A stretch of 41,370 nt of DNA from a virus: positions 1 through 41,370 of the IMG/VR virus record IMGVR_UViG_3300045988_025431. One strand, 5' to 3'. This document shows, in pieces, positions 1 through 41,370 of the stretch (within the stretch, counting starts at the first letter, position 1; every line of letters starts with the position of its first letter). Made by a program: the position numbers and the translations under genes. The notes beneath the pieces are model-generated. The model made no database searches. It worked only from the letters and a program-made list of their open reading frames with translations, and was not told where the DNA came from.

Positions 1-365
1 TTCTCCGCCACGATGGAATAGTCGGAATACATCATGTTCATGGTGATCCACCAGCAGGGCCGAGAAACCTTTTCCCAGGTCATGCCCATGCTCTCCGCCA
101 GGGCCGTGGTCTGCTCCATGGGCCAGTGCGGGCCGGCGGTGCCGTCCTCGTTGACCATGTGAGCCGCCCACGCCTCCGCGTCGGCCTTGGTCATCTCCCG
201 GCCCGTGCAGATAGCTTCCTCTGCGCCCTTGAGCATGTTGAGGCATTCCACCATCGCCATGATCCCCTGCGCCGCGTTAGGGGTGGCAGGATTCCGCATA
301 TACTCCCGGATGCTGTATTCCAGCTTGGGAATATACGCCTTGATTTGCTCATGCAGATTCTCCAT
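1..365 (-). CDS. hypothetical protein, 5' portion of a 162-aa ORF split by the linearisation point (continues 41293..41170)
   Basis: ATG at 365-363 has a GGAGAGGAGGA RBS upstream. The frame runs off base 1 and, because 1-77 = 41294-41370, continues in frame to TAA at 41172-41170. Confidence 0.6.
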   Translation of the reverse strand, partial: MENLHEQIKAYIPKLEYSIREYMRNPATPNAAQGIMAMVECLNMLKGAEEAICTGREMTKADAEAWAAHMVNEDGTAGPHWPMEQTTALAESMGMTWEKVSRPCWWITMNMMYSDYSIVAE

Positions 366-510
366 GGTTGTCCTCCTCTCCGGCCGTCGGGGCCTTCATG
401 GCCTCTTTGACCTTATCAATGGCAGCGTTGCCGATCTGGTTGCCGATGCTGCGGCCGGTAGGTGTGGCAGCCATGACGCCCAGCAGCATCCCGATTAACA
501 GCTGAACCAT
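349..510 (-). CDS. small hydrophobic protein (53 aa, MVQLLIGMLLGVMAA...)
   Basis: ATG at 510-508 lies 8 nt after GGAGG. It has a hydrophobic N-terminus and fills the gap between flanking genes. It is below the ORF-track size cutoff. Confidence 0.4.
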   Translation of the reverse strand: MVQLLIGMLLGVMAATPTGRSIGNQIGNAAIDKVKEAMKAPTAGEEDNHGESA

Positions 511-522
511 GCCGCGCCTCCG

Positions 523-924
523 TCAGATCCGCTGGACCCGTAGGGCCACGTTGTCAACGGTGGCTTCCACGCCAGACAGCACCAGAGTCAGAGCCGCACC
601 GGCAGCACAGCAGGGCTGCCGCACCAGCGCCGTGAGATCGAGGTTGACCGTGCCGCTGGCCGCGCCGGTCTCGGTGGCAGTGGCGCCGGGGACAGCTACG
701 CCGTCCTTGTAGAGCGTGACGGTGACAGCTCCGGCCGCCGTGAGGGTGGCGGTGATGGAGGCGTCCACGTCATAATAGCCGGTCCCGGCAAGGTTGACCG
801 CGTTGCCGTTGAGGGCAATGTCGCAGCCGTACCGCCGGATCAGGCCGCCCAGAGGAATGACGCCGCCAACAGCTACCGCCGTGGGAGTTTGCATGGCAGT
901 GTACAAAGCAGATTTACAACTCAT
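523..924 (-). CDS. hypothetical Gly/Ala/Thr/Val-rich beta-type protein (133 aa)
   Basis: Track ORF with a GAAAGGAG RBS 6 nt upstream of the ATG. The alternating beta-strand-like pattern is reminiscent of BclA C-terminal/TNF-like small domains, but this is only a resemblance. Confidence 0.6.
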   Translation of the reverse strand: MSCKSALYTAMQTPTAVAVGGVIPLGGLIRRYGCDIALNGNAVNLAGTGYYDVDASITATLTAAGAVTVTLYKDGVAVPGATATETGAASGTVNLDLTALVRQPCCAAGAALTLVLSGVEATVDNVALRVQRI

Positions 925-944
925 AATACTCTCCTTTCAAAATT

Positions 945-972
945 AAAGGGCGGGGCACCGGCCCCGCCCTTT
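945..972 (-). terminator. intrinsic terminator between 1018..1557 and 523..924
   Basis: Perfect 9-bp GC stem GGGCGGGGC/GCCCCGCCC plus 3 A-T pairs, loop ACCG. On the minus strand it is followed by UUUAAUUUU. Confidence 0.7.
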
Positions 973-1017
973 ACCCGGCCAAAGGGGCCTGAACTATTTC
1001 CGATGTGGAAAAGTTGC

Positions 1018-1557
1018 TCAGATGTTGCCGCTGCCGTTGCAGCCGCAGGATGCGGGAATGATCTGGCCGCTGCAGGTGGACGCTACGCCGTACAGATTCG
1101 GCTTCGTCAGCATCCGGCCCTCGATGGCATCCAGCCGGCGGTTGAAGCCACAGCAGCAGTCGGAGATCTTCGCCGCCAGAGCGTCGGTCTGCTCTTTGGT
1201 GAAGATGCCGTTCTTGAGGTTCTGGTTCTCCATCTTGAGATCGAAGATGGTCTCCTGGAGGCGCTGCTCATAGATCCGGCTGGCCTGAGAGGTAATGGCC
1301 TCCGTGCTGGCGTTGATGGCCATACGGGTGTCATTGCTCTGCTGCTCGATGAGGTACTGGGTCCGGGCCGTGTCGGCGATCTCCTGTCTCTCGATCTCGC
1401 AGTTGCTCACCCGGTTACAGCCCTCCTGCGGGGGGCAGGGATTGTTGCCGCGATTCCAGCCCCAGCCGCCGCCGAAATTCCCGCCGAAAATGGCGAAAAT
1501 CACGATGATGACAAAGAGGACTGCAATCCAGCTCATACCAGTGCTACGATCTTCCAT
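1018..1557 (-). CDS. membrane-anchored Cys-rich coiled-coil protein (179 aa)
   Basis: Track ORF with a GAAAGGAGC RBS. N-terminal TM segment WIAVLFVIIVIFAIFGG, a central heptad-like region, and clustered Cys residues (CCCG, SCGCNG) at the C-terminus. Confidence 0.65.
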   Translation of the reverse strand: MEDRSTGMSWIAVLFVIIVIFAIFGGNFGGGWGWNRGNNPCPPQEGCNRVSNCEIERQEIADTARTQYLIEQQSNDTRMAINASTEAITSQASRIYEQRLQETIFDLKMENQNLKNGIFTKEQTDALAAKISDCCCGFNRRLDAIEGRMLTKPNLYGVASTCSGQIIPASCGCNGSGNI

Positions 1558-1593
1558 GTGTTCGTGCTCCTTTCGTGTTTTTATTCCAACCGG

Positions 1594-1938
1594 CTATTTC
1601 AGCCGGGGGAATTTGGTGAAACCGCCCGCTTTCCCCTTCTGAGGGGTCTGTGAGCCGTTCTGTGCGCCGCCAAGGATCTTGTTAGCATCGGAGCGCAAAG
1701 CCTCCGGTGTGGTCCCCAGAAGGCCGCACAGGGCCTTTGCCTGCATGGTCTTCCCATAGCGAGCATACAGGCTGTTGGCAATATTGGGATCAATGCCCAG
1801 CCGTCTGGCTGTGCTCTGGACGCCCTCCAGCGTGTCAGCCGTCCCGCTGATCGCCTGCTCCGCCTTCTGCACCGCGTTTTGCAGGTCGGCGCTGGGGAAC
1901 ATCTTCGACGCGGCCGCTATGATCTGTTTGAGATCCAT
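1594..1938 (-). CDS. hypothetical protein (114 aa)
   Basis: Track ORF with an AAGGAGCTGAAGG RBS before the ATG. G/C-rich third codon positions are typical of this genome. Confidence 0.6.
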   Translation of the reverse strand: MDLKQIIAAASKMFPSADLQNAVQKAEQAISGTADTLEGVQSTARRLGIDPNIANSLYARYGKTMQAKALCGLLGTTPEALRSDANKILGGAQNGSQTPQKGKAGGFTKFPRLK

Positions 1939-2242
1939 TTTCCTTCAGCTCCTTTACCTGGGCCGATAGGCCCTTGATGATCTCGGCCATGTCGCTCATG
2001 GCCGACTGCATCTCACCCATCAGCTCCTCCTGCGTCTTGGGCGGGGTGATAACGCCCAACTCCACCAGCTTGTCATAGTACTGCTGGGTAGTGCCCTCCA
2101 GTTCCGTGTAGGCCGCTGCGGTCTTGCCGATAAGCTGCTGACGGTTGCCAAAATAGTCCACCTGCCAGATGTCCGCGCCGTCGATGGCGCACATCAGGCA
2201 GCTGGAGCCCGTGTATCCTGCGATCGCAAATTGCTGATCCAT
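1835..2242 (-). CDS. hypothetical protein (135 aa; last 34 codons overlap the next gene)
   Basis: Track ORF with a strong AAGGAGG RBS. It is the first gene after terminator 2331-2366. Confidence 0.6.
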   Translation of the reverse strand: MDQQFAIAGYTGSSCLMCAIDGADIWQVDYFGNRQQLIGKTAAAYTELEGTTQQYYDKLVELGVITPPKTQEELMGEMQSAMSDMAEIIKGLSAQVKELKENGSQTDHSGRVEDVPQRRPAKRGAEGGAGDQRDG

Positions 2243-2290
2243 AGCGCACCTCCTTGATCTATCTCAATGGTAGCAAAATTCCGGACAGCC

Positions 2291-2331
2291 AAACTGCCCG
2301 GAAACTGCCTGTATTCTGCCCTCAAACTGCC
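2291..2331 (-). promoter_or_regulatory. four direct repeats AAACTGCC (one variant ATTCTGCC) spaced exactly 11 bp apart
   Basis: Copies start at 2291, 2302, 2313 and 2324. They lie between a terminator and the RBS of 1835..2242. Confidence 0.5.
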
Positions 2332-2366
2332 CAAAGAAAAGCCGTGTCCGATTCGGACACGGCTTT
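2331..2366 (-). terminator. intrinsic terminator after 2369..2605
   Basis: 13-bp perfect stem 2338-2350/2354-2366, loop ATT. On the minus strand it is followed by UUUUCUUU. Confidence 0.8.
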
Positions 2367-2368
2367 CT

Positions 2369-2605
2369 CTATCCCTGCATATCATCCGCTATTTTTGCGT
2401 AGGCCCGCCGCCGGATCTTGGCCAGACCGTCCACACTGACGTGCAGTCGGTCGGCTGTCTGGATGCAGCTTTGGCCATGGACATCCACCGCCAGCACCGC
2501 CGTCTCTTCGTCAGCTGGCAGGCCAACCAGCCGGACGGCCTGCTCCGCCCGCTTGGGGGCCATGCCGGATAGCATAGCCCGCAGCGCCTTATGCTCACTG
2601 TTCAT
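2369..2605 (-). CDS. small sigma-70 region-4-like HTH DNA-binding protein (78 aa)
   Basis: Track ORF. The C-terminal part (IQTADRLHVSVDGLAKIRRRAYAKI) looks like a region-4/LuxR-type HTH. The RBS is weak. Confidence 0.5.
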   Translation of the reverse strand: MNSEHKALRAMLSGMAPKRAEQAVRLVGLPADEETAVLAVDVHGQSCIQTADRLHVSVDGLAKIRRRAYAKIADDMQG

Positions 2606-2672
2606 GCTCGCAGTTTCAGCTTGCAGAACGGGATATCCCGTGGGCGTTTCCGCCGCCTCACATCTCCTTTCG

Positions 2673-5600
2673 TTATTTCCCGGCCAAACGGGCGTTCTTC
2701 CGGACTTTCTCGTTTACAAGCGCCTTGTTGTAATGCCGGATGCTTTTGCCTACCCCCAGATACTCAAAAAGTGCGTTCCGCTGCTTCTCGCTCAAACCGG
2801 GCATATTGTACACCGCCTGCATGATCAGCAGCCCCTTGCTGTTGGGGATCGTCTCCCCGTTTCTGTCCTTGACGCTTTCCAGATCGGACACCTGCGTTTT
2901 CAGCGCCACATAAATTTCCGGCTTAATGCCGTACTTCTTCTGTGCCTCCTGTGCTTTCAACACCCACTTGTCCGTGATCTCATAGGTTTTGTCCGTCTCG
3001 TGCAGTGCTGTCTTTTTGGCGTAGGTCTCCGCGCTGGACAGGGCCTTGTCCTTCTGCTCGTCAGTGAAGGCCCTGAACACCTGGCTGTCCTCCAACCCGG
3101 ATTCCATGGAGCTGTAAAGCGCGGACTTCCTGCGGCTGTATACGATGTAGTCATCGGAGCTGAGATCGTTTTCCGTAAATTTGTCCTCGCCCTCGCCGGT
3201 GCCGTACCGGTCTTTCGCACCAATCAGACTTGCAGCCGCGTCCGGGAGCCTGAAATCCTCATCGTTTTCCCGTTCCTTGTCCAGCTTGCTCCGCATACTG
3301 CTGTCAACGGAGCTGTTGTCCAGCGCCATGAAGTCTTTTAGCTCTTTGCGGATGTGTTCATAGGTGGTCAGGTCGCCCTGCTCCAGCGCCTTGAACGCGA
3401 GATTCAGGTACCGGCTTTTGTTTGCGGTGCTGTAAATATTGTATGTGAATTTCTCAAACTCATATTCCAGCGCCACGCTGCCGGTAGCTTGGACAGCCGT
3501 CCGGACTGCCGCCATTGCGTCCCGCTTGATGTTGGCCACCGGAAGGCCGAAAAGTTTAGAACAGGCTGCAAACATATTTGCCAGCGCTTCTTCTCTGGTC
3601 TTTTTGCCGCTGCCGCCCATGCTTGCGGTGAAATCTTTAGAGGCAGATACAATGTCAGAAAACACCTGCATGTCCGTCCGGGATACGCTGTACCCCTGCG
3701 TCAGGGAAAGAATATCCTTTACAAACGGGATGCTTCCAAGCTTGTTGACGTTACTCCCAAGGTTTCCTTCCAACACAATATGCTGCAGCAGCTCCTTGGT
3801 GGCCTTCTCGTCACCGGTAATGCCGGTCAGTGCCGTCAGGAACTTTTCCCAATAATCCTTGTCCGGATCATCGTCACGCCCTGCGTCTGCAATGCTCTGG
3901 GCCAGTGCGTTAACTACGTCCGTAACCAGCAAAGCAGCTGCCGCACGTCCCACGGTTTTAATGGCCTTGCTCCGCTTGGCAGGGTTCTCTTCATAGCGCA
4001 TATTGTCCCATGCCCGCATGAACACGTTCAGGCTCATAATGGGTTCGCCCATGAACGATGTCGCCTGCTTGGCAAGGTCGCTCTTGCCGCGCATGATGTT
4101 GGAGCGCTGCAAAATGCCGTCTACCACCTGCGTCTGGTCGATCATGTCGGTGAACACTTCATTGACTGCGCTGTAAAATTCGCCGCTTCCGGCCCGCAGA
4201 TTGGGCCTCTCCCGCTTCACCTGCCACTCGCAGGCGTTCCAGAGTGCGCCCCAGGTAACGGCGTCCGCTTTTCCTGCGGGAGCGCCAGCCTTGTCATTGA
4301 TCTTGTTGGCGATGCCCTCCTTGCCGTAAAACCGATCATTCAGGGTATAGGGGGAGGAAATGTCAAAGCTGCCCACATCCTTCCGCATGGCAATGGGAGA
4401 ATGCGTCAAAGCTTTTTCCCAGCCGTTTCCCTTCGTCACGCCGCCGGTCAGTCCTCTTGCCATGTCAGCAGGGTCCAATACGGCGGATGCCCGGAAAAAG
4501 GCGGTCGGCTGCTGGATGACCACACGCACGTTCGCACCGACGGCAGCGCCCTTAAAGCTCCCGATGCCTTTTGCGAATTTATCCGTCAGCGGTTCAAAAT
4601 CCTTTGTTTTGATTCCGTTCTGGATGTCGCCCATCAGCTTCTGCCAGTACTGCTGAGATCCCTGTCCGCCCTTCTCTTCCAGGAAGCCCTTTACGGTCTG
4701 AACGAGATTGCCTTCACTGTCCCGGAACTGGAAATTGTACAGCCGGTTCGCGTCCTCCATGGGGCACAGCCACGCTGCGTAGTCAATCATATCGGATGCG
4801 TGGTCCGCGAAGGTGTCAAACACCCCTCGGATGCTCAACGGCGTCGCCGCGTTGGGCTTTACAGCCTGCGCCATGCCGATATTCTTAATGGAGCGCACAT
4901 TCCCGCTGTCCTTCTCCTGCGAACTGTGCAGTGCTTCCTTTGCGGATTTGATGGGCCAGTAGTCCTGCTCCGTGAATTTCTTATAGCCGTAGGCTTTCAT
5001 GCTGGCCTCGTTGCCGTAGTTGGCAAGAACACCGGTGGTCAGCTTCTGCAAACCGTCCGCGATCCTGATCTGCTCCGGGGTCAAAACCCTCACAATGGAC
5101 TGGATATCCTCTGCGGAAAGATGGATCACGTCCGTTCCTCTGGGGATCTTGGTCTTGCCGGGGATCTTGATCTCCGGCTGCACGATGCCGCCTTTCAGCA
5201 GGTGGTCCTCCGCCTGCTTGCGTTCGCTCAGAAGATACAGCTCCATGGCCTGTGCCGTGGTCAGGTCCAGCTCATGGCCTTCCGTTGTGGTGAAATGGTG
5301 GACTTCCTCATTCATGGACGTCACCGCGTTTTCGCGGATGCCGGTTTTCGCGTCGCCCAGAATCTGGTGAACCTTCTCCGCCACATCCCGCGCCATGATC
5401 TCCTGATGGTCCTGCGCGTTCCGCAGCATCCGGTAAATGTCCTTTCCGGTCTGGCCGAAGTGGGCAAAGAACGTATAAGGCGTTTCCAGACTGATCGCCA
5501 CGTTGTTCCCCAGTTTCCGCCGCCGGGTCATGCCGTCCATGCGGAGCGCATCAGCAAACTGCTTGGTGGTCTCGAATTTCTCCGACGCTAGCGTCTTGCC

Positions 5601-8600
5601 TGCCGTGGTCACGGAATGCTCCACGGATTTCAGCACGTTCCACATAGTTTTCAGCTGCTCCGTGGTCAGATCCGCAAGGCGGGTGTCCCCCATCTTGATG
5701 ACCTCGCTGAATCCACCGGTCACATCGTCGCCGCCCAGAAGAGACGGGTCCACCACCATATCGCCATCCTGGGCGATCTTCTGATACTGCTCCTTCAAAT
5801 TCTGGAACGCCACCGTCCGGTTCGTCGGCGTGCCAGGTTCCTTGTAGATTCGCTCCCCTGTCACGGGGTCCAGCGTAAAGGACCGTGCATTGGGGCTGCT
5901 CTCCTGATTGATGCTTTCCAGCACCTTTGCCACGGCGGAGCGCATATCTTCCGGAATGTGCTGGTTGTCCGTGGGCCGCAGCAGCTTTTGAGACAATGCG
6001 CTGGCATGGCGAACAATCTTAGCCCGCAGTTCTCTCCGCTTCTGGTTGTCCCGCCGGGTCACGTCCTTCTCCCGGTAACGCTCCTTCAACGTCTGTACCT
6101 GCTCCGCACGCCGGGTCCGTTCCTTTGCCAATGCCTGCGCCGTGCTTCTTAGCCGCTTTGCGTCTTGTCTGCCTTGGGCCATCTGTCCAGCTAAAAAGGC
6201 GTCATTTGCCGCCTGTCTGCCCTGAAATCTGGCATCCTGCACCTGCTCCGCTGCCCGGTCCGCAAAGGTCTTTTTCGTCTGAGGAAGGTCAAAGAACCGG
6301 TCCATAATGTCATTGGAGATAGACGCCACGGCCTGTCCCATGTAGCCTTCAAAGGGGTTGTACTCCGTCACCTTGTACAGCCGGTTCGCCACGTCCGCGA
6401 TCCGCTGCACCTGATCGGAGATGTTGGTCTCCTGTGCCTCGTTGAAAAACTCCGGATACTGGCTGGACAGCTCGGAATAGATCTGGTCAACATTGGTGTG
6501 CTCGCCCTTGCTGATTTTCAACTTGCCGAACAAGCTCTTGCGAAACTCGTTGAAATCCGTGATCTCGGCGGCATCCGCTTCCGTCAGCGTCAGCTTGATG
6601 TCTTTCAGATACTTCCGCAGACCAGCGTATTCCTTGAATGCCCGATCGTCCACCTCTACGGCGCTTTCCGCGATCCGCTCCGCAATGGCATCAGACCGTC
6701 TCCGCGCCTCTGCATAGGTCAGCTCGTCCTTGCCGTCCTTGCCGCTGGCAATGTAGTCATACAGGCTTTGCAGGTCTCCGGCAATGTCGCTGCCGCTGAT
6801 CTCTGCGCCGTAGTCCTTTACCAGCGCGTCCGCCGCCTTCTGAACGGATTTCCGGTCGGTGGTTACGCCCTGAGACCGTCTGGTCTGGCCCTTCCAATAC
6901 TCAACCCGCTCTTTCAGGCTCTCGTTTTCCCGTTTCAGCGCCGCAATCTCCTGCGCGTTCTCCGTGCCTTTCAACGATAGGAACTGCGCCAATTCCGAAA
7001 CATGGGGCTTCGTGCCATCTTTGAAATATGCTTTGATGTCATTCAGCACCTTGCTGGAATGGGTCCCCCTGGGATATTCCGTGCTGGAAACTGTCTGCCC
7101 ATCCGGGGTGTCCAGATCAAGAATGACTTCGCCCCGGTTTTTACCGATAAAGTCCGACAGTGCATCCATCTGGGATTTTGTTGGCTCCACAGAGAGGTTG
7201 ATCCCGCCGCTTTCCGGGGAAATGCGGATATTGCCCTCGCTCATAAACTGCACCATAGAGCCGGAATAATCATCCCCACCGTAATCCTCACCGATAGCGT
7301 CCCGGATGTCCCGGTGGTCTACGGTCCGGTATCCGCCAGGGCCGCCCTCGTGCTTGCCGGAGAAGTCCAGCTTTGTGCCTGCCGGGGTCAGATATCCGGT
7401 CTCGTTCCAGTTGTAGGTTTTGCCGAAAAACGCGATTGCCTTTTTCCGGTGGTCCCGCTGCTCCGCATCGCTGTAATCTTTCAGGGAATATCTGGTCTTT
7501 TCTTTCGCCTTTTCAAAGGCTTCTTGCATGGCGGTCTTACCGCTGCCCTCTCCAAAGGAAAGATTCCCATTGACATCCCGGTTCACATATGTTATTCTAC
7601 CAATAGAACCATACTTGGTTAACCCCGATGGCAATTGGAGCCGTAGGGCCTCTAACCAAGCATCGGTTCTTTTTTTGTTTGGATCAACGTATAAGATTTC
7701 AGAAGTATTGATCGCGTTTTGTGCGTTTCGCTTGCCATATGCGCTTGCGATTTTGGCGAAATCAAGGATCTCTCCCCGCTTATCCTGCGGGCGCAATTCC
7801 AATGCAACCAATACGGGGGAACCCTCTGCATCCATTACTTCTCCGTAAATCGTGATACGATTCGCCACGGTCTGGGATTGCATGACTAAAATGGGATACT
7901 CTAAAATCTGCGGCACATTTTTAATGACATCCGCTGTCATTTCTGGATGCTTGGACAGGATTTTTGCAATTTTGCTCTGATCCCAATAGATCTGATAATC
8001 GTTAACCCCGATAGACTTTAAAGCCTCAGAAGTCGTACCAACCTTGAAGTAACCGCCGGTTTTCAGGTTGCCTTTTTCATCCCTGTCATTTACCCAAGCA
8101 TCAAACTGTCTGGTGAAATCTTTATTCAGGGAATATCTCGCCTCACCGTCCTCCGTGGCGGTGTTTTTGCTGTTCAGACTTTCCGCCTGCTTGCTGGCCG
8201 CTTCAAATGCCGCCTGCAGCTTGCCCTCCACGGTCTGGGCCTGTCGCTTGGCTCTGCCGGTCAGCTTGCCCACGATCTCGTGGATGGCGTCCCGCAGCTT
8301 TTGCAGCAGCGTCCGGTCTGCGCTGTGCTTCCGGATAAAATCGTCCAGCACGTCGCTGTTGGCAATCATCTCACCGGCGTAGTTGGCGGTAGCCTCGTCC
8401 AGCGCCTGTTCGTAGCTGGTTTCAACGCCCGCCCGGTTGTACTGGTCAAGCAGGATGTTCGCCGCTTCCTGCACGTCCGGCATACTGGTAACAGCGTTCC
8501 GGAACGCCCGGTACTGCTCCGGGGCCAACTCCTGCACCCGGTGCGTCCATTCATGGCCGACCACCTGCAAAGCCGGGTCTGCTGCGTCCTTGGCAATCAG

Positions 8601-10619
8601 AACGTCGCTGCCGTTGATCTGGCCGTTGGCCTGCCCGCTCAGCACCTGATCTACCATCCGCGTCCGCACGCCCAGTGCCTTTGAAACAGTGTTTACCTCG
8701 TCGGCAACGGTGCTGTCCATTTCACGGGAAACATAATCGTCAAACACAAGGCCGCTGTCCGTTCCGGCGGTCTTGGCAAACTGCGCCGCCCGCTTTTCTC
8801 TTGCAAGAGACGCTGCCGCGTCATTCTGCCCTGCCGCATACGCCGCAAAGGATACCGCGCTGGTGCTGTTTGGATTCTTCTGGTTGGTCATGCCTGCGTG
8901 ATACGCCCGCAGAAATTCCCCAGCGTAGTCACCACGGTCCGTCCCCTGATACGCCGTCTGAAACGCCTTCCTGCCGCTGTCCCCCAGCTTGTCTGCAATA
9001 CCGGTAAAGGTTTTCTGCACGGCGGCTTCTCGCTGCCGCAAAACCTGTTCCTCCATGGAAACGGGATTGCTCACTGTTTGCCGCTGGACGGCTTCCTGAA
9101 TGGCCCTCTGCGCGCTTTCCTGTGGGACCTGTGCGTCCATTTGTGCGGGGGTGGTACGTGTACCCTCCTGAACGTCTGCGCGCTCCTGTACGCCCTGCTG
9201 TGCGTCCTGCTGTGTGGCCTGCTGTGTGGCCTGAGTGGAGTATTTATTTGTGCGGTAAATGTTTGCGCTATCAAGTACAGTAGACGGTAATCCAGCTACG
9301 CCAAAAGACAATGCTGCCGATGCCGCCGTATCTTTTAACCGGTCAATAACTTCTCCACTGGAATATGCCCACTGCCCGTTATCAGTCTTATTTGCAATCT
9401 GTGCGCCAGCAATAGTACTGCCTTCCTGCAAAACTTCCTGTAAAGTTTCATTCCCTAAAGAAAGAGACCGATCAATCAAATATTGGCTTAGTCTTTTGGA
9501 GGCGTTTCCCGTAAGTGGGTTGTTCTTCAAAATTTGTACGGACTTTGCCAGTTCGTCTAATTGGAGTGCTTCCAGCCCTGCATTAACGCCGCCAACAATG
9601 GCTGCAACGTTTCGTGCGGTCTTTTCGGACACACCATTTTCCAACATTTCATTATAAGCAAGCCCCGCTTCGATCTCATAATTCTTTTCCGCGGAAGCAA
9701 TTTTGAGGCCCGTCATAAAAGCGGTTGGAACTGTAACCACTTCTTCAGGAACAAGCGCCTGCGGGCCTGCTTGCCCCGCAATAGCCGCACCCGTTGCCGC
9801 CGTTGTTCCCGCTGCCAATGCCGTCGGGTTCGTCATCTGGTATACCTGTTGCCCCAGTAATGCGGCTGCTCCGGATATTGCTTCTGCCAGTTTTCCTTGC
9901 GGAACAAATTTATAATCTTCCCCCGCCAGAATATCTGCATACTTTTGTTTATCGGTTTTCCGCCCATTCATGCTTTTATAACTCTCTTCGCCATAGCGAG
10001 AATTATAATAGCCTTGCTTGGCGGAATTGATTAGCAAATCTTTAAGATCGGCCTCTCTATACCCCCCAGAAGCTAAAAGTTCTTTGTTTTTTGCTTCTTT
10101 TTGAGCTTCCGCCTGTTTTTCGATTTCGGCGGTCAATCTGGTGCGAGTAATATATTGCTTTTCAGTATCTTTAAGCTGTTTAGCATCGTACCGGCTATTG
10201 GGAGTTGCCGCGTTCCGGCTCACCTGCCCCAGCTGACCGGCATAAGAAGTCTGCCGAGACTGTGCATTTTCCGCAACGCGGCCCGGTGCCTTATTCTGCG
10301 TGGCAATCTCAAAGAAGGACTTTTTCTGTGCAGATGGCTTGTTCTTCCCGGCGTTCGTGGTGCTTTTTCTACCGCCATTGGTGGCCTTCCACTGCTGACG
10401 GCTGGGCGTAGTGCTGTTGCTGCGCGCCGGGCCTCGCACAGTAGGTTTTTGCGTCTGGGTTGGAGTCTTAACATCAGACAAATCCCCGCCCCACGCAGTC
10501 GTTACTTTTCTGAATACCGGCTTATCAGAGGAACGGGCAGTATTTGCCCGCTCCTCCTTGTTCTTTTTCTGGCTTTCCGCCGCAGTTGTGACTTTCCGAA
10601 ATACAGGCTTTGTCGCCAT
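2673..10619 (-). CDS. giant polyvalent virion/ejected protein (2648 aa) with a Zn-metallopeptidase HExxH motif
   Basis: Uninterrupted ORF with a TAAGGAGG RBS. HEWTH lies at residues 689-693 (8541-8555). A HPEMT...ILEYP nuclease-like module spans about residues 855-1000, and a YLTPAGTKLDFSG...DHRDIRD module about 1060-1200. It sits last in the ejection-protein position. Confidence 0.85.
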   Translation of the reverse strand: MATKPVFRKVTTAAESQKKNKEERANTARSSDKPVFRKVTTAWGGDLSDVKTPTQTQKPTVRGPARSNSTTPSRQQWKATNGGRKSTTNAGKNKPSAQKKSFFEIATQNKAPGRVAENAQSRQTSYAGQLGQVSRNAATPNSRYDAKQLKDTEKQYITRTRLTAEIEKQAEAQKEAKNKELLASGGYREADLKDLLINSAKQGYYNSRYGEESYKSMNGRKTDKQKYADILAGEDYKFVPQGKLAEAISGAAALLGQQVYQMTNPTALAAGTTAATGAAIAGQAGPQALVPEEVVTVPTAFMTGLKIASAEKNYEIEAGLAYNEMLENGVSEKTARNVAAIVGGVNAGLEALQLDELAKSVQILKNNPLTGNASKRLSQYLIDRSLSLGNETLQEVLQEGSTIAGAQIANKTDNGQWAYSSGEVIDRLKDTAASAALSFGVAGLPSTVLDSANIYRTNKYSTQATQQATQQDAQQGVQERADVQEGTRTTPAQMDAQVPQESAQRAIQEAVQRQTVSNPVSMEEQVLRQREAAVQKTFTGIADKLGDSGRKAFQTAYQGTDRGDYAGEFLRAYHAGMTNQKNPNSTSAVSFAAYAAGQNDAAASLAREKRAAQFAKTAGTDSGLVFDDYVSREMDSTVADEVNTVSKALGVRTRMVDQVLSGQANGQINGSDVLIAKDAADPALQVVGHEWTHRVQELAPEQYRAFRNAVTSMPDVQEAANILLDQYNRAGVETSYEQALDEATANYAGEMIANSDVLDDFIRKHSADRTLLQKLRDAIHEIVGKLTGRAKRQAQTVEGKLQAAFEAASKQAESLNSKNTATEDGEARYSLNKDFTRQFDAWVNDRDEKGNLKTGGYFKVGTTSEALKSIGVNDYQIYWDQSKIAKILSKHPEMTADVIKNVPQILEYPILVMQSQTVANRITIYGEVMDAEGSPVLVALELRPQDKRGEILDFAKIASAYGKRNAQNAINTSEILYVDPNKKRTDAWLEALRLQLPSGLTKYGSIGRITYVNRDVNGNLSFGEGSGKTAMQEAFEKAKEKTRYSLKDYSDAEQRDHRKKAIAFFGKTYNWNETGYLTPAGTKLDFSGKHEGGPGGYRTVDHRDIRDAIGEDYGGDDYSGSMVQFMSEGNIRISPESGGINLSVEPTKSQMDALSDFIGKNRGEVILDLDTPDGQTVSSTEYPRGTHSSKVLNDIKAYFKDGTKPHVSELAQFLSLKGTENAQEIAALKRENESLKERVEYWKGQTRRSQGVTTDRKSVQKAADALVKDYGAEISGSDIAGDLQSLYDYIASGKDGKDELTYAEARRRSDAIAERIAESAVEVDDRAFKEYAGLRKYLKDIKLTLTEADAAEITDFNEFRKSLFGKLKISKGEHTNVDQIYSELSSQYPEFFNEAQETNISDQVQRIADVANRLYKVTEYNPFEGYMGQAVASISNDIMDRFFDLPQTKKTFADRAAEQVQDARFQGRQAANDAFLAGQMAQGRQDAKRLRSTAQALAKERTRRAEQVQTLKERYREKDVTRRDNQKRRELRAKIVRHASALSQKLLRPTDNQHIPEDMRSAVAKVLESINQESSPNARSFTLDPVTGERIYKEPGTPTNRTVAFQNLKEQYQKIAQDGDMVVDPSLLGGDDVTGGFSEVIKMGDTRLADLTTEQLKTMWNVLKSVEHSVTTAGKTLASEKFETTKQFADALRMDGMTRRRKLGNNVAISLETPYTFFAHFGQTGKDIYRMLRNAQDHQEIMARDVAEKVHQILGDAKTGIRENAVTSMNEEVHHFTTTEGHELDLTTAQAMELYLLSERKQAEDHLLKGGIVQPEIKIPGKTKIPRGTDVIHLSAEDIQSIVRVLTPEQIRIADGLQKLTTGVLANYGNEASMKAYGYKKFTEQDYWPIKSAKEALHSSQEKDSGNVRSIKNIGMAQAVKPNAATPLSIRGVFDTFADHASDMIDYAAWLCPMEDANRLYNFQFRDSEGNLVQTVKGFLEEKGGQGSQQYWQKLMGDIQNGIKTKDFEPLTDKFAKGIGSFKGAAVGANVRVVIQQPTAFFRASAVLDPADMARGLTGGVTKGNGWEKALTHSPIAMRKDVGSFDISSPYTLNDRFYGKEGIANKINDKAGAPAGKADAVTWGALWNACEWQVKRERPNLRAGSGEFYSAVNEVFTDMIDQTQVVDGILQRSNIMRGKSDLAKQATSFMGEPIMSLNVFMRAWDNMRYEENPAKRSKAIKTVGRAAAALLVTDVVNALAQSIADAGRDDDPDKDYWEKFLTALTGITGDEKATKELLQHIVLEGNLGSNVNKLGSIPFVKDILSLTQGYSVSRTDMQVFSDIVSASKDFTASMGGSGKKTREEALANMFAACSKLFGLPVANIKRDAMAAVRTAVQATGSVALEYEFEKFTYNIYSTANKSRYLNLAFKALEQGDLTTYEHIRKELKDFMALDNSSVDSSMRSKLDKERENDEDFRLPDAAASLIGAKDRYGTGEGEDKFTENDLSSDDYIVYSRRKSALYSSMESGLEDSQVFRAFTDEQKDKALSSAETYAKKTALHETDKTYEITDKWVLKAQEAQKKYGIKPEIYVALKTQVSDLESVKDRNGETIPNSKGLLIMQAVYNMPGLSEKQRNALFEYLGVGKSIRHYNKALVNEKVRKNARLAGK

Positions 10620-10631
10620 GTGTCAGCCTCC

Positions 10632-12482
10632 TTACATCTGGAATCCGTAATTGGACGCAAGCTGTGTGACCTGCTTCTTCTGGGAATCGGAGAGATAATC
10701 CCAATACTCGTCAACAAACTTGTTCAGATTCTTTTCCGCATTAGCGGAGCTTTCCTCCGACAGGGAAATCATCAGGCTGTTGTACGCCCGGTTGAAATTC
10801 GATGCAGACGCGGGGTTGTTGTAGCCATAGGCGCTTTCCAGATAATCGTCGCTGTATCCCTCTTTGTGGAACGCATCCAGCACTTCCGGCGTAAAAATGC
10901 CCTGTTTGGCATTATCCTTTGCGACGCTCAGTTTCATGCCGCTATCCCCGCTTTTCTTGCTTCCACTGCTCTGACGTCCACTACTCCGACTGCCGCTCTG
11001 TGCCTTTGCCGTCTGAGCGATCTGATACGCCTGCCGCATCTTGTTAATCTGGCTGTCAGTGTAGCCCAGCGCCTTGTAGCCGGAGAAATCACCGTAGGCC
11101 GCAAGGTTGTCCGCCTGCTGAGCCAGCCGGTTATATTCGTCCTGAGACATGTTGTAGTCCCATTCCTTCTGCTTCCACTGATTGGCAAGTGCGTCCTGCG
11201 CCTGCTGATAGGCAAAATTCCGGTCCGTGTTCCACTGGTTCAGCTTGTCTCCGTACTCGCCGTACTCCCGGTTGTAAGCGTCGTTCAGAACACCCAGATT
11301 GTTCAGCTTGTCGCTGCGGTCCTGCTGGTACATTTCTTGCGCCGCCTGCTCCAGCTTGCTCATCCAGTCGTTGTATTCCTGATTGGCAACACTGGCCGCG
11401 TAGGAGGAAGCCAGACCGCCGGTGCGGGAGGACACCTGCCCCAGCAGATCGTTCATGCCCATCTCGCCGTTGGCGGCGTACTGGTCTTTCAGGGCAGCAT
11501 ACTGATCTCCCTGTTTCCAGTCCGCCAGATTGCTGTTGAGAATCTGGTCAATCAGCGCCCGCATTTCGGGATCGTAGGTATAGTCAAAGCTCGGCCTCCC
11601 GGCGTCGCTGGTGTTGAACCCGTTGTTGACCAGCCCCTGCAAAACGTCTGTGGGGGTGTATGTGCCGTTAAACTCGTCGTAAGACTTCACCAGTCCCGCT
11701 GCCTGCGCCAGCGGGGATGTGTCCGTACCCATCAGATAGCGGTAATACCCTGTCGAAGCGTCCTCCGGGTTGGTGGAAAGCCCTAACTGCGCCCGCCTGT
11801 CATTCACGCGGGATAACGCTCCGTTGTCTGTCACATAGCCGTTTTTGTCGATGCTGTAGCCGTACCCCGCCCGGATAGCGTTTGCCGCCTGGTTAGCCTG
11901 GTCCCCGGTGATTTTCCCCGCCTGCATCTGTGCCCGAATGTCCGCGATCTTCTGCTTATCTGCGGCGGAAAGCATCTCGTTGTCCGTCCATGCCCCGCTT
12001 TTGTTATAGCTGCCGTTCCCCGCGTTGATATCCTGATGTGGCGTATAATCCACTGTTCCTTTGGATGCCTTATAGGCATAACCGTTATTGTCGTAGAACA
12101 CGGTATATCCGTTAGAAACGGCATATCCGCCCGCTAGGTCAGGACGTCTGCTCATATCCGCGCCTACCTGATAGGTCACGCCGCCCTGCTTGTAATTCTT
12201 CTGCTGGGAATTGCTGGTCGGTACGCCGTAAATGCCTCCGCCGTTGTTGCTGCGGTCATACTCAATGCCGTTGTAGCTGCCCTTGGAACTGCCGCTGGAA
12301 GAACCGCCGTAGGTCTGGCTGTAGGTCTTATTGGAGCCAGTCATATTCGGTTCCTTGCCGCCGTAGCGGTCATTGATCTTGTTCTGCCGCTCCTGCGTCA
12401 ACTGTGCCCGTTCCGAAGAGGATAGGTCCGTCCGCTGCAATTCCTTGGAGTAGTCTTTGTTTTTGTCATAATATCCTGCCAT
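10632..12482 (-). CDS. internal virion / ejection-type protein (616 aa, low-complexity Gly/Ser/Asn/Tyr/Gln-rich)
   Basis: Track ORF whose start overlaps the stop of the upstream gene. The position follows the needle-like gene, as in P22-type gene order. Confidence 0.55.
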   Translation of the reverse strand: MAGYYDKNKDYSKELQRTDLSSSERAQLTQERQNKINDRYGGKEPNMTGSNKTYSQTYGGSSSGSSKGSYNGIEYDRSNNGGGIYGVPTSNSQQKNYKQGGVTYQVGADMSRRPDLAGGYAVSNGYTVFYDNNGYAYKASKGTVDYTPHQDINAGNGSYNKSGAWTDNEMLSAADKQKIADIRAQMQAGKITGDQANQAANAIRAGYGYSIDKNGYVTDNGALSRVNDRRAQLGLSTNPEDASTGYYRYLMGTDTSPLAQAAGLVKSYDEFNGTYTPTDVLQGLVNNGFNTSDAGRPSFDYTYDPEMRALIDQILNSNLADWKQGDQYAALKDQYAANGEMGMNDLLGQVSSRTGGLASSYAASVANQEYNDWMSKLEQAAQEMYQQDRSDKLNNLGVLNDAYNREYGEYGDKLNQWNTDRNFAYQQAQDALANQWKQKEWDYNMSQDEYNRLAQQADNLAAYGDFSGYKALGYTDSQINKMRQAYQIAQTAKAQSGSRSSGRQSSGSKKSGDSGMKLSVAKDNAKQGIFTPEVLDAFHKEGYSDDYLESAYGYNNPASASNFNRAYNSLMISLSEESSANAEKNLNKFVDEYWDYLSDSQKKQVTQLASNYGFQM

Positions 12483-12901
12483 CAGGTGGTCCCTCCTTTT
12501 GCTTCCAGCGCAGTGACGCGCTTGTCGATGTTCTGCACGGTGGTTTTAAGCGTAGCGACGTCCGATTGCAGAGTGCCCACAGAGGCTTGCAGCGCCGTCA
12601 CGTTCTGGCTCAATGTCTGTATGCTGTTATTCAGCCCGGAAACCGTTGTTTCCAAAGTGGTGATCTGCCCCTGCATCGCTGTGACGCTGGACTGCATGGC
12701 CTGCACGTTGTTCTGCAGCGCCGCCACGATCAGCACCATTTCCGCCGTACTGGTTCCTGCCGAAGACAGGGTGCGGGTGAGATTGGAATTGTTGAACTCC
12801 AGCCGCTCCCGCATATAGGAAATGTAGCTTTCCAGCGTCCGCAGGCTGCCAGCAGCGTCCTGCGGGTCCAGATGGTTCAATTCCTTGTCAAAAATCGCCA
12901 T
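12482..12901 (-). CDS. coiled-coil tail needle / fiber-like protein (139 aa)
   Basis: Track ORF with long heptad repeats (LQNNVQAMQSSVTAMQGQITTLETTVSGL...). It lies directly after the nozzle-like gene. Confidence 0.55.
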   Translation of the reverse strand: MAIFDKELNHLDPQDAAGSLRTLESYISYMRERLEFNNSNLTRTLSSAGTSTAEMVLIVAALQNNVQAMQSSVTAMQGQITTLETTVSGLNNSIQTLSQNVTALQASVGTLQSDVATLKTTVQNIDKRVTALEAKGGTT

Positions 12902-12902
12902 T

Positions 12903-14426
12903 CTACACCTCCGAACCCACCCGGAACCGCCGGATCATGCCAAGGATCGCGCACGCACCCTGCCCGGAAAGCCGTACCTCGTATTTGTCGCACCGTCTTG
13001 GCCGTACCGGAAGAAGCTGCGGGCCTTTCCCGTGAATCCCGCCAACCTTCTCCCATTTGCCATTGTCGCAGCGGACTTCCGCCTGAATCCACGCCTTCTC
13101 TCCCAGCTCAAACCGGAGATACAGGGAGGAATACACCTTTTTCCCCTCCATAGTTTCATAGAACGGGGTAAAGGTTGCGCTCCAATCAACGACTTCCGAA
13201 CCCTCGTCTGCGTCCAGCGCCCAAAGGGAACCGTCAGCGCCCAGCATATAAAGGAAGCTGTTGTACCGGCAGAAATCCAGAGCCTCCGTGTCATCCTCTT
13301 CCAGCCATACTCCCTGCTGGGTGTCATACACCAGAAGGTGCCACACGCCGCCGCTCTTGGCGGACATGTAGTAGTTTTTGCCGTCCGTCCCGCTAACGGC
13401 ATCTGTAAACCGCTTGGCTCCGAACGTCTGCGACACCAGTGACGGCGTACCGCCGGAATAGGCGTACACCCCGTCCGGCCCCTTGTAAAAGAGAACGTCA
13501 TTGATGACCTGCATGCTCTTGAAGCTGCCCTCCTGCACGCCGGTAATGTCCGAGGTGTAGAGGGCGTATTCCGCAGGGTAGCTGCCCAGAATCTTGTGCA
13601 GCAGGTTTTCCTTCCAGAAAAGCACGGAGGAACTCAGCTTGCAGCACCCGGTAAAATTCCCAGCAGAGCCCACCGCCAGTGCGTAGGAATCCGTGGAGAT
13701 CCCCTGATACACGAAAAAGTTTTTCGGATCGCCTAAAGAGGACGCGTAAATAGTCTTGTTGGCGTTGCTTACGCCCCAAAGCCGGTTCTCACTCTCGCAG
13801 ATGAAATCCAGATCCGGTATCTTCCGCTCGATTTTCATAGTCCCCGCTTCCGTGCAGGCAACCAGCACGTTTGCGGAGAATGTCAGTTTGTCTCCATCCA
13901 CGGCTTTGATGACGATATCCTTGTTGTTTTCCTTTTTTGTGGTGCAGCCGGAGATCGTGATCCCGTCCCCGGCAGAGAATTTGGAGGAAAGCCCTGCCCC
14001 CGTCATGGTGATGCTGTCCGTGGTCACAACGGCGTTGGCCTTTTCAGCACTGGCTCCCAGCTCGTGCAGCGTGGACGTGTTCAGGTCCAGATATTTTTTG
14101 TCCGGCCAGATCACCAGCTTTGTGTTGACCACGGCAAACTGCTTTTCCCCTGCCGTCACTGTTCCAACCACATTGCCGTCATAGATCAGGCTCGTGCCGT
14201 CCACCACCACCAGCTTATTCCATGCGGTCACGGCGGTAGGGGACACATAGTCCCCCACCGGCAGCCGCCGCAGCCGTGTAGACAGATAGGGATACCTGCG
14301 GGTAGAGAGGTTCCGGCAGGCAGAAAAATTGCCGTCCGTAAAGTTGTCGGAGAAATTGATCCCCAAAAACTCTACGATCTGCTGTTTCGTTTTCTGCTCT
14401 GCGTATTTCAGACTTGGAAGATACAT
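12903..14426 (-). CDS. tail hub / nozzle-like structural protein (507 aa)
   Basis: Track ORF. The size and position (adaptor, this gene, then coiled-coil needle) parallel the P22 gp4-gp10-gp26 order. The C-terminal half is rich in beta-propeller-like strand repeats. Confidence 0.5.
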   Translation of the reverse strand: MYLPSLKYAEQKTKQQIVEFLGINFSDNFTDGNFSACRNLSTRRYPYLSTRLRRLPVGDYVSPTAVTAWNKLVVVDGTSLIYDGNVVGTVTAGEKQFAVVNTKLVIWPDKKYLDLNTSTLHELGASAEKANAVVTTDSITMTGAGLSSKFSAGDGITISGCTTKKENNKDIVIKAVDGDKLTFSANVLVACTEAGTMKIERKIPDLDFICESENRLWGVSNANKTIYASSLGDPKNFFVYQGISTDSYALAVGSAGNFTGCCKLSSSVLFWKENLLHKILGSYPAEYALYTSDITGVQEGSFKSMQVINDVLFYKGPDGVYAYSGGTPSLVSQTFGAKRFTDAVSGTDGKNYYMSAKSGGVWHLLVYDTQQGVWLEEDDTEALDFCRYNSFLYMLGADGSLWALDADEGSEVVDWSATFTPFYETMEGKKVYSSLYLRFELGEKAWIQAEVRCDNGKWEKVGGIHGKGPQLLPVRPRRCDKYEVRLSGQGACAILGMIRRFRVGSEV

Positions 14427-14435
14427 AGCCCCTCC

Positions 14436-14798
14436 TTACATGGTCTTGAACCAATTCCCGTCCGCTGCCGGTCGGTTCGTCCGCCGGTAATAGCTCCGGT
14501 ATTCCTGCATGGCGCTGTTGAACACGGCCATGTCATTGGTGTACAGTTCTGTTTCCCGATTGTACAAATCGATCATAGCGATCACATACAAATGATACAG
14601 GCGGTCATACGGATGGGGCACCAGCAGGCTTGTGTTGGCATCCTCCGGCCACGAATAAGATACCGGGTCCGTTTTCAGCAGCTCCACGCTCAACTGCCCG
14701 TCCAATTCAGAGAGCCAGCCCGTGATCTGTTCATCCGTGTAGAGGTCAGGCCGTACCGCCTGTGTCTGGGCGATGACCTCTGAAATGGTTTTGTTCAT
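14436..14798 (-). CDS. head-tail adaptor/connector-like protein (120 aa)
   Basis: Track ORF. The call rests on size, position and an aromatic-rich helical core (YDRLYHLYVIAMIDLYNRE). Confidence 0.4.
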   Translation of the reverse strand: MNKTISEVIAQTQAVRPDLYTDEQITGWLSELDGQLSVELLKTDPVSYSWPEDANTSLLVPHPYDRLYHLYVIAMIDLYNRETELYTNDMAVFNSAMQEYRSYYRRTNRPAADGNWFKTM

Positions 14799-14807
14799 AG
14801 TGTCTCC

Positions 14808-15833
14808 TTATCCGTTCCAGTCGGCCCGGGTCTCCCTCACATCAATATGCGTAAAGCCCTTCTGACTGTATACGCCCACGCCGCCCCAATCGGGCATCAG
14901 CTGTCTGGCGTAGGCCGCCACCGCTGCCGGGGTCTGTCCCCGCACGGTGATGTCCGCCGCCGTGCCGTAGCAGTGCTGGCTGTGGGCCACGCCGCCGACC
15001 TTGGTATTGTACTGTGGCGTCCGATACCCACTGTTGATGGTCACAGCCGCGCCGAAGTGACTGCGGATGCTCTGCAAAACCATCACCAGCCGGGGGGCTA
15101 CCAGCACGGCATCGGAGCCGTCCTTGCAGGCAAATTCTTTCACTTTAAAATGGGTGGACAGCTTCTTGTTGCCGTCCATCGCCTTGGAATAGGCGTTGAT
15201 CTCTACCATGGGTTTCTCTCCTTCCGGTTCAAATGCGTCCCCGCTTTTCAGTTTCCAGACGAGGAAGAACGGGATCACCCGTCCGTCCCCGGTAAAGCCC
15301 TTGCCTGTCGAATCCATGAAGCAGGTAGACCCACCGCCGTCCATCATAATGGCATTGTCCCATCCGGACGCGGCCAGCAGGTTCCGGAGCTGTTCCGGCG
15401 ACCGCCGGACCTTGCTCACATAGTAGGCGAACCGCCCGTTCTTGGTGCCGATAGCTGTTCGTGGCGCACGGTAGCGCATATCCGCTCCGCAGTGGATGGG
15501 GTTGATCTTCTTCCCGCCGATGATGAGGTGGACACACTCCATGTAGTTCCGGTCCCCGTTTGGCACGGTTTTCACGCCGAAATCCCCCGGGGTGTCCCAG
15601 CTGATGGCCCACGCCCGGTAATTGGGGGCCTTGTAGACCTTACCGTCTGCCTTTAAATGGCAGGCCGGTGTCTGATTCCGCAGGAAAATGGAGCCATTGC
15701 AGATAGCGTCCCCGCCCGCCTCCGCCAGCATCTTCATCAGGTTGGCCGTGGTGGAGCGGAGACGCCGCTTATTGAAATAGATCTTCAAAAATTGGAGATC
15801 GGAGAGCGGGACGGTGCCCGCTCTCGTGCTCAT
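14808..15833 (-). CDS. two-domain endolysin: N-terminal phosphodiester-glycosidase-like domain plus C-terminal M15-type peptidase
   Basis: N-terminal motifs are RTAIG...MMDGGGST. The C-terminal motif is SGYRTPQYNTKVGGVAHSQHCYGTAADI. It lies immediately downstream of the holin with a 4-nt overlap. Confidence 0.8.
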   Translation of the reverse strand: MSTRAGTVPLSDLQFLKIYFNKRRLRSTTANLMKMLAEAGGDAICNGSIFLRNQTPACHLKADGKVYKAPNYRAWAISWDTPGDFGVKTVPNGDRNYMECVHLIIGGKKINPIHCGADMRYRAPRTAIGTKNGRFAYYVSKVRRSPEQLRNLLAASGWDNAIMMDGGGSTCFMDSTGKGFTGDGRVIPFFLVWKLKSGDAFEPEGEKPMVEINAYSKAMDGNKKLSTHFKVKEFACKDGSDAVLVAPRLVMVLQSIRSHFGAAVTINSGYRTPQYNTKVGGVAHSQHCYGTAADITVRGQTPAAVAAYARQLMPDWGGVGVYSQKGFTHIDVRETRADWNG

Positions 15834-16285
15834 GTGTGAGCCTCCGAATTCTGTTTTCCCTGATCGCTGGCCTGGCGGATGGCATCCAGCATATTCTTCA
15901 CAAAGGCGGGGTAGGGGACCCCCATCACTGCCGTATTCTCCAGAATCGACAGGCCCTCATTTGCAATAAAGAACATGCAAACAGCGTCCCGTACAAAATC
16001 GCTGGATGTGGCCTGATCCAATAATGCCCCCATCCAGACCAGCGCCAGCATCACGCACTTCTTCGCCAGCCCCTTGAACCCGGCGTCGGAACTCAGCGCC
16101 CCGGTGCCGCTCTTGCTGGACTTATGCCAGATGGCCGCTACCATCCATCCGGTGGCGTAGTCCAGCACCATGAAACAGATCAGCACTTTCAGCGCCATAT
16201 CCCAGCCCCCCAGAGCCTGGGCGATGGCGGAGCCAGCCGCAGCCAGCACCGCCAACACCGTATTTTTGATGTGTAAAGCGTTCAT
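15830..16285 (-). CDS. holin (phage_holin_4 / TcdE-like)
   Basis: Several TM segments and the motif FFIANEGLSILEN. The start was moved to ATG 16285, which follows an AAAGGAGGGG RBS. Confidence 0.8.
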   Translation of the reverse strand: MNALHIKNTVLAVLAAAGSAIAQALGGWDMALKVLICFMVLDYATGWMVAAIWHKSSKSGTGALSSDAGFKGLAKKCVMLALVWMGALLDQATSSDFVRDAVCMFFIANEGLSILENTAVMGVPYPAFVKNMLDAIRQASDQGKQNSEAHT

Positions 16286-16305
16286 AGTACCCCTCCTTTC
16301 GGTGG

Positions 16306-16626
16306 TCACACCCGCACGGCCTTCTCAGGATGACCGCCCTCATCCCAAGTAATATCGTAGGTGCCCTCCGGGGTCTCCACCCGCACGGTCTGACCGGCCT
16401 TCGTGACATCGTACCGCATATAATCATGCAGGTGCTTCACGTCCTCCGGCTCCTTCTCCGCCTGGTTGAAGCCCTCGGCCATCTCAGCCTCGGTCCAGTT
16501 GGCAACGCCGCCGTCGGAATTCAGGTGGAAGTTGGCACCGGCCTCTTTCAGCTCCTTGTTGATGGTCTCGATGGTCTTGCCGTTCTTCTTGCCCTCGTTG
16601 ATGATGTCAGCAAACTTCTTTTCCAT
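16306..16626 (-). CDS. hypothetical protein (106 aa)
   Basis: Track ORF trimmed to ATG 16626, which follows an AAAGGGG RBS. Confidence 0.55.
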   Translation of the reverse strand: MEKKFADIINEGKKNGKTIETINKELKEAGANFHLNSDGGVANWTEAEMAEGFNQAEKEPEDVKHLHDYMRYDVTKAGQTVRVETPEGTYDITWDEGGHPEKAVRV

Positions 16627-16719
16627 AATGTATACCCCTTTCATTTTTTACGGCTTAAACAGCCGATTTCATTCGTATCTGTGGGACCTGCCGGAGGATT
16701 TGCCCCCGGCTTTTTCCCG

Positions 16720-17448
16720 TTACTTTACGCCTTTCAACAGCATGGTGGTTTCGTCAAACCGAGCGTTTCCGGGAATAACCAAAGCGGGGCGAACAGACCC
16801 CCTAGAATTATTCGCATATAGACTGCCAAAATCACCTTGGATATTAACATCACATACACTGTCACTAGTATCAATGTATGGCGAACGAAGCCACCAATTA
16901 ACAGTCAACCCCTTTTTATATGCGATACGTTTGTTTTTGGCAGATGTTCCTGTACCAGAGCCAAAATAATCCAACTTAGCCCCATCTTCTGGAATTGAAG
17001 CATAGTTGCTAAGGCCAACTTCATAGCCACCCACCAAGAATACTTTAACGCCTAACCCATCTACCCCGCTCTTAATTGTGGTATCCGTACCACTTGGACA
17101 ATAAGGAATTTTAACTTGTTTTATAACGGCTTGCTCTGCACTACCCAAGCTATTAAAGAAATCTCCATTGAGCCATGTGTTAATATCGCTACTTGCGTAA
17201 GTATTGATATTAGAACTGTTCCACACCCTGTTACTATGGCAATCCTTCCTCAACAACCAAGTCCCATTACAACTTGCATCATACAGGTCGGAATTACTGG
17301 GAATCCCCTGATTCACCACCAGATACTCCACCGCCGTGCCGCCCTCCATCAGCTTCACGGTGGACCCCACCGCAAGTCTGGAGGCCAGCACCCCCGTCAC
17401 CGGTGCCGTATGCACCTCGCCCTTCCGCAAAAATAAACAGTGTCCCAT
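16720..17448 (-). CDS. WWLRSP-motif (DUF6273-like) protein, paralog 3; candidate receptor-binding protein
   Basis: Shares the N-terminal block VGSTVKLMEGGTAVEYLVVNQGIPSNS and the motifs NTWLNGDFFNSLG, WWLRSP and RPAL with the two upstream genes. Confidence 0.7.
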   Translation of the reverse strand: MGHCLFLRKGEVHTAPVTGVLASRLAVGSTVKLMEGGTAVEYLVVNQGIPSNSDLYDASCNGTWLLRKDCHSNRVWNSSNINTYASSDINTWLNGDFFNSLGSAEQAVIKQVKIPYCPSGTDTTIKSGVDGLGVKVFLVGGYEVGLSNYASIPEDGAKLDYFGSGTGTSAKNKRIAYKKGLTVNWWLRSPYIDTSDSVCDVNIQGDFGSLYANNSRGSVRPALVIPGNARFDETTMLLKGVK

Positions 17449-17452
17449 TGTG

Positions 17453-18175
17453 TCACCCCTTTAGAAGCATAGTAGCCGCATCAAACTTAGCTGTTGTGGG
17501 GAGAATTAGGGCGGGGCGGATGCCATCATTAGAACTGGTAGGGTCTTTGTTAATAAGCCCGCCAGTGGCTTTGACGTGAAACACTAAATTTACAGTGCTC
17601 CACTGTGGCGAGCGTAACCACCAATAAACTGCATTTCCATCCAGATAGGAAATGCGTTTTGTATTTCCGCCCGTCCCTAAGATAAAATAATCTAACTTCG
17701 CACCGTCTTTAGGCAGCTCATTATCGTCATCTATTGTGAACCCAACCTCATATCCGCCTAGTAAAAACGCTTTGACAGACAGTCCATTAGTTCCGCTATT
17801 TATCGTTGAAGTCAAATTGCCAACGCAATATGGGATTTTTACTTGCTTGATAACAGATTGCTCAACACTACCTAAGCTATTAAAGAAATCGCCATTTAAC
17901 CAAGTGTTGATGACGCTAGACGCATATTCGTTCTCGTCTAGGCGGTTCCACCGCCCTTTACTATGGCAATCTTTTCTCAACAACCACGTCCCGTCACAGC
18001 TTGCGTCATACAGACCGGAGTTAGAGGGAATACCCTGATTGACTACCAGATATTCAACCGCAGTATCACCTTCCATGAGTTTGACAACAGTGCCTACTGG
18101 CAAAGCACTTGCCAAAACACCGATTGATGGTGTTTTCAACGTCGGCACAATGCCGCTCATAATCACCTTACCCAT
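17453..18175 (-). CDS. WWLRSP-motif (DUF6273-like) protein, paralog 2; candidate receptor-binding protein
   Basis: Same conserved ends as paralogs 1 and 3, with a divergent middle. Confidence 0.7.
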   Translation of the reverse strand: MGKVIMSGIVPTLKTPSIGVLASALPVGTVVKLMEGDTAVEYLVVNQGIPSNSGLYDASCDGTWLLRKDCHSKGRWNRLDENEYASSVINTWLNGDFFNSLGSVEQSVIKQVKIPYCVGNLTSTINSGTNGLSVKAFLLGGYEVGFTIDDDNELPKDGAKLDYFILGTGGNTKRISYLDGNAVYWWLRSPQWSTVNLVFHVKATGGLINKDPTSSNDGIRPALILPTTAKFDAATMLLKG

Positions 18176-18179
18176 TGTG

Positions 18180-18893
18180 TCACCCCTTTAGAAGCATAGT
18201 AGCCGCATCAAACTTAGCTGTTGGGGGGAGAATTAGGGCAGGACGGATTGAGTATGCACGATTAACACTATCTGTCCAGCGATACCCGCTTTCATTAACA
18301 CAGTGGCCACTTTTAGTTGAATTAGTATCTACTGAGCGAGTCCACCACTTAGTGGCAACATTATTTAATTTTGCTATTCTATTTGAATCTGTTTCCAAAG
18401 CCCTAAAATAGCTCAATTTTGCGCCGTCTACGGGAAAATATTCAAACATACTCACTGTCCACCCCAGTTCATATGCCCCAAGCAAAAATATTTTAGTGCT
18501 CAATCCTTGACCAGCTTTATACACATATGAACTACTATTCCCTTCACAATAAGGAATTTTTATTTGTTTGATAATTGATTTTTCAACATTCCCCAACAGG
18601 TTAAAAAATGTCCCATTCAGCCAAGTATTAATAGTAGATGTGTTGTACGTATTTATGCGGGTATCATTCCAATTCTGCTCATTATAACAATCCTTCCTCA
18701 GCAGCCACGTTCCGGCACACGAACTATCATACAAGTTGGAATTACTGGGAATACCTTGATTAACCACCAGATACTCAACCGCCGTGCCGCCCTCCATAAG
18801 CTTGACAACAGTACCGACAGCCAAATCAGATGCAAGGATACCCGTGCTGGGCTTCGTCGCCCTCGCACCTCCAACCACCGTTACATGGCCCAT
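18180..18893 (-). CDS. WWLRSP-motif (DUF6273-like) protein, paralog 1; candidate receptor-binding protein
   Basis: Same conserved ends. Its start overlaps the stop of the tail-fiber gene. Confidence 0.7.
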   Translation of the reverse strand: MGHVTVVGGARATKPSTGILASDLAVGTVVKLMEGGTAVEYLVVNQGIPSNSNLYDSSCAGTWLLRKDCYNEQNWNDTRINTYNTSTINTWLNGTFFNLLGNVEKSIIKQIKIPYCEGNSSSYVYKAGQGLSTKIFLLGAYELGWTVSMFEYFPVDGAKLSYFRALETDSNRIAKLNNVATKWWTRSVDTNSTKSGHCVNESGYRWTDSVNRAYSIRPALILPPTAKFDAATMLLKG

Positions 18894-20875
18894 CAGCTCA
18901 CCTCCGCAACAATGGGGATCTCAACCGTGTTGGCGTCCCCGAAGATGGTAAACTTGATGCCGCCGTCATAGGTCTCGGCGTAGCCGTTGGTGATGCAGTT
19001 GAGGTACTGGTTCTCCGCCTCCACGAAGGCCGCGTAATCGTCAGAAGTCCCCGCCCCCGTATAAGCGTGGTCTACCAGTGCCGTGTTCTGGGCCGTCACC
19101 CCGGCGATGGCAACGCTCTGCGTCTTGACGCCGGTGGTTTCATCCTCCACCCATGTAGTCCCGATGGTGGCGGTGTAGGTTTTAACAGAACTAATCTCCG
19201 GCAGCTGGGAGGTAGGCACCTTGCCGTCTACAAGATCGGCTTTGCCGTTCCACGTCGCCCGGTCGGTGTCGCTGACCTCTTTGGGATGCACATGATCGGC
19301 GCGGGCGGCAAGGTCGGAGGTTCCGGCGGATGTGGTGCCGGGGGCGGCAGGGGCATTGTCGGAAAGGCCGAAGATCTCTTTTTTGGTAACAATCGCTCTT
19401 ACAGAATCTCCTTCAAATGTAAGTTGAACAGAAGCTGCGTTTGATGTGCTTGCCCCGCTAAATGTGTATATGAATTTCTGGCTAACTTGAAAGAAAACCA
19501 AAAGGGGGAGTTCTTGATACGCCTCGTTATCCATAATGAGCTTCAGGCGAATTGCTTTCCCCGCTTCTCTTGCGGCGTTCACTTCATCTAGCGTTTTGTC
19601 TACGTTGGAAATGGTAATCCCACTGGTTGACACATTTGCATTCGCCTGAATGACAAAGGTTTCCGCCTTCCTATTCAGCGCCTCCCGAATGTCCGCATGG
19701 GCAGTGCTGTCCTCGTTGTGGGCAGTCACCGCTGTCGCCGCCGCGCCAGCTGTTTCCTTGTTATTCAGGGCGTTGCGAATGTCTCTGTGAGCGTCAACAC
19801 TCTGGTTATGTGCCGTTACATAGCCCTGCGCCTCGTTCTTGGTGGCAAAGTCACCGCCGACAACTGCCTCTGCCTGCTTCGCCCAATACTTGGCGTTGTC
19901 CGTGTCCTCGCCGGGGCGGGTGCCGGTGCCGCCTACAGCCCAGCTTTGCGCGGTTTTGTTGATGCCGTCCACACCGGCCGCACTCTTTGCCGCCGCCGCT
20001 GCTGCCGCACTGGCCTGAGACGCGGAACTGGACGCGGACGTGGCCGACTGATCGGCAGAACTCGCCGCATTTGTGGCTGTGCTGGCAGCGCCCTGTGCCG
20101 TCTGTGCGCTCTTTGCCGCTGCCGCCGCACTGGCCTGCGCACTTGCAGATGCAGTCTCCGCGCTGGCCTGCGAGGCTGCAGCCGCTGTTTCGCTGGCCTT
20201 TGCATTGGTCTCTGCTGCCTGCGCCGCCTTCTGGGACGCTGCTGATTTTGCGGCACTCGCATCCGCCGCGCTGGCCTGTGCGGTCGCCGTCGCAGCACTC
20301 TCCGCCGCCGCCGTTTTAGAGGCTTCCGCAGAGGACGCGGAGCTGGACGCTGCCGTCTCACTGGCCTTTGCGTTGGTCTCGCTCACCTTGGCGTTGGCCG
20401 CTGCTGCTTCTGCCGCCGCCTTGGCCGTGGTAAACAGTGTCTCCATGCCAGCGATCTCCGCCTGCAGCTGGTCCTTGTCGCTGGGTGTGATGGTCCCGGC
20501 GTTCCCGGCGCTGTCCGGCAGCTCGGAATCCAATACCCGGAAATGCCCCGCCGCCGTAGTGATGGCCTTTGTGGTAGTCTCTCCGGATACCAGTACGCCC
20601 TTGATAGTAATGGTCGCCACGCCTGCGGTTTTCAGCGCCTCAGACGGTACATCCACCTCGTAAGCTCCGTTTACAAGCGTATCCAGACCAAGCACCAGCG
20701 CCACGGATGCGTTCCCCAGCGCATCGGTAAAATACGCCGTCTTGGCGGTGCCCTCCCATGCAGGGCCGAATGTCATCCGCAGGGTCACGGCGTTGTGGGA
20801 GCCGGTGGCTCCGAACGCTTCCCCGGTATATTTGATATACATGTCCTCAACGGACAGTGAAATAATGCGATTCAT
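18893..20875 (-). CDS. tail fiber protein (660 aa)
   Basis: Start trimmed to ATG 20875, after a GGAGGG RBS. It has a long Ala/Ser/Thr/Glu-rich fibrous stretch, the motifs NAKYWAKQAE and ARADHVH, and a twice-repeated AHNxSxxAHxDIR motif. Confidence 0.75.
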   Translation of the reverse strand: MNRIISLSVEDMYIKYTGEAFGATGSHNAVTLRMTFGPAWEGTAKTAYFTDALGNASVALVLGLDTLVNGAYEVDVPSEALKTAGVATITIKGVLVSGETTTKAITTAAGHFRVLDSELPDSAGNAGTITPSDKDQLQAEIAGMETLFTTAKAAAEAAAANAKVSETNAKASETAASSSASSAEASKTAAAESAATATAQASAADASAAKSAASQKAAQAAETNAKASETAAAASQASAETASASAQASAAAAAKSAQTAQGAASTATNAASSADQSATSASSSASQASAAAAAAAKSAAGVDGINKTAQSWAVGGTGTRPGEDTDNAKYWAKQAEAVVGGDFATKNEAQGYVTAHNQSVDAHRDIRNALNNKETAGAAATAVTAHNEDSTAHADIREALNRKAETFVIQANANVSTSGITISNVDKTLDEVNAAREAGKAIRLKLIMDNEAYQELPLLVFFQVSQKFIYTFSGASTSNAASVQLTFEGDSVRAIVTKKEIFGLSDNAPAAPGTTSAGTSDLAARADHVHPKEVSDTDRATWNGKADLVDGKVPTSQLPEISSVKTYTATIGTTWVEDETTGVKTQSVAIAGVTAQNTALVDHAYTGAGTSDDYAAFVEAENQYLNCITNGYAETYDGGIKFTIFGDANTVEIPIVAEVS

Positions 20876-20930
20876 ACGCCCTCCATAGAAAATGCGGGCA
20901 AACGGCAGGAAACCGTCTGCCCGCATCGGG

Positions 20931-21188
20931 TTACATATCGGCCAAAGCCTTGGCGCTGTTCTTCTGCGCCGCCATCTGTGCCTTGTAGGCTTCCATTTCC
21001 TGTTTCTCTGCGTTCTGCAGCACCAGCAGGAACTTCCGCTTGATCTGCACAGTCTCACCACGCATAATGCGGATGATCTCACCGTTGACGCCCACGATAA
21101 TATCGCGGGAATCCGTGCGGCCCATGAGAGGTGCGGTATACTCTACCAGCTCCTCATTGGGATCCGTTACCTTCTTAGCTTCGCTCAT
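20931..21188 (-). CDS. hypothetical head-associated protein (85 aa)
   Basis: Track ORF directly after the capsid gene. Confidence 0.5.
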   Translation of the reverse strand: MSEAKKVTDPNEELVEYTAPLMGRTDSRDIIVGVNGEIIRIMRGETVQIKRKFLLVLQNAEKQEMEAYKAQMAAQKNSAKALADM

Positions 21189-21200
21189 ACTGTCCTCCTA

Positions 21201-22238
21201 TCAGGCGCTGGCAGTGGTCTCAATACGTACCATGTACTGCTGCACCAGAATTTCCGCCGTCTTGGTGGCCTTCCAGCCGACGGTGGCGCGCTGATCCAGG
21301 GGATCGCCGGAACCGGCGCTGCCCAGCTGCTTGACGATGTGCTGCAGACCGCCGCCAGAAATGTCCGTCACACCGTAGGCGTCATCCGCCAGAATCAGGG
21401 TGGAGTACACATCCCGCTTGTTGGCGACCTCTGTACCGGTGGCCTTGTTCTTGGCGGCATCCTTCCACACCTTGGCGCGGCTGGACTGCACAAAGCGGAC
21501 GCCGTACAGCTCGCCGATCTCGTTCTTGTAGATGTTGGCGGTATCCACATACTCGTGGGGGCTCTTCCACTCAGGGTCCTTCATCAGGTCATACTTGGCG
21601 TTGGGATGGATGATGCCCACATAGTAGCCGTTGATCTTGGGAGCGTCCTGCGCCTCCAGAGTGCGCACGGCCTTCTTGATGGCGTCCACGGTCAGATAGT
21701 TGTTCTCGCTCTCGGTGGCGCTGCCGCCCACCAGATTGGCGCGAGCAGTCACAGAGCCGTCGGCGTACTGGACAATGGTACCGGCGTTCAGAATGTCGCG
21801 GGTGATGGTATCCAGGGTGCGTCCGGCCTGAGAGGCGATCAGCTTGGTGGCCTGCACCACGTTGTTGTCGATGGCTGCCAGAATCAGCATATCGGACAGG
21901 GTGACGTAGCCGCCGTACTGCTTCACGGTGGCCTCCAGCTTCTTCACGTTCAGGCTCTGGCCATCAGGGGTCACGCCTTCGGTAAGGGCGGTGGTCATCT
22001 CAGGCAGGGGATCATACTGGCGGAACTCAATGGTCTTGCCGCCGTTCTTGGGGATGGGGTGCTTCTGGGCAAACTGGTCATGCACAAGCTCCGGCTCTGC
22101 AAGGTCGATCAGATAGTCGGAGTAATAGGTCTTCATCTCCGCAGACAGGTCCTTGCCCTCGCCCGTCTGGGTAGTGGTGTTGGTCTTCATGTCCGCGAAG
22201 ATCTGCACGAACATAGGGAACATAAACAGAGTATTCAT
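21201..22238 (-). CDS. major capsid protein (HK97-fold type) with Phe-rich N-terminal leader
   Basis: AAGGAGG RBS. Its size and position follow the scaffold gene. The N-terminus is MNTLFMFPMFVQIFADMK. Confidence 0.8.
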   Translation of the reverse strand: MNTLFMFPMFVQIFADMKTNTTTQTGEGKDLSAEMKTYYSDYLIDLAEPELVHDQFAQKHPIPKNGGKTIEFRQYDPLPEMTTALTEGVTPDGQSLNVKKLEATVKQYGGYVTLSDMLILAAIDNNVVQATKLIASQAGRTLDTITRDILNAGTIVQYADGSVTARANLVGGSATESENNYLTVDAIKKAVRTLEAQDAPKINGYYVGIIHPNAKYDLMKDPEWKSPHEYVDTANIYKNEIGELYGVRFVQSSRAKVWKDAAKNKATGTEVANKRDVYSTLILADDAYGVTDISGGGLQHIVKQLGSAGSGDPLDQRATVGWKATKTAEILVQQYMVRIETTASA

Positions 22239-22259
22239 AGAGTAGCCTCCTTGTTGTTG

Positions 22260-23183
22260 TCAGTTAAAAGTGATGGTTTCCCCCATCGCAGCCCGTCTGG
22301 CGATCTCCGCCCGGTCTGCCGGGGTCAGCTTGGAAACATCATCCTTCACAACAACGGCGCTCTTGGGCGCGGCTCCGTTCTCCTGGGGTCTGGCCCCTCT
22401 GGCGCGGATATTATCCGTTACGGTCTTTTCCGCCTGTGCCGTGGCCTTGCTGAGAAAGTCATCCATGTGCAGGACCTTGTATGCCTGCTCCACGCTGACG
22501 CCTCTTTGTAGCAAGGCGAGGAAATCGGGATTGGTGTTGATCTCGGTGGGCAGGTCGAAGTCTGCCAGCAGGGGGTCCTGCTTCATGGCCTCCGCCTGAT
22601 CCATCCACGAGCGCAGCTGCTGTTCGCTGCGCTGACGGGCGTAATAGTCCTCCTGCGCCGCTCTCAGCCGTGCGTTCTCCTGCTGCATCTGCTGATACTG
22701 CCGGTACTGCTCCACGCTCATACCGGCTTCCTCTGCAGCCTGCTCCCAAAGAGAATTGTCCCGATCCACCGCCGACCGCAGGGCTTCAATGTCGCCGGGT
22801 GCCGTGCCGTAGCGAAGAGACAGGGCGTCCAGAATGGGCTGCTGTGCGTTCAGCGCTTTGCCCTGATCCGCCACGATGCGGCCCTGATCCTTTACCTTTT
22901 TCAGCCGTTCGCCTACGATCCGCTGTACCTCGGCGTCGAAGTCCGCCTTATAGTCACCGTTGATCAAATCCTTGAAGGATGCGCGTTGGTCTTGCTCCCC
23001 GGCGTCAGGAGCCGCAGTCTGCTTTCCGTAGACTACCTCGCCCGTTTTGGCCTGCTGGGCGACGTCAGGCCCGCCATTGGTCCCGCCCGTCTCGGCTCCG
23101 CCCTCTCCTGCTCCGCCGGACGCCCCGGAAGCGCCGCCGTCAAACAGAAACAGGCACATCGCCTTGACAAAAAAGTGTTTCAT
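22260..23183 (-). CDS. scaffolding protein with Phe-rich N-terminal leader
   Basis: AAAGGAGC RBS. The sequence is helical and rich in Gln, Glu, Ala and Arg. It lies between the portal/Prp genes and the capsid gene. The N-terminus is MKHFFVKAMCLFLFDGGASG. Confidence 0.7.
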   Translation of the reverse strand: MKHFFVKAMCLFLFDGGASGASGGAGEGGAETGGTNGGPDVAQQAKTGEVVYGKQTAAPDAGEQDQRASFKDLINGDYKADFDAEVQRIVGERLKKVKDQGRIVADQGKALNAQQPILDALSLRYGTAPGDIEALRSAVDRDNSLWEQAAEEAGMSVEQYRQYQQMQQENARLRAAQEDYYARQRSEQQLRSWMDQAEAMKQDPLLADFDLPTEINTNPDFLALLQRGVSVEQAYKVLHMDDFLSKATAQAEKTVTDNIRARGARPQENGAAPKSAVVVKDDVSKLTPADRAEIARRAAMGETITFN

Positions 23184-23198
23184 ACGCTTGCTCCTTTA

Positions 23199-23537
23199 TC
23201 ATTCTTGCCGCGTCTGCGGCTTGGAACACAAATCAAATTCCCGGGCATCCACCCGTATATTGGCGGGGTATCCCGCCTCTAAACTCATTAGCCCCAGCAC
23301 GGCAGCCTTCCACGGCTCCCCGCAGGGTCCTCTGACCGTCAGCATGAATACACCCGATCCCATGGTCTCGTCCTCTACCGTCACGTTTTCGGTGTTTTTG
23401 CACCAGAGGTAAAGCGTCTGGCAGATTGCGGAGACGGCGGCACATACCACGTCCTTCCCGCTCTCCGCGTAACCGGCGTGGCCCCGGCATTCCAGCCGAA
23501 ACCGGGCTCCCTGGCGGCTGGCGTAAACACGGGTCAT
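23199..23537 (-). CDS. prp: Prp-like (DUF464) cysteine protease
   Basis: The motif GHAGYAESGKDVVCAAVSAI carries the His and Cys of ribosomal-processing protease Prp. The size is 112 aa. Confidence 0.7.
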   Translation of the reverse strand: MTRVYASRQGARFRLECRGHAGYAESGKDVVCAAVSAICQTLYLWCKNTENVTVEDETMGSGVFMLTVRGPCGEPWKAAVLGLMSLEAGYPANIRVDAREFDLCSKPQTRQE

Positions 23538-25426
23538 GCCCTGCTCCTCTCAGCCAGCCGTTCGCCGTAGCTCTTCTTGTTGGCGTTGACGGCATCCTGC
23601 CTTGCCTGTGCAATGGTGGCTCCACCGCCGCTCTGGCCTGTCTGTCCCTGATACCCCGGCTGCTCCACATTCATCCCCGCCGCCGCCTGGAACATGGCAA
23701 GCTGCTGCTGGAGCTGCTGCACCATGTTCAAAAGGGTCTGCCCCTGCTGCACCTGCTGCAAAATCTGCTCCTTACCTTCAAAGTCCATCATGGACAGGGC
23801 AATGATGCTCTGCTGGGCGTTCTCCGGATTGAAGAACCCCAGGCCATACAGCTCCTTTGCCCGCTCATACTGGGCTTCAATGGTAAAGGGACTGCGCTTC
23901 TGGGGTCTGATCTTCAAGTCGAACACAGGGCGCCGGAACATCTGCGCCGTATTCCCCGGCATCGCCACCGGCTGATCCTGCATCCCAGCGTTGTTGAAGT
24001 CCACAAACTCCATCTGCCCGTTCTCGCCCAGAATGCGGAAGGTGCGGGTCTCCGTATAAAACTGCCGGATCAGCTCGATCACCAGAGAGCAAACCTTCCG
24101 GTATGCCCGGTAGCTGCCCTGGATCATGTCGCGGCTCACCTTGTTGCCGGATTCCTGCAGCGCCGCGATAGCAGCCGCCGCCGTCACGCCGGAGGTGCCG
24201 CCGTTGTTCATGTCCCGGTTGGCGCTGGTCTCTTTCATCTCGTCGATCTTCATCTGATAGACGTCGATGTAGTTGCCCTCCAGAGAGGGTGGCACGATGG
24301 GCTGCAAATGCTCGTTGTCCAGTCTCGGCAGCTCGCTATGCACCACGGCACAGGAAGCGTCTTTCAGCTCATCTTCATTGATACCCGCCTGAGAAGATGC
24401 AATGTACCGGGTCTTGGTGCCCAGCAGACTGCGCTCCAGAATGTTCTGGCCCAGCTTGTCGATGTAAAGCTGTGGATTCTTGCAGATGGCAATCATGCCG
24501 AACCCATACGGCGTCCCCGCTTCCGGGAACATGGTGTCGAATACCACCGGGTACAGGCCGTGGTCATAATAGCCGCGCTCAGCATAGTTGGCGTCATTCT
24601 CGCTGGCATACAGGATGCAGTCCCCGGAGAACTTGCAATAATGCAACAGTGTCTTCCCGGTCAGGTCCTTCTTCTTGTAGTACCAGTCCCACACCAAACA
24701 CTTCCCCGTCCAGTCCACGTTGGGATCGTAAGAGTAGGCGTAGTCATCCGGGGTTGCCGTTTCCAGCTTGCCCTTGTACTGTGGGAACTGGGCTTCCAGG
24801 TCTGCCGTCTCCGCCACGCCTGCGATAAACAGGTTCCGACTCTGCTGAATGTCCTTGATCCCCGGCTCCCAGTAAACGTCCAGCAGGTCGAGATCGTGAA
24901 TATCAATGTCGCCCAGCCCATTTTCCTTTTCTGGGTCCCACCCGATGAAATACGCACCGGTGCCGTGTTTCAGCTTGCCCCACCAGGCATCCGCATACAC
25001 GTCCTCAAACTCCGCCGCCTCCATGACGCAGGGGAGAATGGAGGACAGCTTCTTGGCCTCCTGCTGGTCTCCCGCCTCTCTCGGAAGCACGTTCGGCTCC
25101 GGGTAGTTGTCCATAGCGTCGGCGTGCTTGTTGGTAATGGCGTTAAACAGCCATGCGGAGGACGGCTCCGGCACATCCGGGTTGAACTTCTTCCGCACCG
25201 CTTCCCAGTGCCGCACCCGATACCACAGCTCATCCTCTTTCAGGCGGTTTTCCAGCAGGCTCTTGCCGTCCTTGTACTTCCGCACCGTCTCCGCCGCCTT
25301 GCGGATGTCATCCACCTTGATTGCATCCCCGGTGGCCATCTGCCCTGCGGGCTGCGGCTGCAGCTGAGGCATGAGACTTCCAATCCCCATGCCAATTGCC
25401 TTATTGAATAAGTCCTGTCTGTCCAT
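23534..25426 (-). CDS. portal protein (630 aa)
   Basis: Large ORF directly after terL and before the protease/scaffold genes. It overlaps the next gene by 4 nt. Confidence 0.75.
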   Translation of the reverse strand: MDRQDLFNKAIGMGIGSLMPQLQPQPAGQMATGDAIKVDDIRKAAETVRKYKDGKSLLENRLKEDELWYRVRHWEAVRKKFNPDVPEPSSAWLFNAITNKHADAMDNYPEPNVLPREAGDQQEAKKLSSILPCVMEAAEFEDVYADAWWGKLKHGTGAYFIGWDPEKENGLGDIDIHDLDLLDVYWEPGIKDIQQSRNLFIAGVAETADLEAQFPQYKGKLETATPDDYAYSYDPNVDWTGKCLVWDWYYKKKDLTGKTLLHYCKFSGDCILYASENDANYAERGYYDHGLYPVVFDTMFPEAGTPYGFGMIAICKNPQLYIDKLGQNILERSLLGTKTRYIASSQAGINEDELKDASCAVVHSELPRLDNEHLQPIVPPSLEGNYIDVYQMKIDEMKETSANRDMNNGGTSGVTAAAAIAALQESGNKVSRDMIQGSYRAYRKVCSLVIELIRQFYTETRTFRILGENGQMEFVDFNNAGMQDQPVAMPGNTAQMFRRPVFDLKIRPQKRSPFTIEAQYERAKELYGLGFFNPENAQQSIIALSMMDFEGKEQILQQVQQGQTLLNMVQQLQQQLAMFQAAAGMNVEQPGYQGQTGQSGGGATIAQARQDAVNANKKSYGERLAERSRA

Positions 25427-25436
25427 ACGTCCTCCA

Positions 25437-26873
25437 TCAGTATTTCCGGAACCATGCGTAATCCCGGTCCTCCGGCTCGTCCGCGTCCAGAGGGCTGTAC
25501 GGCTTCACCGCTGCCGGAACCCGAATGGTCTGCGCCACCGGGTATTCCATGCACATATACCGGCACTCGTCATAAATATGGTCCTCGCCGTCGGTGTCCA
25601 CGTCCTCAACGTCCGTCTCGCTATATACCAGATTCGGCACCGTCCGGATGAAATGCCTGCAGGTGTCGAACACATACAGCATGGGGATGCCCTGCCCATC
25701 AAAGGCTAGTCGGTTGTGTATCTGCATCTTCCCGTTCAGCCGGTCATGCTGTCCGGCCTCCCAAAACACGCCCTTGCGCTCCATCACCGCCGCCACGCTC
25801 TCCGTGCCACTGTTGCCGAAGATGGCCGGGTCTGCCACGCCCCGCACCGTCCGCCCCTGCAAATTGGGGTCCTCCCGCTCAATGCGGCGTATTTCTTCCG
25901 CCACATGGTCCGGTGTCCACTTCACGCCCTCATTGGGCGTTCCCGTGCAGCCGTACAGTTCCCGGATGCGGTAAAGCCGCCGGTCCTGATCCACGGCGTA
26001 CCAGCCCACGGAGAAGGGCCGCGTATAGCCCCAGTCCATCGCCCGCCACACATTCCAATTTCCCGGGATACGGAAGGGTTCGATGACGTGGGTCTTGATA
26101 TGGTCTCTGTAATGCTCACGGTCATTGATCCATTCGCGGAACACTTGGCCGGAAAAGCTGTCCCAGTTGCCGTCCAACAGCGCTGCACGCTCCGCCTCCG
26201 GCAGGGACGCCAGGTTTAAAATGTAGTTGGGGTCATTCCGCAGAAGCGCGGCGTTGTCCGTCACCTTTGCCGGAATGAAGATCCGGCTGCGCCTGCCCTC
26301 CTGCTTTTTGCCGTCAGCCCCCATCCAGGAAACATCCTGCCAGATGGTCTGCATGGGCGGAGCCGCCGTGATAAAGCGGTCTTTCACCCATCCGTGGCCG
26401 ATGCCGCCGGGGTTCGCCGTGGCCCGCATATAAACCCGTGTTCCCGGTCCATTGGGCCGGTTCCGGGAAAACATGTAGCTGTATTCCTCCCAGGTGAAAT
26501 GGGTCAACTCGTCAAACGCGATAAAGTCATACGCCTGTCCCTGATATTTCACGCGGTCTTTGGTGTACTGCATGGAGCCGAAAATGATTTTCGCCCCGCT
26601 GGGGAATGACCATGTGTGGCTGCTGCCGTTGTATCTGGCTTTCGGGTATACGCGCGGATAATAGGAAAGCGTCTTGTCAATCAGCTCCGCCAGCTGCGGA
26701 TAGGTCTTTCGCAGGATCAGACCCTTGTACCACGGGATATCCACCTGCCGCAGAGCCTCGATCACCAGTGCGTCGCTCTTGCCGCCTCCGGCAGCGCCGC
26801 CATACAGCGCCTCCCATTCCGGGCGGCTCATAAAAATAGCCTGTCTCGGCTGCGGCGTCCAGACAACATTCAC
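25437..26873 (-). CDS. terL: terminase large subunit
   Basis: Walker A motif GGAAGGGKSD near the N-terminus and a nuclease-type C-terminal half. It overlaps terS by 4 nt. Confidence 0.9.
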   Translation of the reverse strand: MNVVWTPQPRQAIFMSRPEWEALYGGAAGGGKSDALVIEALRQVDIPWYKGLILRKTYPQLAELIDKTLSYYPRVYPKARYNGSSHTWSFPSGAKIIFGSMQYTKDRVKYQGQAYDFIAFDELTHFTWEEYSYMFSRNRPNGPGTRVYMRATANPGGIGHGWVKDRFITAAPPMQTIWQDVSWMGADGKKQEGRRSRIFIPAKVTDNAALLRNDPNYILNLASLPEAERAALLDGNWDSFSGQVFREWINDREHYRDHIKTHVIEPFRIPGNWNVWRAMDWGYTRPFSVGWYAVDQDRRLYRIRELYGCTGTPNEGVKWTPDHVAEEIRRIEREDPNLQGRTVRGVADPAIFGNSGTESVAAVMERKGVFWEAGQHDRLNGKMQIHNRLAFDGQGIPMLYVFDTCRHFIRTVPNLVYSETDVEDVDTDGEDHIYDECRYMCMEYPVAQTIRVPAAVKPYSPLDADEPEDRDYAWFRKY

Positions 26874-27280
26874 AGCTTTTCCTCCGGCAGCACCGACGGC
26901 ATTTGCACCACGCCGGTACCCGCTTCATCCGCGCCCCTGCCCTGTACCTGCGTCCACTTGTCAATCAGGGTCCCTAACGCCGTTGTGATCTGGCTGGGCG
27001 TTGCTTCCGCCAGCTTCTCAGGGTCATTCAGTACCGCCAGCCCCTTTCCGATGATCTGGCATACAATGTCCCGCTGGCTTTCCATGTACGCGAGAATGTC
27101 CGCTGTGTTCTGGTCTTTTTTCTGTTCCAGTTTTTTCTCGACTTCTCCCGCTTCTTTCAGGACTTTGTTCGCGGCGTCCCACGAAACCTTGTTCTTTTTC
27201 GCGGCAGCATTCACTGACTGCGTTTCCAGATAGTCCGCCAGTATTTTCTTTTTCTGCCGGTCTGTCAGACGCGCAGCCAT
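26870..27280 (-). CDS. terS: terminase small subunit
   Basis: N-terminal HTH-like segment (LTDRQKKKILADYLETQSVNAAAKKNKVS) and a position immediately upstream of terL. The start is set at ATG 27280, after a GAGGTGG RBS. Confidence 0.7.
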   Translation of the reverse strand: MAARLTDRQKKKILADYLETQSVNAAAKKNKVSWDAANKVLKEAGEVEKKLEQKKDQNTADILAYMESQRDIVCQIIGKGLAVLNDPEKLAEATPSQITTALGTLIDKWTQVQGRGADEAGTGVVQMPSVLPEEKL

Positions 27281-27289
27281 TGTCACCAC

Positions 27290-27940
27290 CTCGCACTTTT
27301 ATTTGCTACCAGCCCCCACCCCTTGGCCTTACATAGCAGACTTTACCCGCCCCGAAGGGCTACAACACCGCCCACATTGGGCGCTATTCTTTTCACAGGT
27401 CCCGGCATTGCGATCTGTTTGAATTGCTTACACAGCGGCCTAATCATACGATTGCCGCCACCACGCCACATCCATTGAACGCCTCGGCACTCGCGCAGAT
27501 TGTAGCAATGCCGGTATCCCACGGAACTTTTCAGCCCTGCGCCGGTATGTCGGTCGCATCCGTTTCTTCATTCATAGGCCGGAGCCAGCAAAATAATGAT
27601 TATTCGCCCTGCCGCTTTCATACAGCGCACAGGCAAGCCCCTTGTAGCGGTCTTACCCTTCCGCGGTGCCGCAATGCGGTAGCATACATCTGGTACGGCA
27701 TTGCAGTCCTGCCCTGCTTTAGCGCTTCAGGGAAAATCCCCGTCACTCGCTGTGGCCTCCCCTTACGGGGCACCTATGCCGTGAATGACTCCCCTGGGCC
27801 ACATCGTAGAGAGGTGTGGGGAGTCCTGTGCCGCATGGCGGGTGCGACCCGCCGCCCCTGATCGTGGGGTACATCGTGCGTGCGGCATATAGTCCCCGGC
27901 ATTCCGCCGGGGTTGGAGAGAGAAAGGATGAAAATGGAGG
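27290..27940 (-). ncRNA. candidate large structured RNA / late-operon leader (strand assignment tentative)
   Basis: No credible ORF in any frame. Many perfect GC-rich helices are present, including a three-way junction. On the minus strand, cUUCGg and GUAA tetraloops cap two hairpins. It is bounded by the early terminator and the terS RBS. Confidence 0.45.
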
Positions 27941-27977
27941 AAAGAAAAGGATGTGTGAGATACACTCCCACACATCC
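27938..27977 (-). terminator. intrinsic terminator ending the early operon
   Basis: Stem GGATGTGTG/CACACATCC (27949-27957/27969-27977), extendable by 3 pairs. On the minus strand it is followed by UUUUCUUUCCUCC. Confidence 0.7.
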
Positions 27978-28023
27978 ATTGTCGCACTGTTCAACAGCGT
28001 TTTTCCCCTTAAAAGGGGAATTT

Positions 28024-28269
28024 TCAATTTTTATTATGAGGCGCTGAAATATTTACCATCAGTGGATAATCCGTCCGCCCCATGAGATAGTCAACAGACA
28101 CCCCCAGTTCATCCGCAAGGTTTTGAAGGGCATCCATAGACGGCGTTGCTTCGCCCATTTCATAACGCCGCACAGCGTCCGAATGTAGGCCGCACCGTTC
28201 CGACAACACATACCGCTTTATCCGCTTCTGCTCCCTCAACTGCCGCAGCCGCTCCGGGAATGTACTCAT
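28024..28269 (-). CDS. XRE-family HTH protein (81 aa), last gene of the early operon
   Basis: Start trimmed to ATG 28269 (GAGGTG RBS). Motif: FPERLRQLREQKRIKRYVLSERCGLHSDAVRRYEMGEATPSMDALQNLADELGVSVDYLMGR. Confidence 0.75.
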   Translation of the reverse strand: MSTFPERLRQLREQKRIKRYVLSERCGLHSDAVRRYEMGEATPSMDALQNLADELGVSVDYLMGRTDYPLMVNISAPHNKN

Positions 28270-28282
28270 GTTATCACCTCGG

Positions 28283-28480
28283 TCATACGCACTCCCCAAT
28301 TCCCCGCAGCAGTGCCACCAAGTCATAAAAACAATGCGGGTCTAACCCGGTCTCTTTCTTGATGCGCTCAAACCTGTAGTCCGCCGTATTGCGGTGCATA
28401 TAGACCTGCCGTGCAGCCTGCTCCAGGATCATGTCGTTTTCCGCATATGCCCTTAGCAGGGCTTTGTCATCGCTTGTCAT
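28283..28480 (-). CDS. small HTH protein (PucR/CdaR C-terminal-like), 65 aa
   Basis: ILEQAARQVYMHRNTADYRFERIKKETGLDP resembles a PucR-type HTH. The RBS is GGGAGG. Confidence 0.55.
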   Translation of the reverse strand: MTSDDKALLRAYAENDMILEQAARQVYMHRNTADYRFERIKKETGLDPHCFYDLVALLRGIGECV

Positions 28481-28820
28481 GTTGCCTCCCATATGTCACT
28501 TTCCGCAGTTCGTGATACCGCTCCGGGAATGGTCTTAACTCCTGTTTGCCGCCGATGATCTGGGCCATCACCCGGTCCATGTGCTCCTGCATCACGTCCG
28601 CCGCCGGGTCGTTGGAATTGAGGGCGGGCGTGTACTCCTTTTGGGTCTGCTGCCACGCCTCCGTCAGCCGCATGATCCGGTCATACCCCCAGCCCTCCGT
28701 CTGGTGGAGGGTCATTTGCAGGGTATCGATCATGTACTGGGAGGTTAGCCGCTGGGCGGCGTCTACTTTCGCCTGGGCGAATTGCTCGGCAAAGGCAATC
28801 ATGCCGGATTGTTTAGCCAT
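28467..28820 (-). CDS. hypothetical protein (117 aa)
   Basis: Start trimmed to ATG 28820. It overlaps the neighbouring genes by 8 and 14 nt. Confidence 0.55.
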   Translation of the reverse strand: MAKQSGMIAFAEQFAQAKVDAAQRLTSQYMIDTLQMTLHQTEGWGYDRIMRLTEAWQQTQKEYTPALNSNDPAADVMQEHMDRVMAQIIGGKQELRPFPERYHELRKVTYGRQHDKR

Positions 28821-29112
28821 CCCCGCCGTCCTTTCTTTCGCCGTGACTGCAAAAGCCATCTGGCGGCATTGGTTCGAATGTTTCCCAGCAGATGGGGACG
28901 TCTCTGGTTCCGGGTCCCCAATCTTTACAGTCCTTGCAGCGAAGTACCTGAACCACATCGGCGGCAGGCAGCTTGCCGATAGCAATTTCAGCTTCACACA
29001 ACTTGCGATACATTGCGTGTTCAAAGCCTTTGAATGGCTTAAACTGCTGAAATTCGTTCTCTAATTCGATCAGCAGATTGACCACTTTGTGTTTCTCGAT
29101 GTACTCATCCAT
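28813..29112 (-). CDS. Cys-rich small protein ending FCSHGERKDGGDG
   Basis: Track ORF with CxxC motifs. It is one member of a three-gene family in this window. Confidence 0.6.
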   Translation of the reverse strand: MDEYIEKHKVVNLLIELENEFQQFKPFKGFEHAMYRKLCEAEIAIGKLPAADVVQVLRCKDCKDWGPGTRDVPICWETFEPMPPDGFCSHGERKDGGDG

Positions 29113-29113
29113 C

Positions 29114-29257
29114 TTATTTCCTCCCCAACAAGTACAGTTTCAGCCACAGGGGGATGTCGGCGGTCAAAATGCTTTTGAAATAAAACACGATAAACGCAAT
29201 GCCAGCGGCTATAACCAGCGTCCAAAAGGCTATAATCAGCCAGTCTTTCAACTTCAT
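29114..29257 (-). CDS. small membrane protein (47 aa, MKLKDWLIIAFWTLVIAAGIAFIVFYF...)
   Basis: ATGA overlap with the upstream stop, and its stop lies 1 nt before the next ATG. It has a single clear TM segment and is below the track cutoff. Confidence 0.5.
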   Translation of the reverse strand: MKLKDWLIIAFWTLVIAAGIAFIVFYFKSILTADIPLWLKLYLLGRK

Positions 29258-29595
29258 TCAGCACCGCCATCCTTTCTCTCGCCGAAGCCGCAAAAGAACG
29301 TCCTTGTGTCCTTATCAAATGGCAAAAACGCGATGTTTGTTTTAGGGCAAAATGCGTACATATCTTTTCGATTCCACACGCACAAATGCTTGCAGTCCTC
29401 ACACCGCACCACAGGCACAACACCCTTCCTTGCATCGTCGAAACCTTTCTGATACTGCTCACGGTCATAGCGGAGCGCTCGGATTAGTTCATCCCTATCA
29501 ACGGTAATGTCAGCCCGCTGCACGGCTTTGAGAATTTCACCCTCAAACTGCATTTCAAGATTTCCTTGGAATACTTTAATTGGCGATTCATACAT
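29254..29595 (-). CDS. Cys-rich small protein ending FCGFGERKDGGAE
   Basis: Start trimmed to ATG 29595 (GGAGGTG RBS). It carries RCEDCKH and C-terminal Cys motifs. Confidence 0.6.
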   Translation of the reverse strand: MYESPIKVFQGNLEMQFEGEILKAVQRADITVDRDELIRALRYDREQYQKGFDDARKGVVPVVRCEDCKHLCVWNRKDMYAFCPKTNIAFLPFDKDTRTFFCGFGERKDGGAE

Positions 29596-29866
29596 GGTCA
29601 GCACCTCCGTCCATCTTTGCCCCGCAGTTGGGGCAGTAATTGCTTCTGCGATCATTCCACATATCGCAGCAGCTTGATACACCTCCTTCGGCAACAGTAA
29701 CACCGCTTCTATAATGGTCCATCCACCGCCCATGCACCACCGGCGCAACGTCGGCGGCTGCTGGCGAGGCAACAATCTCCATTGCCATGGCACCGTCGTA
29801 ACCGTCCACCCATTTCGCCGCCATCACCGCTTTTACGGCAGTTTCCCGGTCAATGTATTCAGCCAT
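29588..29866 (-). CDS. Cys-rich small protein ending YCPNCGAKMDGGADHV
   Basis: Start trimmed to ATG 29866 (AGGAGGG RBS). The motif AADVAPVVHGRW is followed by a zinc-ribbon-like tail. Confidence 0.6.
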   Translation of the reverse strand: MAEYIDRETAVKAVMAAKWVDGYDGAMAMEIVASPAAADVAPVVHGRWMDHYRSGVTVAEGGVSSCCDMWNDRRSNYCPNCGAKMDGGADHV

Positions 29867-29868
29867 GG

Positions 29869-30069
29869 TCAGCCCTCCTGTTTCAGCTCTTGCACAGTCT
29901 GGTGGATACGCTTCGCGCAGGCAGGGCATATTTCCCTCACATCCACTATGACATCCACTATGTCCGGGACGCTTGCGTAAATGCCAGCGTTGTTCTCCAT
30001 GCTGACCTTATAAGTTTCCTGAAGATTGTGTATTTCTTTCCCGCAAAGATCACAAAAATGCTTAGTCAT
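29869..30069 (-). CDS. zinc-ribbon small protein (66 aa)
   Basis: CDLCG...CPAC motif, with an ATGA overlap with the upstream gene. Confidence 0.55.
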   Translation of the reverse strand: MTKHFCDLCGKEIHNLQETYKVSMENNAGIYASVPDIVDVIVDVREICPACAKRIHQTVQELKQEG

Positions 30070-30299
30070 GTTCTTTCCCCCCTCCTGTTCCACGCCTCAG
30101 TTACGGCGTTTTCACAGATTTCACGCTCGTTATATTTCCCGTTAGGCATATTGATGCCGACAACAGGACTTCTCGCATGGCATTTCATACACCGGATGCT
30201 TACGGAACAATGTTTCTCCCAACCGTTCTGAAAAGTGCGCTTGCTGTCGATTTTGAGATTTGTGCCGCCGCAGAACGGGCACGGTTTTAGTTCAGCCAT
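30066..30299 (-). CDS. lar: Lar-family restriction alleviation protein
   Basis: MAELKPCPFCGG...IRCMKCHA...AVTEAWNRR matches the Lar-family signature. Confidence 0.75.
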   Translation of the reverse strand: MAELKPCPFCGGTNLKIDSKRTFQNGWEKHCSVSIRCMKCHARSPVVGINMPNGKYNEREICENAVTEAWNRRGERT

Positions 30300-30834
30300 C
30301 CTTCATTGCCTCCAATGCTTTCCCCGCCGCATCACGGGTGAGGAATACGGTCTTGCCGATTTCATTAACCGGTACGCCAAAAATGGATTTATCAACAAAC
30401 CCGGCTACAATATCCCATTCAATGAATGTACAAAACAATTCCACGCGAATTGCCTTTACTCGGTATTCGCTTATGGTTTTTCGACTTGTAACCTCATACA
30501 CCGTATCTCCCGCTTTGCACGGCGGTACCACCAGCCGTCCGGCTCTGTCGGCCTCGGCCAGTTCGCGTAAGCGGGTATAACTGCAAATGCTCTCCAAATC
30601 AGCAAGACGCATCAGCTTCAGTGCGATCTCGTCTGCCTTATCTTTCGGCAGGACTTCCTCCGGCTCAAGCCCCGTGTCCTCGTAGGCGGCAAGGCGCTCC
30701 TTGAGGCGATTGCGGCAGTACAGCGCGGTGCAGTCAACCATCGGTTTACCATGCTTACCCGTCCAATCTGCTTTGCACTTCTCGCAGTCCATCATTGCCT
30801 GTCCATCGGTGTCGTACTTTGTCAGTCGTTTCAT
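30292..30834 (-). CDS. hypothetical protein (180 aa)
   Basis: Start trimmed to ATG 30834 (GGAGGAGG RBS). The N-terminus is Cys-rich, and the motif ADRAGRLVVPPCKAGDTVY is present. Confidence 0.6.
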   Translation of the reverse strand: MKRLTKYDTDGQAMMDCEKCKADWTGKHGKPMVDCTALYCRNRLKERLAAYEDTGLEPEEVLPKDKADEIALKLMRLADLESICSYTRLRELAEADRAGRLVVPPCKAGDTVYEVTSRKTISEYRVKAIRVELFCTFIEWDIVAGFVDKSIFGVPVNEIGKTVFLTRDAAGKALEAMKDG

Positions 30835-30838
30835 CTTC

Positions 30839-31069
30839 TTACCTCCTCCATCGGCATCCGTTACAGGCCCCCTCATGGGCCAGCGTGTAGTTTCCACATT
30901 TCAGGCACAGTTCGTTCCGCAGTGCGTCAATTTCTTTCGCCTGCGCTTCGATCCGGTCAGCGGCTTCCGCCAGGTCTTTTTCCAGCCCTCCCAGCGGATT
31001 CATCATGTCCCCATTTTCCCACCAATCCGCGTGCTCACGCAGCGCATTTACGAGGTTTGTATCTTTCAT
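30839..31069 (-). CDS. hypothetical protein (76 aa) with C-terminal CxxC...CxxC
   Basis: Start trimmed to ATG 31069 (AAGGGAGG RBS). Confidence 0.55.
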   Translation of the reverse strand: MKDTNLVNALREHADWWENGDMMNPLGGLEKDLAEAADRIEAQAKEIDALRNELCLKCGNYTLAHEGACNGCRWRR

Positions 31070-31085
31070 AGTTCCTCCCTTATAT

Positions 31086-31118
31086 CTCCGCCCCATTGCT
31101 CCGCCCCATTGCTCCGCC
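31086..31118. repeat. 13-bp tandem repeat CTCCGCCCCATTG, about 2.5 copies
   Basis: Perfect copies lie at 31086-31098 and 31099-31111, with a partial third. They sit in the only sizeable gap (104 nt) of the early operon, directly upstream of an RBS. Confidence 0.8.
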
Positions 31119-31173
31119 ATGGCCTGGGCGACTCCGGGGGTAAGCAAGCGTATACGAAAACTTAAATGGCGCT

Positions 31174-31833
31174 TTAACAGACTGTGACATTCCACTCCGC
31201 ATCCTCACAAATATCTACGATATGGTCGCACAATGCAGCCGGGATGACAGACCGCTCCACGCTGCCAGCCAGCCCTTGCGTTCCCGTTTTGGCCCCGCGC
31301 GGGGCAGAGATATGGCACGGGTCGCCGTTATGACAAGGCGGTTTAAATCTGGGAAGCGGATGATTTGTCCAGATGTCCGTGGGCTTCATTCGGGTGTCCC
31401 CGTACTGACAGTATGTGACGGTGTACCGGGGCAGCCCCTCCATCCACGTCATTTTGCGCATCCCTCCACGCGGATTCTCAATGAACCAGTAAGTCGGGCT
31501 CAATGCTAAAATCAGCCGCAGCACGTGCTGGTCCACTGCATCGCAAAACTTGGCATACTCGCTCACCGGGTCCAAATTTCCTGTCTCGGGGTTTTTCCGC
31601 CTGTGGTGGCTGATGGCCGCGATAGAAAATGTGGTGCAGTCCGGGCTTGCCCAGATCACATCAGGCCGCCCAAACTCCCGCAGCACATCCTCCGCAGTCA
31701 GCTTCAGGATGTCAGCATATAGGTCGATGCGGTCAAATCGTTTGTCCCACTCTACGGAGTACACCTTGTGGCCCCGGGCCTCGAACGCCTTCCCTATAGA
31801 GCGCGTCCCGGCAAATAGCTCAAGCACCTTCAT
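31174..31833 (-). CDS. DNA (cytosine-5) methyltransferase, short form (219 aa)
   Basis: Motif I ELFAGTRS, motif IV SPDCTTFS (the PC motif) and motif VI FIENPRG. Confidence 0.75.
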   Translation of the reverse strand: MKVLELFAGTRSIGKAFEARGHKVYSVEWDKRFDRIDLYADILKLTAEDVLREFGRPDVIWASPDCTTFSIAAISHHRRKNPETGNLDPVSEYAKFCDAVDQHVLRLILALSPTYWFIENPRGGMRKMTWMEGLPRYTVTYCQYGDTRMKPTDIWTNHPLPRFKPPCHNGDPCHISAPRGAKTGTQGLAGSVERSVIPAALCDHIVDICEDAEWNVTVC

Positions 31834-31919
31834 CCATTGTCCTCCTCATCCGTCGCAGCACCCGCCCGGAACGCCTTGCAGACTTCCTGCGATTCCTCGC
31901 AGGCTATCAACACTTTCAT
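31830..31919 (-). CDS. 29-aa mini-ORF resembling a methyltransferase N-terminus (possible gene remnant or leader peptide)
   Basis: MKVLIACEESQEVCKAFRAGAATDEEDNG has ATGA overlaps at both ends. Its first 20 residues parallel the MKVLELFAGTRSIGKAFEARG of the downstream methyltransferase. Confidence 0.35.
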   Translation of the reverse strand: MKVLIACEESQEVCKAFRAGAATDEEDNG

Positions 31920-32272
31920 GCGTCTTCCACCTCCGCAAGCCAGAACGCCTTTCGGCACTCAGAGCATTTAGGTCCGCCGCACTCTTTTCGCATCTTTTCG
32001 TAAATATTGCAAGGGCACAAAGTTAGACAACCATCCGTTTTGCCAACATCTGCCCCCGGAAACATCTTCAAGAACTCGCTCTGGCGGGTTTTGGCGGGAT
32101 GCTTCTCGGCCCACTGTTCAACAATGGCGACTTTTTCCTCGGCAGATATGGCGCTGTAGCTGCTATCGAGCTTACAAGATGTATTATCACCAGCCGGACA
32201 CGACCAGCATTTGCTATAATAATCATTGCACATTCTCATGGCCGCACGGGTAAACTTAACTGCATCCATCAT
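31916..32272 (-). CDS. Cys-rich hypothetical protein (118 aa)
   Basis: Track ORF with 4-nt overlaps on both sides. Confidence 0.6.
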   Translation of the reverse strand: MMDAVKFTRAAMRMCNDYYSKCWSCPAGDNTSCKLDSSYSAISAEEKVAIVEQWAEKHPAKTRQSEFLKMFPGADVGKTDGCLTLCPCNIYEKMRKECGGPKCSECRKAFWLAEVEDA

Positions 32273-32676
32273 TCTGCCTCCTCAATGGTGACCTCCACGC
32301 GGGAGGCTCCGGTTGTCTGATACTTCCGCACGGTCAGCATCGCGATTGCGCTGTCATCGTTGTAGGAGTGGCCGTTCAGCGCGTCCAGAATGGCCTTCGC
32401 CAAGTTGTCAGCGTCAGGGCGCTTGATGTGGGGCGTCCCGTCCAGCGCAGCGGCCTTTTTCTTCGATGTACTCTTGGGCACCGTAAAGAACGCCGTGACG
32501 GTGGCCGTCAGCGGGATGCCGTCCGCAAAGCCTTTCCCGCTCTGGCACTGCCTGCACTGGACCACCTTGTTCTCATACTCCCGCGTTTTCTGCGGGGTGT
32601 AGGTGTGGCCGTTTTTCATAAACCGTGGACGGCCCTTGCCTACCGGAATACCGGGGACCGTAAATTCAACCTTCAT
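32269..32676 (-). CDS. rusA: RusA-family Holliday junction resolvase
   Basis: The motifs GKGRPRF, RPDADNLAKAILDALNG and YNDDSAI are present. Confidence 0.85.
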   Translation of the reverse strand: MKVEFTVPGIPVGKGRPRFMKNGHTYTPQKTREYENKVVQCRQCQSGKGFADGIPLTATVTAFFTVPKSTSKKKAAALDGTPHIKRPDADNLAKAILDALNGHSYNDDSAIAMLTVRKYQTTGASRVEVTIEEAE

Positions 32677-32810
32677 CGCTTTTCTTCCTTTCCGTCAATG
32701 ATGACCTGCACCACCCGGACGCGGCCCAGAGGCTCCAGCAGCATGGCCACCGCCTCCTTGGTTGCCAGCAGGTCACCGTCCTCATGGACGTCAATCACAA
32801 GCCTTGTCAT
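32673..32810 (-). CDS. small hypothetical protein (45 aa)
   Basis: ATG 32810 follows an AAGGAGGG RBS, and the stop overlaps the rusA start. Confidence 0.45.
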   Translation of the reverse strand: MTRLVIDVHEDGDLLATKEAVAMLLEPLGRVRVVQVIIDGKEEKR

Positions 32811-33048
32811 GCGCCCTCCTTGGGTCTGCCCGGAACTGGGGGCCGGTATAGATTTTGTAAGATTTGGCAGAGAAATTTTCCGGGCCACGGTCCAGGTGGT
32901 TCCGGATGATGCTCGGTTCCGCCTTCCAGCCGGGGACGGGTTCCCCTTTTGCGGACCATGAACAACCGCCGCAGGCGTTGGCGCAATCCCAGCAGGGCTG
33001 GCTATGCGGAGCAATGTAGCAGTCCGACAGCTTAATATCCGTAGCCAT
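32791..33048 (-). CDS. Cys-rich hypothetical protein (85 aa)
   Basis: Start at ATG 33048, overlapping the upstream stop (TAATG). Motif: CWDCANACGGCSWS. Confidence 0.55.
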   Translation of the reverse strand: MATDIKLSDCYIAPHSQPCWDCANACGGCSWSAKGEPVPGWKAEPSIIRNHLDRGPENFSAKSYKIYTGPQFRADPRRAHDKACD

Positions 33049-33788
33049 TACACATACCCCCAAGCGTCCTCGCATTTGAAGCCGGGGCCTTTCGCGCCCT
33101 TGCGGCCACCGCGATCCTGTTCTTTGGCAAGCCAGCGAGTAATGAATCCACGCACACCTTTCGGCGTTTTGCGCTTTGCTGGGTTATTTATGCACCATTC
33201 CCGCATCTCACGCAACTGCTGTATCACGTCGACAGCAGGGTATACGCCCGCCCATTCCTGGCATTGCTCCTGCGATACCGGATATTCAGTGCCGTCATTG
33301 AGGGGGATGGAAACCACCGGCGGGGATGCCGTTTGCGGCTCGCCGCCTACTTCTTCTGGATTCTGGATTCTGGATTCTGGATTCTGGATTGGATTACGGG
33401 CACATTTGCTTTCACCTGCTTGCAATTGATTGCACTTGATTTCAGGTGTAATCAATCCGTCAGCAGGTGCCGGGAATTTGCTTACTTTGTTCCTCACCGT
33501 CTGGTGCTCGCTCCAGTTCGGAAAACATAGGTACGGTTCTCCGTCAACTTCATAGAGGATCACAGAGCCTATGGTCGCCAATTCTGCAAGCGTCTTACTG
33601 ATCGTTCCCTCAGTCACACCTTTTCTGCGGGGGAATACAAAGCCTTTGAGCAATTCCGGGTCTGCGCTGCCGCGCCCATAATCATCAACGTAGGTGATCA
33701 GGTACGCCCACAATCGGAATTGGAAATCCGACATTGCGTTGATGCTTTTGCTCGTCCTGATGCTATCCTTGATGATCCTGTTCGGCAT
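33048..33788 (-). CDS. phage replisome organizer / replication initiation protein
   Basis: The N-terminal FQFRLWAYLITYVDDYGRG...LCFPNWSEHQ pattern is typical of replisome-organizer N-terminal domains. The gene lies next to ssb. Confidence 0.65.
   Translation of the reverse strand: MPNRIIKDSIRTSKSINAMSDFQFRLWAYLITYVDDYGRGSADPELLKGFVFPRRKGVTEGTISKTLAELATIGSVILYEVDGEPYLCFPNWSEHQTVRNKVSKFPAPADGLITPEIKCNQLQAGESKCARNPIQNPESRIQNPEEVGGEPQTASPPVVSIPLNDGTEYPVSQEQCQEWAGVYPAVDVIQQLREMREWCINNPAKRKTPKGVRGFITRWLAKEQDRGGRKGAKGPGFKCEDAWGYV
33354..33388. repeat. heptanucleotide tandem repeat TTCTGGA x5 inside the replisome organizer gene
   Basis: Five perfect copies with partial copies on both flanks. They encode NPIQNPESRIQNPEE in the linker of the protein. 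Confidence 0.9.
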
Positions 33789-33800
33789 TCACCCACCGCC

Positions 33801-34199
33801 TTAGAACGGGAGGTCCCCATCGTCCGCGATTTCGCTGAAACCGCCCTGCGCTTCGCTCTGCGCCGCGTCCCCGCCGTCCCGCTTGGAATCGCCAAAGTAC
33901 ACGTTGTCGGCCACGATCTCGGCGCTGCGGCGTTTATTGCCGTTCTTGTCCGTCCAGTCACGCAGCTGCAAGCGGCCCTCCACCACGGCCATGCGGCCCT
34001 TAGAGAAGTACTTGCTCACAAACTCGGCGGAGTTGCGCCATGCCACCACATCAATGAAATCCGTTTCCTTCTCGCCGGACTGGGACTTGAAATCCCGATC
34101 CACCGCCACGGTGAAGGATGCCACCGCCGTGCCGCTGTTGGTGCGGCGCAATTCAGGGTCACGGGTCATCCGGCCCATCACAATAATTCTGTTCAGCAT
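33801..34199 (-). CDS. ssb: single-stranded DNA-binding protein
   Basis: OB-fold N-terminus MLNRIIVMGRMTRDPELR and an acidic tail ending DDGDLPF. Confidence 0.9.
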   Translation of the reverse strand: MLNRIIVMGRMTRDPELRRTNSGTAVASFTVAVDRDFKSQSGEKETDFIDVVAWRNSAEFVSKYFSKGRMAVVEGRLQLRDWTDKNGNKRRSAEIVADNVYFGDSKRDGGDAAQSEAQGGFSEIADDGDLPF

Positions 34200-34501
34200 G
34201 AAATAGCTCCCTTTCTGTAAATCATGTCCTCCCGGTTCCAATCCGGGTAAAATGCTTTCATGTGCGTCACCAGCCGCACGTAGATGCGCTCGCGGTCTCT
34301 TAATGGCCCCTCGTCATACAGGCGGTGGCAGCGGGGGCAGAGGGTCACAATGTTCTGTTCAATTCCCTTGCCCCCTTGGGATCGCCGTACCACATGGGCC
34401 ACAGGTGCGCCTGCGGGAGACCCGCAGATCACGCACTGGTGATTGTCCCGTGCCCATACCACAACTTTCACGGATTGCGGAATGGCCGTCGCCTTTGTCA
34501 T
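34193..34501 (-). CDS. HNH endonuclease
   Basis: HQCVICG...HVVRRSQGG...NIVTLCPRCH. The start is set at the ATGA overlap with the upstream stop. Confidence 0.8.
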   Translation of the reverse strand: MTKATAIPQSVKVVVWARDNHQCVICGSPAGAPVAHVVRRSQGGKGIEQNIVTLCPRCHRLYDEGPLRDRERIYVRLVTHMKAFYPDWNREDMIYRKGAISC

Positions 34502-35031
34502 TTTGTGCATCCCCATTCCTCCATCATCCCCGCCAGCTTGTCCGGAGGCATGGTCTCAATGCCTTGCTCCTGGCAATCTTGAACGATTAAATCAATAAGC
34601 CTGGACATTTGCGCGGTATCGTAGGTGCTGGAACCGTAGTACAAAACCACCCTGACGCAGCCGGGGAGCTTGCTTGGCATGGTATCTGTCTGCCAGCCAA
34701 GCCCGTTATGCTCCCAACCGCTCTGGAGCTTGTCCGCTGCTTCCGCTGTCACGCACACCGTTTCGTTGTTCCCGCCGATTTCTCGGATATACCGTCGGTA
34801 GATTTCCGTTTTGGGAATCCGAAGCTTTTCAGCCAGCCGGTCAATCAACAGCCATGCGTAGGCGTTGGAATCGAGGCTCCGCTTCTCCCGGTGTTCCTTG
34901 ATCTCCACGTCGTAGACCTTGCCGGGTTTCAGGCTGTCCAGTGTCCGCCGTGCGTCCTTGGTCTGGATGCAGAGCCAGTCCCCGGCACTGTCCATAGACC
35001 AGCGGAACGATGTGGCATTAACCTGCTGCAT
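34498..35031 (-). CDS. NinB/Orf-like recombination mediator (tentative)
   Basis: EKRSLDSNAYAWLLIDRLAEKL parallels lambda NinB NRSLDQNRKLWACLGDVSRQV, and the C-terminal segment SSTYDTAQMSRLIDLIVQDCQEQGIE is similar. The RBS is AAGGAGG. Confidence 0.5.
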   Translation of the reverse strand: MQQVNATSFRWSMDSAGDWLCIQTKDARRTLDSLKPGKVYDVEIKEHREKRSLDSNAYAWLLIDRLAEKLRIPKTEIYRRYIREIGGNNETVCVTAEAADKLQSGWEHNGLGWQTDTMPSKLPGCVRVVLYYGSSTYDTAQMSRLIDLIVQDCQEQGIETMPPDKLAGMMEEWGCTK

Positions 35032-35671
35032 CGTTGGCCTCCTTGGCCTCGGATACGCACTTCTCGCACAGCGCATAGCCGTACAGTTCCTTCGCTCTCG
35101 CCGCCAGACGTGCCGCCTTCACCGTGGCCCTGCCGTCAAAGTAATCCATCACCTGACCGCCGCAGCGCTCACAGATAACGGTGGCATCGCCCTGCGGAGG
35201 CAATCTGTACTCCGGCTTCTGCCGCGTTGGGATTGCCGGTTCCTTCGGCCTGCTTGGCTCCGGCGTTTCCGCGTCCGGGTCCTTCATTTCCTCGGTGGGG
35301 ATGCAGAATACCTGAAAAAACGCATATTTCATGGCAATTGCCATCGCCTTGTTGCTGGCCTTGTCTCCGCTGTCCATGCCCTCGCCGATCACAACCGCCG
35401 AAACGCTGGTGCCGTCCTCCGCGTAGAACGTGTATCTGATTTTCAGCATGGAATACAGCAGCGTACCGCCCTTGTTGGTCACACGATCCTCCCGTGACTG
35501 ATCGATCACCTCCGGCACAACGAATACCTTGTGCTTGGACAGGATCGGCTGCAGTGCGTTCATCACATCGTCGATGCCGCGATACTTGAATCCCTGCTGC
35601 TGGTTCTTCTTATCCTTCCCGATTGCCGGAATCTCCTGCATGATCGCGGTAATGCTTTCAAAGATATTCAT
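35018..35671 (-). CDS. erf: ERF-family single-strand annealing protein
   Basis: The N-terminus IMQEIPAIGKDKKNQQQGFKYRGIDDVMNALQPILSKHKVFV is typical of ERF. A zinc-ribbon-like CERCG...CEKC lies at the C-terminus. Confidence 0.8.
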   Translation of the reverse strand: MNIFESITAIMQEIPAIGKDKKNQQQGFKYRGIDDVMNALQPILSKHKVFVVPEVIDQSREDRVTNKGGTLLYSMLKIRYTFYAEDGTSVSAVVIGEGMDSGDKASNKAMAIAMKYAFFQVFCIPTEEMKDPDAETPEPSRPKEPAIPTRQKPEYRLPPQGDATVICERCGGQVMDYFDGRATVKAARLAARAKELYGYALCEKCVSEAKEANDAAG

Positions 35672-36153
35672 CACTTCACCCCCACGCTATAACCAGCCAC
35701 CAGCTCCGCGCCGGGGACGGCTTCTGTTTTCAGGATCTTGGCAAGCCCCGCCTTGCTGATGGTCGGCTCCGCATACTGGATGCAGTCCTCATGTGCGTGG
35801 TCCTGCAGCCATGCCAAAACGGCGTCAGGATCAGCCACATTCACGCTGGTAGTCTTACGGAAGTTCACCGCGCAGCGGGGGGATTCAAATTTCTGACCCT
35901 GCAAAGCATACGCCAGATAGTCCTTGAGACGCTGGGCCTTGTTCTCCGCCGCCTTCTGCCGTTCGGCAAAGGCAAGCTTCTCAGCCTTGTACGCAGCGGC
36001 ATCCGCCACCAGATTCTTGTAATATAGCGCAATGTTCTCGATCTTCTGATCCCGTGCCATGCTCAGTTGGTCGAAGGCGTCAAAGTCGCTAACCTCGCCG
36101 GTCTCCGGGTCTACCAGGGCCGTAATGGCCGCATCAATTTCGTAAAGGTTCAT
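35671..36153 (-). CDS. Siphovirus Gp157-family protein
   Basis: MNLYEIDAAITAL..., a central coiled coil, then FESPRCAVNFRKTTSV. The overall pattern matches the Gp157 family. Confidence 0.7.
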   Translation of the reverse strand: MNLYEIDAAITALVDPETGEVSDFDAFDQLSMARDQKIENIALYYKNLVADAAAYKAEKLAFAERQKAAENKAQRLKDYLAYALQGQKFESPRCAVNFRKTTSVNVADPDAVLAWLQDHAHEDCIQYAEPTISKAGLAKILKTEAVPGAELVAGYSVGVK

Positions 36154-36359
36154 GCTTTCCTCCTATATCTCGCAAACCGCACGGTCTCGCCGTAGCGGTT
36201 CTTCTGTGTGACCGTCTCCACGTCCAGCGCCACGCCGTCCCGCCGCAAGTCAGAGACCCGCGCCGTGAAATTGGCGATGCCGCACTCACTCATGGCCTCG
36301 GCCCGTGTGATGCTGCCGTGTTCATCCAGATACTTCAAAATTCGCTCACACTGCGTCAT
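36150..36359 (-). CDS. winged-helix DNA-binding protein (69 aa)
   Basis: Start trimmed to ATG 36359. Motif: ILKYLDEHGSITRAEAMSECGIANFTARVSDLRRDG. Confidence 0.6.
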   Translation of the reverse strand: MTQCERILKYLDEHGSITRAEAMSECGIANFTARVSDLRRDGVALDVETVTQKNRYGETVRFARYRRKA

Positions 36360-36360
36360 A

Positions 36361-36570
36361 TCAGCCCTCCGGGATGTCGATGATCGCCACCCCCATGGCC
36401 CGTGCCACGGTCTCCGGGTCGCTGTCCACCGCATCCTTCATCCACTCCTTGAAGCACTCCGGGCAGTAGCACTCGCCGTTGATCAAAAACCCGGGGGCCA
36501 CGTCATCGTAAAGGCCGGGGTCCATCACCGTGGAACAGTGGGCGCACACCGGATATATCTTGCATCTCAT
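36361..36570 (-). CDS. zinc-ribbon small protein (69 aa)
   Basis: Start at the ATGA overlap. Motif: CAHC...CPEC. Confidence 0.5.
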   Translation of the reverse strand: MRCKIYPVCAHCSTVMDPGLYDDVAPGFLINGECYCPECFKEWMKDAVDSDPETVARAMGVAIIDIPEG

Positions 36571-36767
36571 TTCCACGCATCCCCTCTCTGCCACGCCTTC
36601 GTGGCGCTGTTCTGGCTGGTGTAACCGCCGGTCTTGGCGCCGCAGAACCCGCAGCGCACGTAATGCTTAAACGGCGCGTCCGTGGATTGCACCCGCTCAC
36701 CGCTGTCCGTCCCGCACACCGGGCAGGGCGATAGCGGCATCCGCTCTTTTCGATTCCTTGCGTTCAT
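36567..36767 (-). CDS. Lar-like zinc-ribbon protein (66 aa)
   Basis: PCPVCG...VRCGFCGAKT...ATKAWQRG follows the Lar-family layout. It has an ATGA overlap with the upstream ORF. Confidence 0.5.
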   Translation of the reverse strand: MNARNRKERMPLSPCPVCGTDSGERVQSTDAPFKHYVRCGFCGAKTGGYTSQNSATKAWQRGDAWK

Positions 36768-36886
36768 CTCGCACTCACCACCATATACGACAGGGCAATC
36801 AATAAAAGCGCCAGAAAGCACATGAAGCCCATCCATGCGGAGGCATCCGCCTTCCGCTGCTCCCGCGTCCGTCTGTCACGCTTCAT
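36764..36886 (-). CDS. small membrane protein (40 aa)
   Basis: ATG 36886 follows GAGGGGAGGGG. It has one TM segment (WMGFMCFLALLLIALSYMVV). Confidence 0.4.
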   Translation of the reverse strand: MKRDRRTREQRKADASAWMGFMCFLALLLIALSYMVVSAR

Positions 36887-36980
36887 GCCGTCCCCTCCCC
36901 TCAATGAAATCCACGAGCTTGAAGGGCCACGTGGCCGCATACGCCACACCCAGAATTATAAAAAACAGACTCCAATCCAT
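36876..36980 (-). CDS. small membrane peptide (34 aa, MDWSLFFIILGVAYAATWPF...)
   Basis: Its ATG overlaps the stop of 36980..37234 (TGATG). It is hydrophobic and below the track cutoff. Confidence 0.35.
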   Translation of the reverse strand: MDWSLFFIILGVAYAATWPFKLVDFIEGRGRHEA

Positions 36981-37234
36981 CACCGGCACCTCACTAACTG
37001 CGCCAGTTCCTGCGCGTCAAATTTCAAAAGCTTGTCCAGCTTGTCCAGGTCATCCAGCGTCATGCGCGTTATACCGCAGATTCGCTTGCTGACCCATGCG
37101 TCCGGCAGGCCCATAGCCCGTTCCATACTTCGCTGGTTCCGGTATCCCCGTAAATGTGCCTTGCTTTCGATCAGGTTCCGGCGGAAGTCGATCCGATCCT
37201 GCCGCATATCCCGATTCAACTTTACTTTCGGCAT
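36980..37234 (-). CDS. small HTH-like regulatory protein (84 aa)
   Basis: Track ORF. MERAMGLPDAWVSKRICGITRMTLDDLDKLDKLL resembles an XRE-type HTH. Confidence 0.6.
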   Translation of the reverse strand: MPKVKLNRDMRQDRIDFRRNLIESKAHLRGYRNQRSMERAMGLPDAWVSKRICGITRMTLDDLDKLDKLLKFDAQELAQLVRCR

Positions 37235-37262
37235 TGCATTTTCCTTTCCCCTGTGCTATACT
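37234..37262 (+). promoter_or_regulatory. near-consensus sigma-70 promoter on the plus strand (TTGCAT - 17 nt - TGcTATACT)
   Basis: -35 TTGCAT at 37234-37239, a 17-nt spacer, an extended -10 TG at 37254-37255, and -10 TATACT at 37257-37262. Confidence 0.6.
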
Positions 37263-37268
37263 CAGCAC

Positions 37269-37336
37269 AAGAACACACTCCCCGTTGTTCTGCTTGCGCT
37301 CCGCCCGGTCTGATCCACCGGACGGGGCATTTTTTT
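37269..37336 (+). ncRNA. candidate ~68-nt small RNA antisense to the cro-downstream early mRNA
   Basis: It starts about 7 nt after the -10. Hairpin 1 is 37270-37275/37286-37291 with the C-rich loop CACUCCCCGU. Hairpin 2 is 37298-37309/37317-37328, followed by A plus seven U (37330-37336). Confidence 0.5.
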
Positions 37337-37342
37337 GCGAGC

Positions 37343-37549
37343 TCATGTCCGTGTCCTCCGCTTTTTAAGCAGGTCATCCACCGTCACGCCGAAATAGTCT
37401 GCAATGGCCTTTAAGGTGTCTACACGTGGGGACGATTCACGCTTGGCCCACTTCCCGATCGCTCCGTTGCCGATCCCGCACCGCTTCTCCAGCTCGGCAA
37501 TCGTGATCTTGTTCTTCACACACAAACGCTTGACATTTTCGTAGATCAA
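37343..37549 (-). CDS. Cro-like XRE-family HTH regulator (68 aa, TTG start)
   Basis: NVKRLCVKNKITIAELEKRCGIGNGAIGKWAKRESSPRVDTLKAIADYFGVTVDDLL, with an AAGGAGGG RBS. It is divergent from the CI-like gene. Confidence 0.8.
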   Translation of the reverse strand: MIYENVKRLCVKNKITIAELEKRCGIGNGAIGKWAKRESSPRVDTLKAIADYFGVTVDDLLKKRRTRT

Positions 37550-37770
37550 AGATCTCCCTCCTTTCAGAAACTCAGCATAGAAAATATTGAGGTTTCAAGC
37601 TCCCCTCTTGACAAACTGATAGAAAATGCGCTATTATTGTGTTGCAGATACAATTTATCAATTTCTAAAGCTCGCATTTGTGGGGGCTTGGTTTTTGTTA
37701 CCCTCTGAAAGCTATTATAGTAGCGAACTCGCTACTTGTCAATAGCTAATCCGCTACTATTGGATTATTT
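37550..37770. promoter_or_regulatory. genetic switch region with divergent promoters and operator-like repeats
   Basis: Minus-strand promoter: TTGATA (37661-37656), 17 nt, AATAAT (37638-37633). Plus-strand candidates: TTGACA 37608-37613, and TTGTCA 37736-37741 with TATTGG 37758-37763. There is an 18-bp palindrome AGTAGCGAACTCGCTACT at 37719-37736 plus an extra half-site CGCTACT at 37752-37758. ATAGAAAAT occurs twice. Confidence 0.6.
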
Positions 37771-37776
37771 TTGCTT

Positions 37777-38220
37777 ATGAATATTCGTAATCAGGCCATC
37801 GTTGCTAATATTAAAGATATTGCGACAATGCGCCGAACAACAATTAAACAGATTGAAAAAGATTTAGGTTTTGGAAACGGAATGATTGGGAAGTGGAAGT
37901 CTGCGCCCAAAAGCCCTCCGTTTGAAAAAATCGAAATGATCGCAGAGTATCTCGGTGTCACGGTAGATGATCTGACCGGCACCGCAGATACCCAGGCAGA
38001 ATACCCGGAGCTGTGGGCTGCTGCGGAAGCAAAGATCCGTATGGATGATGCTTTGGCAGGCATAAAAAAAGACGCCCCCGGCCCGCAGGCCGAGAGCGAT
38101 TTGGAGCGGAGGTTCAGAGCTGCTGCTGCAAAGCTTCCTCCTGATTTTCTGGAGCGTGAGATTGCGTATCTGGAACAGAAAGCGCAGCAGCTGCACGTTC
38201 CAACTGATTCAGATATGTAA
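37777..38220 (+). CDS. CI-like XRE-family repressor (147 aa)
   Basis: HTH IKQIEKDLGFGNGMIGKWKSAPKSPPFEKIEMIAEYLGVTVDDLTG. It is divergent from cro and on the same strand as the integrase. No obvious SD precedes ATG 37777, so the mRNA may have a short leader or none. Confidence 0.75.
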   Translation: MNIRNQAIVANIKDIATMRRTTIKQIEKDLGFGNGMIGKWKSAPKSPPFEKIEMIAEYLGVTVDDLTGTADTQAEYPELWAAAEAKIRMDDALAGIKKDAPGPQAESDLERRFRAAAAKLPPDFLEREIAYLEQKAQQLHVPTDSDM

Positions 38221-38284
38221 GCTGTTCCTCCGGTGGCAGGTGCTTCCATAACGTCACCAGCCGTTCGATTGCTGCGTCGTCCAT
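38114..38284 (-). CDS. 56-aa protein encoded antisense to the 3' end of the repressor gene (candidate antirepressor/regulator)
   Basis: ATG 38284 follows an AAAGGAGC RBS and lies downstream of the strong promoter at 38359-38331. Sequence: MDDAAIERLVTLWKHLPPEEQLTYLNQLERAAAAL.... It overlaps the repressor gene by 107 nt on the opposite strand. Confidence 0.4.
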   Translation of the reverse strand: MDDAAIERLVTLWKHLPPEEQLTYLNQLERAAAALSVPDTQSHAPENQEEALQQQL

Positions 38285-38330
38285 GTTCCGTGCTCCTTTC
38301 GTTCGTACATTCGTTCGATTCATGTTTTTT

Positions 38331-38359
38331 AGTATAGTACTTCTGTTTTGAGATTGCAA
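38331..38359 (-). promoter_or_regulatory. near-consensus sigma-70 promoter on the minus strand (TTGCAA - 17 nt - TATACT)
   Basis: -35 at 38359-38354, a 17-nt spacer, and -10 at 38336-38331. It points into the 3' end of the repressor gene. Confidence 0.6.
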
Positions 38360-38401
38360 CCAGAATTTATTAGAAACTAAAAGTTGTGCGGGGGGATATA
38401 A

Positions 38402-39157
38402 ATGGATGCAGGGAAATTTATTACATCGTTTTTAGCTGATTTTCTTATTACTGTCATCGCCTACGGATTAGGCCCAATTCTCCTTTTAGAATTTCATAAG
38501 GGGCCAATATCTCCCAAAAAGCTAAAGTGGTTTCATATCATCTACACGATTATAGTTTCTTTCACCTTTAATATCATCATGTCTTTGCTTGGGCTTAGAC
38601 AAGTTGGAAGTTTTACCCCGGCCATTATATGGGGAACTGTTTTCTATCGGATCAATAAAAAGAATTTTGATCAACGGGCAAAAGCCATTCCCTCCGATAC
38701 CTACACCAAGCAGGAAGCCAAAATGAAACAGTTTGTTGTGGACGATGCCACCGGCGAGGTCATCAGCGAACCGCCTGCCGAAGAACCGAAGCCAATAACC
38801 CTGGAATACCATCCCGATTTCCAGCTGCAAGGCCCGCCGGAAGAGCCGGAGCCACCTGTGGAATCTCCTGCGCCGCCCCAGAAGCCCGCTGGGAAATCTT
38901 ATGCCCCACTGTGCATTGTCCTCGGTATCTTGCTTGCCGCCAGCCTTGCCGGGAATATGGCTCAAAGCTATATGTCTGCAAGCAAACTGGAAGAGATAAA
39001 CATCGAGATGGAAAGCCTACAAACTGAAGTAAAAAAATTGAATGGCGTAATCTCGTTTCTGCGAGATGAAAACGATCGGCTTGATTCGGAATTGTCCAAG
39101 CCAACGCGCGCTTCTGATATACCGCACTTCCGATATACAAGGGGGAACGATCGATAA
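38402..39157 (+). CDS. membrane protein with N-terminal TM bundle, Pro/Glu-rich linker, further TM segment and C-terminal coiled coil (251 aa)
   Basis: Track ORF. TM segments include FLADFLITVIAYGLGPILLL, IIYTIIVSFTFNIIMSLLGL and APLCIVLGILLAASLAGN. The coiled coil is LEEINIEMESLQTEVKKLNGVISFLRDENDRLDSEL. The local GC content is low. Confidence 0.7.
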   Translation: MDAGKFITSFLADFLITVIAYGLGPILLLEFHKGPISPKKLKWFHIIYTIIVSFTFNIIMSLLGLRQVGSFTPAIIWGTVFYRINKKNFDQRAKAIPSDTYTKQEAKMKQFVVDDATGEVISEPPAEEPKPITLEYHPDFQLQGPPEEPEPPVESPAPPQKPAGKSYAPLCIVLGILLAASLAGNMAQSYMSASKLEEINIEMESLQTEVKKLNGVISFLRDENDRLDSELSKPTRASDIPHFRYTRGNDR

Positions 39158-39460
39158 AGCCCCGTTGAAAACCTTTGCCTTAGAACCCCACATTGGGTTT
39201 ATTTGTATGATTCCAGTATACCATAGGTAGCAGAAAAAGAAAACCAATAAGTTCCCCCGCCCCGCCGCCTCTGCAACAAGCGGCGGAGCCGGGGGCAGCA
39301 AGCTGGGGGGGCTTGCCGTGATGTAACCGTAACAGAAACAGGGTAGGTAGAGCAATTTTCAAATTTGGGTATTCGACACCATCCGACAAATTGTTACAAA
39401 ACAAAAATTGGTACTCTGCCTGTCCATATCTTGCCTGATTATGCAGGAGGGGGTATTTTT

Positions 39461-39895
39461 TTGACGATTCAGGAATTATGCAGAGAAAAAAAGAACGCGC
39501 TGGGTATGACGGCCCAGGACATTGCCGATGCTTCAAACATCCCCCTCTCCACCGTTAATAATTTCTTCGCCCATGCGTCCAAATCCCCGGCTCTTTATAC
39601 CACAGCTGGTATCTGTGCGGCACTGGGGGTGTCTTTGGACGCGTTTTTTTGTATCGGCGATCACTGCACCGCCACGGAAGAAACCTTGCAGGCGGAAAAG
39701 GACGGGCTGGAACACCGCCTTGAAAATAAGCGGCTGACCATCGGCCTGATGGAGACGGAGTTGAATAACCTACGTCATTCCGTAAAACTATACAGGTGGA
39801 TCATACTCGGTTTGTCACTATTGATCGTCGGTCTCTTCGCCTGGTGCGTGTGGGTAGATATCCGCTGCGCCAATTACGGATTTTGGAGGGGATAG
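39461..39895 (+). CDS. membrane-anchored XRE-family HTH protein (144 aa, TTG start)
   Basis: GGAGGGGG RBS 7 nt before TTG 39461. HTH MTAQDIADASNIPLSTVNNFF, a coiled-coil segment, then a C-terminal TM segment WIILGLSLLIVGLFAWCVWV. Its stop lies 1 nt before the integrase GTG. Confidence 0.6.
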   Translation: MTIQELCREKKNALGMTAQDIADASNIPLSTVNNFFAHASKSPALYTTAGICAALGVSLDAFFCIGDHCTATEETLQAEKDGLEHRLENKRLTIGLMETELNNLRHSVKLYRWIILGLSLLIVGLFAWCVWVDIRCANYGFWRG

Positions 39896-39896
39896 T

Positions 39897-40916
39897 GTGA
39901 AGATACCAAAAGCAACAAAACTCCCATCCGGAAGTTGGTATGTAAACGTCATGGTAAATGGGCAGCGGATTTCCATCACCATGCCCACGAAGAAGGACGC
40001 GGAGCGGGAAGCGGCTGCTCTGAAATCCGGCGTCAAAAGCGCCCGGCATAATATAGCCCTAACCGTGACGGAAGCATTTGACCGCTATATAGACAGCAAA
40101 AGCGCCATCCTGTCCCCGGCCACCATTGCCGGATACAGGCGCATCCAGAAGAATTTACTTGAGCCTATCGCTGCGTATCCGCTATCCAACCTCACGCAGG
40201 AGCAGGTGCAGCGGTGGGTGAACCAGCTCACCAAGCAAGGAAAGAAGCCAAAAACCGTCTCCAACGCTCACGGCCTGTTAAGCGCCGTTATCGGAGCCTA
40301 CCGCCCGGAAATGGTTCTCCGCACCACCCTTCCTCAAAAGGTGAAACCGGAAATATCTATCCCAACCGAAGCCGAGCTGTCCGCCATATTTGACGCGGCA
40401 AAAGGCACAAAATACGAGCTGCCGATCATGCTGGCCGTCTGGCTGGGCTTGCGTGCTTCTGAAATACGGGGCCTGAAATGGGAAGATATTAACGGCGAAT
40501 ATATTTCCGTCAAGCGGGCTATCGTCCAGGGCGAAGCTGGCCCTGTCGAAAAAGGGACGAAAACTTTCAGCGGAACCCGCACCCTGCATCTGCCACCATA
40601 TCTCGCCGCGCTGATTCAGGCACAGGATCATTCCAAAGAACACATTGTAAATTTGTCCGGTCACGCCATGTATAACGGCTTTGAACGTATCTGTGAAAAG
40701 GCAGGAGTTCCCCATTTCCGCTTCCATGATCTGCGGCACATGAACGCCTCTGTCATGCTGGCAGTCGGCGTCCCTAATAAATACGCGCAGGAACGCATGG
40801 GTCACGCCACAGACAACATGCTGAAAACCGTCTACCAGCATACGATTCAGGAAGAGCAGAAAAAGTATTCCGAAGAGATTGACCAGCGCTTTGAAGAGCT
40901 GCTTCAACTCTCTTAA
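39897..40916 (+). CDS. int: tyrosine recombinase / phage integrase
   Basis: N-terminal SAM-like domain. The catalytic region has LRASEIRGL...HDLRHMNASVML...ERMGHATDNMLKTVYQH (R, H-x-x-R, H, Y). Confidence 0.9.
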   Translation: MKIPKATKLPSGSWYVNVMVNGQRISITMPTKKDAEREAAALKSGVKSARHNIALTVTEAFDRYIDSKSAILSPATIAGYRRIQKNLLEPIAAYPLSNLTQEQVQRWVNQLTKQGKKPKTVSNAHGLLSAVIGAYRPEMVLRTTLPQKVKPEISIPTEAELSAIFDAAKGTKYELPIMLAVWLGLRASEIRGLKWEDINGEYISVKRAIVQGEAGPVEKGTKTFSGTRTLHLPPYLAALIQAQDHSKEHIVNLSGHAMYNGFERICEKAGVPHFRFHDLRHMNASVMLAVGVPNKYAQERMGHATDNMLKTVYQHTIQEEQKKYSEEIDQRFEELLQLS

Positions 40917-40924
40917 TTTTTTCA

Positions 40925-40952
40925 TTTTTCATCTGTAATTCATCTGTAATTT
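40925..40952. repeat. 28-bp direct repeat copy 1 (TTTTTCATCTGTAATTCATCTGTAATTT), putative integrase arm-type sites
   Basis: Identical to 41144-41171. Each copy contains CATCTGTAATT twice in tandem. Confidence 0.85.
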
Positions 40953-41035
40953 TATTTGCAAATGGATCTTTCCCTTGCCGATTATCGTTAAGGCTTGCCA
41001 TTTTCGGAATCCATGAAACCGTTGAAAGCAAAAGA

Positions 41036-41068
41036 AAAACCGGGAATCCATTGTGGATTCTCGGTTTT
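41036..41068. terminator. bidirectional intrinsic terminator downstream of int
   Basis: 15-bp stem 41036-41050/41054-41068 with one G-U pair. An A-run lies upstream and a T-run downstream, so it reads as a terminator on both strands. Confidence 0.7.
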
Positions 41069-41074
41069 CTCATT

Positions 41075-41103
41075 TGGTGGAGCCGAGGGGAGTCGAACCC
41101 CTG
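41075..41103 (-). other. tRNA 3' fragment (T-arm, acceptor 3' strand, CCA) = probable attP core
   Basis: The minus strand reads CAGGGGTTCGACTCCCCTCGGCTCCACCA: T-stem AGGGG/CCCCT, T-loop TTCGACT, 7-nt acceptor strand, discriminator A, then CCA. No matching 5' half is present. Confidence 0.75.
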
Positions 41104-41143
41104 TGTTTTTTCTTAAAACTATTGCAATTACAGCATTTCGCAG

Positions 41144-41171
41144 TTTTTCATCTGTAATTCATCTGTAATTT
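41144..41171. repeat. 28-bp direct repeat copy 2
   Basis: Identical to 40925-40952. An inverted copy of the CTGTAATT core lies at 41126-41133. Confidence 0.85.
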
Positions 41172-41370
41172 ACTTGGGGTTTACGATCCCGTGATAATAC
41201 GCGCCCAGCTTTTCCTTTGCTCCCGGGCCGTCCTTGTCCATCAGAAATGCCCTTGCCATATCTGCATAGAACTCTGCAATGGACACGCCGTATTTCTCCG
41301 CCACGATGGAATAGTCGGAATACATCATGTTCATGGTGATCCACCAGCAGGGCCGAGAAACCTTTTCCCA
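41170..41370 (-). CDS. 3' portion of the wrap-around 162-aa hypothetical protein (see 1..365)
   Basis: In-frame continuation ...AEKYGVSIAEFYADMARAFLMDKDGPGAKEKLGAYYHGIVNPK, ending at TAA 41172-41170. Bases 41294-41370 duplicate 1-77. Confidence 0.6.
   Translation of the reverse strand, partial: WEKVSRPCWWITMNMMYSDYSIVAEKYGVSIAEFYADMARAFLMDKDGPGAKEKLGAYYHGIVNPK
41294..41370. repeat. 77-bp terminal duplication of bases 1-77
   Basis: Exact identity checked base by base. The duplication falls inside a coding region. Confidence 0.95.

Follow-up and report, generated by a model that had tools for sequence, protein, structure and literature searches.

A mosaic giant polyvalent protein with a recurrent pentapeptide at its cassette borders in an uncultured gut phage

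The window analysed here, a stretch of 41,370 nucleotides of viral DNA (IMG/VR record IMGVR_UViG_3300045988_025431), contains one uninterrupted reading frame that starts with ATG and encodes 2648 amino acids. With 7947 of the 41,370 nucleotides (19.2%), it matches the earlier note's description of a single giant ORF taking up about 19% of the genome. The same note had read the product as a polyvalent protein. In the available text of the study that predicted these proteins (Iyer et al., 2017; PMC5512222), each polypeptide carries 2-15 conflict-type domains and shows extensive mosaicism, and the proteins were interpreted as injected multi-effector weapons for which peptidase-mediated autoprocessing was proposed. 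The locus raises the question of whether its product is such a weapon, and how the parts of so long a chain are held together, exchanged and possibly set free.

Gene neighbourhood and modular layout

Upstream on the same strand lie genes for the terminase, a P22-type portal (PF16510, E 7e-30), the major capsid protein, tail proteins and an internal virion protein. The giant gene ends this virion-gene block and is preceded in the late operon by genes for a 139-aa coiled coil and a protein matching the PHROG 'internal virion protein'. Of the P22-like series of adaptor, nozzle and needle proposed in the earlier note, the portal, the coiled coil and the internal virion protein hold, whereas a holin and an M15 endolysin are situated inside the series and the gene order departs in detail from that of P22. 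The capsid matches those of uncultured gut phages most closely; of the phages with a name it is Bacillus phage Page (~38% identity), rather than P22, that comes nearest. Page gp20 (1679 aa, hypothetical) occupies the same place at the end of a podophage structural block, but it lacks border tags, and homology to it was rejected by BLASTP, where the best match (E 0.035 over 61 residues) was not significant. The window also encodes an integrase, and relatives lie in contigs of Oscillospiraceae MAGs. Identical or near-identical proteins are carried by gut contigs of ~41 kb, and the longest contig with exactly this protein is as long as the window. A search of 50,697 phage records at the DNA level gave no match, and tblastn with the whole protein and two distant family members recovered body matches in uncultured gut fragments only.

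Significant Pfam coverage of the whole protein amounts to 102 of 2648 residues, the NCBIfam scan and the PDB sequence search returned no match, and no family or PDB match to a single-subunit RNA polymerase domain was found. Undescribed domains had been anticipated, and indeed no curated family matches module B or E, the HExxH module or the 1431-aa body (Table 1). The two AT-rich internal segments that had been seen by eye are evident in the GC content along the gene, which is 0.44-0.47 at 7500-8100 and 0.40-0.45 at 9300-10200, compared with ~0.57 elsewhere, and in GC3, with values of 0.42 (aa 158-472) and 0.49 (aa 832-1042) as against 0.72-0.76 for C, F1, F2 and F3, the modules that stay constant. 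Both coincide with segments that are replaced in close relatives, and this directly supports their proposed origin as recently acquired domain cassettes, since they are recombination-delimited, replaceable modules. Replaced modules are compositionally foreign by GC3, module B among them. The long charged helical stretches noted before are likewise present, with K, R, D and E making up 34% of aa 1214-1560.

Table 1. Features of the giant gene and its product (all on the minus strand; positions refer to the window)
Feature	Residues	Position	Strand	Basis
Whole gene, polyvalent protein, 292 kDa	2648 aa	2673..10619	(-)	ORF list and translation
Module A, basic low-complexity N-terminus, net charge +20	1-157	10149..10619	(-)	Other variants in relatives
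Paired motif copy 1, KPVFRKVTTA	4-13	10581..10610	(-)	Translation
Paired motif copy 2, KPVFRKVTTA	33-42	10494..10523	(-)	Translation
Module B, replaceable, Gly/Ala-rich; second AT-rich stretch of the earlier note	158-472	9204..10148	(-)	Breakpoints in relatives
Module C, constant zincin-like HExxH+E module	473-831	8127..9203	(-)	Conservation, profile, AF2 model
HEWTH motif	H689-H693	8541..8555	(-)	Translation and conservation
Junction tag 1, R828-Y-S-L-N832, variant ending in N	828-832	8124..8138	(-)	Motif search; linker of model
Module D, MuF_C/PBECR-type predicted RNase cassette; first AT-rich stretch of the earlier note	833-1042	7494..8123	(-)	Pfam; swapped in relatives
Junction tag 2, R1043-Y-S-L-K1047, canonical	1043-1047	7479..7493	(-)	Motif search
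Module E, cassette without assigned function, YLTPAGTKLDFSG...DHRDIRD	1048-1212	6984..7478	(-)	Bounded by junction tags
Junction tag 3, degenerate, F1213-L-S-L-K1217	1213-1217	6969..6983	(-)	Motif search
F1, charged helical start of body	1218-1560	5940..6968	(-)	In 144/150 representatives
F2, conserved all-alpha core	1561-2450	3270..5939	(-)	In 150/150 representatives
F3, C-terminal tail, less widely conserved	2451-2648 + stop	2673..3269	(-)	In 64/150 representatives

Constant parts and exchangeable cassettes

The HExxH motif had been taken as one effector among many; the motif itself stands (H689-E-W-T-H693), but comparison of relatives shows that it belongs to a constant architectural part. 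Module C is 73-92% identical, mostly 82-90%, in those close relatives where it aligns as a separate segment. Its profile finds 103 of the 132 full-length family representatives, and an HExxH upstream of the core is still present in 27 of the 29 that the profile misses. Across 29 sequences of 30-77% identity H689, E690, H693, Q696, Y703 and E742 are invariant. The AF2 model (pLDDT 85.5) places a β-sheet (strands at model positions 128-152) before the HExxH helix (158-174) and a later helix with the glutamate (212-229), so that the predicted layout is that of a gluzincin-type zincin. Members of the module gave scattered weak single-member Pfam matches (DUF6782 4e-5, M64 0.002, eCIS_core 0.03) that reached no curated peptidase family, and Foldseek found no significant fold match in the PDB (best E 0.1, with M1, M35 and M27 peptidases only at E 1.4-2).

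The second constant part is the C-terminal body, whose family comprises 4059 clusters (50% identity clusters, E<=1e-3); the family statistics given here refer to the 150 best-scoring representatives of these, 132 of them full-length. Among the 150, the body match is almost always C-terminal in proteins of 2000-4300 aa. In close relatives it is 83-99% identical, mostly 95-98%, and its length is exactly 1431 aa in all five genes measured. It matches PHROG 22978 (E=0, aa 1214-2593) and contains the family motifs YWPI, QQPT, LWNACE, TQVVD, FMGEP and RDDD. The AF2 model of F2 (pLDDT 74, pTM 0.66) has 83 BFVD structure matches at E<=1e-3; most of those listed are fragments from the C-terminal part of long phage proteins, themselves largely metagenomic. 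Foldseek against the PDB gave no significant fold match for the body, and Pfam scan and tblastn revealed neither a Pfam model nor a cultured member. The HExxH+E module and the all-alpha body together mark out a family with over 4000 clusters.

Sequence comparison with PHROG, Pfam and the PDB, and the fold search of the PDB with the body, linked the protein neither to P22 gp7, gp16 and gp20 nor to T7 gp14-16, and no transmembrane helix of the body, as would speak for a membrane conduit, exceeds the usual threshold (maximum Kyte-Doolittle value 1.53). Since strong hydrophobic helices and similarity to known ejection proteins are thus lacking, a role of the body in packaging or ejection is suggested purely by position. 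A place beside the 'internal virion protein', where the virion genes end, could also mean that the protein is mainly structural, i.e. an internal core or conduit protein of a podovirus whose HExxH module digests the wall at entry and whose cassettes are accessory. Indeed, a conserved helical body without enzyme signature takes up over half of its length, and all module B variants examined are Gly/Ala-rich like the one found here. Furthermore, a conduit role and a wall-degrading peptidase were suggested for the giant protein gp47 of phi24B by the authors of that study. We nevertheless consider a mainly structural role rather unlikely: the cassettes are of enzyme types that act in the cytoplasm (RNase-like, ART, methyltransferase), solved structures of ejection or core proteins gave no fold match for the body, and a separate gene upstream already provides an M15 peptidase/NAGPA enzyme. 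Such a role would in any case overlap with that of an effector carrier rather than exclude it.

Between the constant HExxH module and the body, 120 relatives carry at least 17 cassette combinations, and the cassette types in close relatives include MuF_C, PBECR5, ART-PolyVal, methyltransferase, LPD23/LPD3 and metallopeptidase-like modules. In the present protein the slot holds modules D and E. Pfam places MuF_C (PF18819) at aa 883-984 (E 4.7e-20, with a weak match to PBECR3 too), in agreement with the toxin-type nuclease module suspected at residues 855-1000, and MuF_C is itself among the swappable cassettes. The module that had been noticed at residues 1060-1200 turns out to be a discrete cassette with junction tags on both sides, which most relatives carry and which in others is missing or replaced. 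Searches of Pfam, NCBIfam and the PDB gave no match for it, and its sole relative in the phage database lies inside a 'methyltransferase'-annotated gene of a Rhodobacteraceae phage. Together with the cassettes 'KGKYWRPNL' and 'KELDNGQYYV', module E makes up the slot cassettes without a known family match. The protein thus contains at least two conflict-type modules (MuF_C, the HExxH+E module and further discrete modules), and its reading as a polyvalent protein is supported by hallmark domains and by a gene location that closes the virion block.

A MuF_C module next to swappable toxin-like domains, encoded by a phage that is temperate according to its integrase and its relatives in Oscillospiraceae MAG contigs, also recalls polymorphic toxins used in bacterial competition, where the particle of the temperate phage would carry toxic domains into non-lysogens, a role that has been suggested for MuF-toxin fusions. 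However, a Phage_Mu_F domain, the N-terminal and portal-associated MuF, gave no Pfam match at E<=1, leaving only the C-terminal MuF_C/PBECR module, and the variation lies in the middle of the protein instead of at the C-terminal tip, where polymorphic toxins have it, which makes this function highly improbable.

The N-terminus varies as well. The breakpoints of module B in relatives lie at about aa 145-158 and 449-479, and aa 243-354 match PHROG 28077. The duplicated KPVFRKVTTA decapeptide described in module A is present at aa 4-13 and 33-42, and such motif pairs recur across the family with a lineage-dependent sequence: 58% of the 132 full-length representatives lie above the 95th percentile of shuffles. 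A paired N-terminal motif was not seen in the available text of Iyer et al. (PMC5512222). The C-terminal tail of an upstream 616-aa protein switches together with the N-terminal motif type of the giant protein; as only two types exist, on adjacent DNA, this co-change is inseparable from linkage and hence does not count as evidence of an interaction.

A pentapeptide at the cassette borders

Nearly all cassette borders inspected carry the pentapeptide [RK][FY]SLK. Within the 2648-aa protein only tag 2 is canonical, since the last residue of tag 1 is N and tag 3 reads FLSLK; relatives with a PBECR5 cassette have KFSLK at the latter border. Tag 1 falls inside a stretch (aa 825-837) with pLDDT <50 in the AF2 model, which is presumably flexible. 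In close relatives [RK][FY]SL[KN] is confined to cassette borders, with one variant having F for S, and the search pattern finds no tag in the close relatives P0021 and P0111, indicating that cutting at every border is not essential. In 150 diverse family representatives 171 tags were observed compared with 9.25 in shuffles, the commonest variant being RFSLK (48/171). Almost all are located N-terminal to the core anchor (163/165) and none upstream of the HExxH module (0/149). The tag occurs in 77 of the 103 representatives with a profile-detected HExxH module, but in only 7 of the 29 without (p 1.3e-6, shared ancestry uncorrected). A sub-clade with neither a profile-detectable HExxH module nor the tag often has little sequence between HExxH and body, and a crude reduced-alphabet search revealed no alternative border tag in it. 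The other late proteins of the window contain no tag. In the literature on polyvalent proteins no description of this body family or of the tag was found, and the word 'linker' does not occur in the available text of Iyer et al. (PMC5512222), which gives no sign of such a border tag there.

The tag could be a recombination joint only, that is, a short conserved coding sequence that permits in-frame exchange of cassettes and whose peptide has no function. The joints of the closest relatives have up to 12 identical bases (TATTCCCTGAAA), cassette order is combinatorial, and in L010 an extra ART cassette sits between two copies of the joint, as microhomology-mediated insertion predicts. However, the amino acids are preserved although each of the five positions is encoded by different codons, which vary synonymously (CGC, AGA, CGA, CGG or AGG for Arg; TCC, TCT or TCG for Ser). 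Moreover, the tag persists at 38-60% body identity and across 75 combinations of 33 upstream and 30 downstream homology groups, and it is absent upstream of the HExxH module, even though recombination reaches there too. A joint without any function as a peptide therefore has, in our estimate, a small chance of being the whole explanation.

Alternatively, the tag could be a docking motif instead of a cutting site, either an APIM-like binder of the sliding clamp, which would keep the protein at sites of replication or repair in the host, or a dock of each cassette for a virion partner. The only literature found for the pentapeptide is APIM/beta-clamp work, in which RFSLK is an APIM variant peptide that is reported to bind the bacterial beta-clamp with a KD below 50 uM and, when over-expressed, to inhibit growth of E. 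coli (PMC7261172). The most frequent tag variant is exactly this peptide, several copies per protein would provide avidity, and a location in a linker that the model suggests to be flexible is typical of short linear motifs. By contrast, a docking motif need not occupy every domain border and nowhere else, the match is a five-residue coincidence from a search of literature text, and the co-occurrence with the HExxH module suits a protease and its substrate better. Docking thus seems quite improbable.

Proposed mode of action and its meaning

The explanation we favour, at roughly even chances for the whole of it, is that the protein is a polyvalent effector-carrier of a temperate podophage of gut Oscillospiraceae, in which a fixed frame with exchangeable parts is packaged, injected and cut at the tags. 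The frame would consist of the basic N-terminus with its paired motif, the HExxH+E module and the largely helical body, and the effector slot would lie between the latter two, filled here by the predicted MuF_C/PBECR RNase and module E. Packaging and injection are suggested by the gene position and by analogy with gp47 of phi24B, a 2811-aa polyvalent protein that is abundant in purified virions, invisible in the reconstruction and proposed to be an ejection protein. The constant parts would direct the protein into the capsid, from which it would be ejected together with the DNA. Cutting at the tags, most likely by the protein's own HExxH module, would yield an 89.7-kDa N-terminal piece, effectors of 24.1 and 18.7 kDa and a 159.6-kDa body, and the released effectors may act on RNA, protein or DNA defences of the host. 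Co-circulating phages would reshuffle the cassettes, with the short common coding sequence of the tags keeping the exchange in frame.

Known giant phage proteins resemble this one in some respects. Comparable are phi24B gp47 and the 2789-aa PhiR5_2 homologue of the 933W type, giant polyvalent proteins (~2800 aa) with MuF_C and LPD domains in a temperate podovirus; however, homology of the bodies was rejected (hhalign probability 0.5%), MuF_C is the only module in common, and the PhiR5_2 homologue has no [RK][FY]SLK tags. The N4 virion RNA polymerase gp50 and DdrB/DarB of P1 are very large proteins that are packaged in the capsid and injected with the DNA, as is proposed here, but the present protein contains no RNA polymerase, helicase or ParB-like domain and has no sequence or fold relation to them. 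According to the available text of Iyer et al. (PMC5512222), N4 gp50 and P1 DdrB have a metallopeptidase domain, and DdrB is proteolytically processed before packaging, whereas gp50 is packaged uncut. The present protein and its close relatives have the families MuF_C/PBECR, PBECR5, ART-PolyVal, LPD23, LPD3 and metallopeptidase-like modules in common with the polyvalent proteins covered in that text; by contrast, the constant body and the HExxH module match no Pfam model, the LPD and peptidase models derived from that work included.

Viral polyproteins with standard cleavage sites are known from RNA viruses and from the head proteins of T4, which are cut by gp21. The arrangement found here is similar in that several units lie in one chain, with a repeated short motif between them and a candidate protease in the same chain. 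It differs in the motif and the type of protease, in that cleavage is a proposal, and in that the units are exchangeable effectors instead of a fixed set for replication or structure. More tentatively, a dsDNA phage may here possess a polyprotein that processes itself and whose linkers are standardised. The built-in zinc peptidase would recognise [RK][FY]SLK and free any cassette plugged in, and loading into the capsid and ejection would be the task of the lineage-specific N-terminal motif pair and the helical body.

For polyvalent proteins neither a cleavage signal nor a common carrier has so far been defined, and this family offers a precise candidate signal with a candidate protease in the same chain. 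It also constitutes a natural experiment, in which near-identical phages differ mainly in their cassettes. Module E and the 'KGKYWRPNL' and 'KELDNGQYYV' cassettes are candidate sources of new activities that counter defences of the abundant gut Oscillospiraceae. If correct, the effector-carrier model would explain how anti-defence enzymes can be swapped without disturbing packaging, and would suggest a rule of design by which foreign proteins could be loaded into phage particles, namely insertion between tags. Should the self-processing polyprotein prove true as well, thousands of uncultured phages would harbour a natural plug-and-play system by which arbitrary proteins are brought into bacteria.

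Frame and exchangeable cassettes of the giant protein

The giant gene is, as read in the earlier note, a single unbroken ORF, with 2648 codons making up 19.2% of the window's 41,370 bases (ORF list, translation). A search of 5.8 billion proteins returned 480 matches, the best 120 of which belong to close relatives; an identical copy is on record. Mapped onto these by BLASTP, the protein splits at sharp breakpoints into modules A-F; body F is exactly 1431 aa in 5/5 genes measured, and the segment between modules C and F occurs in 17 different combinations among the 120 relatives. Phage polyvalent proteins are a known kind, and the interpretation of the giant protein as one of them stands: we have very little doubt that its architecture is polyvalent, with cassettes swapped within a fixed frame, the rival classification being a polymorphic toxin.

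Features of the giant protein and its phage (modules from BLASTP mapping)
Feature	Residues (aa)	Window position (strand)	Description
Giant gene	1-2648	2673..10619 (-)	
Module A	1-157		basic; several variants
KPVFRKVTTA pair	4-13, 33-42	10494-10610 (-)	two copies
Module B	158-472	9204-10148 (-)	replaceable
Module C	473-831		HExxH; 73-92% identity (mostly 82-90%) where aligned as separate segment
HEWTH	689-693	8541-8555	HExxH motif
Tag 1	R828-YSLN		
Module D	833-1042		MuF_C; replaceable
MuF_C (PF18819)	883-984		Pfam, E 4.7e-20
Tag 2	R1043-YSLK		
Module E	1048-1212	6984-7478 (-)	found in most relatives
Tag 3	F1213-LSLK		degenerate; KFSLK in relatives with PBECR5 cassette
Module F (body)	1218-2648		83-99% identity across 120 relatives, mostly 95-98%
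616-aa protein		10632-12482 (-)	
Holin, endolysin		14808-16309 (-)	Phage_holin_4_1 type; NAGPA + Peptidase_M15
Hoc-like paralogues		16720-18893 (-)	242, 240, 237 aa
Tyrosine integrase		39897-40916 (+)	Phage_integrase, E 9e-17

The nuclease-type module proposed earlier corresponds to MuF_C, with a weak match to PBECR3. Relatives carry PBECR5 (Pfam E 2e-62), two variants of ART-PolyVal (Pfam E 1e-18 and 3e-15), a methyltransferase-like cassette whose top Pfam match, Methyltransf_23 (E 2.5e-5), lies slightly under the curated cut-off, a cassette with LPD23, LPD3 and a metallopeptidase-like part (Pfam), an eCIS_core-like HExxH module (Pfam), and several modules with zero Pfam matches. One ART cassette is found downstream of four different cassettes and upstream of three different ones. 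The two AT-rich stretches of the gene (GC 0.40-0.47 vs ~0.57 elsewhere), suggested in the earlier note to be acquired cassettes, are indeed the replaceable modules B and D, whose GC3 of 0.42 and 0.49 lies below that of the constant parts, module C and the body segments F1, F2 and F3 (0.72-0.76), so that their acquisition is well supported; other cassettes are intermediate (0.55-0.69).

Module E, recognised beforehand by its YLTPAGTKLDFSG...DHRDIRD pattern and present where it had been placed, is without family assignment and is a candidate new effector domain. In the phage database it has a single relative (34% identity), which forms part of a gene of Rhodobacteraceae phage LS06-2018-MD07 with the annotation 'methyltransferase'. 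Two more cassettes without Pfam match occur in relatives P0040, P0055 and P0100: one of ~150 aa, beginning 'KGKYWRPNLTQKEW...', in many relatives fills the slot that immediately follows the HExxH module, and the other, of ~200 aa, begins 'KELDNGQYYVKADRQ...'. The module B variants examined (window; aa 90-470 of relatives P0015 and P0051) are all rich in Gly/Ala small-residue repeats, e.g. GAAIAGQAG and GGALGMAPFAVRAFGGA; none attains the transmembrane hydropathy threshold, and these segments may be membrane-active or tape-measure-like.

The body is covered by PHROG 22978 (unknown function) at aa 1214-2593 (E=0), and an exhaustive HMMER search with aa 1561-2648 extends the family to 4059 clusters (E<=1e-3), with 2734 found at the stricter E<=1e-30. 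In the best 150 representatives of the 4059 clusters the match is nearly always C-terminal in proteins of 2000-4300 aa. The model of aa 1561-2450 is mostly helical (pLDDT 74, pTM 0.66) and clear transmembrane helices are absent from the body. Against the PDB the top match of this model has E 0.22 (TM ~0.1), and against BFVD 83 models pass E<=1e-3, the highest TM being 0.73. Most of the BFVD matches listed come from the C-terminal ends of long phage proteins, largely metagenomic ones, and several bear single-domain names (Nuclease, MuF C-terminal domain, PolyVal ADP-ribosyltransferase, LPD, type I restriction enzyme, N-acetyltransferase). At the sequence level the body was not found in cultured phages, and a relationship to the phi24B/933W-type giant protein was rejected by profile comparison (hhalign).

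The border tag and the HExxH module

In the representative close relatives inspected, [RK][FY]SL[KN] stands at nearly every cassette border and nowhere else in their 2400-3100-aa proteins; one border has F replacing S, and zero tags were found in relatives P0021 and P0111. The tag is likewise absent from the window's other late proteins, and tag 1 falls within a stretch modelled at pLDDT <50. Across 150 representatives of 50%-identity clusters, whose bodies are 38-95% identical, [RK][YF]S[LIVM][KRN] occurs 171 times vs 9.25 in shuffles, and 163/165 tags lie on the N-terminal side of the QQPT anchor of the body, peaking where the body starts. The extended consensus is ..NPD[IAV][RK][FY]SLK[DEG] with variable flanks, and the tag lies between 33 homology groups on its upstream side and 30 on its downstream side, which are joined in 75 combinations.

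The tag could be a recombination joint only: up to 12 identical bases are common to the closest relatives at a cassette joint, and these would favour in-frame exchange. Against this, the tag codons differ at 5/5 positions (Arg as CGC, AGA, CGA, CGG or AGG; Ser as TCC, TCT or TCG; Leu as CTG, CTT, TTG or CTA), so that selection acts on the peptide. A docking motif is the other alternative, and RFSLK coincides with a variant APIM peptide for which binding to the beta-clamp of bacteria has been reported (PMC7261172).

In module C, which carries the HExxH motif noticed beforehand, H689, E690, H693, Q696, Y703 and E742 are invariant in a 29-sequence alignment (30-77% identity). The AlphaFold2 model (pLDDT 85.5) places a three-stranded sheet before the HExxH helix and a later helix bearing E742, a predicted layout that is that of gluzincins. 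No curated family was reached and Foldseek gave nothing significant in the PDB, so that the peptidase assignment derives from motif and topology. The module is profile-detected in 103/132 full-length representatives, and 27 of the other 29 still have an HExxH upstream of the body. Tags are present in 77/103 proteins with module C vs 7/29 without (odds ratio 9.3, p 1.3e-6, shared ancestry ignored), and 0/149 tags lie upstream of module C in the 132 representatives. A tag conserved at the peptide level is restricted to the region between a near-universal HExxH+E module and the body.

The phage and its late operon

The identical copy of the giant protein is on a contig of exactly 41,370 bases, so that the window probably represents an entire phage genome. 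Its minus-strand late operon runs from the large terminase through a P22-type portal (PF16510, E 7e-30), a probable scaffold, the major capsid protein, a 729-aa tail protein, three paralogous Hoc-like genes, holin and an M15-peptidase/NAGPA endolysin to a 120-aa protein, a 507-aa 'internal virion protein' (PHROG 511, E 4e-64), a 139-aa coiled coil, the 616-aa protein and the giant gene. The P22-like series proposed earlier holds only in part: the portal is P22-type, and the capsid comes closest to uncultured phages of the human gut (up to 53% identity) and, among named phages, to Bacillus phage Page (~38%). A 1679-aa hypothetical gene of Page occupies the same position as the giant gene; it was rejected as a homologue, the sequences being unrelated (BLASTP). 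Relatives are found on Oscillibacter and Oscillospiraceae MAG contigs, one within a 105-kb contig, and together with the tyrosine integrase, which makes the element temperate, they point to a temperate podophage-like element of gut Oscillospiraceae.

Each of the tandem Hoc-like paralogues matches PHROG 10993 'Hoc-like head decoration' (E 1e-32 to 1e-41), and they are possibly diversifying fibre or decoration proteins; the related locus L003 differs in organisation here, two genes of 418 and 286 aa taking their place. Holin and endolysin lie amid the virion genes; they precede the genes for the internal proteins and the giant gene instead of following them.

The duplicated N-terminal decapeptide is not peculiar to this phage. 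Within residues 1-100 of the 132 full-length representatives, the two 9-mers that match each other best score 30.6 on average vs 20.4 in shuffles, exceeding the shuffles' 95th percentile in 58%; in these, copy 1 starts at median residue 4 with a median spacing of 36 residues. The motifs are lineage-specific (e.g. QKLDRSYF, GRFVxL, TFGEWRQQQ, KWKRSGLDAIREYEASS, SKYFQEKYG) and both copies co-vary. Paired motifs of 9-17 residues also stand at the extreme N-termini of family members P0122-P0270, and such a pair, GRITLTEEQKRIA / GRITLNQKQIQIA, is seen in the giant ORF of locus L002, which is unrelated in other respects. The pair looks like a bivalent short linear motif tracking a partner; that it signals loading into the capsid is a reasonable guess, nothing more. 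The C-terminal tail of the 616-aa protein has two forms (compared with loci L003, L004, L009, L010 and L011), ...DYLSDSQKKQVTQLASNYGFQM paired with KPVFRKV and ...QYFNSLSSKQQEELNRMLGA with QKLDRSYF; with two types only, in adjacent DNA, interaction is inseparable from linkage.

Proposed packaging and processing

The giant protein would be packaged in the capsid and then ejected, which we consider fairly probable because of its gene position, the class-level argument for packaging and injection of Iyer et al. (2017; PMC5512222), and phi24B gp47, a 2811-aa polyvalent protein abundant in virions; the rival reading is a mainly structural conduit role. The in-chain peptidase might then cut the tags, giving fragments computed at 89.7, 24.1, 18.7 and 159.6 kDa, and the released cassettes would act against the host. 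That the tag is a cleavage site for module C is a tentative proposal, to which we give somewhat less than an even chance.

In the available text of PMC5512222 (0 uses of 'linker') and of later literature we found no description of the border tag, of the lineage-specific paired N-terminal motif, or of a very large uncultured family framed by a constant HExxH module and a 1431-aa body. The tag and the in-chain HExxH module make the long-standing idea of autoprocessing directly testable.

Follow-up and report, generated by a model that had tools for sequence, protein, structure and literature searches.

The window analysed here is the whole 41,370-nt stretch of the IMG/VR virus record IMGVR_UViG_3300045988_025431 (positions 1 to 41,370). 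On its minus strand, the operon that carries an HTH regulator ends, as originally predicted for the early operon, at an intrinsic terminator (27949-27977) that was located by a terminator scan and by inspection of the sequence, and that is composed of a 12-bp stem followed by a T run to ca. 27939. A relative that is 81% identical (L001) carries, at the same place, a different hairpin that is likewise terminator-like and accompanied by a U tract. On the other side of the gap, the start region of the first late gene (27278-27292, minus strand; from the ORF list and Pfam) comprises a ribosome binding site, GAGGUGGUG, at 27284-27292 and an ATG at 27280. This gene encodes 139 aa (136 aa from that ATG) and overlaps terL, which carries a Terminase_6N domain (Pfam). 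The 139-aa protein has no Pfam match and no clear PHROG match and is a putative terS by position only. Between these genes, positions 27290-28023 were described as devoid of believable ORFs and indeed contain no credible gene: none of the ORFs has a Pfam match, and the longest (145 aa, plus strand) has no counterpart in L001, in which the longest ORF of the equivalent region lies on the opposite strand. The first clusters obtained by neighbour clustering were spurious ORFs over the RNA and were discarded.

In the direction of terS and terL, on the minus strand, the order from the early terminator to the first late gene is module A, module B, element C, a small hairpin and module D, all on that same strand; these conserved folded modules are shared with hundreds of gut phages. 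The original prediction of a folded, non-coding RNA in the leader of the late or packaging operon, just past the early terminator, is supported. Its extension to one RNA of ca. 650 nt is not, since at least four modules are separable, each of them being found alone in other phages at varying offsets. Folding energies over 661 nt gave z-scores of -0.87 (minus strand) and -1.05 (plus strand), with -1.18 for the core; neither the whole region nor element C reached significance and, the energies being unexceptional, they were dropped as evidence. It is by comparative evidence, not by folding energy, that the region appears more structured than expected by chance. Comparison of related upstream regions revealed compensatory changes in modules A and B, in element C and in the first hairpin of D. 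The helices 27787-27794/27818-27825 and 27402-27411/27505-27514 are present, as is the closing helix of a three-way junction (27830-27835/27881-27886, shifted by one base from its predicted coordinates), and most of the helices originally listed are kept by compensatory changes in relatives. The two tetraloops read on the minus strand, cUUCGg (27349-27360) and GUAA (27759-27770), were both recovered. The 7-bp stem 27894-27900/27906-27912 exists as a GC hairpin (CCCCGGC-GGAAU-GCCGGGG; 27894-27912, minus strand) in a pyrimidine-rich spacer, but the stretch that contains it (27891-27940) is matched in only two other loci and, being unconserved, the stem is probably incidental. Similarly, GCAATGC/GCATTGC does occur in four copies but the alternative pairings between them are not conserved, and its recurrence is probably incidental because the helix sequences differ in other subfamilies.

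Module A (27830-27886, minus strand) is, from the covariation of its homologues, a three-way junction of the form GCCGCA ... [CCCC-N7-GGGG] [GGCGGGU-CGC-ACCCGCC] ... UGCGGC. Six of its 16 pairs show compensatory changes among 51 distinct sequences, and mismatches are almost absent (0-2 unpaired cells per pair). In every locus that carries its 18-mer (13, with one further locus lacking it) the module lies on the strand of C, at offsets of -285 to -1897. A second part of module A is an 8-bp hairpin (27787-27825, minus strand), of which L001 retains 7 of 8 pairs with one compensatory change. Its loop, CCUCUCUACGAUG, is abiF-like: the hairpin has the loop words CCUCUC-ACGAUG in common with the abiF RNA motif (RF03085), and its stem has the same geometry. 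Unlike members of that family, however, it scores below the gathering threshold (22.5 bits for a gathering score of 37, E = 0.27), as does a second match (17 bits) that was found in L139 just ahead of a tRNA-like gene, and no abiF gene occurs nearby. No sigma-70-like promoter was found by scan between the terminator and module A in this phage.

Module B (27691-27782, minus strand) is a 92-nt tRNA-shaped cloverleaf, which was obtained as an RNAalifold consensus of 95 distinct sequences and whose 23-mer was detected by scan in at least 119 viral contigs. An acceptor-like stem of 7 bp (ACGGCAU/AUGCCGU) closes it, and the other helices are an arm with the sequence CCCC-GUAA-GGGG, a long third arm and a 4-bp arm whose loop has 7 nt. 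With the ACCA that forms its 3' tail, module B displays the 7-bp acceptor stem, discriminator base and CCA of a tRNA. Compensatory changes occur in 10 of 26 pairs, the first acceptor pair covarying (AU in 20, GC in 33 and GU in 39 sequences), and conservation at the tail positions is at least 75-97% among the 95 distinct sequences. Module B was not called a tRNA: ARAGORN found 0 genes, and hence no canonical tRNA, in the window, and the Rfam tRNA model had no match in 27675-27795 at E up to 10. An anticodon arm with a 7-nt loop is absent from module B, and the third arm, of ca. 30 nt, ends in a triloop (GGGGA-UUU-UCCCU in the window and GGGGG-CUU-CCCCC in L003). In L001, a tRNA-Gly is found at the position of module B.

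Element C (27394-27690, minus strand) fills the slot between B and D with an ornate RNA of 297 nt whose family is missing from Rfam. Its structure was derived with a covariance model, together with a duplex search and a register count. At its centre is an invariant core of ca. 43 nt (27521-27563, minus strand) in which the stem ACGGA/UCCGU surrounds the hairpins UGCG-A-CCG...CGG-CGCA and GCU-GAAA-AGU, the latter with a GNRA loop, in a three-way junction. Except for the inner CCG/CGG stem and its loop, the columns of the core are identical in 90 of 90 distinct sequences, and a scan for divergent cores that demanded a change just after GAAAAG gave a single contig. The 5' domain (27578-27633, minus strand) contains two hairpins with A/U-rich linkers, namely the covarying CCUGUGCGCU-GUAUGAA-AGCGGCAGG (27608-27633) and GCUGG-N-CCGGC (27578-27589), which has an invariant U-G pair. 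In this domain 97.6% of cells are paired, against 92.7% after shuffling, and changes on both sides affect 10 pairs (106 cells), a level reached by none of 500 shuffles. The 3' domain (27397-27520, minus strand) is described by a covariance model, R1, that matches in full length in 94 of 98 loci. Its closing helix (27496-27520 with 27397-27417) contains the 10-bp long-range pair of the original prediction and displays compensatory changes at 10 of 10 positions, while the interior carries the conserved motifs CCGAGGCG, GG-N-GUGG-Y and GUGUAG and an apical two-step hairpin (27434-27459). Overall, 26 of the 34 pairs of the 3' domain are compensatory (579 cells) and 95.3% of cells are paired, against 74.0% when shuffled and ca. 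40% when slid; these paired percentages are inflated by the fitting of the alignment to the model structure, unfitted support being that of the closing helix only. Element C is accompanied, on the 3' side of the insertion, by the small hairpin GCGCCC-AAUG-UGGGCG (27369-27384, minus strand), which is found in C-type inserts and is missing from the contiguous B-D of L139.

Element C was detected in at least 119 contigs, all drawn from a viral collection, and its 105 distinct cores have a median identity of 62% to that of the window. An 18-mer scan of GTDB genomes gave 14 matches, which is about the number that we estimate to be expected by chance, and only four of these have the flanking core: two Oscillospiraceae MAGs, one Oscillibacter and one Eubacteriales MAG. 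The other ten (Bacteroidales, Proteobacteria and others) were rejected for want of a flanking core, L123, the one that was checked with R1, being unmatched. Genes for tRNAs occur within ca. 500 nt of C in 72 of 122 loci, and, among 112 distinct loci, 41 have a tRNA immediately upstream of C and 25 have one immediately downstream; in every case, C is preceded by a CCA-ending tRNA or tRNA-like gene. All 90 of the neighbouring tRNAs are co-oriented with C and the never-varying G-U pairs are possible only in the minus sense, so that the strand, left tentative in the original prediction, can now be assigned as minus.

Scans of the region against Rfam yielded no known family, HEARO and ribozymes included, above the gathering thresholds, and no relevant match was added when E values up to 10 were accepted; the phi29-type pRNA model had no match in the window. 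No Rfam family matched element C. The ROOL and GOLLD models in particular had no match above their gathering thresholds, nor any with E up to 10 in 27150-28150, 27290-27695 or 27675-27795. Relative to Rfam, element C is a new family. Words like those of the C core (GCUGAAAACUGCCGUGG, GGAUGCG) also occur in another module, in L003 and similar loci, but that module is unmatched by R1 and homology to C is therefore not claimed. Likenesses noticed by eye to RNase P CR-I, a T-box sequence, group II domain 5 and a hammerhead core were set aside, as they had no Rfam support and the order of the motifs did not fit.

Module D (27302-27360, minus strand) is composed of a c(UUCG)g hairpin followed by GGGUAAAGUCUGCUAUGUAAGGCCAAGGGGYGGGGGCUGGUAGCAAA. 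Its 18-mer is found in at least 119 viral contigs, and 96 distinct sequences show at least 97% conservation over ca. 60 nt. Variants of the hairpin retain pairing, with GGGC changed to GGGU in 12 loci and one fully compensatory ACCC/GGGU; past this first hairpin no covariation was found, the 60 nt being invariant, and such invariance would fit a DNA site or a protein-binding site equally well. Module D also contains a purine run that is Shine-Dalgarno-like, CAAGGGGUGGGG, for which the predicted duplex with the anti-SD of the 16S rRNA (-11.0 kcal/mol) compares with -12.9 kcal/mol for the real RBS, and no ATG, GTG or TTG occurs within the next ca. 15 nt. The invariant UGGU of D may pair with ACCA. 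The distance from the end of D to the first late ORF is 45-57 nt in front of at least five unrelated first genes. Over ca. 320 nt, D and C are 97% identical between the window and L001, and they precede unrelated terS/terL families as well as non-terminase genes.

Modules B and D together form a scaffold of ca. 165 nt that is common to many phages of gut Oscillospiraceae and that, in the contigs in which these modules were detected, mostly occurs without C. Modules A, B and D all have the orientation of C, from which they lie at variable offsets. Filled here by C, the B-D slot is in relatives empty or occupied by one to three real tRNA genes or by other structured RNAs. The B-to-D spacing is of several discrete classes: a 24-nt linker, or inserts of 59, 137, 154-162, 184-186, 207, 218 (with a tRNA-Trp), 346-401 (C) or 865 nt (three tRNAs and C). 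Aligned with L139, in which B and D are contiguous, the window has an insert of ca. 330 nt, and the junction lies directly after the ACCA tail of B. Since relatives with the same flanks but without C exist, C is dispensable. Literature searches found no described tRNA-like or structured RNA upstream of terminase genes.

We favour, with slightly better than even confidence, the view that the gap is a transcribed minus-strand leader of the late operon that constitutes an island of self-contained RNA genes, with the B-D slot used to express cargo RNAs. The island would be transcribed together with the late genes, and RNase P and 3' tRNA-processing enzymes would cut at B and at the real tRNAs of relatives; for B, cleavage by RNase P is an assumption since this module is not recognised by tRNA models. 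The cuts would free the cargo RNAs, which would be stable, folded and trans-acting, as assumed for ROOL and GOLLD. Module D would remain as the 5' end of the late mRNA, where its hairpin and its non-initiating SD-like run could shield the message in the manner of the STAB-SD stabiliser of Bacillus.

Parts of this scheme have known counterparts. The T4 tRNA cluster, with its species 1 and 2 RNAs, is a phage tRNA array with co-processed stable RNAs. As in phage tRNA arrays, the RNA genes of the island lie head to tail on one strand, presumably in one transcript cut by RNase P and by 3' processing, and C is directly flanked by tRNAs in relatives; unlike these arrays, that of the window is filled by non-tRNA modules, and B is tRNA-shaped without a 7-nt anticodon loop. 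In the STAB-SD of cry3A, RNase J1 is blocked through the binding of 30S (PMC4113751). Module D resembles this element and the 5' stem-loop stabilisers of Firmicutes in combining a hairpin with an SD-like run in the putative 5' UTR, predicted to pair with 16S rRNA, that has no usable start and lies upstream of the true RBS, but its ca. 60 invariant nt go far beyond the needs of a stabiliser. More tentatively, and as a possibility that falls short of an even chance, C may represent a third, undescribed class of phage ornate RNA in the niche of ROOL and GOLLD, in which the ca. 43-nt core would be catalytic, bind a macromolecule or form an assembly interface, while B-D would be a dedicated swap slot with the tRNA mimic as its processing handle. 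Like ROOL and GOLLD, C is a large, dispensable cargo with several multistem junctions and no associated protein. In ROOL few nucleotides are highly conserved (PMC5737381), whereas the core of C is fully invariant.

Among the other explanations, the one that best survives, although we regard it as unlikely, is that the whole region, or at least D, is a cis regulatory leader of the late operon acting by antitermination, attenuation or control of translation, perhaps with the upstream Xre-type HTH regulator. The fixed distance of the nearly invariant D from the first late gene would be expected of such a leader, a terminator does stand ahead of the island and an Xre-type HTH gene (Pfam HTH_3) is found upstream in 82 of the 152 loci that carry B or D. 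Nevertheless, the positions of A, B and C vary, C also occurs between tRNAs away from D, and the same flanks are found with an empty slot or with unrelated inserts, which indicates that regulation does not require the inserts. The sequence from D to the RBS is free of any hairpin and U tract resembling a terminator, and a T-box is supported neither by Rfam nor by such a terminator. Processive antitermination past the early terminator, one of the functions originally proposed, is itself unlikely because every conserved module lies downstream and not upstream of that terminator, where a put-like RNA would stand between the promoter and the terminators that it overrides and be required in cis, and because C, the largest module, is missing in relatives with the same flanks.

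A somewhat weaker candidate, improbable in our view, is that only the upstream modules act as RNA and that D is a site in the DNA, either a late promoter with an activator site or a cos or pac site. Such sites and late promoters are usually located just upstream of terS, which is where D lies, and the ca. 60 invariant nt without covariation and the HTH regulator conserved nearby are also in keeping with it. However, pac and cos sites co-vary with their terminase, and one and the same D stands ahead of small-terminase families that are unrelated and of first genes that are not terminases; the proposal of a pac region is further disfavoured because at least five unrelated first late genes, and several families of terminase, have these elements in front of them. 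In addition, no sigma-70-like hexamers were found in D by scan, and its first hairpin tolerates G-U changes, which on the other strand are mismatches and are neutral only for RNA. Finally, in L309 real tRNAs are located directly upstream of D on the same strand, which argues that D is transcribed there unless an unseen terminator intervenes.

It is very improbable that C belongs to the mobile RNAs that splice or cleave themselves, as an intron-like element or a ribozyme, and that it entered its site behind a CCA end. Its presence or absence at one site just past the ACCA tail, its invariant core, as catalytic RNAs have, and the CCA-ending tRNA or tRNA-like gene that always precedes it are compatible with such an origin, but no Rfam intron or ribozyme model was matched, microhomology (GAUGUAUGC / GUUGUAGCCC) obscures the edges of the insert, which lack a U/G splice-site signature, and the same slot is used by many unrelated inserts, plain tRNAs included. 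Least credible of all is a reading of C, or of the entire 650 nt, as divergent ROOL or GOLLD: of the original suggestion of an RNA of that kind the context stands, loci of C sharing with these large, multi-junction RNAs a location in phages and prophages, often beside tRNA genes or islands (PMC5737381, PMC12286853), but membership does not, since the models were unmatched in sequence or structure, both in segments of 121 to 1001 nt from the window searched with permissive filters (E up to 10) and in 21 related loci (E up to 0.1), and since C is ca. 300 nt long when ROOL averages 581 nt and many GOLLD exceed 800 nt.

To our knowledge, large structured RNAs of unassigned function are rare. New biochemistry has followed from each of ROOL, GOLLD, OLE and raiA. 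RNA-only nanocages are among these developments (PMC12286853). Element C is compact (ca. 300 nt), belongs to the phage and tRNA niche, is abundant in human-gut viromes and has a rigid core with clear covariation, which should make it tractable for structure determination and for the study of the function of phage cargo RNAs. The island may further serve as an annotation marker of the boundary between early and late genes in Oscillospiraceae phages, at which spurious ORFs are currently called, and the B-D slot suggests a route by which these phages could gain and express tRNAs and other RNAs while late-gene expression is left undisturbed.

The gap at 27290-28023, at the boundary between early and late genes, contains a set of conserved and structured RNA modules that all share one orientation and that are, in 5' to 3' order on the minus strand, A, B, C, a small hairpin and D. 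The surrounding genes also lie on the minus strand, with two small HTH genes (PucR-type HTH_30, 28283-28492, and Xre-type HTH_3, 28024-28326, both identified by Pfam) on one side of the gap and, on the other, a 139-aa ORF (26870-27289) overlapping terL (25437-26873, Terminase_6N). The 139-aa product has no Pfam match and only a weak, implausible PHROG match to RIIB (E 4e-4); the gene, which was found 3' of module D in ca. 49 related loci, is putatively assigned as terS, encoding the small terminase, from its position alone. The early terminator was recovered by a terminator scan as a 12-bp stem followed by a T run (27949-27977, minus). A perfect hairpin, TTCCCCTTAAAAGGGGAA, occurs upstream of it at 28003-28020, immediately 3' of the HTH gene's stop codon, and corresponds to a terminator when read on the plus strand, on which no gene is near. 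As originally predicted, the gap is devoid of a credible ORF: none of those inside it matches a Pfam family, and the longest (145 aa, plus strand) is not kept in L001, an 81% identical related phage locus whose own longest ORF is on the opposite strand.

Of the 152 loci with B or D, 118 have a small zinc-ribbon protein family upstream of the island and 82 an Xre-type HTH gene. The zinc-ribbon family, which has no match in Pfam or PHROG, is represented in the window by four small, overlapping or adjacent ORFs with CxxC zinc-ribbon-like motifs (28813-30093, minus) that look paralogous. Elsewhere, 2673-10619 (minus) forms a single 2648-aa ORF, an unusual length for a phage region of ca. 41 kb.

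The helices, tetraloops and repeats first noted by eye are all present at the positions given for them, with one junction stem displaced by a single base. That the region is densely base-paired could not be argued from energy, since folding-energy z-scores (-0.87 for the minus strand and -1.05 for the plus strand over 661 nt, and -1.18 for the core) did not distinguish it from shuffled sequence, so that comparative evidence is what counts. A blastn search of deposited phages matched three human-faecal phage contigs. L001 shares ca. 320 nt with the window at 97% identity, its flanking late genes being unrelated; it carries a tRNA-Gly in place of the middle part of the region and displays compensatory changes within the three-way junction of module A.

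Element C (27394-27690, minus, 297 nt) is a widespread family that lives in tRNA arrays and is missing from Rfam. Its most conserved stretch, an 18-mer (27522-27539, minus), matches at least 119 viral contigs, with 105 distinct cores among the matches listed and a median identity to the window of 62%. In GTDB genomes the 18-mer has 14 matches, about the number expected by chance according to our own estimate, and only four also have the core around it. These four are an Oscillibacter, a Eubacteriales MAG and two Oscillospiraceae MAGs, so that gut Clostridia of that group are the hosts. Among the matches listed, tRNA genes lie within ca. 500 nt of C in 72 of 122 loci, and all 90 neighbouring tRNAs share its strand. 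From the 18-mer it is 146-179 nt back to the end of the closest upstream tRNA and 132-207 nt on to the start of the closest downstream one; in 112 distinct loci, tRNAs of many identities directly abut C (41 upstream, 25 downstream). This spacing and abutment define C as a discrete unit of 300-400 nt within phage tRNA arrays.

The 5' part of C differs among subfamilies and is followed by two hairpins with A/U-rich linkers on their flanks, one covarying (27608-27633, minus) and one of the form GCUGG/CCGGC in which a U-G pair is invariant (27578-27589, minus). The core, ACGGA[UGCG-A-CCG..CGG-CGCA]GG[GCU-GAAA-AGU]UCCGU (27521-27563, minus), varies only in the inner stem, CCG/CGG, and the loop of that stem; the rest is the same in all 90 of 90 distinct sequences, and when a change was demanded immediately 3' of GAAAAG, the scan gave one contig only. 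On the 3' side is a closing helix of 15-25 bp, which includes the 10-bp pair 27402-27411/27505-27514 and whose sequence is wholly different between subfamilies; three conserved words, CCGAGGCG, GG-N-GUGG-Y and GUGUAG, lie inside it together with an apical hairpin of two steps. Another recurrent module, found in the related loci L003 (2710-3157, minus), L170 and L139 (12380-12470), carries words similar to those of C's 5' hairpin and core, GGAAGCGUAAAAAGCU and GCUGAAAACUGC(A)CCGUGGG, but differently ordered; it is not matched by R1, a covariance model of the 3' domain of C, and may be related distantly or by permutation, or not at all.

In the 5' domain of C, pairing amounts to 97.6% (92.7% when shuffled, 34-55% when slid), with compensatory changes at 10 of 29 pairs (106 cells) and none of 500 shuffles reaching this. 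For the 3' domain, whose alignment was fitted to R1 and is hence biased towards the proposed structure, the corresponding values are 95.3%, 74.0%, ca. 40% and 26 of 34 pairs (579 cells), again with 0 of 500 shuffles. R1, built from 21 window-type sequences, gave full-length matches in 94 of 98 loci, with one copy per locus. Two unfitted analyses support the closing helix: 14 subfamily representatives folded one by one, and a count of registers that used the conserved flanks as anchors and gave 59% pairing vs 42% when shuffled, positions 4-8 having 4-6 types of pair. The strand, tentative in the original prediction, can now be set as minus because the G-U pairs that never vary correspond to A-C mismatches on the opposite strand.

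No Rfam 15 family matches the window at gathering thresholds, nothing relevant emerged with E values up to 10 from 1001, 406 and 121 nt of it, and only tRNAs and unrelated motifs were detected in 21 related loci. The novelty of C thus means that it is absent from Rfam 15 and that the searchable literature yielded nothing on it; fragments of these modules may be among the 10,006 viral structured-RNA candidates catalogued from IMG/VR (PMC10690425). The proposed kinship with ROOL and GOLLD, RNAs of unknown function that occur in phages and prophages near tRNA islands (PMC5737381, PMC12286853), holds for this niche but not for family membership, since sequence, size and detectable structure are not common to them and C; it belongs to the same context without being a member of either.

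Rather than one large RNA, the gap holds separable modules: blastn of each part against the collected loci placed A, B and D on the strand of C at variable offsets, and motif scans with a 23-mer of B and an 18-mer of D each matched at least 119 viral contigs, most of which lack C. Module A (27787-27886, minus) combines the three-way junction, in which 6 of 16 pairs show compensatory changes with almost no mismatches among 51 distinct sequences, and an adjacent hairpin with a sub-threshold abiF match (22.5 bits, gathering score 37). Module B (27691-27782, minus) has a cloverleaf consensus over 95 distinct sequences, with an acceptor-like stem of 7 bp that covaries at its first pair (AU 20, GC 33, GU 39), then GGU-G-CCCC-GUAA-GGGG-AG-ACC as a compound arm, a long third arm that has an internal loop and ends in a triloop, a further arm of 4 bp whose loop counts 7 nt, and an ACCA tail; compensatory changes affect 10 of 26 pairs, mostly in few sequences. 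Though tRNA-shaped, B has no anticodon loop and is not called a tRNA by ARAGORN or the Rfam model; a real tRNA takes its position in L001. In L139 (12200-12313, plus), an abiF-like hairpin (17 bits) precedes a tRNA-like gene that is non-canonical and scores 35.6 bits with the tRNA-Sec model, whose gathering score is 47, an order mirroring that of the window and L001, in which module A is followed by B or a tRNA.

B and D form a scaffold with a cargo slot. In L139 and two further loci, L141 and L150, a 24-nt linker joins B directly to D, and compared with this unit the window has an insertion of ca. 330 nt (C and the small hairpin) between CCAGAUGU and GCCCUUCGGGGC. Across loci the B-D insert falls into discrete size classes: none beyond the linker, 59 nt (a hairpin), 137 nt (a piece matching DUF3800-VIII below threshold), 154-186 nt (modules of other kinds), 218 nt (with a tRNA-Trp inside), 346-401 nt (element C) and 865 nt (three tRNAs and C), so that the site after the 3' end of B is a slot for interchangeable cargo, including real tRNAs. 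In the related locus L169 (2777-2840, minus) the slot holds a DUF3800-VIII RNA match (RF03075, 36 bits, gathering 40.2, E 0.007). Immediately 5' of B in L150 (1603-1697, plus) is a skipping-rope RNA (RF02924) that exceeds its gathering score of 36.7 with 51.3 bits, indicating that known orphan RNA motifs share this island. Other matches were gut-2 RNA in L141 (8796-8842; 35.3 bits, below gathering score) and SpF41 sRNA in L150 (7221-7327; 54.3 bits, above it).

Module D (27302-27360, minus) is at least 97% conserved over ca. 60 nt in 96 distinct sequences, and its conservation ends abruptly before the RBS, with 45-57 nt (mode 47) from its end to the next ORF. Variants of its first hairpin preserve RNA pairing (GCCC/GGGU in 12 loci, ACCC-UUUA-GGGU, GCCC-GUUA-GGGC). 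Its purine run has a predicted anti-Shine-Dalgarno pairing of -11.0 kcal/mol, vs -12.9 for the real RBS, and no usable start codon follows 3' of the run. The families to which the ORF after D can be assigned are unrelated and number at least five (the 139-aa protein of window type, a ParB-methylase, HTH-type and gp3-type small terminases, and an unknown protein), and for this reason a pac site, one of the functions first suggested, is judged improbable. Likewise, the packaging modules downstream of the island in relatives are several and mutually unrelated, with Terminase_6N or Terminase_3 large subunits, gp3-type or PHROG 51 small subunits, and also an HU-like protein and a ParB-methylase.

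The original interpretation is supported in part, as regards a folded RNA in the late leader and a context resembling that of ROOL and GOLLD; that it acts as an antiterminator for the early terminator is probably not the case. The island would be transcribed together with the late genes, as the slot also houses real tRNAs, for which transcription is a necessity, and there is no terminator between them and D. RNase P and 3' processing enzymes may then cut B and the tRNAs, which would set the cargo RNAs free and leave the late mRNA starting with D, whose hairpin and SD-like run could stabilise the message by analogy with STAB-SD, which stabilises the cry3A message (PMC4113751). Element C would work in trans, its presence or absence between identical flanks arguing for cargo and not for a cis regulator, and its invariant core suggests a centre of catalysis or a site at which a conserved partner binds.

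Follow-up and report, generated by a model that had tools for sequence, protein, structure and literature searches.

A putative antisense small RNA gene in the early operon of uncultured human-gut temperate phages

Antisense RNAs of phage regulatory operons

Small antisense RNAs of phage regulatory regions are, to our knowledge, documented mainly in a few model coliphages and Salmonella phages, and we know of none described for the large group of uncultured temperate phages of the human gut. Lambda OOP, a 77-nt RNA transcribed from the promoter p_O, runs against the P_R operon in its cII-O region, and in E. coli the cis-encoded GadY RNA is complementary to a junction between cistrons, which are uncoupled by RNase III processing. 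Pairing of OOP with the early mRNA is followed by RNase III-dependent decay of the latter (PMC5415839), and antisense RNAs of Bacillus subtilis prophages are likewise cleaved by RNase III (PMC3531473, PMC5848175).

Here we describe a module in the early operon of a gut phage (IMG/VR record IMGVR_UViG_3300045988_025431; the whole 41,370-nt stretch analysed is termed the window) that is predicted to specify an RNA of about 68 nt. Like OOP, this RNA would be short, have its own promoter and an intrinsic terminator, and be read against an early operon from between two of its genes. It differs in that OOP extends into the 3' end of the cII coding sequence, whereas the module RNA reaches at most the upstream stop codon, in lying one or more genes nearer to cro, and in belonging to another phage lineage, with no sequence or Rfam relationship between the two. 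The likeness to P22 sar extends to size (68-69 nt), to complementarity with the stretch between two cistrons of a phage regulatory operon (arc-ant in P22), and to a promoter that lies at the start of the downstream gene and converges on a strong sense promoter (PMC2629481). However, sar covers the ant ribosome-binding site (RBS) and blocks translation, whereas the duplex formed by the module RNA would leave the RBS about 20 nt outside; furthermore, the gene downstream of the module is no antirepressor, ANT and pRha genes lying upstream of it in relatives. SR6 of the B. subtilis phage SPbeta is comparable in being cis-encoded and complementary to a polycistronic junction, with duplex cleavage uncoupling the cistrons (PMC5848175), but it overlaps coding sequence on both sides, while GadY is unlike the module in that its processing stabilises the products; neither is homologous to the module RNA. 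As an autonomous promoter and terminator unit between two operon genes, present in some relatives and absent from others, the module also recalls the morons (Hendrix; PMC2629481), although morons in the classical sense are protein-coding and for the most part either co-directional or prophage-expressed for host benefit, whereas the module would encode a non-coding RNA antisense to its operon. On its predicted features, namely a short non-coding transcript with promoter and terminator of its own opposite a regulatory operon, it would belong with the cis-antisense phage RNAs of the OOP, sar and c4 kind.

The antisense unit of the window

The source of the window is an uncultured human-gut temperate phage in which nearly every long ORF between 2673 and 37549 lies on the minus strand, in keeping with the remark in a preliminary description of this DNA that the plus strand is otherwise empty. 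The module fills a short gap in the early operon. On the early mRNA this gap follows a 68-aa cro-like HTH gene (37343..37549, minus strand; Pfam HTH_3, 6e-12, and HTH_26; PHROG 8) and precedes an 84-aa gene (36980..37234, minus strand), by gene order the first of the early block for recombination and replication. The 84-aa protein gave a weak match to HTH_31 (E = 0.013), beyond which searches of Pfam, PHROG and PDB with this protein and with the 50-aa and 67-aa proteins of relatives returned nothing. A promoter scan recovered a candidate P_R on the minus strand (37714..37742; TTGACA-17-TATAAT, 12/12), the probable source of the convergent early transcript, with operator-like repeats at 37721-37758; in the gap itself no sense-strand promoter was found by eye or by scan.

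Opposite this operon, the plus strand carries the -35 hexamer TTGCAT (37234..37239), whose first letter, T37234, is common to it and to the CAT start codon (37232-37234) of the 84-aa gene, an overlap that had been pointed out before. A 17-nt spacer separates it from an extended -10 element, TGTGcTATACT (37252..37262), which combines a TRTG/TGn motif with TATACT and in which TGcTATACT itself occupies 37254-37262. These elements, together with two hairpins and a T7 tract, had been listed in the preliminary description, and all were recovered on the plus strand where it had placed them. Its characterization of the promoter as near-consensus holds for the extended -10, with TATACT identical to TATAAT at 5/6 positions, but is too strong for the -35, which agrees with TTGACA at only 3/6 (sigma-70/sigma-A consensus) and for this reason is absent from the list of a simple promoter scan. 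The -10 spacing places the predicted +1 at 37269, and with a 3' end in the T-tract this delimits a predicted antisense RNA of 68 nt (37269..37336, plus strand), in which there is no ATG. RNAfold returned -27.7 kcal/mol for 37263-37340 (z = -2.75). The first hairpin is a 5' stem-loop (37270..37291, plus strand; AGAACAC...GUUGUUCU, loop UCCCC), and the second, recovered both by folding and by comparison, is a predicted intrinsic terminator with a 12-bp GC-rich stem and a 7-nt loop (37298..37328, plus strand). Its stem (37298-37309/37317-37328; -17.5 to -19 kcal/mol) contains one G-U pair and one C-A mismatch, the latter causing a simple scan to miss it, and is followed by one A and then by the T7 tract (37330..37336, plus strand) that would supply the U-tail.

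Promoters of the class TTGnnn, 16-18 nt, TGnTAnnnT with at least 5/6 matches were seen twice in the window against 0.57 expected from first-order Markov shuffles, and terminator-like sites of similar strength 11 times on both strands against 4.7 expected. From these rates a chance promoter followed 40-90 nt downstream by such a terminator would arise about 0.002 times per window. The decisive support for the predicted RNA gene is, however, comparative rather than drawn from such chance estimates.

A module recurring among gut phages

A module of about 110 bp (99-121 nt among variants) recurs in more than 150 human-gut viral contigs, with at least 120 from IMG/VR together with further metagenome contigs, and these yield about 100 unique instances overall. 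Each locus searched has a single copy, oriented against the early operon in every case. All contigs that carry the integrase or Cro have the circular phage form, and the terminase relatives are uncultured faecal phages. By sequence, the elements can be divided into at least three types (A, B1 and B2), and our covariance model R1 detects a single copy in the window (60.5 bits, E = 2e-10). The module occurs in the group to which the window belongs but not in the L009-L048 group, where Cro is 67% identical and is followed by a gap of only about 45 nt. In Rfam searches of the window nothing meaningful emerged at either the gathering or a permissive threshold, including for P1/P7 C4 and other phage RNA families (best sub-threshold match: anti-hemB, 15.5 bits, E = 0.9). 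ARAGORN found no complete tRNA in the window, whose attP core (41076-41105) is tRNA-derived. GenBank phages contain no match to the region of the window, a type B element matching one unannotated faecal phage record, the only carrier there; a pattern scan of species-representative genomes produced just three chance matches in unrelated phyla. We propose that the module is the first member of a hitherto undescribed candidate RNA family present in well over a hundred gut phages. A small sense-strand ORF starting at the ATG of AAAATGCCCC was also considered and rejected, as the ATG is missing in several variants and their length ranges over the 99-121 nt given above.

In the relatives the -35 reads TTGCAT, TTGCCT, TTGCTT, TTGCAA or TTGACA, and the -10 always stands 17 nt from it, even where the flank holds no RBS or start codon (L007, L223, L227, L053 and L046). 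The -10 variants TATACT, TAAAAT, TACAAT and TATAAT share invariant A2, A4 and T6 with variable positions 3 and 5; T1 was set by the search pattern, which in the largest data set also imposed TGn and part of the conservation of the -35 and spacer. TGn is found too in four homologues retrieved via the RNA body alone, with TTGCAA-17-TGnTATACT in L007, L223 and L227 and TTGCCT-17-TGtTACAAT in L053, all in unrelated flanks, and is missing solely in the distant L046/L052 branch, which was retrieved in the same way and has a perfect TTGACA-17-TATAAT. At the level of sequence, this pattern of variation in the -10 together with the fixed spacing is conservation of the promoter type.

The edges of the module fall precisely on the upstream stop codon and the downstream start codon, and it joins at least nine kinds of upstream gene to at least five kinds of downstream gene. 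This would suit an RNA with no function of its own, the module being a one-way terminator that shields the upstream genes against antisense transcripts or a conserved linker for cassette recombination, and its promoter fortuitous. We consider this very unlikely, in light of the retention of the promoter at 17-nt spacing in unrelated flanks and as a perfect consensus in the most distant homologues, the 5' hairpin at the predicted +1 in all types, and the failure to find any other plus-strand promoter upstream of the module that its terminator could stop.

The preliminary description had placed the unit next to cro, which proves incidental: in relatives with an identical Cro, antirepressor-type genes (ANT, pRha) or other ORFs intervene between cro and the module, which stays joined to the gene that follows it, an 83/84-aa or 37-aa ORF. 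This bears on the alternative raised in that description, namely a P_RE-like establishment promoter with an attenuator, whose regulated read-through would run antisense via cro into the repressor gene. The geometry is indeed that of lambda P_RE, the promoter facing cro and cI and its -35 overlapping the start of the gene after cro, and the weak HTH match of the downstream 84-aa protein could be read in the same way. Yet the extended -10 is strong and needs no activator, a single TTGC is present instead of a TTGC-N6-TTGC repeat, the best conserved part of the module is a terminator about 60 nt downstream of the promoter, many relatives have 0.1-1.5 kb of further genes between cro and the module, and the downstream gene varies among ORFs of 50, 84, 67, 37 and 129 aa. 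Such a promoter is accordingly disfavoured, and we regard it as extremely improbable.

A comparably slight probability attaches to an antitoxin RNA of the type I toxin-antitoxin kind. Two conserved small single-pass membrane peptides, of 34 aa (MDWSLFFIILGVAYAATW...) and 40 aa (...WMGFMCFLALLLIALSYMVV), are encoded after the 84-aa or 37-aa gene, and antisense RNAs of Firmicutes prophages often guard small toxins of this kind (PMC3531473, PMC6563280), which would make the module RNA a restraint on peptides encoded further down the operon. The peptide ORFs, however, lie at least 250 nt from the predicted RNA, which overlaps neither them nor their RBSs, and have no promoter of their own. No antisense overlap with a hydrophobic toxin mRNA was found, the neighbours of the module being hydrophilic or HTH-like and the directly following gene mostly encoding a hydrophilic 50-aa or an HTH-like protein.

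No part of the module is better conserved than the terminator, with its 12-13-bp GC-rich stem and U-tract; in relatives the stem ends 58-74 nt from the predicted +1. After the stem, T occupies 6-7 of 8 nt on the plus strand in 75 of the 82 unique elements, against 0-2 on the sense strand. The stem cells are paired in 98.1% of cases on the plus strand versus 86.2% on the sense strand, an asymmetry that arises from G-U/A-C positions; both sides have changed in a compensatory manner at 4 pairs, and the values for pairing and covariation exceed those of all 500 shuffles and all slid controls. Of 29 unique variants, 24 have the more stable fold on the plus strand. These pairing statistics identify the plus strand as that of the predicted RNA. 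The T-tract, too, is confined to the plus strand. Against this assignment, the stem of the window copy has one mismatch per strand and folds slightly better on the sense strand (-21.2 vs -19.0 kcal/mol). The 5' hairpin begins at +1/+2 in types A, B1 and B2 and in L128, although their sequences are unrelated; in L128 it folds on the plus strand only (-8.7 vs -0.7 kcal/mol), while overall there is no asymmetry, the plus strand being favoured in 19 variants and the sense strand in 15. The RNA varies most in the loop of this hairpin, and the C-rich loop that had been likened to an anti-Shine-Dalgarno sequence is restricted to part of type A, those of B1 and B2 reading, for instance, GAGCCUA and UGUGGUG.

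Folding of the sense strand is itself good (-40.9 kcal/mol, z = -2.1). In particular, an inverted repeat around the -10, CTTGTGCT-N6-AGCACAGG (37249..37272, minus strand; identified from folding and variants), would form a stable hairpin in the early mRNA just 5' of the RBS, with -10 to -14 kcal/mol in most variants. It partly co-varies, as in the paired indel change between CCTGTGCT/AGCACAGG and CCGTGCT/AGCACGG; L046 has other arms (GGCTT/AAGCC), and L195 and L053 are without the repeat. The functional molecule might accordingly be the early mRNA, with a processing or stabilising site or a put-like antitermination element, the plus-strand signals being incidental, and the putR site of HK022 does lie just downstream of cro. 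This reading is very improbable indeed, as the G-U/A-C asymmetry of the main stem points to the plus strand, TAnAnT is kept where the palindrome has been lost (L195 and L053), and the A-tract upstream of the hairpin is conserved though it would have no role on the sense strand.

Taken together, promoter, +1, hairpin, terminator and T-tract are conserved or co-vary in the relatives, which upholds the initial proposal of a self-contained unit for an antisense RNA of about 68 nt, and we conclude that 37234-37336 very probably contains a genuine RNA gene.

Pairing geometry and proposed mode of action

By its location the predicted RNA would be perfectly complementary to the early P_R transcript between two cistrons, from just past the stop codon of the first to 35 nt short of the next start codon. 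In relatives no more of the upstream gene than its TAA stop codon lies in the A-tract. In the window the 3' end of the RNA falls 6 nt short of the cro stop codon, and its 5' end at 37269 is 35 nt from the downstream start codon at 37234, so that the Shine-Dalgarno sequence (about 37241-37248) remains outside the duplex. Hence a translation block of the sar type would not be available, and translational repression would not be explained by this geometry.

We posit, with moderate confidence, that the best explanation overall is an independent non-coding RNA gene of about 68 nt that uncouples cro from the distal early genes. Occupying, as a moron would, the first substantial gap that the leftward early operon offers, it would be transcribed from the plus strand by the host RNA polymerase with its primary sigma factor, and the intrinsic terminator would end the transcript. 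The RNA would build up in the lysogen, or early after infection while P_R is weak, and pair with any early transcript that reaches the module; the resulting duplex of about 68 bp would be cleaved by a double-strand-specific RNase of the RNase III type. For this mode of action, OOP and sar (PMC2629481, PMC5415839) and the RNase III-cleaved antisense RNAs of B. subtilis prophages (PMC3531473, PMC5848175) are precedents. Cleavage would uncouple cro and the upstream cassettes from the distal recombination and replication genes, whose expression would be lowered on balance, whereas strong firing of P_R would silence the RNA through convergent transcription across the antisense promoter. The unit might in this way serve as a threshold or noise filter on lytic commitment. 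Action in cis on the early mRNA through pairing and processing has, in our estimate, about an even chance of being correct. That the net effect is repression is more tentative and falls somewhat short of even; the sense hairpin between the duplex and the RBS could shield the processed mRNA and give a neutral or positive outcome as with GadY. The immunity-reinforcing function suggested in the preliminary description is plausible for the putative RNA.

Alternatively, the main job of the RNA might be performed in trans, the RNA of the prophage pairing with early transcripts of any superinfecting phage whose module is of the same type. This would amount to RNA-based cross-immunity independent of CI and Cro, with types A, B1 and B2 as specificity classes. 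Phages whose Cro proteins are only about 67% identical do share a module type, and where Cro is identical the module type can differ (A, or B1 in L225); moreover, the variation is concentrated in the loop of the 5' hairpin, as in the specificity loops of antisense RNAs, and no operator common to the cI-cro region and the antisense promoter was found when looked for, such that the promoter may be on in lysogens. Neutral drift of a cis pair, together with modular recombination, would however produce the same pattern, and because the target lies beyond cro, early expression of cro by the invader would go unblocked. A cis-antisense pair is self-complementary whatever its sequence, and a variable 5' loop is thus expected, whereas a seed that acts in trans would lack such freedom. 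We judge a main role in trans to be decidedly unlikely. Two matches elsewhere in the window were set aside as targets: a 14-nt identity at 22305-22318 (E = 0.008), which involves the base-paired 5' arm of the terminator and is taken as chance, and a 13-nt inverted match to 37503-37515, which could pair only with plus-strand RNA and is irrelevant as a target.

The family is an abundant one, placed where the immunity region gives way to the recombination and replication genes, and its members are short enough for testing in synthetic constructs. It would supply a new curated RNA family for the annotation of viral metagenomes. It is conceivable, though unlikely, that the module provides a second, RNA-based layer of immunity that assorts independently of CI and Cro, the RNA of a resident prophage silencing the distal early genes of incoming phages with a module of its own type; we would assign a similarly small chance to types A, B1 and B2 and the hypervariable 5' loop being specificity classes shaped by competition between co-resident phages in the gut, which would make the system a phage counterpart of the incompatibility groups set by plasmid antisense RNAs. 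If the RNA does set a threshold for early expression or confer cross-immunity between heteroimmune phages, it would bear on the stability of prophages and on competition between phages in the human gut.

Signals and setting of the antisense unit

The 108-nt gap that separates cro from the next early gene (36980..37234, minus strand) is occupied by a plus-strand unit that, on comparative sequence evidence, is well supported as an antisense RNA gene. Direct reading of the sequence places every promoter, hairpin and T-run element where the preliminary description had put it: a -35 box TTGCAT (37234-37239), a 17-nt spacer, an extended -10 TGcTATACT (37254-37262), a 5' hairpin also recovered by folding (37270-37291), a GC-rich terminator hairpin (37298-37309/37317-37328) whose stem includes a single G-U pair and a single C-A mismatch and a T7 run (37330-37336), with a predicted +1 at 37269. 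The two bases before it extend the -10 to TGTGcTATACT; such a TRTG-type extended -10 is common in Gram-positive promoters. The -35 box does overlap the downstream start codon, T37234 being common to the -35 and to the CAT of that codon. The predicted RNA region folds with -27.7 kcal/mol (z = -2.75). The wording "near-consensus" was generous, as the -35 matches 3 of 6 positions; for this reason, and because the terminator is mismatched, a consensus scan of the window listed neither signal. Promoters of this class number 2 in the window against 0.57 expected and terminators of this strength 11 against 4.7 (both strands); at these frequencies, such a promoter followed 40-90 nt further on by such a terminator should arise by chance about 0.002 times per window.

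The window spans the entire, circularly permuted genome (55% G+C) of an uncultured human-gut temperate phage. A 77-nt direct overlap of its ends (1-77 = 41294-41370) shows that the full phage genome was assembled as a circle, so no host flank is recoverable from it. The same phage occurs in other assemblies as contigs of 41.3 kb, where the integrase gene lies directly next to the tail/lysis end, and by terminase its closest relatives are faecal phage records that carry no annotation. The likely attP region (40925-41171) includes a partial tRNA gene (3' part, minus strand, 41076-41105), comprising the T-arm GGTTCGACTCC... and a CCA end and flanked by two copies of TTTTTCATCTGTAATTCATCTGTAATTT with their core at 40930-40951 and 41149-41170; ARAGORN found no complete tRNA.

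The minus strand carries genes from ~2.7 kb to 37.5 kb, and the immunity region comprises a cI-like HTH gene (37771..38220, plus strand) and a cro-like HTH gene (37343..37549, minus strand). The consensus promoter scan yielded a candidate P_R with a perfect TTGACA-17-TATAAT (37742..37714, minus strand), over which lie the operator-like repeats TAGCGAACTCGCTACT and TAGCTAATCCGCTACT (37721-37758). It faces a candidate P_RM (TTGACA-18-TATTAT, plus strand, 37608-37637), and the two transcripts would overlap by ~60 nt. At the 3' end of the cI-like gene we observed a second convergent unit (38066-38359, minus strand), composed of a promoter-like TTGCAA-17-TATACT (38359..38331), a 56-aa ORF (MDDAAIERLVTLWKHLPPEEQLTYL...; 38285..38114) with an AGGAG ribosome binding site, and a strong intrinsic terminator with a hairpin (38098-38073) and T7. 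This ORF is antisense to the last ~35 codons of cI, and the terminator sits within the cI ORF, its two G-U pairs forming on the minus strand only. A divergent relative (L229) retains both the ORF, including its EEQLTYL motif, and the terminator.

Recurrence as a mobile module

IMG/VR searches with the 84-aa product of 36980..37234 and with Cro as queries revealed the gap to be a discrete ~110-bp module recurring in relatives, and a pattern scan anchored on its ribosome-binding-site end recovered at least 120 further contigs; the combined searches gave at least about 100 unique instances and at least 82 unique element sequences. Where Cro is ~67% identical, the module is absent and a ~45-nt gap stands instead. 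R1, a covariance model of the RNA body, detects a single copy in the window (60.5 bits, E = 2e-10) and one at each related locus, in every case antisense to the early operon. A GC-rich hairpin on the plus strand at 39256-39289 (CCCGCCCCGCCGCCTCTGCAACAAGCGGCGGAGC), whose loop CTGCAACA is common to terminators of the sRNA family, scores 16.8 bits against R1 (E = 0.22) and is followed by no T-tract.

Next to an identical Cro, different genes lie between cro and the module: a 72-aa ORF with an AntA/ANT antirepressor, an HTH protein with a pRha-family protein, or other ORFs. In all relatives with identical Cro the module lies directly 5' of an 83/84-aa or 37-aa gene, which heads a conserved block coding for two small membrane peptides, Lar, HTH_39, Gp157, ERF or Sak, HNH, SSB and RusA. 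Family-wide, the module is flanked by at least nine kinds of upstream gene and at least five kinds of downstream gene, with recognisable Cro homologues 0-1.5 kb upstream on the same strand. Based on the varied upstream genes, the constant downstream block and the many kinds of flank, the module is a mobile, moron-like unit at the junction of the immunity/antirepressor region and the recombination/replication genes, and the position "next to cro" first ascribed to it is one arrangement among several, as other genes intervene in relatives with the same Cro. Furthermore, the same Cro is found with the module's sequence class A or B1 (the latter in L225), and the same type B with different Cro proteins, so module type assorts independently of immunity type. 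In L221, L224, L226, L227 and L229, all with identical Cro, antirepressor-type cassettes (AntA/ANT, or small HTH with pRha-family protein) separate the module from cro; they sit upstream of the antisense RNA and not beneath it. In the window the two conserved single-pass membrane peptides, of 34 aa (MDWSLFFIILGVAYAATWPFKLVDFIEGRGRHEA) and 40 aa (MKRDRRTREQRKADASAWMGFMCFLALLLIALSYMVVSAR), directly follow the 84-aa gene (36764-36989, minus strand).

Promoter persistence and one-way termination

The antisense -10 is TATACT in type A (window included), TAAAAT in B1, TACAAT in B2 and TATAAT in L128 and L195; positions A2, A4 and T6 are invariant, positions 3 and 5 vary, and T1 was imposed, along with the -35, spacer and TG, by the pattern scan used for the main set. 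As that scan fixed these elements, R1 was built from the RNA body only and run on loci fetched through Cro rather than through the element. The further homologues thus found retain the promoter amid quite different flanks: as TTGCAA-17-TGnTATACT in L007, L223 and L227, where the -35 lies clear of any ribosome binding site or start codon; as TTGCCT-17-TGtTACAAT with a different spacer in L053 and L054; and as the perfect consensus TTGACA-17-TATAAT in the most distant homologues, L046 and L052. Judging from these sequences, this is the behaviour expected of a promoter under selection, and its retention in unrelated flanks disfavours a functionless linker or insulator.

In types A, B1, B2 and L128, whose sequences are unrelated, a 5' stem-loop starts at +1 or +2; that of L128 folds on the plus strand only (-8.7 versus -0.7 kcal/mol). 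The end of the terminator stem lies 58-74 nt from +1, and four of its pairs show changes on both sides. Standard pairs, many of them G-U, form in 98.1% of 413 stem cells on the plus strand, whereas 86.2% pair when the same cells are read on the sense strand, where the G-U positions become A-C mismatches. The plus-strand fold is more stable in 24 of 29 unique stem variants (mean difference 3.2 kcal/mol), the window's own stem being one of the five exceptions, and 75 of 82 elements have 6-7 T among the 8 nt after the stem on the plus strand, compared with 0-2 on the sense strand. The wobble asymmetry, the fold stability and the plus-only T-tract point to a one-way terminator for plus-strand transcription, bearing out the initial reading of an intrinsic terminator on that strand only. 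The same wobble asymmetry speaks against a sense-strand RNA element (put-like or a processing site, for example), as do conservation of the A-tract and survival of the -10 in variants without the palindrome around it. The P_RE-like promoter with read-through, offered originally as the alternative to an antisense RNA, is likewise disfavoured, given the strong conserved terminator, a promoter that appears activator-independent and the genes intervening between module and cro in relatives.

Predicted mode of action and relation to known RNAs

By geometry the predicted RNA is, as proposed at the outset, fully complementary to the early mRNA over the stretch that begins just past the stop codon of the upstream gene and ends 35 nt short of the following start codon; its 5' end does not reach the ribosome binding site. 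It overlaps no small hydrophobic ORF, which disfavours a type I antitoxin. No operator shared by the antisense promoter and the cI-cro region was found. Among internal stretches, only the loop of the 5' hairpin lacks a majority base: the C-rich loop (UCCCC), earlier likened to anti-Shine-Dalgarno loops, is confined to part of type A, with GCUGUCUUUU in L133 and, for example, GAGCCUA and UGUGGUG in B1 and B2. A variable loop with kept stems and terminator fits a cis pair, self-complementary whatever its sequence, and speaks against a conserved trans seed; cross-immunity exerted in trans by the RNA, the most novel of the readings, is less probable. A 14-nt perfect identity between 22305-22318 and sRNA positions 31-44 (CTCCGCCCGGTCTG; blastn-short E = 0.008), which would allow pairing with the minus-strand late mRNA, is probably due to chance, as these nucleotides belong to the terminator's 5' arm and are paired.

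In light of the fit to a cis pair and the precedents of lambda OOP and P22 sar (PMC5415839, PMC2629481) and of RNase III-dependent antisense control of Bacillus prophage genes (PMC3531473, PMC5848175), we propose that the RNA-mRNA duplex would trigger double-strand-specific cleavage in the spacer and thereby break the coupling between the genes upstream and the distal early genes. We also propose mutual interference between this short convergent unit and the consensus P_R, such that the RNA would be abundant while P_R is quiet and off at full P_R activity. The effect may be of either sign. Between the duplex and the ribosome binding site lies a stable sense-strand hairpin centred on the -10 (37249-37272), with -10 to -14 kcal/mol in most variants and a paired indel change; its arms differ in L046, and neither L195 nor L053 has it. 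It could shield the 5' end of the processed downstream mRNA, or might instead be a protein-binding palindrome over the -10.

By analogy, the unit may work like OOP, sar or SR6, although OOP overlaps the upstream coding sequence and sar covers the downstream ribosome binding site, neither of which the module RNA does. The unit matched no Rfam model, no description of the module turned up in the literature searches, and only one unannotated record among GenBank phages carries it. The module RNA belongs to a new family of a familiar kind, one that is abundant in gut phages, clearly delimited and readily tested with synthetic constructs.

Follow-up and report, generated by a model that had tools for sequence, protein, structure and literature searches.

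A candidate antirepressor gene convergent with the repressor gene of a temperate human-gut phage

The genome of an uncultured temperate phage of the human gut carries, opposite the 3' end of its CI-like repressor gene, a short minus-strand unit (38359-38063) that would constitute a self-contained gene for a small helical-hairpin protein. The window, by which we mean the whole 41,370-nt stretch of DNA that was analyzed, is this complete, terminally redundant genome of ~41.3 kb. We regard it as very probable that the unit is a real small gene, and the best explanation of the sequence comparisons is that its product is a diverged paralogue of the C-terminal two-helix oligomerization hairpin found on the XRE repressors of this phage family. 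With respect to function, we lean slightly toward a SinI/AimX-like antirepressor that mimics the C-terminal hairpin of the repressor, and this small antirepressor is possibly under SOS control. An initial annotation of the locus had offered two readings, one in which the unit opposes the repressor by antisense or transcriptional interference and one in which it encodes a mimic of the oligomerization helix; the comparative evidence favors the latter and speaks against the former.

Gene neighborhood and anatomy of the unit

The P22-like portal, terminase, capsid and lysin genes of the phage lie on the minus strand, and the lysogeny side, on the plus strand, comprises the CI-like XRE repressor, a 251-aa membrane protein, an HTH-membrane protein and a tyrosine integrase. 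The large ORFs are structural, lysis and integrase genes only. The switch region (37608-37742) holds a 12/12 minus-strand promoter (TTGACA-17-TATAAT, 37742-37714), whose -35 hexamer is abutted by the palindrome AGTAGCGAACTCGCTACT; an 11/12 plus-strand promoter (37608-37637) faces it, and the predicted transcripts of the two would share ~60 nt. The features to which we refer are the following.

37343-37549, minus strand: Cro-like HTH gene, 68 aa, divergent from the repressor gene (ORF list and Pfam)
37777-38220, plus strand: CI-like XRE repressor gene, 147 aa (Pfam HTH_3, AF2)
38063-38098, minus strand: intrinsic terminator with an 11-bp stem, TGCG loop and U-tract (scan and comparison)
38114-38284, minus strand: small gene, 56 aa, beginning MDDAAIERLVTLWKHLPPEEQLTYLNQLER (ORF list, comparison, AF2)
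38292-38299, minus strand: Shine-Dalgarno (SD) sequence AAAGGAGC, 7 nt ahead of the ATG at 38284
38304-38317, minus strand: candidate LexA (Cheo-type) box CGAAC-GAAT-GTACG (CGAACGAATGTACG; pattern and PWM)
38321-38323, minus strand: upstream in-frame ATG, close to the predicted transcription start
38331-38336, minus strand: -10 hexamer TATACT, after a 17-nt spacer from the -35 hexamer (sequence scan)
38354-38359, minus strand: -35 hexamer TTGCAA (sequence scan)

We gathered ~60 related loci from IMG/VR, metagenomes and Logan contigs. The DNA common to them extends from 38064, the first base of the U-tract, to ~38330-38360 in the promoter, and we refer to this shared block as the cassette.

The initial annotation was accurate in its coordinates for the promoter (TTGCAA at 38359-38354, a 17-nt spacer, TATACT at 38336-38331) and for an RBS followed by a 56-aa ORF (ATG 38284, stop at 38114) that shares 107 nt with the repressor gene (37777-38220). 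Its description of the promoter as near-consensus proved too generous, since 9/12 consensus matches indicate moderate strength. Because the window promoter matches at only these 9/12 positions, the case for a real promoter comes more from the comparison of eight diverged variants, all of which hold the pattern TTGnAn-17-TAT(A/G/C)(C/A)T as the sequence of the spacer varies. Across these variants with their differing spacers the -35 hexamer reads TTGCAA, TTGAAA, TTGCAT or TTGAAC, and in two variant classes the -10 hexamers TATGCT and TATCAT are both preceded by TGn, that is, by an extended -10. TTGCAA is its own reverse complement and may also serve a divergent plus-strand promoter of the 251-aa membrane-protein gene (38354-38400); on the membrane-protein side of the hexamer an AT-rich stretch is kept in several variants (38354-38400). 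In some contigs gene callers chose the upstream ATG (38323) as the start of the small gene, and leaderless translation from this codon may give a 69-aa isoform.

The hairpin past the stop codon and the minus-strand U-tract that follows it, also reported in the initial annotation, were recovered as a stem of 11 pairs, 9 of them G-C (38098-38073), followed by TCTTTTTTTA. This terminator falls inside the linker codons of the repressor (IKKDAPGPQAES), a segment predicted by AF2 to be disordered. No cassette lacks the hairpin or the U-tract, and the terminator of an 88%-identical variant, L024, carries one compensatory C-G to T-A change. Since the hairpin has no plus-strand T-run, it should terminate the minus-strand transcript only. 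The terminator limits the antisense overlap to ~160 nt, and the predicted transcript ends before the HTH codons.

A unit so bounded might instead act mainly as RNA, with a convergent transcript of ~260 nt pairing with the 3' end of the repressor mRNA, or with polymerases colliding, and with the ORF incidental. Promoter and terminator do delimit a short transcript whose final portion is antisense to the repressor gene, and convergent promoters are a known switch device of P2/186-type phages. However, the terminator would halt this transcript ahead of the HTH codons, and paralogues or analogues of the small gene also occur clear of any repressor gene (L030, L194, L307). Moreover, the part of the unit that lies outside the repressor gene is the most conserved, and the reading frame, the SD sequence and a pattern of conservative residue changes are kept, as described below. 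In the AimX phages discussed at the end of this paper, function was lost with start-to-stop mutants and not with a recoded overlap (bioRxiv 10.1101/2025.11.23.689978). We therefore judge a mainly RNA-based role to be improbable. That the unit runs antisense into the 3' end of the repressor gene is probably a by-product of compact packing, and the overlap may add some interference.

Conservation of the small ORF among related cassettes

A homology and co-occurrence search, which the initial annotation had proposed as a check, found the ORF intact, at 53-56 aa, in 35/35 readable unique cassettes. The cassette occurs behind at least five different HTH heads and before differing downstream genes. 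Every cassette has a purine-rich SD core, which reads AGGAG except in L048 alone, where it is GGGAG. Most copies are >90% identical, and since the main-type copies are nearly identical, much of the conservation of the ORF reflects recent common descent. The ORF survives in the 88%-identical L024 variant, and it survives in an alternative allele (L017, L025-27, L033, L042 and L043) whose flanks are nearly identical to those of the main type and whose center has roughly 65% DNA identity, a figure estimated from the alignment. The alternative allele holds a 53-aa ORF beginning MDEERVRQLLTLYRQMTPEEQLTYLERLRA, in which residues 1-30 are changed conservatively and the tail is free; the main and alternative small proteins are ~38% identical. 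For the 21 codons that do not overlap the repressor gene, pN/pS was 0.08/0.22 against L024 and about 0.3/0.5-0.6 against the alternative allele, which suggests purifying selection, with ratios only moderately below 1 and a small sample.

The distribution of variants among 28 main-type cassettes is in keeping with a coding function. The segment that belongs to the small ORF only (38221-38284) has 0.14 variants per nt, the lowest value in the unit, compared with 0.34 in the linker, 0.32 in the overlap and 0.41 in the leader. These 64 nt lie past the repressor stop codon, where nothing is coded on the plus strand and the minus strand codes for the N-terminus of the small protein only. Within the overlap, the same 28 cassettes show equal numbers of synonymous and non-synonymous changes (17 each) when read in the repressor frame, and 9 and 25, respectively, when read in the frame of the small ORF. 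The constraint there is thus carried by the repressor helices, and the C-terminal tail of the small protein is free. The initial annotation had considered the choice of the translated frame undecidable from composition; the comparison suggests that a choice is unnecessary, as both overlapping frames appear to be translated.

These observations also bear on whether the ORF is expressed at all. The DNA might be kept as code for the repressor tail and as a recombination linker, with the apparent expression signals arising by chance or belonging to the plus strand. This would fit the >90% identity of most copies, which makes conservation partly a matter of recent descent, and the 9/12 match of the promoter. 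It would leave unexplained why the 64 nt past the repressor stop, which code for nothing on the plus strand, are the least variable, and why the ORF outlasts the heavy divergence of the center as well as that of L024. Nor does it fit with promoter hexamers that are kept in eight variants around different spacers, with a hairpin that lacks a T-run on the plus strand, or with a small protein for which AF2 returns pLDDT >90. We consider an unexpressed ORF very unlikely.

A profile search of 1.8 billion proteins added one distant family member, the 55-aa protein P0113, encoded in L030 between an HTH-membrane gene and a membrane-protein gene, where it overlaps no repressor gene. The family is made up of few members in three sequence types: the main type with its close variants, the alternative type and P0113. 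L030 contains two family members (2501-2865, 3625-3816); the canonical copy adjoins membrane-protein genes, and P0113 is followed by a 66-aa ORF with a 4-nt overlap.

Two further loci are of note. L029 has a cassette identical to that of L024 and a shortened repressor head; the repressor gene called there has 81 aa and stops short of the cassette, and the small ORF is intact and was called as a gene. In one related contig, an A>T change at 38179 would convert a lysine codon in the last helix of the repressor to a stop, and in the small protein it would give S>T only.

Likeness to repressor tails and proposed function

We compared the predicted folds of the two proteins. In the AF2 model of the small protein, helices 3-14 and 18-35 are joined at LPP, with pLDDT >90 for residues 1-30; residues 1-35 thus form a predicted helix-LPP-helix hairpin and the rest is a disordered tail. 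The repressor is predicted to consist of an HTH domain (1-67), a disordered segment (96-107) and helices 108-119 and 122-139, again joined at LPP, so that the two proteins share the helix-LPP-helix layout. The hairpin of the repressor (108-139) is encoded at ~38098-38193. A Pfam search with the repressor returned HTH_3 only and no S24 peptidase domain, and its profile matched PDB entries through the HTH domain (P22 C2; SinR, 1b0n, 2.5e-5; and the 142-aa HTH protein 9iaq). The small protein had no Pfam match, and fold and sequence searches of the PDB gave nothing meaningful for it, a result to be expected for a helical hairpin. The unit had no match in Rfam.

Likeness between the small protein and the tail of its own repressor, which the initial annotation had pointed out, is present and weak (SW z = 1.7; hhalign 61% probability, E = 8e-5). 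The AAAA part of the proposed motif match was rejected as a sign of homology, as it is not colinear between the proteins and is due to a short inverted repeat. A clearer relationship emerged with the allelic tail type T2, to which the window small protein was matched at 8e-4 by BLASTP and with SW z = 5.3 (LVTLWKHLPPE---EQLTYL vs LIDLFRQLSPERQQEELAYL); for the alternative small protein the BLASTP value against the T2 tail was 1e-4. In the two genes the YL(E/N)Q codons, which lie on different DNA, are related to one another as a 75% inverted repeat of 20 nt; this fits the trace of an old inverted duplication. Small-protein type and tail type always occurred together, as S1/T1 or S2/T2, in 36/36 cassettes, and both alleles were found behind the same heads. 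Since the genes overlap physically, this linkage is consistent with co-evolution and is no proof of it.

Related gut-phage repressors with other tails also have convergent small hairpin ORFs. The ORF of L211 (1790-1939; 49 aa) shares 86 nt with the 3' end of its repressor gene, and its terminator lies among the linker codons; against the tail of that repressor it scores SW z = 9.7 (TLTQEQKDAILSLARKI vs GLSQHQKDAILAVLLSY). Loci of the L194 type (L194:1864-2152) have two tandem ORFs of 50 aa and 40 aa, and some of them also one of 58 aa. The small ORF of L307 (2088-2255) resembles a tail type other than that of the neighboring repressor, and the rule that the small protein mimics its cognate tail is therefore not universal.

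The L307 case, together with the weak likeness of the window protein to its own repressor tail, would suit a real protein that is not an antirepressor. Such a protein could be a co-factor that stabilizes or extends the repressor oligomer, a regulator with a different target (e.g. the conserved HTH-membrane protein encoded next to the integrase) or the product of an accessory gene expressed in the lysogen (a moron), and the swapping of the cassette as a block between repressor and accessory genes is moron-like. We think this unlikely, because the unit is linked without exception to the repressor tail allele (36/36 cassettes) and appears paralogous to repressor tails, because the repressor has no other induction input, and because AimX and SinI provide a precedent for the antirepressor that we favor.

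How such an antirepressor might be controlled is suggested by its leader. The LexA (Cheo) box of Firmicutes is GAAC-N4-GTTC. The candidate box of the unit, which would occupy positions +7 to +21 or thereabouts of the predicted transcript, departs from this by one core base: its right half reads GTAC instead of the GTTC or GTTT of Firmicutes. Nowhere else does the phage sequence match CGAACNNNNGTWCG exactly. Little in the leader varies, even when the two alleles are compared. Diverged leaders hold GAAC and GTAC around a variable N4 (GAAT, AAAT, AAGT or GGAT), and two contigs have GTGC in place of GTAC; the conservation of the box core could not be distinguished statistically from that of the remaining leader. 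Among Oscillospiraceae lexA genes (L325-L353), 13/29 have an upstream GAAC-N4-GTTT, one of them reading GATTT, which points to GTTT rather than GTTC as the right half-site in this family. These boxes lie 54-142 nt upstream of the start, and the other 16 genes have no box with the pattern used. We built a PWM from the Oscillospiraceae lexA-upstream boxes, the family being a guess that may not be the host's. With this matrix, which may not suit the host, the leader box ranked 4th of ~82,700 phage positions at 12.9 bits; the lexA boxes used for training scored 16-26 bits and the L024 variant of the leader box 17.7. A second LexA box in the promoter spacer of variant B (GAACAGAAGTAC) was rejected, as it scored low and was absent from the other variants.

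A host search in which the small ORF, the repressor tail and the integrase were compared with genome contigs revealed no close prophage, and 401 Oscillospiraceae genomes contained no close match to the locus. The attP tRNA 3' end matches many phyla, a 105-kb contig with the locus has only phage DNA around it, and a phage database gave weak matches only, one of them to a Flavonifractor phage. Since the host family is a guess, we propose LexA control of the small gene through this imperfect leader box with moderate confidence.

In the model that we favor, the promoter would be kept silent in the lysogen, and the most likely agent is host LexA, sitting on the GAAC-N4-GTAC box past the start site. 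Upon DNA damage the small protein would be made and would pair with the C-terminal hairpin of the repressor, replacing the second repressor subunit. Repressor oligomers would thereby be broken and operator binding lowered, and the cro-side lytic promoter would then be released. Since the repressor has no self-cleavage domain, it would need an induction input of this kind.

A broader proposal, which we offer only tentatively, sees the repressor tail and the decoy gene that overlaps it as one exchangeable "induction cassette", which assorts without regard to the DNA-binding head and whose alleles define induction-specificity groups. Were this true, human-gut phages would share at least two alleles, T1/S1 and T2/S2, in circulation behind the same heads, and each of the other tail families would come with convergent decoys of its own, in some cases a tandem pair. 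It would then be the induction-specificity group, as distinct from the immunity group, that determines which co-resident prophages are induced jointly when DNA is damaged.

Significance and comparison with known systems

Short XRE repressors without a self-cleavage domain are found in the majority of temperate phages of gut Clostridia. If our reading is true, a decoy gene opposite the repressor gene would be the missing DNA-damage induction input of such phages, and because of the overlap with the repressor, gene callers usually miss such decoy genes. The locus offers a compact test case, with a 56-aa protein, two alleles paired with two tail alleles, and several heads, and it could be used to study the evolution of antirepressor specificity and prophage cross-induction. 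The antirepressor-decoy design was shown in 2025 for Bacillus phages, and the kind of mechanism is already known from SinI and AimX.

SinI of B. subtilis is a protein of ~57 aa with two helices that are homologous to the C-terminal oligomerization helices of SinR. The window locus resembles this system in combining a small two-helix protein with a repressor whose HTH is of the phage-XRE type. In contrast, sinI and sinR are co-oriented, with sinI as the upstream gene, and the pair is chromosomal and controls biofilm formation rather than belonging to a prophage. The Pfam SinI domain (PF08671) was detected in neither the small protein nor the repressor at E <= 1.

The short promoter-to-terminator unit read against a regulatory gene recalls lambda OOP and P22 sar. 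However, these have no conserved ORF, whereas the coding part of the window unit is its most constrained part. 186 Tum and Gifsy GfoA/GfhA (PMC3121763) follow the logic proposed here on the strength of a candidate box, in which a small protein whose promoter is held by host LexA inactivates a repressor that cannot be cleaved; they are unrelated proteins of Gram-negative phages, and their genes lie elsewhere in the genome.

The closest parallel is AimX-AimC-AimL, the "extended arbitrium" of the Bacillus phages phi106, phiW23, Wbeta and BMBtp14 (Kabel et al., bioRxiv 10.1101/2025.11.23.689978). AimX is a 29-80 aa ORF that is convergent on, and sometimes overlaps, the 3' end of the gene for an XRE repressor with an HTH, an unstructured linker and antiparallel C-terminal helices; the AimX product heterodimerizes with the repressor C-terminal domain and blocks oligomerization and DNA binding, a mechanism that its authors liken to SinI-SinR (bioRxiv 10.1101/2025.11.23.689978). 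An antisense RNA effect was found to be unimportant in these phages, and the small ORF of phi106 is immediately preceded by a LexA site (bioRxiv 10.1101/2025.11.23.689978). By architecture the window unit is alike: the small ORF is convergent with the repressor 3' end, here with its 107-nt overlap; the repressor is predicted by Pfam and AF2 to have, as AimC does, an XRE HTH, a linker and C-terminal helices with no peptidase; and a divergent cro-like gene is present. Unlike in the AimX-AimC phages, neither aimR nor aimP was found when the ORFs and protein annotation of this phage were examined, and the gene directly upstream of the small gene is the divergent one for the 251-aa membrane protein and not aimR-aimP. 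Since the phage lacks aimR and aimP, this is not an arbitrium system. The host also differs, being a human-gut organism and not Bacillus, as do the discrete terminator in the linker codons and the apparent paralogy of the small protein to repressor tails. As judged by these comparisons, the window unit is an arbitrium-free variant of this recently described kind, and its predicted product belongs to an undescribed protein family.
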